Source: Nemertoderma westbladi
Taxonomy: Eukaryota; Animalia; Xenacoelomorpha
Direction: 5' to 3'
Assembly (NCBI GenBank): GCA_032718475.1
Contig: JAUCBJ010005579.1
Coordinates: 1 to 52,272, forward strand
Length of the DNA stretch: 52,272 bases
Shown: piece after piece, positions 1 through 52,272 of the stretch
How positions within the stretch are numbered: position 1 is the first letter of the stretch
Layout: each line of letters begins with the position of its first letter
Position numbers and translations under genes: made by a program
The notes under the pieces: model-generated
What the model saw: only the letters and a program-made list of their open reading frames with translations
Told to the model about the DNA's origin: nothing
Database searches by the model: none

Positions 1-159
1 ATTTATACAGTCCCGCTCACCAACAGAGTGCCATCGGATCCGATCGGATCCAACACACTCCGACAGCTTCAAACAAGCACAATGCTAACCTACGGAGATT
101 TAGTACTGTTTGATTCTGTTGGAGAAAATATTTCCAACAAGTTTAGTCTGTTGGAGCCC

Positions 160-320
160 ATCTGAATCTGTCTGAAATCCGTCTGAAAGTGTTTGAAATT
201 TCTGTTGGATGTTGTTGGAAGCTATCTGAAGTTGTTTGAAGTTGTCTGAAGCTGTTTGAAATTGTCTGAAGCTGTTTGAAATTGTCTGAAACTGTTTGAA
301 GTTGTCTGAAGATGTTTGAC
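160..320. repeat. 10-bp subterminal minisatellite ((G/A)(T/C)TGT(C/T)TGAA)n, left copy
   Basis: gttgtctgaa/gctgtttgaa/attgtctgaa units in tandem; these produce the spurious QT/SD/FR-rich ORFs. Confidence 0.85.
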
Positions 321-2314
321 GCCATCGGAATTTGTTGGAATTTGCCAATGCCTTACAAAAGCGTAGTTCATTAACAAAATGTCAATCACTTTAACTCTCA
401 ATTTGAAGTGATTGTGAGGGTGTGCTATTGTCAATTATAAACCGAAACAAAGATTTGTTTCATTTAACAATTTTTATTTACATAATTATGTCGTTAATTA
501 TATCAATTAATTAACTAGAATGCATAAACGAATAATAAATTCCTATAATATAAATTCCGATAAATGAATATAATAATACCAACACGTTTTTAATTCCTTT
601 ATTTAATTAGAAATGTAAATAATGCTATAAATATATTAGTTTCTTTGACGTAGGGCACTAAATACTGCACATAAACAGATATAAACACAAACAGATTAAG
701 CAAACAGTAAATATAATTACAATGAGTGAAAAAAATATTTTTGGTTAATTTTATTAGTTGTGTTGAAAGAGCATCGAAATGAAAAGGTTTGCACGTAATA
801 CTTCTAGCCCAACTATTTTTTCGCGCACCTACCCTATTTGAGTAAATTACATTCACACACTCAAAAGTTATTGCAACTTTAGTCTCTGCAAGGCGAACTT
901 CGAAACGGAACTCCATATCCAATATTGGTTTGTAGTTAAGCGGTTCCCTAGTTACGAAATAAATATTCGAGAACAATAAATTATTTAACATTGAGTAAGG
1001 CAGCATTTAGGCAGAATTTAGGAACAAACAAGTACCTATTTAAGAATAAAATTACGTATACATGGGAAAACTTATTTTGAATATTATCACTACCCTTTAG
1101 TAATGATGGGTCGAAATTCCCCCCTAGCCCTTCACAAGGGAGGGTGGGCGTAGGGACGCACGGGGCCCAACGCCAACATATCGTGATAGTTTGTCACATT
1201 GGAAGGGGAGGGGGGGGGGGGGGGGGGGGGGTGATGAAACGTGGCTGTTAATGTTAAACGTGAATGAATTAATATCATAAAGTAGTATTGAGCATTACGC
1301 ACAACCATAATAGATTAGATAGAGAATTGGGAATGTGAAGGCCCTTGTTTTCACGTGACTGCCATGCCATATTATGATGTAATATATATCCGCCATCTCT
1401 GAACTTGGGAGAAACGAAATTGCGACAACTACAGTATGGAGAATCGGGAAGCCTGGAAGGATCTCATTTCCACTGTCCGAGTTCGCTCGACTTTGTAGTA
1501 GTAGTATATCCGCCATTGACGTACTGTTGTTATGTAAAAGGTAGACCTAATCACACCAGATACTAATTAAAATAATGTCTTAATAACTAATTATATTCAT
1601 TCATACAATAAGCAATGTAGCCAATTAAGGCTGTGATTGACAAATTAACCGCACAATTAATTAATTGACAAAACAAAAATCAAACTAGTAGAGATCATAT
1701 CCAAACCTGTATAAATATAAATAAACGCAACGATATAACTAACACATGTACGTACACTATATTAACTGTAGAGGGGGATACTGTCCCTCCTGCGAAAAGC
1801 AAAATATATTTATCAGTATTTTAATTAATGTAACTTAAAGAAATTGAGCCTTATTCGAAGAAATTCTACATGAGCATTTTGGACCTATACCGCCACTGCT
1901 TGGCTCTTTGGAAGTGTATTTCCGCAAAGCTCTATTGTATGGCTCTAGACCAACCCAAAGCAACATTATTATGTGAACACAGAATTCCATTCCCCATTCA
2001 TTTCAATGGTAGCCAACTTGTCTTTCTTGTATTGGGGGTAGACCACTGGTTAGCTTTCTGCTATTGTGTTATTCAAAGATAGCGGCAGGAATAAAGAGAA
2101 ATACCGACCTCACTAATGGGCTGTTCCTTCAGGTCAGCTTAAGTTACAGTGTGAATGTTCAAGGGCGCCGCCAGTGGCCAGTCCACTCTGTCGTTATTGT
2201 GGCTTTATGAATGGAGTTCCTTTAGTAGTTACAAACGCTTTCATTCTATCTGCGCGCAAGAAGATGGGAGTTGAGTTGGGGTTGCGGTTGAGTGTGGGTG
2301 GAGTGATTGACAGG

Positions 2315-2450
2315 TTGTTGGAAGTTGTCTGATTCTATTTGAAACTGTCTGAATCTGTTTGAAACTGTCGGAATCTGTTTGAAATTGTCTGAATCTGTTT
2401 GAAGTTGTTGGACTGTTGGAGTTTGTCTGAAAGTGTTTGAAGCTGTTGGA
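2315..2450. repeat. 10-bp subterminal minisatellite, right copy
   Basis: The same decamer (actgtctgaa/tctgtttgaa) next to the right TIR, in the same orientation as the left array. Confidence 0.8.
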
Positions 2451-2503
2451 TCCGATCGGTTCAGATCGGATCCGATGGCACTCCGTTGGTGAGCTGGACT
2501 GTA

Positions 2504-5340
2504 ATATATATATACCCGTTTTAATGGGTTTTGTCAATGTTTGAAATAAATGTTATTATTTCTGGGGAGTAATCACTACACAAAGCGGTGCGCTTTCAGT
2601 GAAGTGTTACTTATAGACACTAAAACAAATATTACTAATTTACCTAAGTTACTTAATACTACAAATTACGTACAATTCGGGTGAGATTACAATCTCTAAA
2701 TAAATGCAAAAATTTACAAAAAACACAAAATACGAATTTTTAGGGTAATTTTACAAGAAGTCTACAAACCAGCCTAACAAAGGGTTAGAAAACTGGTTAT
2801 TACAACGGACAGGGTACTGCGGTATTTGAAAATAATACGTAGTAGTAAATACACTGCGTTGTCCAGATAGGAAAATACCACCGCCTGACGACCTATAGCC
2901 GTATCGCTATAGGTTCTACGTTATGTATCACGGAGTGTTCCTACCTAGAAGTTAATAGAGCTAATCGAATGTGCCTATCAACCACTTTACAACACAAATA
3001 TAATGCCTACAATAATTATTTTCGGAAAGCACTGTACACTAAACCCTAAATTAGGTACGAGTACTTGTACAACAGATAATCAGTAATTAAATATACTTGA
3101 ACAGCTAAAAGAACCACGGCATCTGCTGGAGTGACCGATGCACAAAATCACCAGTCTTTACCTACCGGTACGCCAAGCAGCCCGTGTAGTACCGAGGTTA
3201 ATTTAACTATAGCGGTATGTATAACAAACACAATTACTGTAGGAACAAACTTGGGGACTTGAATGTTGCGAATAATCGCATAAACTCTGAATAATAAATA
3301 TTACGCTACGCGTACAAACCACTCAAACAAAAATGCAGACTAAATACTGACAGACTACTATCAAGCCTAAATAAACTACAGGACATGCAGACTCCGAAAT
3401 AGTTAGGTAGTATGCGTTCTAACCCAGTAGTACGACTTATTCTTTAATTGGGGGTTTACTTTACAGCAATGGCTACCCCAACTTCCCAACCGTTCTTTAT
3501 CGGACAAGGGCTCTACACACACTGCAATCCGTTCAGACCTAATAACAGACAGACAACTATCCAGCCTACAAATTATCTAAATGATATTATACGCTACCTG
3601 TACAGACTACACAAACAAAGTACAGACCAAATGATGGCAGACTACTCTCAAGCCTAAATAAACTACAGGACATGCAGACTCCGAAATAGTTAGGTAGTAT
3701 GCGTTCTAACCCAGTAGTACGACTTATTCTTTAATTGGGGGTTTACTTTACAGCAATGGCTACCCCAACTTCCCAACCGTTCTTTATCGGACAGGTGACC
3801 TACACACACTGCAATCCGTTCAGACTTAACAGCAATCAGACAACAGCTCAGCCTACAACTTGTCTGTACAATATGATCAGGCTTACACGCCTTCTGTTCA
3901 ATACTGGCCTACAAACAAATAAAACTTGACAGAAATAAGTAAAAATCTCAATAAAAAACCAGGGCTGCAGTCCCTGATTAATTATTAAGGCCTACTGGTA
4001 TATAATAATCAAAATCGAATAATACTGCTGTAGGTACCGGTCCGGATGATCAGGCAGTCAGGCCTACTGGTTACCAGTCGACCAGTACTTTCGACTTTAT
4101 TGCTTACTGCAATAAAGAAGCTATATCCTTTAATGTTCGCGCTTTCAGACCTTTGGCAGTTTAACCCGCCAAATTAAGATGTCTTCTAGATATTAAATCA
4201 GTTTTTAGTCTATGACAAGTATTTGATTCACTACACTAGTCGAAACCAATCCGTGCGCGACCATTCACCCGCTGGAGATTCCCGGGAGATTGGGTTCGAC
4301 GGTTTAATTTTATTGCTATGTAAGCCTAATGTATTATTCGACTGACAGTATTATATAATCTCTGACAATATTATTCACCTTCGGGAATATTAACAGTTCC
4401 TTTAGGACGTGGCGCTTTATCTATATAAACAGAGTTATGACTTAAACTACTCACAACGATATGGCTTAATTATAATTCACATATATGGCGCATTCTTTAG
4501 GAATTGCTTCTTTAACAGACTCACTCATACACAATGCTGCACAATACTGCACACTAATCTGCCAATCTTCACTGATTTTAGTCACATAAAAAAGGAACAC
4601 AGGCTGACTCATGTAGGGTCTATCAAATAACATTGGATTCACTTCAAACCACTTTAACATAAGTCACAATCGTTATTGGTAACCTTTCTCTCTTACCTTC
4701 GGTATATCAAGAATATTGGGTTTCGGGGTTATTTATCGTTATTCCAAATATAATAATTCATCAACCATATTATGAAGAACTGACAGTAAATAGCAGTATA
4801 AAACAACAACTGAACACTGATTGTTATGAGTTTGCAATGTTTCAGCAGTCAGTATGTATGATCAGTTAGCAGTGAGATATTTACAGTTAAAGGATATATG
4901 TCCTTATAATTAAACCTACTAGTGTAAGACTAAAAACTGAAACACGGAGGTGCCAAAAGCCGGTTCTTAGGCTCTGGGCAAAAACATAACACTGAACTAC
5001 TGAGTTTCTGTATATACCTCCAACACAGAGACAACAAACGCTCTGATTGGTCAACCTGAACAACGAGAGAACAAAGAAACAAAGAAACGTCGACGTGGCA
5101 ATATCAGCTGCTAGCCGTCGTCATGGTAGCGACACTGTTTTCAAGAGTATCGAGCTTTTACGTCACAGAATTACGGATTATGTCCTCTAAAGTACAAATA
5201 CAGAAGAAATAGCTTTTATGTCCGCTAAAACACCAGTACAGCAAGGACACGGCCTTTTTATGCCTGGTAAACCAACTACAGAGTATTTTACGGGAAAATA
5301 AGGAAAAATAACCGGACAATTCAGCAAAAGCTTTTACACA
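2504..5340 (-). mobile_element. Probable LTR (plus leader) of a second LTR retrotransposon family, minus orientation
   Basis: Ends in ...TTTTACACA (TGTGTAAAA on minus) abutting the middle of an EGF exon at 5341. Minus-strand CCAAT (~5045), TATA (~5011) and TCAGT initiator (~4991) lie in the same order as in the BEL LTR. Non-coding. Other boundary not identified. Confidence 0.45.
3351..3830. repeat. Direct repeat, ~190 bp near-identical core, period 287 bp
   Basis: cagactact...gttcagac occurs at ~3351-3538 and ~3638-3825; the ORFs at 3448 and 3735 share the same N-terminus. Confidence 0.9.
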
Positions 5341-7029
5341 AACTGTACAAATAATGATGGAGGATTCGTGTGTGCTTGCAATTCAGGATATTCTGGAGAT
5401 GGCTTACAATGCTCTGGTAATAATCTAATCTCATAATAATCTAGATCAATTAGTACTAAGCATATAATGTCTTTTATAATTTAGTTTCATGATGGGAAAA
5501 GTTAAGAAATATATTCGCATTTATTATATGCTTTAGATTATAATGAATGCCAGAATGGAAGTCATAATTGCAATAGTAATGCAAATTGCACAAATGTTGA
5601 TGGAGGATTCGAGTGTGCTTGCAATTCAGGATATTCTGGTGATGGCTTACACTGCTCTGGTAATAATCTAATCTCATAATAATCTAGATCAATTAGTACT
5701 AAGCATATAATGTCTTTTATAATTTAGTTTCATGATGGGAAAAGTTAAGAAATATATTCGCATTTATTATATGCTTTAGATTTTAATGAATGCCAGAATG
5801 GAAGTCATAATTGCAATAGTAATGCAAATTGCACAAATGTTGATGGAGGATTCGAGTGTGCTTGCAATTCAGGATATTCTGGGGATGGCTTATCATGCAC
5901 TGGTAAGTTAATCTCATATTAATATCCATCAAATACTAAGCCTGTGCAAATGTTGATGGAGGATTCGAGTGTGCTTGCAATTTAGGATATTCTGGGGATG
6001 GCTTATCGTGCACTGGTAAGTTAATCTCATAATAATATCCATCAAATACTAAGCCTAAAAAGTATTTTTGTAAATTAGTTTTAATATTGAAAAGTTTACT
6101 ATTGAATTTGTATATATTATATGCTTTATAGATGTTGATGAATGTCAAACTGGTTCTCATAATTGTCATAGTAAGGCAAACTGTGCCAATGTTGATGGAG
6201 GATTTGAGTGTGCTTGTAATTCAGGATATTCTGGCAATGGTTTATCATGCACTGGTAAGCTAATCTCATAACCTGAATCAATTACTAAGTCTAGAATGTA
6301 TTTTGCATTTGAGATACAACAATGGAACTGTTAAGAATATAATTGTATTTATTTGCTTTAGATATTGATGAATGTCAGAATGGTACTCATAATTGCCATA
6401 GTAGTGCAAACTGTACAAATGTTGAAGGAGCATTCATGTGTACTTGCAATTCAGGATATTCTGGTGATGGCATCTTTTGCACTGGTAAGCCAATCTCATA
6501 ATAAACCAATTCAAATAGTAAGTATATATTGTTTTTTACAATTAATTGCGTTTCAGCATTGAAATAGTTTGTGGATGGATGTAATTTTGCATTTCTTATA
6601 TACCTTAGATGATAATGAATGCCAAAATGGAACTCACAATTGTCACAATAATGCTAGCTGCGCAAATAATGATGGTGGATTTACATGCACATGCAAACCA
6701 GGTTATTCTGGTAATGGTGTATCATGCACAGGTATGCTAATTCCATAATATTTCAAGTATCAATAATGCGGGATCTAATTAATTTTCCATACATTGTCAT
6801 AGTTGCACACAGTTATCTACCATGTCAAATATCCATTTATCTGATATTATTCAATAATAATACTAATCCTATAATATATATCGAATGCTAATGTAAATAT
6901 ATTTTTGTTGATCTAGATGATGATGAATGTTATAGTGGTATTCATAATTGCCATAAAAATGCCAGTTGTACAAATGTTGCCGGTGGATTCATTTGCGAAT
7001 GTAATTCAGGCTTTTCTGGTGATGGTGTA
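5341..7029 (+). CDS. Calcium-binding EGF exon array, left block (5 complete exons, 1 nearly complete, 2 half exons)
   Basis: AG|D(Y/F/V/I/D)(N/D)EC...NC...A.C.N..GGF.C.C..GYSG.G..C|GT exons start at ~5538, 5780, 6132, 6362, 6609 and 6917. The first (5341) and last exons are cut by insertions; an orphan half exon lies at ~5942-6014. Confidence 0.85.
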
Positions 7030-8271
7030 TGTTAAAACAGGGGCGATCAGGAGCGCGTTATTACTACTGTACTACTGCTAAACACAAAACCGCTACTCAC
7101 CGCTGGATGGCGCTAACCTGCCGTCCGCTAATATATTTTACTAATTTTATACGGCTCCTGCAAATCGCTTGTTCCTTTCTCTACCGATCACTTGATAGAG
7201 AGCTAACTGTTCGAATCTATATGCCACGCGGGAAAAACCAAAACAATAAACCCGAGACGGCTCCCTAGGCTACTTGAAACGAGTGTGGGAGAGGTTTACA
7301 CTCAGAGTGTATTCTTATCGCCTAATCTTACTGTTAAAAACACGCAAATAAACGCGTCCTTTCTAATCGCAAATACTGGGGTTCCTTAACGGAATATATG
7401 AATGTGAGAATGTTTAAAATAACTCAAAGTGTGACAGAATGTCCTACCGGGACTGGTACTACGGGTCTAAACTTGTCTTCGGCTGGCTTTAGGCCAGCAA
7501 CCTACTACTGCGTACTGGATACTGCTATCTAGCTTATTGTCCGCTATTTTCAAATAACCGCCCAGCGTGAATATTTTACAGTACTCCAAATAATTACCTT
7601 AACTACTCTCCGCTATGCTGCGTACAAATTCTTAATTTTACTAATAAATTACAGTCACAAATATGAAACAGCGTACTAATTACTAAGTGTTCCAGAATGC
7701 GCAATTCTAATTTATTACACACCGGGTTACACTAGTAACAGCCTAAATACCGTATTATTTTGGCCTAATCAGTAATTATTTATCGTAAACTAAGAAATAT
7801 AAATCAATCAAGGGAAAAGGGCGCCTATCTAAGCATTCATAATTTAATCAGGCACACTTTAGCAATACACAAATCAGCGTAACAATCAATAGCCAATACT
7901 ATGGTGGACCAGAAGGGCCAATTTGTTTTTTTTTAATTTCATAGAATTAAAAAAAAACGAATAAACGAATTAGCCCTTCAAATTCGTTGTTTCGTTTATT
8001 TATTTTACATTTCCCAGAATAAAAAATCGAATAAACGAATTTGCCGTTCAAATTCGTCTTATCGTTTTTATTTTTGACAATTCCCTGAATAAAAAAAAAC
8101 GAATAAACGAATTGAAAAAAATAAACAAAAAACAAAATGTTTGGTAAAAATTTGTTTAATTAGTTTATTTTTTTCTAACCTGGAAAAAAAATAAACCAAA
8201 AACCAATTCTTAATAGTCGCTATTTTGATTAGACGTGATATTGGCTCTCTCTGTCTGTCCGGTAGTACAGT

Positions 8272-10132
8272 ATGTCTGATCATGATCAATCAGATATTAC
8301 ACTTGATGAACTTATTATTTATTATTTTAATTTGCGGATTTCTGCGAGGGAAACCCAAGTAATATTATCTCGAACGCATAATATTTCGATATCTGAACGA
8401 ACGGTGAAACGATACCGTCAAAAACTACAGTTAAAGTCAAGGAATTTCGAGAAGTGATTGGTGACAGTTTTAGTTGCAATAATAATGGAACTCCAGGGTG
8501 GTGCGATGAATTGCGGCTACCGAACCATGAAACACATATTGTGGTCAAAGTATTCCATTAATACGCCGCAGAACATGGTCCGCCTAATGCTTAATTATTT
8601 AGATCCGGATGGTGTCAATCACAGATTGCGAAAATCGCTGAGACAAAGAGGCCGGTATGGTTCGAATGGTCCGAACGACACGATCCACATTGACGGCTAC
8701 GATAAACTTAAACCTTACGGTTTCCCCATCCACGCAGCAATTGACGGCTTTTCGAGAAAAGTAGTTTGGCTTAGCGTATTGACCAGCAATAACAATCTTA
8801 AAACCGTAACTCAAAATTACTTCGATTTCCTGCAGTTAACTGACAGATTGCCCAGGAAACTGCGTGTTGATGCCGGAACAGAGAATTGTTTAAGAGTTCG
8901 GTTACACCAAGAATTAAGAAAACTTATTGACGGCAGCGAGGAAGCAGCCAAATCTGTTATTATAGGAAGTTCCATTTACAACACACGAATAGAACGATTT
9001 TGGAGAGATTTGCGACGTAAAATGTCTCAATTCTACATAGACTTATTTAATGAACTGATGAATGATGGTCTGTACAATCCCACAGATAATCTACAAGTAC
9101 AGGCTGCTAGGTTTTGCTTTTATCAGTTGATGCAAAGTCAATTAGATGATTGTACCCACTATTGGAATACGCATAGAATGCGGAGAAATAGGAAAATCGG
9201 ATTTGCCGGAGGAATTCCTGACGTGATGTATCTTTCACCACCGTACGGTAAAACGGACCAGTCGTCGCCATTACCACTATCCCGCAACGAACTAGTGTTT
9301 ATGCAGGCCTTTGTTTGATCTCTACATCAATTTATGGTTTGCAAAATTTAGTTAACACCGCTGTTAAATTTGCCAACTGTCATTCAATGCTTTTCAATGT
9401 TAAAAAAACGAAATGTATATATTTTTTGCCGAAATCTCATTCAGGTATTCCGTTATGTAGAATCCGTTTATATGGTGCATATATTCCAATTGTTGATAAT
9501 TTTAACTATTTAGGACATATTCTTCACTCTACTACTGACGATGATTACGACATAACTAAACAAATGCATTGCTTGTATGCCAGAGCAAATGTTTTAGTTA
9601 GGAAGTTCAGTACCGCTCCTTTACCGGTAAAAGTAACTCTTTTTCGGGCATATTGCACCCCTATATATTGTAACAGTCTGTGGAATGCTCATAACTATTC
9701 ACAGATATGTTACAATAAGATTCGGGTGGCTTACAATAATTGTGCACGTTTTTTGTTTAATATTCCGCGGGTTACCGACGGTGAACCTACAAGTATGTCT
9801 CTACAATTCGGAAGGTTAAACCTTCCAATGTTTTGCCATATTCGGTACCGTTCCAAACAAAGTTTATTGCGTAGAATTGTCACAACTTGCAATTCTATTT
9901 TACGTGAGATCTCGCGTACTTGTAGTATTAACTCAATATCACGTATTCTTTCTTAGGTATGATTTCAGTGACCTACTTACTCATACTCTGTGCTTGATTG
10001 GTTGTGTGCTTGTTTTACTCGTTTTTATGGGCTAAGGCCTGGATTAAAGGTAATAATAATAATAATAATAATAATATGCGGCAGGAACTATGTGTCAAAA
10101 CGCCTGTGAATGGTTGTAGTGTTGACTATTGA
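8272..10132 (+). pseudogene. IS3EU DDE transposase (integrase-core fold), premature stop and LINE insertion
   Basis: ORFs 8272-8457 and 8458-9318 are in one frame, split by a TGA. Motifs HIDGYDKLKPYGFPIHAAIDGFSR, LRVDAGTEN, NTRIERFW. The frame resumes after the LINE as MRQELCVKTPVNGCSVDY* (10076-10132). Confidence 0.88.
9305..10075 (+). mobile_element. 5'-truncated non-LTR retrotransposon (CR1/L2-group-like RT C-terminus, 3' UTR, (TAA)n tail)
   Basis: Starts just after the YADD position (LCLISTSIYGLQNL...FNVKKTKC...FNYLGHIL...LYARANVL). Stop at 9956, (TAA)8 tail at 10051-10075, candidate TSD TATGC (9300-9304 / 10075-10079). Confidence 0.88.
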
Positions 10133-10824
10133 AATTCGTTTATTCGATTTTTTATTCTGGGAAATGTAAAATAAATAAACGAAAAAACGAATTTGAAAGG
10201 CCAATTAGATATTCGGTTTTTTTTAATTCTGTGAAATAAAAAAAAAACGAATTGGCCCTTCTGGTCCACCATACAATACTTAACAGTTAGCAGTTCTCAA
10301 TGTACAGTTTGCAGTGTAGAACACGAAGGACTCTCCCAGATACATATAGGCTTCCTAACTAACCCAATTCCTGCCCCCCTAACACTACAAAATAGAGACA
10401 AAATCTGGATCGTCAGCCCCCTAATTACTGTACCGGCGACTAGACTTCCGTCTACACTGCTAGCCTTCCGACCGCAACGGTGACCCCCCGGTGCACCCGC
10501 CGCGCCTACCGGTACCTTAGCCCTCCATTAGAATGAATAGCTACCGTAACGGCGCATGTAATCACAAACAGTCTGACAGTCTAAAGAAAATCCCGTGGGA
10601 TTATCGCCTCTTAAATCACATAGAACCATTAATCAAAAGGGTAGAAATCATAGTTCGGATTGTAATTTGCAGTAACCATCAAGATTGATTAAGAAACACA
10701 GCAAGGAATAAAGCAGAAATTACAAATTTGCGAATTATTGCAAGAAACAAACTGTAGAGCAATTATAGATAAAACTGAGAATCAAAAGACAGAAACTGTG
10801 GATACAGAATGAGAGATTATGCAC

Positions 10825-10910
10825 AGTCTGAGATGAGATGCACATACCGGAAATACAGCCAATTTATATGTGATTCATTGAGGATGATGCAATAATCCTC
10901 TGATTGGTTC
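10825..10910 (-). promoter_or_regulatory. Putative LTR core promoter (CCAAT, TATA, initiator)
   Basis: On the minus strand: CCAATC (~10902-10907), CATATAAA (~10863-10870), and TCATCTCAG ~25-30 nt downstream. Confidence 0.5.
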
Positions 10911-11364
10911 CCCAATCCGCGCTACCATTAGACCAACCTGGAAGCAGCTAGGCCAATAAGGAAGCCGGATTGTGAACCTATTCCCCCTCAGAATCACAAA
11001 TTACCACCATATATGGTAATATTGGCGTTGCTTAATTAGCGGTACTAAAAGCACGGTACATAAGATCTAATTTAGCGCAAATATAATAGAAATTAAAGCA
11101 AATATACAGTTAATCCTATTGATACTAATAACAGCAAGCTTACATCAAGGGTTTTATAGGAAACTTGCTACTGTAGAACTATTTATTTATATTTTATTAC
11201 AAAATTACGTAGGTAGGACTACATACTGTACAAAATGGATAAAATTCACAAATATGGGCATTTTATTTTCCTTATCTAAATATAATTGTGCGTCATTATG
11301 GCTTATCTAAATGATTATACTGTATAACGGCTAATATTGGTACACAGCGCCATATATCGTAACA

Positions 11365-11372
11365 CCGCTCCA
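11365..11372 (-). other. Putative short polypurine tract before the 3' LTR
   Basis: Minus strand reads TTGGAGCGG|TGTTACG at the inferred LTR start. Confidence 0.4.
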
Positions 11373-11524
11373 AGGGAAACAAGCAATGTTTCCCTCCAAT
11401 TGTAGAAGAATATAGGGCGATGTAAACAAACAAAATAAATTTCATTCAAATAATCTAAATAACTTGGTACTATAATAGTTCTAAATATTTACAAAATATT
11501 GCATATATATTGCATAATGAGTTT

Positions 11525-11662
11525 ACATACAAATTAAATTTACAAAATATTATCTCTCTCACTGTTTGATGATTACTAAATACAAATTAAATTTAATAAA
11601 ATATTGCTTTCTCTTACTACATAATGATTACTAAATACAAATTAAATTTACAAAATATTGTT
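11525..11662. repeat. ~55-bp tandem repeat (about 2.5 copies) in the BEL 3' UTR
   Basis: atacaaattaaattt(ac/aat)aaaatatt...tgattactaa recurs at ~11527, 11580 and 11634. Confidence 0.7.
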
Positions 11663-11880
11663 TTCTAATAAAAAAACCTTGGCTAGTGCAGGTGAAAGGA
11701 GTAAGCCAAACCCGCAGGTTTGTCTCCCCAATCACCTCCTTTGCCTCTCTCATAATATAAATTCCAATGAATACGACTAGTGTATACGAGTCCAGTCGAA
11801 TGTTTCCTAAATGCTACGGTATACATCAGAGCGACGATGATGTATATGTCTAGAGTCTGTTGCTCCGTGATATGATCGCA

Positions 11881-14800
11881 TTATCGACTCGCTCCTGGAT
11901 TCTTCGGGCTCACTCCCCTCTTTCGCCCCCGCCCCAGATACACCAATCTTCCTCCTGTGGACTCTGTCGACGGCGTCCGTGAGGCGTCACTTCCCGGAAC
12001 TGGCGATGATGTTCCCTGGGCCCCGACTGACTCTCGGCTGGTACTCCTCCCTCGGCCTCGTCCCATTTGTCGGGTTCCCGTAATCGCCTCCGCCAACTCC
12101 TCCTTCTGCAGTTGCACGCGCGCCTTTTCGGACGCACCCTGTGCATTTCGCTGCAGACGCTGAGCATCGATAATAGAATGATAGTGGTTGTCCTTGACTT
12201 GATGCTTGTCTAGGACCCCTCCTCCTGGTTCTTGCCGCGAGCTATGAGCTCTGGCGGTTGTCGCTGTGGGCGCTGCGGTTCGTTGCTCCTTTATCCGTTC
12301 GGCGGTTAATGGCCCCACCGGTACGTGAGTCAACAGGAACTCGTTGCGGTATTGTATAGCCGCCGGTATTGTACAGTCTCCTCGCACGCGCACCACCTTC
12401 CTAGTCTCCAAAAAGGTCTCCAAAATAGACCTTTGGTTATACGGTCACAAATAGCAACAAAGTTCCAAGTGTATTTATTGTCCATATTCAATTGTCTAAA
12501 GTATTCTCGAACAACAATTACTCCAGTATTCTGCGGAAGATCTTGAGCAGTTAGTATCAGCTCCTGATATTGCGGTAGTGATTGCAAATCCGGCTCATAC
12601 GCGACGTGTGATGGATCTACTGCCCAGAATCCGTATCCTGCCTTGAACGGCAACCAACGCATTTGTGCTTGGATGTGGTAATCAGCCACACCCTCCCACT
12701 TGTCTAACATCTCCCGGAGTAGGTTGGCGCTATGGTTTTGGAAAGAATCATCACACAGTTGACATTTTGCGCTATGATGTCCCTTTACCCCACAATATCC
12801 ACATTGAGAAATGAAGACGGTGCACGTATGGAATGAGTGATCTGTCTTGTTACACCAACAGCAGACCTTATGCGCTGCCTCTACTACCGCGTCGCACGAC
12901 TTTTGACTGTGCCTTATGCTGCTGCACAACTTACATCTACGCGCTTGTGGAAACCAGGCCCTCTCATATATGAGGTCTCCAATCGGCTTCGCACTCCCTT
13001 CCTTCCCAATGTCTAAAATGATGTTGTCCTCTCCGGTCAGAGGTTGTCGATCCGGAACAAAGTAAACATCCTCGCCTTTGTCCTCTATCTCCAATATTTC
13101 CTCCCATATTCGTTTCGGATATGTCTTCTCCACCGGGAGATCCACTCCGAACACCTCTACTAACATCTCCGGCCAACCCTCTCTAACGGGTCTATCCGCC
13201 TCCAAGTGGACGGGAGTACCAAACCCGCGGGTTTGATTCCCGAACCACTTCTCCAAGGCCTCTGGCGTCGGATACTCCATCGACGGTCGGTCTCCCAAAT
13301 CTACGATGTTCTGTCGATATACTCCTTCGAATATCGCTAATCCTCTCCTAACCATCGACGTGTTCTCTAGCGATTGGTTGAAGAACGGGGGTAAGAAACG
13401 CTTCATCACGTCGGATTGGATTCCCCCTTTCGAGCGAACGTATTGATCTCCTCCGTACACCAATGGATGACGCTTCAAAACTCGCGCAATGATATCCGCT
13501 AATAAACAAGTTACCGTGTTCGACTCAAGCACCAAATAATATTGCAGCGATGCACGGGGTGGCGCGCAGATGTTCCAATACACTAATGCTTGCCGTTTGA
13601 AGTGGGATTTGAACTCCGCTCCCGGTGGCGTGTTATATTCACCATACGCCTCCTCGTATTTCTTTTGCGTCTTTAACTTGAAGTCCCAATTATATAACAA
13701 ATGCGCTATAAAGCCCATACCAGTCTTGGCAGAGTTGGGATACTCTCTATAAATTCCAATATCCTGTGCCCATAGCAACAATAGCTTGGTGTCGACAAAC
13801 GGTCTTGGCAATCTGTCCTCCAAATCCGTCATGGCATTGAAGTCGCTCTCCAAATCGCTCTGGACTCCTGATCCCACGTTGACGTAATCCTGGTTGAGAA
13901 TCACCTCTCTAACTTTCTTGGGTAGCATCCTGGCATCGATACGCTCTGCTCCATGCATACCTCCTCGCCTGCATACCTCCAAAATCTGTTCCCTGGGATC
14001 CTTCCCCCGCCGATATTGCGTCGTTATTATGGGCTCCGGTCTCTGTCGGTCCGCCCTCACGCGCATAAATACATGAGTCACACCATCAGCCGCGCGAATT
14101 TGAATGCACTTACTAGTTAGGCACTCTTGATGGGACCCTCCCTCGTTGTCGTAAAACATCAAGCACCAATCCTGTAGGGATTCCTCCGTCTTTCTCCACT
14201 GATGCTGGATCTCGTCGGATGGGGTCCATATGCGCTCTATAGCCTTGTGGTCATCGTATTGGGTGTAGGAACCCTTTCTCCTCAGCTACGCCTGGTCTAC
14301 CTCCTCGTCGCCTGGGAATGTAGCCACCGCGACCCATACCTTTATATACCAAATAACTTGCTCTCCTTCCCCGGAGCTCCAATCTTGTCTTGCGTGTCGT
14401 AATCTGTTATCTGCATCAGGACATCACGCAAGAACTTCACGCATAAAACTTCCCGTAGACAGTCAACGTTCCAATGATCCGATGACATCACCATCGGCAA
14501 GAATCGAATGGCTTCTCGCGACTCCGGGTGATCTACCAATATCGCAGGTTCATTGCCGTCGGAATAATACACTGGTCGGGGTTGAGATACAGCCTGTGGA
14601 ACAAATGCAGTCACTCTCCTAGTCTCCTCCTGATGTCTATCCGCGGTCTTATTATACTCCGCTACCCGCTCTTCAAATAATTGCTTCGATTTCACCGCTC
14701 ACTCCTCCTGCCGCAATGCGTCTATATCGTCCTGATGCTCAGGCGTGAGATTTCTCGCTCGGTGAGGCGAAGTAAACATGGTCCAGAGACTCGAGAGCTC

Positions 14801-15589
14801 CAAACCCGCGGGTTTGGTACCCGAGTCCCGTGCCGCTTCGCACCACGCCTCTAGGTCCTTATAGGCTCGGTATAGCGAAATGGCTGCTGCCATCTCTATC
14901 AAAGCGGGTGTCGAACAGGGTTTAATCTCCATATACGGATCTAAAGTCGTAACGGTCGGCGTAATGGGTCTCGGAGGTCGCTATCCACCGAAGTCGATAC
15001 TGATCATTGGGTTGCTCATCGGGTAACCTCCCTCGTTGTATCTAAGAAACTGGTGAGCTTGACATCGCGTTAATATCGGTTCAGGATGCTGCTCGTTCAG
15101 TCGATCGGGAATCGCTACGTCTTGTTTATTCATGCATTCGCCGCATTTGTATAACAACTTGTATACGCTGAAAACCTTTGGCGTCTCCTGATCCTCGCCT
15201 CGAGTCTTCCGGTAAAGATGCATTCCGTCGAATTGATCCCGGACTGCAGGTAGAGGTTCGTCATAATGTAAATACATGTTCATATGGTACAGACGGGCGA
15301 TTTCCTCGTCTGGGTTTGCGCTAATGTCGCATACATCAAGGGCAAAGTCGTAGGGATAACGAGTGCGATACTCCTTCCGTAAAACCTCCATGGGGTCTCC
15401 CAACGCTTGCATCCGTTTCCTCCTCAACTCCTTCTCATACGTGGGCTTATACTTCCCGTTTAACTCCATCACCGATCTCCCATGGTAGTAAACGTTCGAA
15501 TCTTTACACCCGGGTTGGGCGAACGGTAGTTCCGCCTCCTCTCTGGTGGTAAACCCTCTCCTCGGTTGCGCTCTCATTTCCTTTTCCAT
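11881..15589 (-). pseudogene. BEL accessory ORF (~1,230 codons): unknown N-terminal region, DEDDy 3'-5' exonuclease, 3x CCHC zinc knuckle, RG/basic tail
   Basis: ORFs 15589-14981, 14932-14699 and 14695-14342 share one frame, split by single stops. A frameshift near 14345 and one more stop lead into 14162-12330; a frameshift near 12420 leads into 12423-11881. Exo motifs FYDNE, CIQI, LPKKVREVILNQDYVNVGSGVQSD, FVDT, GMGFIAHLLYNWDFK, W..QYYLVLE. Confidence 0.8.
12762..12935 (-). other. Three CX2CX4HX4C zinc knuckles in the accessory ORF
   Basis: CKLCSSIRHSQKSC, CCWCNKTDHSFHTC, CGYCGVKGHHSAKC. Confidence 0.92.
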
Positions 15590-16345
15590 TATGCTGCGTA
15601 TATATATATATCCAATTGGTCCGTTACGTAACTAATTACACTGTGGGTAAATCAGTTAGATGATGCCGAAGGACAGACTTCCCGAACCTCCCAGCCGCCT
15701 TCCAGCAGTTCAGGTTCGGCTCTCTAGATCCCGTCTCATTCCTAATTACCTTCTAACCTATTCCCATGCATAGCGCAAAAACTTCGGAGATAAACTGGCC
15801 GTGAACAACTCACTTTTTGATGCCCAAACTACTCCCATTACTTGTACTAAACTACAGTAGTTAGAAAGGACAATAGTTTCGGCGCTCGACTATACCAAAC
15901 CCACAGGTTTGATAATCGAACACCTCACTCCACTGCAAACTACTGAGTGGGGGTCTGTGTATGCTTCTGGTGCTACTAACCTTTAGCACCTTGGTTGTTG
16001 TACTGTTGGCACCAATCTGTGGAAGTTACTGAACTCAATTTACACTCCTACATAATATAGCCGTCAGCATGGTTTCTAAATGCTATTTTCCAGGCTTCAC
16101 GACTTTCAAAATACTGTACATCTATAAACGAATTCTAGAATGCGTCTATATGCAGCGTTTGGGATTGTCTTGGGTTCACTTCTAATTTTTAAAATTTGTA
16201 ATTTTCCAAATATTTTTGAAAATAAAATTTTGTTTTTGATACCCACCAGACAAATTCTCAACGCAAATCACCACAAACCCGCTCCTATGCATTTCCTAGT
16301 ATTTGCATACGAGGAATGCATATGAAGTGAATTTGCGTTCCATCA

Positions 16346-18247
16346 CTAATTTTGGTTTGAGGCGGGAGACAAATTATAGTCTCCTGTCTCGATGCGTGTC
16401 TCCTCTAAAAACATGGTATCTTGGACCGGTCTGTCCAAGGTGTGTAAACCATTAGTTTTACACTTCTTTTGGTTCAGACACTTGCACCTTATTTTTACAG
16501 TGATGGTGCGCACTATATTTTCCACGTCCGGGTGTATGTGCAAGATGACTCCGGTCTCCCAATATTTTCTCTTGACAACTGGTTCGGTTATTAATACGTA
16601 GTCTCCTCTTTGGAGGCTCTGAACTGTTTTGTACCACTTAGATCTGGTGGATATTGTGGGAAGATAATATTCCCGCCAATATTCCCAGAATGTGTACGTG
16701 ACGAATTGAGTTATTTTCCAGCTCTTTCGACTATATAGGTCGGCACTAATGGGTTCTGATGCCGGCACAAGAAACGCTGGACTCTGCATTAGCAAATGAT
16801 TCGGCGTTAATGCAACACCGTCCAGCAACATAGCTATCGGCCTCGAGTTCAATGTATGCTCGATTTCGATGAAAGCTGTTACCAGCTCGTCGTCGGTAAG
16901 TTGTTTGTTTACAGGCAATGTTTTAGCAATGGCCTGCTTTATGGAGCGAACCAAACGCTCCCAACTTCCTCCGCTCCAGGGACTTTCTGGAGTGTTAAAT
17001 TTCCACTCCACTCTTTGCGGCAATAGTGCTGCAGAGATTTCTCTATACTGCGCTGCCCTATGAGCCACGTTCAACTCGCTATTCCCCCCGACAAAGTTTG
17101 TACCCTTATCGGAGTAGAACGCCTTTACTAGTCCTCTCCTGGCCATAAATTTCTTTAAGGCCAGGAGCAGAGATTTGGTCGACATGTCTGCCACACGCTC
17201 TATATGTATGGCTCTACTAGCCATGCATATCAGTTGCAGGCCCCATCGTTTGTGGGTCAGCCGTACACTCTTTGCCTCAATCGGACCAAAGCAGTCCACC
17301 CCTGTATTTGTAAAGGGTGGGTCATATGCCTGCACTCTCGCTTCTGGGAGTTCAGCCATCTCCTGTTCCAATACTTTGGCGTTCACCCTCTTGCAAACCA
17401 GACAGGCGTCGTACATAGTACCTACTGCCCTGCTTGGCTGCAATAGAATGAATCGCTGTCTCGCTGCCGACAAACAGTGTAACCTTCCCGCGTGATGCAA
17501 CCTCTTATGTATTTCCCATAGAATCGCTCTTTGCAATTCTATTGGGTGACTAGGGATTATCACTGGGAACCGAAACTGTGAGTTTATGTCGACAGTCTGG
17601 ATTCTCGATCTATGACAAATTAAACCCTTATGGATTAATGGGCTCCATTTTCTAAGGGGTTTATAGAGAACTGGTCGTTGAGCCGATAATAGATAGAATT
17701 CTTTCGGGAAGGCACACATTTGATAATGCTTCAAATGCTTTAATTCTGCTTGATTAATCTTATCCTCTGTCAGAGGATGTTTCAATTTCTGAATTTGCTC
17801 ACTATTAGTGCTCGTTTGTTCTCCTAAATGTTCCGAATGTTTTAAACAAAGGTACGAAACGTATCGGCTTAACCACGCAGTTCTTTCACAAATTGTCAGC
17901 CAAGAGGCAGACGAATTTAGTAATTTGTCATAAATACTACATGGCTCTAATGCCAGCGACGGTTGCCCGCTAGCTAATGGAAGTTTTGAATCCAAACCCG
18001 CAGGTTTGGAAACCAAAGGCTCCATCTTGTCGGTCATTTTCTGTCCGTCACTTACCAATTGTGGCCCTTGTATAGTCTGTAAGGGTGGTTTTATGTCATA
18101 ACTTACCCTTCTGGACCTTGTAGTCACGTAAGTCTCTAGGTCTGACAGGTGTCCAGGCAGCTCCAATGACTCTTCAGGCTGCTCCAATGACTCTTCAGGC
18201 CGCTCCAATGGCTTGAGTTTGGCTTTCGACTTGGAGACTTTCTCCAC
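16346..18247 (-). pseudogene. BEL pol: integrase (HHCC, DDE core, DUF5641-like C-terminus)
   Basis: HKRLHHAG...CLVC; TGVDCFGP; YSDKGTNFVG; PWSGGSWERLVRSIK; LNSRP; LTPNHLL; FWEYWREYYL. Frameshifted relative to RT/RH. Confidence 0.95.
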
Positions 18248-18248
18248 T

Positions 18249-19913
18249 TCACATTGGATTGGTCAAAATCTTCAGTCGCTCTGGCCAATGTTCCTGTGTC
18301 CTCGTTAGAAAATCAGGCCCATGCAACCAAAACTCCTGGGACTCCTCCTGACAGAATTCCGCCGGCATAGCACCTCTCGAAGTTATGTCGGCCGGGTTCA
18401 ACACTCCTGGACAATGTCTCCATTGTTCCTTCGTCGAGAAGTAGACAATCTGAGCGCGTCTGTTGGCCACAAATGTATTTAGTGCAATATTGTCGGCTGC
18501 AATGTACACTAACACTAAGGATGCGTCCGTCCAATAGAATAAGGTCAATGTCGTGTCTAACTCCTCTATTATCTGCTTACTTACCTCAACTGAGACTACT
18601 GCCGCCTGCAACTCTGCACGAGGGACAGTCATGTATTTGACCGGCATTGTCTTTGATCTAGAAGTCACAAAGGCCGTCTCAAACTTGTCCTGACTTACCT
18701 CTCGGTGAAGGTAGGCTACCATGCCAAAGCCGGTGTCACTTGCGTCACTGAATAAGTGCAGTTCTAAATCAGCTGGAAATACCATCTGATTTGGAAAATA
18801 GGAGCGGGGTACATCTATATTTTTCAATAGATGTAACTCGGCTTCCCACTCTCTCCACTGCTTTGCATGTATAGGGGATATTGGCTCATCCCACTCTAGG
18901 TCGGACAACCAAATTTTCCTCATACATACTCGTGCCTGTAATATTACCGGGCTGATAAAGTTTATCGGGTCGAATAGTCTACTCATTGTGGATAAGCAGA
19001 TTCTCTTAGTCAAAACTTGGTCTGGACTACTGGGCTCAAACCTGACTCTCACCTGGAACTTATCTGTGTTCGGATTCCAAGCGAGTCCCAGTACTCGCGC
19101 CATGGGGGTCGGTTCTACACCCAATTCAATGTCTCTGCTTCCGCAATCTTTCACCGGGAACGACTCTAATAGGGCCTCCGGGTTGGTAGTGAACTTGGTC
19201 AGTGGGAAACCTCCTATAGCCAAGCACTCCTGTAGGCCCTGAGCCACTTCTATGGCTTGTTCCGCTGTGTCCTTGGACACCAATCCGTCAACCATATAGA
19301 AGTTTCTCATGATGGACTCAATAACGTCTACTGGGTACTTACCAATCTGGGCTGTCGCCGTTTTCTTTAGAACAAACAGCGTGCCGTTGGGACTATCGCG
19401 GGCACCGATTATCCTGACATACATCTGGTATGTAACCACTGGGCCGGATAGGTCTTCATTCTCATACCAGAGAAATCTGAGACTATCCTGGTCCGCCTTG
19501 CAGGCTCTTACCTGGTGAAACATCGCCTTGATGTCGCAAGTAAACGCGAATCGCCGCTGTCTAAAGCGTAATAGTATCCCTATCAAGTAGTTATTTAAGT
19601 TGGGACCATCCATCAACTCTGAGTTCAGGGACATACCTCTATAGACTGCTGCGCAGTCATTGACTACTCGGACTTTGTCTGGTTTGTCAGGGTGAGTCAC
19701 ATAGTGGTGTGGAAGGTAATAAGTCTGGTCCGTCACTAAGTCCGGGTCCTCTACCTTCCCAGAAAATCCCTTGGCAAAATAGTTGTTTATCTGGGCGCAA
19801 TACTTCTCCCTAACGTCTGGATTCTTTAACAACCGAGCCGTTACTCTGTTCATTCTTTTCAAGGCTAAGTTGTAGTTGTTCTCCAACTTAGGTGGTTGTT
19901 GACGCCACAACAT
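18249..19913 (-). pseudogene. BEL pol: reverse transcriptase and RNase H
   Basis: YYLPHH, KVRVVNDCAA, SLNSELMDGP, DIKAMFHQV, LRFLW; the catalytic motif is decayed to FYMVD. RNase H motifs FSDAS, PRAEL, WTDAS, NPAD. Confidence 0.96.
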
Positions 19914-21452
19914 TCAAACTTCAAAATGTCCTGTCGGTAGCAGATGTATGGTATCTTCCATCATCTCCAGCGACCGTTTCTCATCAGTGGACATGGTTAG
20001 GTCATATCCACCTGGTTCCATTGCGTCCCTATCCAGCCATTCGACGGTTCTATCTCCTGTCTCGAGGTCCTGGCGTATCAATTCCTTCTGCAACTCCTCC
20101 TCACTGTATTGGAAAATGTCAAGGTCTCGATATTTAGCCACCTGACCCTCCACTATGTCGGTATAAGTCAAAACGTTACTCAAATAGGTGGCGTGGGCCG
20201 CTGAACCAGACCCACGGGTCTGATAACAGTAGTCCTCGGGTTCACTATCTGTCCGGTCGTTGTAGAGTGGTTCCGACAATCTAACATTATCGGGAATCAA
20301 CTCCTCGTCCGACTCGCTAACGTCACTACAGTGGTTAATACAGGTTCTCCTAAACTCGTCTATGTCTGGCGATTCTACTAACGGTGGTTGAGTTATAGGC
20401 TGTAATCCGTCGTGTCTATCCTTTGGCTTGTTGCCACCTGTAAATTCATAAGACATAGGTACTCGTGTATACCAACCTAATATAGTCCTATGGGCGTGTG
20501 GTCCATTTACATGCGGCTCAGCTGGTCTCGTTTCCCATATTTGGTGCGCGATCAGCTGTTCTGCACCAATTAACATAGATACATTCCTATAACCTACCTG
20601 GTGTCTCGGTATTCTGAGCTTGTCAAAATACTCCTGTGCTATGGGACTCATCGGTGGCACCTTACCTAACTGCCCGTCGAACCCTTTCATAGCTAGACAC
20701 TTAAATCCGTCTAATGGCAACGCTCTCCGTTCTTGGCGAGTGTGCTGGTCTCTCGGGAGTAGGGAGTCTAGTTCTACCGAAATCTTGTGTCCCTTGAGGT
20801 CCCCTACCCCGTGCATGGACTTTAACACTATTTGGATCTCCTCGGCATCCTGGAAGATGGAAACAGCTCTTGCCACTTCCTCGTCGATATACGATAATGT
20901 GGACGCAGTGTCAAACATCACATATATTCCTTTCAATCCTTTGTCTCCGGTAAGTTTCACCGGAATCACACTGAATATTTCCGACGTGGCCGATGATAAA
21001 TACGTCTGTGCGCTGGTCGATGAACTATCTGCGGTGAAACCTTGGCAGGTCACTTCTCTCGCGCTCGCCTCGCCATCCTCGTCCGACGAACCTGGTTGAT
21101 ACCCATTGTCCTGGATGCCGGTGTACGTATTTCTTCTTATTGTTACGGGATCTCTGCTCCCCTTCCTTTGAGGATTTCTCTGTAGGTAACGGTCCATTGG
21201 GGTATGGAAATCTGCATGTAGCAACTTGTGATGTAGTCTGCCGCATTCCATGCATCCGTCCTTGCTGTTCGGGCACTGGCGCCGTACATGACCTGGCGCA
21301 ACACATGCCCAACAGGTGTCCAACGTCCGCACTTGAACTCTTCTCTGTTCCGAAGTTAATTCTTTGAACCGTCTGCAACTGTCTAACTTATGGTCGTCAG
21401 ATCTTACCTCCTTTAGTAAGCAGAATTGGCAACCTACAAATCCATCCGGCAA
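19914..21452 (-). pseudogene. BEL gag zinc knuckles and aspartic protease
   Basis: CQFC..H..C, CWACVAPGHVRRQC, CMECGRLHHKLLH; protease MFDTASTLSYI; MLIG; TILGW. Same frame as RT, separated by one TGA. Confidence 0.9.
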
Positions 21453-21552
21453 CTCCTGCTGCTTTGCCTTAGGTCTATCTGACCACTCACCTGACCATAC
21501 TCGCGAGTCTGATCTAAAGGCAGGGGTACTCGAATTGTATCTGTCTACTGAG

Positions 21553-22634
21553 TTAAAAGTTATTCCCGTATATAAAAGAGTTAAAAGTATATAAACGGTT
21601 ATTCCCGTAGATGTCGCTAAGTGTCTTCATAGCTAATTCAAATGCTCTTTCATTGCCGACAAAGTTATCAGCAATGGCTCTAGGTTCTCGATGGAGCATC
21701 TGAAGCAGATAGTTGAACTTCTCATTGGGAGTAAAGGTGCTGTTGGTGAGCTGTTCGTCGACATAGGTTTTAAATGTCCTCCAATGCCTATGGTTGCCCA
21801 TAAACTTTTGGGGTTGTTGAGTCGGCAGTCCTTGCCTAGCGGCAAACTTACCTATGTCTCTAAGGGTTGCATCGTTCCGGGTTAACAAATTATTTACAAA
21901 TTTTCTGCAGGGTTATTAAGTCTGGTCCTTTCCCGGGGATTTAAACTTTCCTTTCGGTTTTGTGACTTCTGCCGTCTCATTTCTTCCTCTTCATAACTTG
22001 AGTCTGTGTCAGCCCTCAGTGCTCGTGTTGGTTTACGTGCCGAAGCCCTGACCCAGGCCTCTTGTATAAATCTTTCCGCCGAATTTTCAAAGTTGGGATT
22101 ATGGATCGCAGGGACAGGCGTTCTTACCTGAGGTCTATGTGTTATAGTTGCCTCCGATATGCGTACTCGTTGACTAGGTTGGACTTTATCTAACTTAGGC
22201 CTGCTAGGATTAGAATTACTTCTTACCTGGGCTGCTTCCTTTAACTGTAGGTTGCTAAGCATGTCCGTTATAGGTTGGATGTGCGGCAATATAGCTTGCG
22301 CTAAACTGGCACCTAACTCCTCTCTCGTAATAAATTCCTGGCTAGGGTTTTGCTGTATTGTCGGCTCTATCTGAGTAATCCGCTGTCTCTCATATGATCC
22401 CTCTTCCGGTTTAACCCGGAAGTTCTCTGTCGAACTGGGTCGGTGATCCGTCCGCGTATTCCAAACCCGCGGGTTCGGTTCGCCCAATACTCGGCCTCTC
22501 GGAGTTTCTTCTCTAAACTCCCCATTGTCTCGATAATTGCTGTATTGCAGTGCGCTGTCCTGATGGCGCGGATCCTGTGCGATGGGTGAAGCAATAATCG
22601 CTTTCGTCCTTCTGGGCTCCTCCCCGAGGCGCAC
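21553..22634 (-). pseudogene. BEL gag, DUF1759-like capsid region (internally deleted) with upstream low-complexity region
   Basis: KFMGNHRHWRTFK...EKFNYLLQML...AFELAMKTLSDIYGN; the frame breaks near 21590. Confidence 0.8.
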
Positions 22635-23786
22635 CCATGAGGTGGACGCTGTCTCACCACCCCTGGGGCCAGTCTGACTGATGTTATTAGCAGACCGGGC
22701 CGGAGGGTGGCCCGATGCTTCCCGGGTTCTGTTTTCGGTCCCCCGATTACACCGGCACAGCCCGTCGAACTTGTAGCCAGATGGGCTGCTACTGTCAACT
22801 TACTGTGGCCTGACTGTACATTGAGCCAACTCAGAGAGTCAACCGGCAGGTGGACCAGTCGATAGCAATCGAGCACCAAGGTCGCCCTTGGGCCTAACCG
22901 ACGGTCTTGTCCCAAGCGGGCTTGCGCTACCCAACATGGAATATTGACACGTTTTCACCTGCCTCGCCGGCAGTATTGAGGGGATACCATTCCACAACAA
23001 TACTGACTAGCTGGAAAGCTAGAAACAAGTAACCACTTACCAGTCACTGTACACGTGTACTCAACAGATGTTCACAATATCAAGTACACTACGGTAAACA
23101 CAAAATCGGACACATACCATGCACACACAGAAGACATAATTGGGAAAGACAAAATCGGTGTCAAAATCAGGAGGGACTAGTTATATTGACTATGGACATC
23201 GTGAAAAGATAGTCGAGAGTACTTTATTTTACCGTCTGGGTAAAATAACTTTGTGTGCACAAAGTATGCTGGGGCGCAGTAAAGTATGGTCCTACTAATA
23301 CCAGCGGCGTCTGGACCAACCGGCAAGGTTTCCCACACTCACTCACAGTGGCCATACATACAATCACGTGTACTCACATACCCACAGCAACAGAAAGCTC
23401 ATCTCAGACCTAAACACACTTCAAAGACCAATCAGCTGAACATGGAGACAATAACATATAGTATCAAAAAAACGGAACAGCTGATGGTCAATGGTACACA
23501 TCCAAGCCCCAAAGCTAACTGCCACTGCACGCCCACATACAAATCACAGTTCACACCACATGAACCACAACTCACGCCATGCCACCACCCCTACTGTGTA
23601 CAGGACTGTCAGTACAGCAACAGGCCGACTAGATGGTACCACGGCACCATGTCGATTCATAGTTCGTCAGACACGAGGGCCTTAAGTAACTCCCTTGCAC
23701 TATTGCACACCAATTTTAACGTGCCCCCAGACCCTCACGAGTCCGCCGCCGCCTGCTGTCGGCACCCCTATAGAGACCTCACCTCT

Positions 23787-25496
23787 TTAGGTACCAACCG
23801 GCGTGCGATATGTAGAGAACCGTTTAGCGATCTGTGTATTCGTAATAGCTGGACCGGGTATAGGAATTCTAGTCGTCGTCGACTCGCGTATAGTCGGAGT
23901 CCTCGTCTCCTGTTCGGCCTTCTGCTGTGCGAACAGTTCTCGCAACTCAGTACCTACACTCGCCCCACATTCTTCGATCATTCGCATCCCCTCCTCGGCG
24001 ATTTAATTCGCCTTCCTGGTCCATTCTTCGCTCTCTAGGTTTAGTCTCGCACTTTCCAACTGCGCCAACTTACGTTGTTCTTCTTCCCTCGCTCGTCTCG
24101 CTGCGCTCTCTTCTTCCAATCGCGCCTTCTCTTCGTATAGCGCGCGTCGCTCTTTCTCGATCTCGAGTTCTCGGTCCTTGCGTTCGCGTTCGAGCTGGAG
24201 TTCGCGCTCCTTCGCGTTCGAGTTCCTTCCGTTCACATTCGCACTCGAGTTGGAGTTCCTTCTCTTCGCGCTCAAGTTGAAGTTCCTTTTCTTCGCGTTC
24301 GCGCTCAAGTTGGAATTCACGTTCTTCCTGTTTGCGTTCGGCTTGCTCACGCTTACTTATGTCTTCCAACTCTCGCAGCTTCGCATCTAACTTACGTGTG
24401 CGCTCCCGTTCCCGTTCGGCCTCCTTCCGTGCTTCCGATGCATGCAAAACCTCTGCCTGTTGTTCGTCTAGTCGGCGTCTTCTCTCCTCCGCCGAATTGT
24501 GAGAAACAAGGGATCTAGCGCATATAACCTTCCCTCTTGCGTGACTAACCTAAGAATCGCCGCTGTCTCTAGATGCGTCATCGGGTGGAGTTAACTTCCT
24601 CTGTTGGATGTTCTCCGTCGTCGGTAGCACCTGACCCGGTACCACCACTCCACTCTGCATCAACCAGCTGGTGACTTCCCTCTGATACTTTTGCTCTTCT
24701 TTGTCTTGGGTCTCTTCCCGATCCACAAAGTTCCTCGACTCTGTGTCACTCACCTGAGTCGCTTGCGCTTGTGATGCCCATAGCAACCAGTTCTCCGTCC
24801 AAACTCGTCGGAATCGCTCCGATAACACGCGGTGTTCTAACAAAGCCGCTAAAGCCCTGTCGTAAACCCTCGTCGCTACGTCGCTCGACTGAGACTCCAC
24901 TGCTCTCTTCGCTAGGACTGCAAGCTCCTCCGTCTGCTGGAATAATGCTGAGTTGTATCCCTTTCTAACCTCTACTAACCCTTCCCTTCCGATGTTACCA
25001 GAGTCGGCTAGCATCTTTCTTACCTTATCCGCCGTCCGGGTTATATGCCGGCATGTGCGCGAAGTTTCTTTTTTATCGCGGTGTCCAACTCTCTCTCGCT
25101 TACCTGACTTACACTCGGTGGGCTTGAAGGATTATTACGGGAACTATGGGTACTCCTTACAGCCGCTGGGGCCACGGCACTTACCATACCCACAGGTCTG
25201 GAAACCGGGCTCCGGGGTCTCGCTTTTGCTACACTACCTTCCCTATCACTCACCTGTGGCCGGGCTGCTGTGCAATCCTTCTTTACAGTAGTGGTAGGGG
25301 ATCCTAATACTATTACTTCACCTGGCTCATCCTCACTGGTTACTGTCTCGTCCTCCTGTTCACTTACGTCAGCGTCACTCGCTGCGTCGTCATAGTTGGC
25401 ATTGTCGTCAACAGTTATATTAACGCTATCGTCAGTCGGCGGTCCAGCCGCCGTCTCATAGCTGTCCTCTAGTGCCTCCTTCTCTGAGACACTCAT
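23787..25496 (-). pseudogene. 5'-most ORF of the BEL element: acidic N-terminus and E/R/K-rich coiled coil, frameshifted
   Basis: Consecutive fragments 25496-25041, 25014-24550, 24447-24070/24350-24003 and 23987-23787; ELQLERE repeats. Confidence 0.7.
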
Positions 25497-26490
25497 AGTC
25501 TAAGTAATATTTTGCCTTCCGGCTAAAATCTCGCAAAATTCGATATATATATAATTTAATCGAAAAAACGGTTAAATTAGTAATTAGTAATAATTAGTTG
25601 GTCTCAAAATGTCAAATTAATTCGCAATATAATATTGTGAATTTAATAGGATATAGTTATAGCAAATACCAGTACAATATTTAAACAAAAATATTATTCT
25701 ATAGCTATTATATAGCATTTAAATACCGGTATGACACAAAATAGTTTCTGAATCTAATTCAAAATATTCAAAAAATGAATTAGTCACCCAAATATTTCTA
25801 ATTTTATATATAGCTCTAATTGATATAATTTTAATTTCAAATATTATATGTATTCACTAGCGCGTGGCTACACCTTCGGGTTGCGACACTCTCATCTCTC
25901 TCTCTAACTTGAGCGATTCAAAAAACCATGGCCAGCTAAACCTAACTATCCTAACTAATAAATTGAGTTCAGCTTCGCAGTTAAACAACCGGTAATTTTT
26001 TACTGCTTCCACAAATACAATGGTGCCAACAGAACAACTAACCTTGTTTGCTATGAGATTGCACGTCCGCGTCCAAACTTTCAGGCTCTTCGCTGATTGC
26101 AAACCGAACCCGCAAGCCCACACAAACCCCAAACTCAGAAGCTCCGTCTTGCCATGTATCTCCAGATGGTATAAAACAACTAAGCGGTTATCTAACATAC
26201 TGGTACAAAACCTCTAGATTTTATTATAAAATAACTAATGAACTGCTGTATTTGAGATTAGTAAACGCACTACTGTATATCTCACTGTACGCAGTACAGC
26301 AAGTAAAACAGTACACTAACCTAACAGCCTAAGTGAACACACTGTATGTCTTACTGTACGTAGTACTGCAGAACAAAATATCGTTTTCTACTGTTCGCAG
26401 TACAGCAAGTCAGCCTAATGTACTACTGTATTGCGACTAGTGAATACACTCTTTACTGTTGCAAGCAACAGCAAATATCACGTGTTCTAC

Positions 26491-27742
26491 TGTTAAAACA
26501 GGGGCGATCAGGAGCGCGTTATTACTACTGTACTACTGCTAAACACAAAACCGCTACTCACCGCTGGATGGCGCTAACCTGCCATCCGCTAATATATTTT
26601 ACTAATTTTATACGGCTCCTGCAAATCGCTTGTTCCTTTCTCTACCGATCACTCGATAGAGAGCTAACTGTTCGAATCTATGAGCCACACGGGAATAACC
26701 AAAACAATAAACCCAAGACGGCTCCCTAGGCTACTTAAAACGAGTGTGGGAGAGGTTTACACTCAGAGTGTATTCTTATCGCCTAATCTTACTGTTAAAA
26801 ACACGCAAATAAACGCGTCCTTTCTAATCGCAAATACTGGGGTTCCCTAACGGAATATATGAATGTGAGAATCTTTAAAATAACTCAAAGTGTGACAGAA
26901 TGTCCTACCGGGACTGGTACTACGCATCTAAACTTGTCTTCGGCTGGCTTTAGGCCAGCAACCTACTACTGCGTACTGGATACTGCTATCTAGCTTATTG
27001 TCCGCTATTTTCAAATAACCGCCCAGCGTGAATAGTTTACAGTACTCCAAATAATTACCTTAACTACTCTCCGCTATGCTGCGTACAAATTCTTAATTTT
27101 ACTAATTAATTACATGATTACAATTAACTAATTAATATATGAAACAGCGTACGAATTACTAAGTGTTCCAGAATGCGCAATTCTAATTTATTACGCACGA
27201 GGTTACACTAGTAACAGCCTAAATACCGTATTATTTTGGCCTAATCAGTAATTATTTATCGTAAACTAAGAAATAGAAATCAATCAAGGGAAAAGGGCGC
27301 CTATCTAAGCATTCATAATTTAATCAGGCACACTTTAGCAATACACAAATCAGCGTAACAATCAATAGCCAATACTTAACAGTTAGCAGTTCTCAATGTA
27401 CAGTTTGCAGTGTAGAACACAAAGGCCTCTCCCAGATACATACAGGCTTCCTAACTAACCTAATTCCTGCCCCCCTAACACTACAAAATAGAGACAAAAT
27501 CTGGATTGTCAGCCCCCTAATTACTGTACCGGCGACTAGACTTCCGTCTACACTGCTAGCCTTCCGACCGCAACGGTGATCCCCCGCCAGCGTTGCTCGC
27601 ATTTGAATCCTCTGCACTCCCTTCGTCGCTACCCCTCGGTGCGCCCGCCGCGCCTACCGGTACCTTAGCCCTCCATTAGAATGAATAGCTACCGTAACGG
27701 CGCATGCAATCACAAACAGTCTGACAGTCTAAAGAAAATCCC
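26491..27742 (-). repeat. 5' LTR of the BEL element, missing ~770 bp of its outer (promoter) end
   Basis: Identity to the other LTR stops at AAAGAAAATCCC (27742, equivalent to 10594), then EGF-array intron sequence follows. No terminal CA or TSD. Confidence 0.92.
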
Positions 27743-27861
27743 ATAATAAACTAATCTCATAATAAACTATATCAATTAGTACTAAGCATTTAATGTATTT
27801 TATAATTTAGTTTCATGATGGAAAAGTTAAGAAATATATTCACATTTATTATATGCTTTAG

Positions 27862-30800
27862 ATTTTAATGAATGCCAGAATGGAAGTCATAATTGCAATA
27901 GTAATGCAAACTGCACAAATGTTGATGGAGGATTCGAGTGTGCTTGCAATTCAGGATATTCTGGGGATGGCTTATCTTGCGCTGGTAAGATAATCTCATA
28001 ACCTGAATCAAATACTAAGTCTAGAATGTAATTTGCAATTGAGATATAACAATAGAACTGTTAAGAATATAATTGTATTTACTTGCTTTAGATATTGATG
28101 AATGTCAGAATGGTACTCATAATTGCAATAGTAATGCAAACTGTACAAATATTGTTGGATCATTTGTTTGTGCTTGCAATTCAGGATATTCTGGCACTGG
28201 CTTATCTTGCACTGGCAAGCTAATCTCATAACCTGAATCAAATACTAAGTCTAGAATGTAATTTGCAATTGAGATATAACAATAGAACTGTTAAGAATAT
28301 AATTGTATTTACTTGCTTTAGATATTGATGAATGTCAGAATGGTACTCATAATTGCAATAGTAATGCAAACTGTACAAATATTGTTGGATCATTTGTTTG
28401 TGCTTGCAATTCAGGATATTCTGGCACTGGCTTATCTTGCACTGGTAAGCTAATCTCATAACCTGAATCAAATACTAAGTCTAGAATGTATTTTACATTT
28501 GAGATATAACAATGGAACTGTTAAGAATATAATTGTATTTATTTGCTTTAGATATTGATGAATGTCGGAATGGTAGTCATAATTGCCATAGTAGTGCAAA
28601 CTGTACAAATGTTGAAGGAGCATTCATGTGTACTTGCAATTCAGGATATTCTGGTGATGGCATCTTTTGCACTGGTAAGCTAATCTCATAATAAACCAAT
28701 TCAAATAGGAAGTATATATTGTTTTTTACAATTAATTGCGTTTCAGCATTGAAATAGTTTGTGGATGGATGTAATTTTTCATCTCTTATATACCTTAGAT
28801 GACAATGAATGCCATAATGGAACTCACAATTGTCACAATAATGCTAGCTGCACAAATAATGATGGTGGATTTACATGCACATGCAAACCAGGTTATTCTG
28901 GTAATGGTGTATCATGCACAGGTATGCTAATTCCATAATATTTCAAGTTCAATAATGCAGAATATAAATAATTTTCCATAAATTTTCATAGTTGCACACA
29001 GTTATCTACCATGTCAAATATCAATTTATCTGATACTATTTAATAATAATACTAAACCTATAATATACATCGAATGCTAATGTAAATATATTTTTGTTGA
29101 TCTAGATGATGATGAATGTTATAGTGGTATTCATAATTGCCATAAAAATGCTAGTTGTACAAATGTTGCCGGTGGATTCATATGCGAATGTAATTCAGGC
29201 TTTTCTGGTGATGGTGTAACTTGTGCTGGTAAGCTAGCCACTTATTTCTAGAAAATCCAATAGCTATTATTAGTAAATTAGCAATTCTGATATCGAAAAT
29301 GACTCAACCCGAATATGAAATGAGTACTAAATTTCATACCATAGGAAATGTTTCCTTAGATTTCATTATTAATAAATTATTTATACATATATTTTACAGA
29401 TCATGATGAATGTAGATTAGATACACACAACTGTCATCAAAATGCCAACTGTTCTAATACCTATGGTTGGTTTGTTTGTATCTGCATGTCTGGATATAGT
29501 GGGGATGGAATAAATACCTGTTCAGGTAGTACTCTATTATTTTAGAATTTCAGTAATATTTTATATGTTTTAATAATATTATAGATTCAATAAAAATATA
29601 AAATAAACAGGACTATGGAGGAACAACTCTATAACAATTGTATCAAAAGAATTACATTTATTATCCTTTGAAATAATTTAAAGTTGTTAATATAATATAG
29701 TCCAATTTAATTATAAATATATTTCAGTCTTATTTAAATATGTTTAAAATATTATACTTTATTAACACACAATAAATTATATATTTAAATTTTTTTAATA
29801 CATTATCTTTTATTACAAATTTTTTTAATACATTATCGTTTATTACAAATTTTAATATCATTATTTTAATATAACAGTTTGTGTAAAAGTAATATTTCAT
29901 GTAAATATATTATAAAACCCATGATTATTCTAAAATAATTGGTTTAATGTAATATTAATTTGCATTTATAATATGCTTTAGATGTTGATGAATGTCAAAC
30001 TGGTTCTCATAATTGCGATAGCAATGCAAACTGTACAAATAATGATGGAGGATTCTTGTGTGCTTGCAATTCAGGATATTCTGGTGATGGCTTACAATGC
30101 TCTGGTAATAATCTAATCTCATAATAAACTATATCAATTAGTACTAAGCATATAATGTATTTTATAATTTAGTTTCATGATGGGAAAAGTTAAGAAATAT
30201 ATTCACATTTATTATATGCTTTAGATTTTAATGAATGCCAGAATGGAAGTCATAATTGCAATAGTAATGCAAACTGCACAAATGTTGATGGAGGATTCGA
30301 GTGTGCTTGCAATTCAGGATATTCTGGGGATGGCTTATCTTGCGCTGGTAAGCTAATCTCATAACCTGAATCAAATACTAAGTCTAGAATGTAATTTGCA
30401 ATTAAGATATAACAATAGAACTGTTAAGAATATAATTGTATTTATTTGCTTTAGATATTGATGAATGTCAGAATGGTACTCATAATTGCAATAGTAATGC
30501 AAACTGTACAAATATTGTTGGATCATTTGTTTGTGCTTGCAATTCAGGATATTCTGGCACTGGCTTATCTTGCACTGGCAAGCTAATCTCATAACCTGAA
30601 TCAAATACTAAGTCTAGAATGTAATTGGCAATTGAGAAATAACAATAGAACTGTTAAGAATATAATTGTATGTATTTGCTTTAGATATTGATGAATGTCA
30701 GAATGGTACTCATAATTGTCATAGTAATGCAAACTGTGCAAATGTTGATGGAGGATTCGAGTGTGATTGCAATTTAGGATATTCTGGGGATGGCTTATCA

Positions 30801-33800
30801 TGCACTGGTAAGTTAATCTCATAATAATATCCATCAATTACTAAGCCTAAAAAGTATTTTTGTAAATTAGTTTTAATATTGAAAAGTTTACTATTAAATT
30901 TGTATATATTATATGCTTTATAGATGTTGATGAATGTCAAACTGGTTCTCATAATTGTCATAGTAAAGCAAACTGTGCAAATGTTGATGGAGGATTTGAG
31001 TGTGCTTGTAATTCAGGATATTCTGGCACTGGCTTATCTTGCACTGGTAAGCTAATCTCATAACCTGAATCAATTACTAATTCTAGAATGTATTTTACAT
31101 TTGAGATGCAACAATGGAACTGTTAAGAATATAATTGTATTTATTTGCTTTAGATATTGATGAATGTCAGAATGGTACTCATAATTGCCATAGTAGTGCA
31201 AACTGTACAAATAATGATGGAGGATTCTTGTGTGCTTGCAATTCAGGATATTCTGGTGATGGCTTACAATGCTCTGGTAATAATCTAATCTCATAATAAA
31301 CTATATCAATTAGTACTAAGCATATAATGTATTTTATAATATAGTTTCATGATGGGAAAAGTTAAGAAATATATTCACATTTATTATATGCTTTAGATTT
31401 TAATGAATGCCAGAATGGAAGTCATAATTGCAATAGTAATGCAAACTGTACAAATATTGTTGGATCATTTGTTTGTGCTTGCAATTCAGGATATTCTGGC
31501 AATGGCTTATCTTGCACTGGCAAGCTAATCTCATAACCTGAATCAATTACTAAGTCTAGAATGTAATTTGCAATTGAGATATAACAATAGAACTGTTAAG
31601 AATATAATTGTATTTATTTGCTTTAGATATTGATGAATGTCAGAATGGTACTCATAATTGTCATAGTAATGCAAACTGTGCAAATGTTGATGGAGGATTC
31701 GAGTGTGATTGCAATTTAGGATATTCTGGGGATGGCTTATCATGCACTGGTAAGTTAATCTCATAATAATATCCATCAATTACTAAGCCTAAAAAGTATT
31801 TTTGTAAATTAGTTTTAATATTGAAAAGTTTACTATTAAATTTGTATATATTATATGCTTTATAGATGTTGATGAATGTCAAACTGGTTCTCATAATTGT
31901 CATAGTAAGGCAAACTGTGCAAATGTTGATGGAGGATTTGAGTGTGCTTGTAATTCAGGATATTCTGGCACTGGCTTATCTTGCACTGGTAAGCTAATCT
32001 CATAACCTGAATCAATTACTAATTCTAGAATGTATTTTACATTTGAGATGCAACAATGGAACTGTTAAGAATATAATTGTATTTATTTGCTTTAGATATT
32101 GATGAATGTCAGAATGGTACTCATAATTGCCATAGTAGTGCAAACTGTACAAATGTTGAAGGAGCATTCATGTGTACTTGCAATTCAGGATATTCTGGTG
32201 ATGGCATCTTTTGCACTGGTAAGCTAATCTCATAATAAACCAATTCAAATAGGAAGTATATATTGTTTTTTACAATTAATTGCGTTTCAGCATTGAAATA
32301 GTTTGTGGATGGGTGTAATTTTTAATTTCTTATATACCTTAGATGATAATGAATGCCATAATGGAACTCACAATTGTCACAATAATGCTAGCTGCACAAA
32401 TAATGATGGTGGATTTACATGCACATGCAAACCAGGTTATTCTGGTAATGGTGTATCATGCACAGGTATGCTAATTCCATAATATTTCAAGTTCAATAAT
32501 GCAAAATATAAATAATTTTCCATAAATTTTCATAGTTGCACACAGTTATCTACCATGTCAAATATCAATTTATCTGATACTATTCAATAATAATACTAAA
32601 CCTATAATATACATCGAATGCTAATGTAAATATATTTTTGTTGATCTAGATGATGATGAATGTTATAGTGGTATTCATAATTGCCATAAAAATGCTAGTT
32701 GCACAAATGTTGCCGGTGGATTTATATGCGAATGTAATTCAGGCTTTTCTGGTGATGGTGTAACTTGTGCTGGTAAGCTAGCCACTTATTTCTAGAAAAT
32801 CCAATAGCTATTATTAGTAAATTAGCAATTCTGATATCGAAAATGACTCAACCCGAAAATGAAATGAGTACTAAATTTCATACCATGGGAATTGTTTCCT
32901 TAGATTTCATTATTAATAAATTATTTATACATATATTTTACAGATCATGATGAATGTAGATTAGATACACACAACTGTCATCAAAATGCCAACTGTTCTA
33001 ATACCTATGGTTGGTTTGTTTGTATCTGCATGTCTGGATATAGTGGGGATGGAATAAATACCTGTTCAGGTAGTACTCTATTATTTTAGAATTTCAGCAA
33101 TATTTTATATGTTTTAATAATATTATAGATTAGATAAAAATATAAAATAAATAGGACTATGGATGAACAACTCTATAACAATTGAATCAAATTATTTTAA
33201 TTTATTATCCTTTGAAATACTTTAAAGTTGTTAATATAATATAGTCCAATTTAATTATAAATATATTTCAGTCTTATTTAAATATGTTTAAAATATTATA
33301 CGTTATTAACACACAATAAATTATATATTTAAATTTTTTTAATACATTATCTTTTATTACAAATTTTTTTAATACATTATCGTTTATTACAAATTTTAAT
33401 ATCATTATTTTAATATAACAGTTTGTGTATAAGTAATATTTCATGTAAATATATTATAAAAACCATGATTATTATAAAATAATTGGTTTAATGTAATATT
33501 AATTTGCATTTATAATATGCTTTAGATGTTGATGAATGTCAAACTGGTTCTCATAATTGCGATAGCAATGCAAACTGTACAAATAATGATGGAGGATTCT
33601 TGTGTGCTTGCAATTCAGGATATTCTGGTGATGGCTTACAATGCTCTGGTAATAATCTAATCTCATAATAAACTATATCAATTAGTACTAAGCATATAAT
33701 GTATTTTATAATTTAGTTTCATGATGGGAAAAGTTAAGAAATATATTCACATTTATTATATGCTTTAGATTTTAATGAATGCCAGAATGGAAGTCATAAT

Positions 33801-36800
33801 TGCAATAGTAATGCAAACTGCACAAATGTTGATGGAGGATTCGAGTGTGCTTGCAATTCAGGATATTCTGGGGATGGCTTATCTTGCGCTGGTAAGCTAA
33901 TCTCATAACCTGAATCAAATACTAAGTCTAGAATGTAATTTGCAATTAAGATATAACAATATAACTGTTAAGAATATAATTGTACTTATTTGCTTTAGAT
34001 ATTGATGAATGTCAGAATGGTACTCATAATTGCAATAGTAATGCAAACTGTACAAATATTGTTGGATCATTTGTTTGTGCTTGCAATTCAGGATATTCTG
34101 GCACTGGCTTATCTTGCACTGGCAAGCTAATCTCATAACCTGAATCAAATACTAAGTCTAGAATGTAATTGGCAATTGAGAAATAACAATAGAACTGTTA
34201 AGAATATAATTGTATGTATTTGCTTTAGATATTGATGAATGTCAGAATGGTACTCATAATTGTCATAGTAATGCAAACTGTGCAAATGTTGATGGAGGAT
34301 TCGAGTGTGATTGCAATTTAGGATATTCTGGGGATGGCTTATCATGCACTGGTAAGTTAATCTCATAATAATATCCATCAATTACTAAGCCTAAAAAGTA
34401 TTTTTGTAAATTAGTTTTAATATTGAAAAGTTTACTATTAAATTTGTATATATTATATGCTTTATAGATGTTGATGAATGTCAAACTGGTTCTCATAATT
34501 GTCATAGTAAGGCAAACTGTGCAAATGTTGATGGAGGATTTGAGTGTGCTTGTAATTCAGGATATTCTGGCACTGGCTTATCTTGCACTGGTAAGCTAAT
34601 CTCATAACCTGAATCAATTACTAATTCTAGAATGTATTTTACATTTGAGATGCAACAATGGAACTGTTAAGAATATAATTGTATTTATTTGCTTTAGATA
34701 TTGATGAATGTCAGAATGGTACTCATAATTGCCATAGTAGTGCAAACTGTACAAATGTTGAAGGAGCATTCATGTGTACTTGCAATTCAGGATATTCTGG
34801 TGATGGCATCTTTTGCACTGGTAAGCTAATCTCATAATAAACCAATTCAAATAGGAAGTATATATTGTTTTTTGCAATTAATTTCGTTTCAGCATTGAAA
34901 TAGTTTGTGGATGGGTGTAATTTTAAATTTCTTATATACCTTAGATGATAATGAATGCCATAATGGAACTCACAATTGTCACAATAATGCTAGCTGCACA
35001 AATAATGATGGTGGATTTACATGCACATGCAAACCAGGTTATTCTGGTAATGGTGTATCATGCACAGGTATGCTAATTCCATAATATTTCAAGTTCAATA
35101 ATGCAAAATATAAATAATTTTCCATAAATTTTCATAGTTGCACACAGTTATCTACCATGTCAAATATCCATTTATCTGATACTATTCAATAATAATACTA
35201 AACCTATAATATACATCGAATGCTAATGTAAATATATTTTTGTTGATCTAGATGATGATGAATGTTATAGTGGTATTCATAATTGCCATAAAAATGCTAG
35301 TTGCACAAATGTTGCCGGTGGATTTATATGCGAATGTAATTCAGGCTTTTCTGGTGATGGTGTAACTTGTGCTGGTAAGCTAGCCACTTATTTCTAGAAA
35401 ATCCAATAGCTATTATTAGTAAATTAGCAATTCTGATATCGAAAATGACTCAACCCGAAAATGAAATGAGTACTAAATTTCATACCATGGGAATTGTTTC
35501 CTTAGATTTCATTATTAATAAATTATTTATACATATATTTTACAGATCATGATGAATGTAGATTAGATACACACAACTGTCATCAAAATGCCAACTGTTC
35601 TAATACCTATGGTTGGTTTGTTTGTATCTGCATGTCTGGATATAGTGGGGATGGAATAAATACCTGTTCAGGTAGTACTCTATTATTTTAGAATTTCAGC
35701 AATATTTTATATGTTTTAATAATATTATAGATTAGATAAAAATATAAAATAAATAGGACTATGGATGAACAACTCTATAACAATTGAATCAAATTATTTT
35801 AATTTATTATCCTTTGAAATACTTTAAAGTTGTTAATATAATATAGTCCAATTTAATTATAAATATATTTCAGTCTTATTTAAATATGTTTAAAATATTA
35901 TACGTTATTAACACACAATAAATTATATATTTAAATTTTTTTAATACATTATCTTTTATTACAAATTTATTTAATACATTATCGTTTATTACAAATTTTA
36001 ATATCATTATTTTAATATAACAGTTTGTGTAAAAGTAATATTTCATGTAAATATATTATAAAAACCATGATTATTATAAAATAATTGGTTTAATGTAATA
36101 TTAATTTGCATTTATAATATGCTTTAGATGTTGATGAATGTCAAACTGGTTCTCATAATTGCGATAGCAATGCAAACTGTACAAATAATGATGGAGGATT
36201 CTTGTGTGCTTGCAATTCAGGATATTCTGGTGATGGCTTACAATGCTCTGGTAATAATCTAATCTCATAATAAACTATATCAATTAGTTAGTACTAAGCA
36301 TATAATGTATTTTATAATTTAGTTTCATGATGGGAAAAGTTAAGAAATATATTCACATTTATTATATGCTTTAGATTTTAATGAATGCCAGAATGGAAGT
36401 CATAATTGCAATAGTAATGCAAACTGCACAAATGTTGATGGAGGATTCGAGTGTGCTTGCAATTCAGGATATTCTGGGGATGGCTTATCTTGCGCTGGTA
36501 AGCTAATCTCATAACCTGAATCAAATACTAAGTCTAGAATGTAATTTGCAATTAAGATATAACAATAGAACTGTTAAGAATATAATTGTACTTATTTGCT
36601 TTAGATATTGATGAATGTCAGAATGGTACTCATAATTGCAATAGTAATGCAAACTGTACAAATATTGTTGGATCATTTGTTTGTGCTTGCAATTCAGGAT
36701 ATTCTGGCACTGGCTTATCTTGCACTGGCAAGCTAATCTCATAACCTGAATCAAATACTAAGTCTAGAATGTAATTGGCAATTGAGAAATAACAATAGAA

Positions 36801-38277
36801 CTGTTAAGAATATAATTGTATGTATTTGCTTTAGATATTGATGAATGTCAGAATGGTACTCATAATTGTCATAGTAATGCAAACTGTGCAAATGTTGATG
36901 GAGGATTCGAGTGTGATTGCAATTTAGGATATTCTGGGGATGGCTCATCATGCACTGGTAAGTTAATCTCATAATAATATCCATCAATTACTAAGCCTAA
37001 AAAGTATTTTTGTAAATTAGTTTTAATATTGAAAAGTTTACTATTAAATTTGTATATATTATATGCTTTATAGATGTTGATGAATGTCAAACTGGTTCTC
37101 ATAATTGTCATAGTAAAGCAAACTGTGCAAATGTTGATGGAGGATTTGAGTGTGCTTGTAATTCAGGATATTCTGGCACTGGCTTATCTTGCACTGGTAA
37201 GCTAATCTCATAACCTGAATCAATTACTAATTCTAGAATGTATTTTACATTTGAGATGCAACAATGGAACTGTTAAGAATATAATTGTATTTATTTGCTT
37301 TAGATATTGATGAATGTCAGAATGGTACTCATAATTGCCATAGTAGTGCAAACTGTACAAATGTTGAAGGAGCATTCATGTGTACTTGCAATTCAGGATA
37401 TTCTGGTGATGGCATCTTTTGCACTGGTAAGCTAATCTCATAATAAACCAATTCAAATAGGAAGTATATATTGTTTTCTACAATTAATTGCGTTTCAGCA
37501 TTGAAATAGTTTGTGGATGGGTGTAATTTTTAATTTCTTATATACCTTAGATGATAATGAATGCCATAATGGAACTCACAATTGTCACAATAATGCTAGC
37601 TGCACAAATAATGATGGTGGATTTACATGCACATGCAAACCAGGTTATTCTGGAAATGGTGTATCATGCACAGGTATGCTAATTCCATAATATTTCAAGT
37701 TCAATAATGCAGAATATAAATAATTTTCCATAAATTTTCATAGTTGCACACAGTTATCTACCATGTCAAATATCAATTTATCTGATACTATTCAATAATA
37801 ATACTAAACCTATAATATACATCGAATGCTAATGTAAATATATTTTTGTTGATCTAGATGATGATGAATGTTATAGTGGTATTCATAATTGCCATAAAAA
37901 TGCTAGTTGCACAAATGTTGCCGGTGGATTTATATGCGAATGTAATTCAGGCTTTTCTGGTGATGGTGTAACTTGTGCTGGTAAGCTAGCCACTTATTTC
38001 TAGAAAATCCAATAGCTATTATTAGTAAATTAGCAATTCTGATATCGAAAATGACTCAACCCGAAAATGAAATGAGTACTAAATTTCATACCATGGGAAT
38101 TGTTTCCTTAGATTTCATTATTAATAAATTATTTATACATATATTTTACAGATCATGATGAATGTAGATTAGATACACACAATTGTCATGAAAATGCCAA
38201 CTGTTCTAATACATATGGTTGGTTTGTTTGTATCTGCATGTCTGGATATAGTGGGGATGGAATAAATACCTGTTCAG
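27862..38277 (+). CDS. Calcium-binding EGF exon array, middle block (38 exons), fibrillin-like extracellular protein
   Basis: 123/126-bp phase-1 exons with six Cys and the D-x-D/N-E-C...C-x-N-x-x-G-x-F consensus. 9-exon unit with ~2.6 kb period (DHDEC exons at 29400, 32944, 35546, 38152). Confidence 0.92.
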
Positions 38278-38794
38278 GTAGTACTCTATTATTTTAGAAT
38301 TTCAGCAATATTTTATATGTTTTAATAATATTATAGATTAAATAAAAATATAAAATAAACAGGACTTTGCATGAACAACTCTATAACAATTGTATCAAAA
38401 GAATTAAATTTATTATCCTTTGAAATACTTTAAAGTTGTTAATATAATATAGTCCAATTTAATTATAAATATATTTCAGTCTTATTTAAATATGTTTAAA
38501 ATATTATACGTTATTAACACACAATAAATTATATATTTAAATTTTTTTAATACATTATCTTTTATTACAAATTTTTTTAATACATTATCGTTTATTAAAA
38601 ATTTTAATATCATTATTTTAATATAACAGTTTGTGTAAAAGTAATATTTCATGTAAATATATTATAAAAACCATGATTATTATAAAATAATTGGTTTAAT
38701 GTAATATTAATTAATTAAAATTTTTTTTGTTAGTGCAGAATTATTTGCCGAGCTATGAGTAACCAAACAAATGGTTTATTGTTTTTTTTTACAG

Positions 38795-39469
38795 AGAAGG
38801 AGGTTGGTGCCTGTACGTGCAACTCACATTGGCCTTTGACTGATGAATTTGGAGGTAAAGATAAACTGGATCACTTGAATGGAGAAATCGGTGGATCCTT
38901 GACGTACCGCAGAGGACCTGGTGGGATTCCAAACCAGTCAGCTGACTTCCACGCCGGATACGTTTATATCCCCCACACCACGGAACTCAATTCGGAAACA
39001 TTCACACTCACAGCATTTGTTAAACTCACAGATGCTGTTATCGGTCCTATATTTGAATATGGCAACACCGCCACGTATGGATCTCATTTTTGGATGTATC
39101 CCGCTTTCTCATCTCTGTATTACAACCCAATGAACGGCCTCTCCCCTACTGAAACACTTTCCAATGCGTGCCCCATTGTAGCGTCATGGTACTTAGTGGC
39201 ACTCGGTGTGAAACAGGATGGTAATCAAGCTTTCATGTACAGTAGACGGCTTGGTAGTAACTCACACGGGTACACGATCGACGAATGGAATCTAGCAAAT
39301 ACGGCGCTTGCTGCAGCAAACTCCAACGATTTACTTATAGGACGACGTCTAGCAGGGGGCAATCTTTTCTACGGGTACATCGCTGACGCCAGATTCTACG
39401 ACTGCTATCTATCAGTGGATGACTTAAATGACCTTTATGATGATTTGCTTGCAGATGAACAAAAACAAT
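38795..39469 (+). CDS. LamG / concanavalin A-like (pentraxin-like) domain exon 1
   Basis: Poly-T ACAG acceptor, GTTAGT donor, phase 1-1. HWPL...GPGG....A.F...Y...FTLTAFVK...GPIFEY...H.W...WYLVA...LLIG...F.GYIA...FY...LS. Confidence 0.85.
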
Positions 39470-39820
39470 GTTAGTATCCAAATGGTTTGTTTACCTTCAT
39501 TACAGATAGCAAAAGTATACAATACAGTCAAATGTACTTTAATTTAAAATTTATGATCTTAACGATTATTTAAACCAAGACGGAATCTCACATTTTATTA
39601 TTATTTGTAATTTACAATAAATTTAATATGATCAAAGTCTTTCTTAAGTAGTATTAGCATTCTAAAATTTCCTAAGACAACAGTGTCGACAGATGTTTGC
39701 ACTGATATGGTAATCCCTCAAATTCTTATTTGTGATTGGCCTCCTATTTATAGAAATCTTATTATTAGAGTCTAAAATTAATTCTTACAACAATTATACT
39801 GTTATTGTTTTTTTTTTTAG

Positions 39821-40480
39821 CGAAGACTAGTGCATGCGATGCCGGTGGCTATTGGCCCTTGAACAAGACCGCGGGTGGGAGGGATGCTTTAGGAGATCAT
39901 GATGGCCATATCCAAGGGAGCCTTCGTTATGTTTCTGGTCCTGGTGGTTCGGTAGACCAAGCAGCAGACTTCCACGACGGCTACGTTAAAATCTCCCACG
40001 GATCTGAAATGCAAACCGAAAGTTATACACTTCTCGCCTTTGTGAAAAGAACCGACGAAATTTACGGGCCTATATTCGAGTACGGAAGCCCCATTGCAAT
40101 TGGTACTCATTTATGGCTCTATGCTGCTCCGACAAGTATTTACTTTAATCCCAATAACGGGGCTGTCACCCGACAAATCTACAATGCCGTTGAAACCAAC
40201 GCGTGGTATATGATTGCTGTTGGTGTTGATCAAAATGACAAGTCGACCTTTCTTTATGTACGACGTGTTGGTCAGGATGAATATACCATGACAGATTATA
40301 TTACCACATCGACAACAAGAAGTGTCGGCGATACAAACCCGCTTCTCATTGGTCGTCGTGAAGCCGGTGGGAATAAGTTCTATGGGCACATAGCCCAGGC
40401 TCGGTACTACAGTTGCTATTTGTCGCTCGGTGAAATAAATGGGGTTTATGATGAACTCATGCTATTGGAGAAGCAAACGG
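39821..40480 (+). CDS. LamG / concanavalin A-like domain exon 2 (paralogue of exon 1)
   Basis: Poly-T TAG acceptor, GTAAGT donor, phase 1-1. Shares GPGG, ADFH.GYV, AFVK.TD, GPIFEYG, LLIGRR.AGGN.FYG with exon 1. Confidence 0.85.
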
Positions 40481-40743
40481 GTAAGTTCAGCTTGTGTTTA
40501 TAATTTCATTATAAGTTTAAAGTTTTTATGGCTCACTACAATTTATTTATTTGATGTATAGAGCGGTTGTTTTGGGTGGTGATCACGATTATAGAACTCT
40601 AATATAACATTCGAAACAATTTTCGATATTTTTGAGTGTGTCCCTTGGGGAACGGAAAAAACAAGTACAGTAGTGCAAATATGATAATGTAAAATCACCA
40701 CAAAATCAAACTGATTTTATGACTATATGGGTTTTTGGGATGC

Positions 40744-40830
40744 TAATAATAATAATAATAATATATTTAATAATAATAATTATAATATATTTATATCGCG
40801 CCTTTCTATGACCTTTAAACAAGGCGCCAG
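40744..40830 (-). mobile_element. Possible 3' end of an L2-like LINE or SINE (stem-loop and (TTA)n tail)
   Basis: (TAA)n run followed by TTTATATCGCGCCTT...AAGGCGC, an inverted repeat next to the tail. Confidence 0.4.
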
Positions 40831-40871
40831 AAGTAAAAAGTAAAAAAGCACATTTCCTGCTATATACATAA

Positions 40872-42147
40872 TAGAACACGAAGTGGGGCCTTCGCGCAGC
40901 ACGTGAAATGAGTTAATGCTAAGTATCAACTCGAAAGGATTATAAAAACATAGGAGAAGATTTTCCCGGAAAACGTTAACCCTCTAGCGGGAGACTGGGT
41001 AACTGAAGAAGGAAGGATTAGTTTCCCTACAAAGCCACAGCCTATGGTCTATTACATATCTACCAAGTTTCCGATTGACGGATCATAAATAACGAAATGT
41101 TGGAAGGTTTTCACTTTCATACATTTAGCCCTCTAGCGGCATATTAAAGAACTACGGATCGATCACCTTCCTCACAAAGACGAGGCATGTGGTCTAGTAC
41201 ATACCGGTACTGTATATTCCAAAATTCAGCTTAAATAGATTAAGATCAAGGAATTCGCAAAGGTTATCACTTTCCTACATTTCGCCCTCTAGCGGCAGAC
41301 TCGAAAACTCCGGACCGATTACTGTCCACACAAAGACTTAGGATGTCTTCTAGTACATATATGACAAGTTTCAGCGTAATCAGATCATAAACAACTAAAT
41401 GGAAGAATAATTTCACATTCGGGACATTTCGCCCTCTAGCGGCAGACTGGAGAACTGCAGACAGATTAGCCTCCTTTGAAATTTACAGCTAATGGTCTAG
41501 TACATACTTCCCAAGTTTCAGCTTAAACGGATTAAAAGCAAAGAAATGGGTGGCCATTTAATGTTTAGACATGTGGCCCTCTAGCGGGAGACTGGAAAAC
41601 TTCGGACCGATTACAATCCACACAAAGACTCAGGATGTCATCTAGTACATATATGACAAGTTTCAGCGTAATCAGATCATAAACAACTAAATGGAAGAAT
41701 AATTTCACATTCGGGACATTTCGCCCTCTAGCGGCAGACTGGAGAACTGCAGACAGATTAGCCTCCTTTGAAATTTACAGCTAATGGTCTAGTACATACT
41801 TCCCAAGTTTCAGCTTAAACGGATTAAAAGCAAAGAAATGGGTGGCCATTTAATGTTTAGACATGTGGCCCTCTAGCGGGAGACCATTGCACTGATGGTG
41901 TCTGAAAGTCTCTCAAAAATCTCAACTTTTGCTTATATTGATACCTACAAATTTTCAACTTGGCAGCTTTAAATCCGACAAAGTTATTAGCATGTCAAAA
42001 TCGTAACGACGACGACAACGACGACGACGACAACGACGACGACGACAACGACGACGACGACGACGACGACAACTATTTGCATAAATTGACCCACCCCCTA
42101 ACAGTGTCAATTCGCTAAGGCTCCGCCAACTTCGTGACTTCGCCAAC
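40872..42147. mobile_element. Helentron/DINE-like non-autonomous element with central ~147-bp tandem repeats
   Basis: About 7 tandem units carrying CCCTCTAGCGG and CAAGTTTC, then a (CGA/CAA)n microsatellite, a short inverted repeat ATTGAC..GTCAAT, and ACTTCGTG inverted to CACGAAGT at the left end. Classified by architecture only. Confidence 0.55.
42005..42072. repeat. (CGA)n microsatellite with CAA interruptions
   Basis: acgacgacgacaacg... seen directly. Confidence 0.95.
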
Positions 42148-45100
42148 ATTCTGGTGATGGCTTACAATGCTCTGGTAATAATCTAATCTCATAATAAACT
42201 ATATCAGTTAATACTAAGCACATAATGTATTTTGTAATTTAGTTTCATCATGGGCCAAGTTAAGAATTATAATCGTATTTATTATATGCTTTAGATTTTA
42301 ATGAATGCCAGAATGGAAGTCATAATTGCCATAGTAATGCAAATTGCACAAATGTTGATGGAGGATTCGTGTGTGCTTGCAATTCAGGATATTCTGGGGA
42401 TGGCTTATCATGCAGTGGTAAGCTAATCTCATGATAATGTCCATCAAATACTCAGCCTAGAAATAATTTTTGTAAATTAGCTTTAATATTGAAAAGTTTA
42501 CTATTGAATTTGTATATATTATATGCTTTAGATGTTGATGAATGTCAAACTGGTTCTCATAATTGTCATAGTAATGCAAACTGTGCTAATATTGATGGAG
42601 GATTTGAGTGTGCTTGTAATTCAGGATATTCTGGCAATGGCTTATCATGCACTGGTAAGCTAAACTCATAACCTGAATCAAATACTAAGTCTAGAATTTA
42701 ATTTGCAATTGAGATACAACAATATAACTGTTAAGAATATAATTGTATTTACTTGCTTTAGATATTGATGAATGTCAGAATGGTACTCATAATTGCCATA
42801 GTAATGCAAACTGTACAAATGTTGAAGGAGCATTCATGTGTACTTGCAATTCAGGATATTCTGGTGATGGCATCTTATGCACTGGTAAGCTAATCTCATA
42901 ATAAACCAATTCAAATAGTAAGTATATATTGTTTTTTACAATTAATTGCATTTCAGCATTGAAAAAGTTTATGGATCAATATAAATTTGTATTTCTTATA
43001 TACCTTAGACGATAATGAATGCCATAATGGAACTCACAATTGTCACAATAATGCTAGCTGCACAAATAATGATGGTGGATTTACATGCACATGTAAACCA
43101 GGTTATTCTGGAAATGGTGTATCATGCACAGGTATGCCAATTCCATAATATTTCAAGTTCAATAATGCAGGATCTAATTAATTTCCCATAAATTTTCATA
43201 GTTGCACACAGTTATCTACCATGTCAAGTATCCATTTATCTGATACTATTCAATAATAATACTAATCCTATAATATATATCGAATGCTAATCTAAATATA
43301 TTTTTGTTGATCTAGATGATGATGAATGTTATAGTGGTATTCATAATTGCCATAAAAATGCTAGTTGTACAAATGTTGCCGGTGGATTCATATGCGAATG
43401 CAATTCAGGCTTTTCTGGTGATGGTGTAACTTGTGCTGGTAAGCTAACCACTTTTTGGTAGAAAATCCAATAGCTATTAGTAAATTAGCAATTCTGATAT
43501 CGAAAATGACTCAACCCGAAAATGAAATGAGTACAATTTTCATACCATAGGAAATGTTTCCTTAGATTTCATTATTAATAAATTATTTATACATATATTT
43601 TACAGATCATGATGAATGTAGATTAGATACACACAATTGTCATGAAAATGCCAACTGTTCTAATACATATGGTTGGTATGTTTGTATCTGCATCTCTGGA
43701 TATAGTGGGGATGGAATATATACTTGTTCAGGTAGTACTCTATTATTTTAGAATTTCAGCAATATTTTATATGTTTTAATAATATTATAGAGTAAATAAA
43801 AATTTAAAATAAACATTACTTTGGATGAACAACTTATAACAATTGAATCAAATTAATTTAATTTATTATACTTTGAAATACTTTAAAGTTGTTAATATAT
43901 TATAGTCCAATTAAATTATAAATATATTTAAAATATTATACTTTATTAACATAAAATAAATTATATATTTATTTTTTTTTAAAACATTATTTTTTATTAC
44001 AAATTTTAATATCATTATTTTAATATAACAATTTGTGTAAAGGTAATATTTCAGGTAAATATATATTAAAAACCATTATTATTATAAAATAATTGGTTTA
44101 ATGTAATATTAATTTGCATTTATAATATGCTTTAGATGTTGATGAATGTCAAACTGGTACACATAATTGCAATAGTAATGCAAACTGTACAAATATTGTT
44201 GCGTCATTTGTGTGTGCTTGCAATTCAGGATATTCTGGGGATGGCTTATCATGCACTGGTAAGCTAAGCTCATAGTAATATCAATCAAATACTATGCCTA
44301 GAAAGTATTGTTGTAAATTAGTTCCAATATTGAAAAGTTCACTATTGAATTTGTATATATAATATGCTTTAGATGTTGATGAATGTCAGAATGGTACTCA
44401 TAATTGCCATAGTAATGCAAATTGTACAAATATTGATGGAGGGTTCGTGTGTGGGTGCAATTCAGGATATTCTGGCGATGGCTTACAATGCAATGGTAAG
44501 CTAATCTCAAAAAATCTAAATTAAATACTAAGCCTAGAATGTATTTTGTAATTGCGATTCAATATTTGAAAATAAGGATGTAATTTAATTTATTTTATGC
44601 TTTAGATAATGATGAATGTGAAACTGGTTATCATAATTGCCATAATGATGCTAACTGCACAAATGTTGATGGAGGATTTGAGTGTGCTTGTAATTCAGGA
44701 TATTCTGGCGATGGCTTACAATGCAATGGTAAGTTAATCTAAAAAAAATCTATAATAAATGCTAAGTCTAGAATGTATTTTGTAATTGAGATTCAATATT
44801 GGAACAGTTAAGGATGTAATTTTATTTATTTTGTGCTTTAGATGATGATGAATGTGAAACTGGTTATCATAATTGCCATAGTAATGCTAACTGCACAAAT
44901 GTTGATGGAGGTTTCATGTGTGTATGCTATTCAGGATATTCTGGTGATGGCATCTTATGCAATGGTAAGACAATTTTGTAATAATCTAAATCGAATAATA
45001 ATAATGTTATGAATTTTATCATTGACGACCTTTATTGGAAAAGTCAGGGATGCAAATTTGTATTTGTTATATTATTTAGACGATGATGAATGTCAAACTG

Positions 45101-48100
45101 GTTCTCATAATTGCCATAGCAATGCAAACTGTACAAATAATGATGGAGGATTCGTGTGTGCTTGCAATTCAGGATATTCTGGTGATGGCTTACAATGCTC
45201 TGGTAATAATCTAATCTCATAATAAACTATATCAGTTAATACTAAGCACATAATGTATTTTGTAATTTAGTTTCATCATGAGCAAAGTTAAGAATTATAA
45301 TCGTATTTATTATATGCTTTAGATTTTAATGAATGCCAGAATGGAAGTCATAATTGCCATAGTAATGCAAATTGCACAAATGCTGATGGAGGATTCGTGT
45401 GTGCTTGCAATTCAGGATATTCTGGGGATGGCTTATCATGCAGTGGTAAGCTAATCTCATGATAATGTCCATCAAATACTCAGCCTAGAAAGAATTTTTG
45501 TAATTTAGCTTTAATATTGAAAAGTTTACTATTGAATTTGTATATATTATATGCTTTAGATGTTGATGAATGTCAAACTGGTTCTCATAATTGTCATAGT
45601 AATGCAAACTGTGCTAATATTGATGGAGGATTTGAGTGTGCCTGTAATTCAGGATATTCTGGCAATGGCTTATCATGCACTGGTAAGCTAATCTCATAAC
45701 CTGAATCAAATACTAAGTCTAGAATATAATTTGCAATTGAGATACAACAATATAACTGTTAAGAATATAATTGTATTTACTTGCTTTAGATATTGATGAA
45801 TGTCAGAATGGTACTCATAATTGCCATAGTAATGCAAACTGTACAAATGTTGAAGGAGCATTCATGTGTACTTGCAATTCAGGATATTCTGGTGATGGCA
45901 TCTTATGCACTGGTAAGCTAATCTCATAATAAACCAATTCAAATAGTAAGTATATATTGTTTTTTACAATTAATTGCATTTCAGCATTGAAAAAGTTTAT
46001 GGATCAATATAAATTTGTATTTCTTATATACCTTAGACGATAATGAATGCCATAATGGAACTCACAATTGTCACAATAATGCTAGCTGCACAAATAATGA
46101 TGGTGGATTTACATGCACATGTAAACCAGGTTATTCTGGAAATGGTGTATCATGCACAGGTATGCCAATTCCATAATATTTCAAGTTCAATAATGCAGGA
46201 TCTAATTAATTTCCCATAAATTTTCATAGTTGCACACAGTTATCTACCATGTCAAGTATCCATTTATCTGATACTATTCAATAATAATACTAATCCTATA
46301 ATATATATCGAATGCTAATCTAAATATATTTTTGTTGATCTAGATGATGATGAATGTTATAGTGGTATTCATAATTGCCATAAAAATGCTAGTTGTACAA
46401 ATGTTGCCGGTGGATTCATATGCGAATGCAATTCAGGCTTTTCTGGTGATGGTGTAACTTGTGCTGGTAAGCTAACCACTTTTTGGTAGAAAATCCAATA
46501 GCTATTAGTAAATTAGCAATTCTGATATCGAAAATGACTCAACCCGAAAATGAAATGAGTACAATTTTCATACCATAGGAAATGTTTCCTTAGATTTCAT
46601 TATTAATAAATTATTTATACATATATTTTACAGATCATGATGAATGTAGATTAGATACACACAATTGTCATGAAAATGCCAACTGTTCTAATACATATGG
46701 TTGGTATGTTTGTATCTGCATCTCTGGATATAGTGGGGATGGAATATATACTTGTTCAGGTAGTACTCTATTATTTTAGAATTTCAGCAATATTTTATAT
46801 GTTTTAATAATATTATAGAGTAAATAAAAATTTAAAATAAACATTACTTTGGATGAACAACTTATAACAATTGAATCAAATTAATTTAATTTATTATACT
46901 TTGAAATACTTTAAAGTTGTTAATATATTATAGTCCAATTAAATTATAAATATATTTAAAATATTATACTTTATTAACATAAAATAAATTATATATTTAT
47001 TTTTTTTTAAAACATTATTTTTTATTACAAATTTTAATATCATTATTTTAATATAACAATTTGTGTAAAGGTAATATTTCAGGTAAATATATATTAAAAA
47101 CCATTATTATTATAAAATAATTGGTTTAATGTAATATTAATTTGCATTTATAATATGCTTTAGATGTTGATGAATGTCAAACTGGTACACATAATTGCAA
47201 TAGTAATGCAAACTGTACAAATATTGTTGCGTCATTTGTGTGTGCTTGCAATTCAGGATATTCTGGGGATGGCTTATCATGCACTGGTAAGCTAAGCTCA
47301 TAGTAATATCAATCAAATACTATGCCTAGAAAGTATTGTTGTAAATTAGTTCCAATATTGAAAAGTTCACTATTGAATTTGTATATATAATATGCTTTAG
47401 ATGTTGATGAATGTCAGAATGGTACTCATAATTGCCATAGTAATGCAAATTGTACAAATATTGATGGAGGGTTCGTGTGTGGGTGCAATTCAGGATATTC
47501 TGGCGATGGCTTACAATGCAATGGTAAGCTAATCTCAAAAAATCTAAATTAAATACTAAGCCTAGAATGTATTTTGTAATTGCGATTCAATATTTGAAAA
47601 TAAGGATGTAATTTAATTTATTTTATGCTTTAGATAATGATGAATGTGAAACTGGTTATCATAATTGCCATAATGATGCTAACTGCACAAATGTTGATGG
47701 AGGATTTGAGTGTGCTTGTAATTCAGGATATTCTGGCGATGGCTTACAATGCAATGGTAAGTTAATCTAAAAAAAATCTATAATAAATGCTAAGTCTAGA
47801 ATGTATTTTGTAATTGAGATTCAATATTGGAACAGTTAAGGATGTAATTTTATTTATTTTGTGCTTTAGATGATGATGAATGTGAAACTGGTTATCATAA
47901 TTGCCATAGTAATGCTAACTGCACAAATGTTGATGGAGGTTTCATGTGTGTATGCTATTCAGGATATTCTGGTGATGGCATCTTATGCACTGGTAAGCTA
48001 ATCTCATAATAAACCAATTCAAATAGTAAGTATATATTGTTTTTTACAATTAATTGCATTTCAGCATTGAAAAAGTTTATGGATCAATATAAATTTGTAT

Positions 48101-51100
48101 TTCTTATATACCTTAGACGATAATGAATGCCATAATGGAACTCACAATTGTCACAATAATGCTAGCTGCACAAATAATGATGGTGGATTTACATGCACAT
48201 GTAAACCGGGTTATTCTGGAAATGGTGTATCATGCACAGGTATGCCAATTCCATAATATTTCAAGTTCAATAATGCAGGATCTAATTAATTTCCCATAAA
48301 TTTTCATAGTTGCACACAGTTATCTACCATGTCAAGTATCCATTTATCTGATACTATTCAATAATAATACTAATCCTATAATATATATCGAATGCTAATC
48401 TAAATATATTTTTGTTGATCTAGATGATGATGAATGTTATAGTGGTATTCATAATTGCCATAAAAATGCTAGTTGTACAAATGTTGCCGGTGGATTCATA
48501 TGCGAATGCAATTCAGGCTTTTCTGGTGATGGTGTAACTTGTGCTGGTAAGCTAACCACTTTTTGGTAGAAAATCCAATAGCTATTAGTAAATTAGCAAT
48601 TCTGATATCGAAAATGACTCAACCCGAAAATGAAATGAGTACAATTTTCATACCATAGGAAATGTTTCCTTAAATTTCATTATTAATAAATTATTTATAC
48701 ATATATTTTACAGATCATGATGAATGTAGATTAGATACACACAATTGTCATGAAAATGCCAACTGTTCTAATACATATGGTTGGTATGTTTGTATCTGCA
48801 TCTCTGGATATAGTGGGGATGGAATATATACTTGTTCAGGTAGTACTCTATTATTTTAGAATTTCAGCAATATTTTATATGTTTTAATAATATTATAGAG
48901 TAAATAAAAATTTAAAATAAACATTACTTTGGATGAACAACTTATAATAATTGAATCAAATTAATTTAATTTATTATACTTTGAAATACTTTAAAGTTGT
49001 TAATATATTATAGTCCAATTAAATTATAAATATATTTAAAATATTATACTTTATTAACATGAAATAAATTATATATTTATTTTTTTTTAAAACATTATTT
49101 TTTATTACAAATTTTAATATCATTATTTTAATATAACAATTTGTGTAAAGGTAATATTTCAGGTAAATATATATTAAAAACCATTATTATTATAAAATAA
49201 TTGGTTTAATGTAATATTAATTTGCATTTATAATATGCTTTAGATGTTGATGAATGTCAAACTGGTACACATAATTGCAATAGTAATGCAAACTGTACAA
49301 ATATTGTTGCGTCATTTGTGTGTGCTTGCAATTCAGGATATTCTGGGGATGGCTTATCATGCACTGGTAAGCTAAGCTCATAGTAATATCAATCAAATAC
49401 TATGCCTAGAAAGTATTGTTGTAAATTAGTTCCAATATTGAAAAGTTCACTATTGAATTTGTATATATAATATGCTTTAGATGTTGATGAATGTCAGAAT
49501 GGTACTCATAATTGCCATAGTAATGCAAATTGTACAAATATTGATGGAGGGTTCGTGTGTGGGTGCAATTCAGGATATTCTGGCGATGGCTTACAATGCA
49601 ATGGTAAGCTAATCTCAAAAAATCTAAATTAAATACTAAGCCTAGAATGTATTTTGTAATTGCGATTCAATATTTGAAAATAAGGATGTAATTTAATTTA
49701 TTTTATGCTTTAGATAATGATGAATGTGAAACTGGTTATCATAATTGCCATAATGATGCTAACTGCACAAATGTTGATGGAGGATTTGAGTGTGCTTGTA
49801 ATTCAGGATATTCTGGCGATGGCTTACAATGCAATGGTAAGTTAATCTAAAAAAAATCTATAATAAATGCTAAGTCTAGAATGTATTTTGTAATTGAGAT
49901 TCAATATTGGAACAGTTAAGGATGTAATTTTATTTATTTTGTGCTTTAGATGATGATGAATGTGAAACTGGTTATCATAATTGCCATAGTAATGCTAACT
50001 GCACAAATGTTGATGGAGGTTTCATGTGTGTATGCTATTCAGGATATTCTGGTGATGGCATCTTATGCAATGGTAAGACAATTTTGTAATAATCTAAATC
50101 GAATAATAATAATGTTATGAATTTTATCATTGACGACCTTTATTGGAAAAGTCAGGGATGCAAATTTGTATTTGTTATATTATTTAGACGATGATGAATG
50201 TCAAACTGGTTCTCATAATTGCCATAGCAATGCAAACTGTACAAATAATGATGGAGGATTCGTGTGTGCTTGCAATTCAGGATATTCTGGTGATGGCTTA
50301 CAATGCTCTGGTAATAATCTAATCTCATAATAAACTATATCAGTTAATACTAAGCACATAATGTATTTTGTAATTTAGTTTCATCATGAGCAAAGTTAAG
50401 AATTATAATCGTATTTATTATATGCTTTAGATTTTAATGAATGCCAGAATGGAAGTCATAATTGCCATAGTAATGCAAATTGCACAAATGCTGATGGAGG
50501 ATTCGTGTGTGCTTGCAATTCAGGATATTCTGGGGATGGCTTATCATGCAGTGGTAAGCTAATCTCATGATAATGTCCATCAAATACTCAGCCTAGAAAG
50601 AATTTTTGTAATTTAGCTTTAATATTGAAAAGTTTACTATTGAATTTGTATATATTATATGCTTTAGATGTTGATGAATGTCAAACTGGTTCTCATAATT
50701 GTCATAGTAATGCAAACTGTGCTAATATTGATGGAGGATTTGAGTGTGCCTGTAATTCAGGATATTCTGGCAATGGCTTATCATGCACTGGTAAGCTAAA
50801 CTCATAACCTGAATCAAATACTAAGTCTAGAATATAATTTGCAATTGAGATACAACAATATAACTGTTAAGAATATAATTGTATTTACTTGCTTTAGATA
50901 TTGATGAATGTCAGAATGGTACTCATAATTGCCATAGTAATGCAAACTGTACAAATGTTGAAGGAGCATTCATGTGTACTTGCAATTCAGGATATTCTGG
51001 TGATGGCATCTTATGCACTGGTAAGCTAATCTCATAATAAACCAATTCAAATAGTAAGTATATATTGTTTTTTACAATTAATTGCATTTCAGCATTGAAA

Positions 51101-52272
51101 AAGTTTATGGATCAATATAAATTTGTATTTCTTATATACCTTAGACGATAATGAATGCCATAATGGAACTCACAATTGTCACAATAATGCTAGCTGCACA
51201 AATAATGATGGTGGATTTACATGCACATGCAAACCAGGTTATTCTGGAAATGGTGTATCATGCACAGGTATGCCAATTCCATAATATTTCAAGTTCAATA
51301 ATGCAGGATCTAATTAATTTCCCATAAATTTTCATAGTTGCACACAGTTATCTACCATGTCAAGTATCCATTTATCTGATACTATTCAATAATAATACTA
51401 ATCCTATAATATATATCGAATGCTAATCTAAATATATTTTTGTTGATCTAGATGATGATGAATGTTATAGTGGTATTCATAATTGCCATAAAAATGCTAG
51501 TTGTACAAATGTTGCCGGTGGATTCATATGCGAATGCAATTCAGGCTTTTCTGGTGATGGTGTAACTTGTGCTGGTAAGCTAACCACTTTTTGGTAGAAA
51601 ATCCAATAGCTATTAGTAAATTAGCAATTCTGATATCGAAAATGACTCAACCCGAAAATGAAATGAGTACAATTTTCATACCATAGGAAATGTTTCCTTA
51701 GATTTCATTATTAATAAATTATTTATACATATATTTTACAGATCATGATGAATGTAGATTAGATACACACAATTGTCATGAAAATGCCAACTGTTCTAAT
51801 ACATATGGTTGGTATGTTTGTATCTGCATCTCTGGATATAGTGGGGATGGAATATATACTTGTTCAGGTAGTACTCTATTATTTTAGAATTTCAGCAATA
51901 TTTTATATGTTTTAATAATATTATAGAGTAAATTAAAATTTAAAATAAACATTACTTTGGATGAACAACTTATAACAATTGAATCAAATTAATTTAATTT
52001 ATTATACTTTGAAATACTTTAAAGTTGTTAATATATTATAGTCCAATTAAATTATAAATATATTTAAAATATTATACTTTATTAACATAAAATAAATTAT
52101 ATATTTATTTTTTTTTAAAACATTATTTTTTATTACAAATTTTAATATCATTATTTTAATATAACAATTTGTGTAAAGGTAATATTTCAGGTAAATATAT
52201 ATTAAAAACCATTATTATTATAAAATAATTGGTTTAATGTAATATTAATTTGCATTTATAATATGCTTTAGA
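42148..52272 (+). CDS. Calcium-binding EGF exon array, right block (35 complete exons; continues past the window)
   Basis: Same exon family. 11-exon unit with 3,028-bp period (DHDEC exons at 43606, 46634, 48714, 51742; one unit shortened to 2,080 bp). Begins mid-exon at 42148. Confidence 0.92.

Follow-up and report, generated by a model that had tools for sequence, protein, structure and literature searches.

The closest described systems come from bdelloid rotifers, where DEDDy exonuclease ORF3s have been published for the LTR retrotransposons Juno and Vesta (PMC5408684) and DEDDy ORFs for Athena/Terminon elements (PMC5408684, PMC6431247). In the published description, these are sense-strand ORFs in the env position that have no transmembrane segment and keep their acidic residues with a swap between D and E, and the analysis there gave neither a clear copy-number link nor significantly non-neutral evolution (PMC5408684). 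Dada (DEDDy; PMC3706591) and KolobokD (DEDDh; PMC9587614) are also mobile elements with an acquired DnaQ-fold nuclease, but they are DNA transposons for which an action on DNA ends is proposed, and those accounts report no knuckle array. In BEL/Pao elements, roo and the mosquito elements with gB-like genes carry an extra gene between integrase and 3' LTR that encodes a membrane fusogen (PMC13524379, PMC3118150). Trypanosoma brucei RNase D (TbRND; PDB 7c42) is a cellular enzyme that has four zinc fingers, and it too consists of a DEDDy exonuclease followed by CCHC knuckles; the knuckles are reported to be required for RNA binding and efficient cleavage, and overexpression of the enzyme to deplete guide RNAs (PMC7797062).

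Here, we describe a decayed gene with a predicted DEDDy exonuclease domain and three CCHC zinc knuckles in a BEL/Pao retrotransposon of Nemertoderma westbladi, found in a stretch of 52,272 nucleotides (the window). An original prediction, made from the sequence alone, had already pointed to the bdelloid accessory ORFs, which are indeed in the literature (PMC5408684). The present gene shares their orientation, position, lack of a transmembrane segment, and D/E swap, but it resides in a BEL/Pao element rather than in a Gypsy-type or Penelope-like one and has the motif D-E-D-E instead of DEED (PMC5408684). Going by the published description, which mentions no triple CCHC array in the rotifer ORF3s, it is also set apart by its knuckles, its long N-terminal part, and its new tail (PMC5408684). 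Compared with TbRND, it has three knuckles after a linker of ~175 aa and an extra tail (PMC7797062), and unlike the fusogen genes it encodes no hydrophobic segment (PMC13524379, PMC3118150). No BEL/Pao element with a DEDDy exonuclease was found in the literature searched, and the word "exonuclease" is absent from PMC3118150, PMC6238403, and PMC13524379; a case may exist in Repbase reports, subscription journals, or supplements, which lie outside this scope.

Results

The host is an LTR retrotransposon on the minus strand (27743-7030) of about 18.3 to 18.5 kb without its nested insertion. The features outside the extra gene are as follows.

26491..27743, minus strand: 5' LTR, probably without its first ~380 bp
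26481..26490, minus strand: primer-binding-site position, with 9 to 10 nt complementary to an LTR-internal site (27412-27420; 10316-10325)
16346..25496, minus strand: BEL/Pao gag-pol, broken, with DUF1759, gag knuckles, protease, RT, RNase H (PF05380), and integrase (H2C2, rve, DUF5641)
15641..15659, minus strand: candidate splice acceptor read from the sequence, with a branch-point-like CTAAC, a pyrimidine run, and CAG
10981..10989, minus strand: polypurine tract candidate
7030..10978, minus strand: 3' LTR, ~1.57 kb if it starts after the polypurine tract candidate, with a nested DNA transposon at 7900-10273

The element is a BEL/Pao element, with the extra gene between integrase and 3' LTR as the original prediction had it. 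Its gag-pol has the domain order gag-PR-RT-RH-IN with the BEL-type Pfam set (DUF1759, PF05380, H2C2, and DUF5641), and a search with the RT-RH region gave BEL-type polyproteins with PF05380 for all 120 of the 120 matches listed (best E value of 7e-126, at most 41% identity), the named relatives among them being mostly marine invertebrates. Since gag-pol has several breaks and the RT catalytic motif is degenerate, this copy is dead. The two LTRs share a CA end and show 21 differences over 871 aligned sites (2.4%), and the DNA transposon that interrupts the 3' LTR is 2.37 kb long. No target-site duplication was found around the element, and the phases of the host repeats are unequal at its two ends, so the start of the apparently truncated 5' LTR has probably been lost; it looks to have been removed by a later deletion.

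The extra gene (15589-11881, minus strand) is decayed and consists of five ORF pieces of 93 to 651 codons each, the longest being an unbroken 651-codon frame at 14285-12333. Its features are listed from the N-terminal end.

14345..15589, minus strand: N-terminal ~415 codons, with two in-frame stops and without known family or homolog
13476..14240, minus strand: predicted DEDDy 3'-5' exonuclease domain of the EXD2/Nibbler/WRN class, with ExoI D-x-E, ExoII D, and ExoIII Y-x3-E
14156-14142, minus strand: ExoI FYDNE, followed by a CIQI strand
13877-13848, minus strand: ExoII LP..V.EVI.NQ.YV.VGSGVQSD
13799, 13727, and 13580, minus strand: FVD, GMG, and W, respectively
13544-13521, minus strand: ExoIII-like QYYLVLE, in which E replaces D
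12935-12894, 12863-12822, and 12803-12762, minus strand: three CCHC zinc knuckles, each an exact C-x2-C-x4-H-x4-C
12560..12761, minus strand: conserved tail following the knuckles, without a Pfam family; homologs show C..FE..A..G..T..R...GF...Y
11881..12444, minus strand: RG-rich low-complexity basic C-terminal piece, in another frame

All the motifs named in the original prediction, from ExoI to QYYLVLE and including the three knuckles, were found where it placed them within the 651-codon frame; the RG tail that it put after the knuckles exists but lies in another frame (12444-11881). The claim of one frame of ~1,230 codons built from five pieces holds for the pieces, while joining them means bridging five breaks rather than four, namely three in-frame stops (14983, 14701, and 14288) and two frame changes (near 14345 and near 12440-12330). 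We infer that all pieces were likely once one protein of 1,230 aa, the breaks being later damage, and that the N-terminal 415 codons were likely fused to the nuclease in a single ORF. These codons have 2 internal stops in the coding frame against ~20 in each other frame, which marks them as decayed coding sequence, and family and homolog searches with this part, Pfam and NCBIfam included, gave no match. The single-protein reading fits three diverged contigs whose gap-free alignments run from ~14345 as far as 14023 or further, with a loose end at 14349; the same contigs speak against two genes, the second having its own start directly behind the stop at 14344, which we favor less.

No transmembrane segment or signal peptide was found in the five pieces, in which the maximum hydropathy over 19 residues is 1.35. 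The product is therefore not an Env protein, in line with the original prediction. The splice-acceptor-like motif lies 52 nt upstream of the first ATG of the gene and is a possible acceptor for an env-style subgenomic mRNA.

From profile and model evidence, the domain is assigned to the DnaQ/DEDDy exonucleases of the EXD2/Nibbler/WRN/RNase D class, as originally predicted. Pfam and NCBIfam found no relevant family in the pieces of the gene, and the 651-aa piece by itself had no PF01612 match; the DnaQ fold was recovered through a family profile and a low-confidence model. Against solved structures, the family profile had its best match in EXD2 (E value of 1.8e-7, or 6.8e-7 without the window sequence), with ExoI and ExoII aligned to those of EXD2, and it also matched Egalitarian (E value of 6e-4). 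A model built from an 8-sequence alignment had a mean pLDDT of 41.6, which is low confidence (a single-sequence prediction, with a pLDDT of 33, was useless), and Foldseek gave no match for this model at an E value of ≤0.001. A wide structural alignment of the model ranked Nibbler (Z of 5.9 and 5.1; root mean square deviation of 4.2 over 151 aligned residues), WRN (5.0), EXD1 (4.7), RNase D (4.5), and Egalitarian (4.4), the top alignments spanning residues 35 to 276; judged from their titles, all but one of the top 41 rows were nucleases of the DnaQ fold or polymerases that contain a domain of this kind. All these Z values are below 8 and come from a low-confidence model, so alone they prove little, and the domain call rests on the agreement of the fold ranking with the profile and with a PF01612 cluster in the ESM Atlas (at 0.90). 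The domain has an insertion of ~30 aa after strand 3. FYDNE as ExoI was borne out by a joint block score of +10.0, reached by 1 of 300 shuffles, against -9.6 for the alternative register proposed by MAFFT, which was rejected. The EXD2, Nibbler (mut-7), WRN-exo, EXD1, and Egalitarian proteins of the PF01612 class are thus the best sequence and fold matches, at about 20% identity or less, and the window protein differs from them in its ExoIII E and in having no PF01612 hit of its own. To our knowledge, these host proteins have no knuckle-tail module. The sole match of a single-protein PDB search, rotavirus VP4 (E value of 0.007 over 62 aa), is a chance match that the profile and fold searches did not support.

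An exhaustive search with the 651-aa piece among 1.84 billion proteins, with a cutoff at an E value of 0.001, returned seven homologs (E values of 2e-7 to 2e-4) of 514 to 727 aa from metagenomic or unannotated sources, in clusters of one or two members. In all seven, an exonuclease-like region is followed by a variable linker, three CCHC knuckles, and the conserved tail. A profile of six homologs built without the window matched the window in both the exonuclease part (E value of 1.5e-17) and the knuckle part (2.8e-16; Z = 1e6). No homolog came from word-index searches that used the 651-aa piece or alignment A1; the A1 search missed its own members and is uninformative. The knuckle part of the profile matches the knuckles of Lin28, trypanosome RNase D, and nucleocapsid proteins; for TbRND, the match was obtained by sequence via the knuckles (E value of 2.4e-7) and by fold (Z of 3.3), and its likeness to the present gene is probably convergent. 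Knuckles and tail have been duplicated together in P0002, and basic C-terminal tails also occur in P0003, P0006, and P0007. The knuckle-plus-tail is a conserved module absent from Pfam.

Conservation of the acidic residues, which the original prediction had made a check on itself, was read across these distant homologs (18 to 25% identity) and was seen for ExoI and ExoII, with a mixed picture at ExoIII. With the residues compared at this distance, none of the three outcomes that the original prediction had named as refuting it occurred. Counting the window with the homologs, the ExoI D is kept in 7/7 and the ExoI E in 6/7 of the sequences holding the region, and the ExoII D is kept in seven of eight. 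The ExoIII position is acidic in seven of eight, with D in four and E in three (the window, P0003, and P0007), and the sequences with E form a group in the tree with a weak support of 56. P0001, P0004, and P0006 have Y-x3-D, P0005 is without the Y, and P0002 is degenerate; some members of the family may be inactive. The genomic context of P0002 is a single contig of 3.7 kb (L001) without a recognizable retroelement gene or pol, which contains the intronless gene, a noncoding stretch of 1.36 kb, and the first part of an acidic ORF; this is compatible with an LTR element without showing one. Nothing was found for the context of P0006 in viral or metagenome contigs.

The extra gene belongs to the element and is not a one-off passenger, because diverged copies of it occur in three sequencing runs (two studies) from the same species; none of the runs listed as containing the region is an RNA data set. 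A fourth run (X5), which was not chosen by the extra gene, covers it too, so the gene is present in sister copies in 4/4 runs, as the original prediction required. Among the 32 contig pieces listed, with more than 44,000 others outside the list, 13 lie in the gene at 11 to 18% divergence, 8 of these 13 being gap-free. The summed depth over the gene is 0.30 to 0.73 of the pol depth in X1 to X3, which is not a copy number, and none of the contigs compared joins pol to the exonuclease. The exonuclease-knuckle module is absent from all 120 of the 120 nearest BEL polyproteins listed, a comparison that does not cover separate ORFs; this absence fits an accessory role.

Discussion

The reading we prefer, tentatively and with somewhat less than even confidence, is that the gene product would be an RNA 3'-5' exonuclease acting against the small-RNA defense of the host. 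The layout of trypanosome RNase D and the small-RNA trimming by Nibbler, which is described as trimming the 3' ends of miRNA and piRNA, suggest an exoribonuclease, and the counter-defense role was chosen because an enzyme of this kind is not needed by ordinary BEL elements. In its favor, the nearest relatives of solved structure work on the ends of small or structured RNAs. The replacement of D by E in ExoIII (the window, P0003, and P0007), the poor model, and the Z values below 8 count against it. So do two further facts: EXD2 and WRN act on DNA too, and mature piRNAs carry a 2'-O-methyl group and are resistant to trimming. The rotifer ORFs, with no clear copy-number link and no significant sign of non-neutral evolution, also count against it (PMC5408684). 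In the proposed mechanism, the gene would be expressed, as env is, from a spliced subgenomic mRNA, and the knuckles and basic tail would hold single-stranded RNA and deliver its 3' terminus to an active site with two metals, a step modeled on the knuckle domain of trypanosome RNase D. The weakest step concerns the targets, which might be piRNA or siRNA precursors, antisense transcripts, or decay-marking 3' tails of the RNA of the element. The outcome would be a weakened silencing of the element.

Other roles would account for parts of the evidence. It is doubtful that the nuclease serves, in the particle, to process RNA or primer belonging to the element itself, for instance by shortening the 3' end of the genome or a self-primer derived from the 5' end of the transcript. 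Nucleocapsid-like knuckles would bind the element RNA, 3'-end processing has been proposed for the rotifer ORFs (PMC5408684), and no tRNA-type primer site is seen, the 9 to 10 nt after the LTR being complementary to a sequence that lies ~24 nt behind a TATA-like motif; however, self-priming is here one short match (P of about 0.016, post hoc) that requires a loop of ~930 nt, L001 carries a site starting with TGG instead, no protease link to gag-pol puts the protein in the particle, and the replication of ordinary BEL elements does not depend on a gene of this kind. Quite doubtful, too, is a weak or dead nuclease that binds RNA as an adaptor, in the manner of EXD1 or Egalitarian, and moves or shields the element RNA. 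The ExoIII E in three of eight sequences, the missing Y of P0005, the degenerate P0002 with its doubled knuckle module, and the presence of EXD1 (Z of 4.7) and Egalitarian (Z of 4.4; profile E value of 6e-4) among the matches agree with such an adaptor, but the persistence of the ExoI and ExoII acids at about 20% identity and of an acidic ExoIII is rare in dead domains, and the rotifer ORFs swap D and E as well (DEED) and are yet called intact (PMC5408684).

Proofreading of reverse transcription for an unusually long genome, comparable to coronavirus ExoN and its polymerase, is clearly unlikely: the element has ~18.3 kb without the nested insertion against the 4.2 to 10 kb given for BEL/Pao elements (PMC3118150), and polymerase editing domains have this fold, but the nuclease is not fused to the RT, its top matches are in the RNase D/Nibbler/EXD branch, the knuckles indicate single-stranded RNA, and the divergence in the family shows the usual transition dominance. 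Captured cargo without a role for the element, whether taken from the host's genes or part of another transposon, is just as improbable. No homolog is shown inside a BEL/Pao element, the sole context (L001) has no recognizable pol, and the depth over the gene is below that over pol in X1 to X3 (a ratio that is not a copy number); in contrast, the gene is intronless, in sense orientation, and without LTRs, terminal inverted repeats, or poly(A) of its own, and its 11 to 18% diverged copies are mostly gap-free and include those of the run not picked by the gene.

In animals, not many suppressors of small-RNA silencing are known to be encoded by transposons. If the counter-defense reading is true, an anti-silencing nuclease family would represent an enzymatic counter-defense against piRNA or siRNA silencing, and the kept catalytic residues, the built-in RNA-binding module, and the natural homologs make this question testable in vitro. 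The present gene extends exonuclease capture from the Gypsy-type and Penelope-like elements of rotifers to BEL/Pao with what is apparently another exonuclease type, and a second, apparently different type points to repeated selection for this function. We regard as doubtful the wider proposal of a widespread, unnamed family of transposon-borne anti-silencing exoribonucleases, used by this giant BEL/Pao lineage with tRNA-free self-priming.

Self-priming itself is possible, with the balance of probability against it. No TGG occurs within 190 nt of the 5' LTR, and the missing tRNA-type primer site could reflect decay or self-priming. In Tf1 and Tj1, self-priming is described as using a sequence after the 5' LTR that is complementary to the 5' end of the transcript (PMC4600332). 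A comparable Tf1-like arrangement is suggested here by the complement of 9 to 10 nt at offset 0 after the 5' LTR, seen in about 1.6% of 3000 shuffles in a post hoc comparison, and the complementary sites pair in the minimum-energy and centroid folds of a transcript whose start was assumed. If true, this would be the first self-priming in BEL/Pao as far as the literature searched reaches.

The element is inserted in a host gene whose EGF exons are arranged in tandem, and a reading of the flanking sequence as a satellite was rejected since it is this tandem EGF-exon gene.

Priming site and gag region

No TGG marking a tRNA-type primer site was found within 190 nt after the 5' LTR of the BEL/Pao element. 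The nucleotides directly following this LTR (26481-26490) are complementary to an LTR-internal site (27412-27420 / 10316-10325) that sits behind a TATA-like motif, the same geometry as in Tf1 self-priming. Contig comparison revealed variant sequence at this post-LTR/complement place in one diverged subfamily of the element. The gag region (21900-25496) is very long, with about 1,200 codons ahead of DUF1759, and includes a charged coiled-coil-like repeat; contig comparison also showed that about 1.2 kb (22593-23792) is missing from some copies.

Accessory gene and its homolog

A splice-acceptor-like motif lies at 15641-15659, 52 nt upstream of the ATG of the accessory exonuclease gene. In P0002, a metagenomic homolog of its protein encoded at 124-2025 of contig L001, the exonuclease domain is degenerate and the module of three CCHC knuckles and conserved tail is present twice. 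The 1.36 kb downstream of this gene are non-coding and contain a PBS-like stretch that starts with TGG (2960-2970); beyond them an acidic ORF begins (3390-3685). Comparison of L001 with BEL proteins gave no match, and the layout downstream of P0002 could be a collapsed LTR-element junction.

DNA transposons and host gene

7900-10273, DNA transposon bounded by ~150-bp terminal inverted repeats, with a 6-bp target duplication and an rva_4 integrase core (E 5.5e-32)
38734-40503, two LamG3 exons of the EGF host gene

The first, presumably IS3EU-like, is nested in the element's 3' LTR. Inverted repeats (6-75 / 2434-2503) bounding segment 6-2503 suggest a second DNA transposon; a Pfam search with its two ORFs gave no convincing match. 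The flanking ~230-bp repeats (5300-7029 and 27744-52272) are exon-intron units of one host gene, amplified as higher-order repeats and including at least 59 calcium-binding EGF exons. The retrotransposon's insertion site is where one EGF exon ends.
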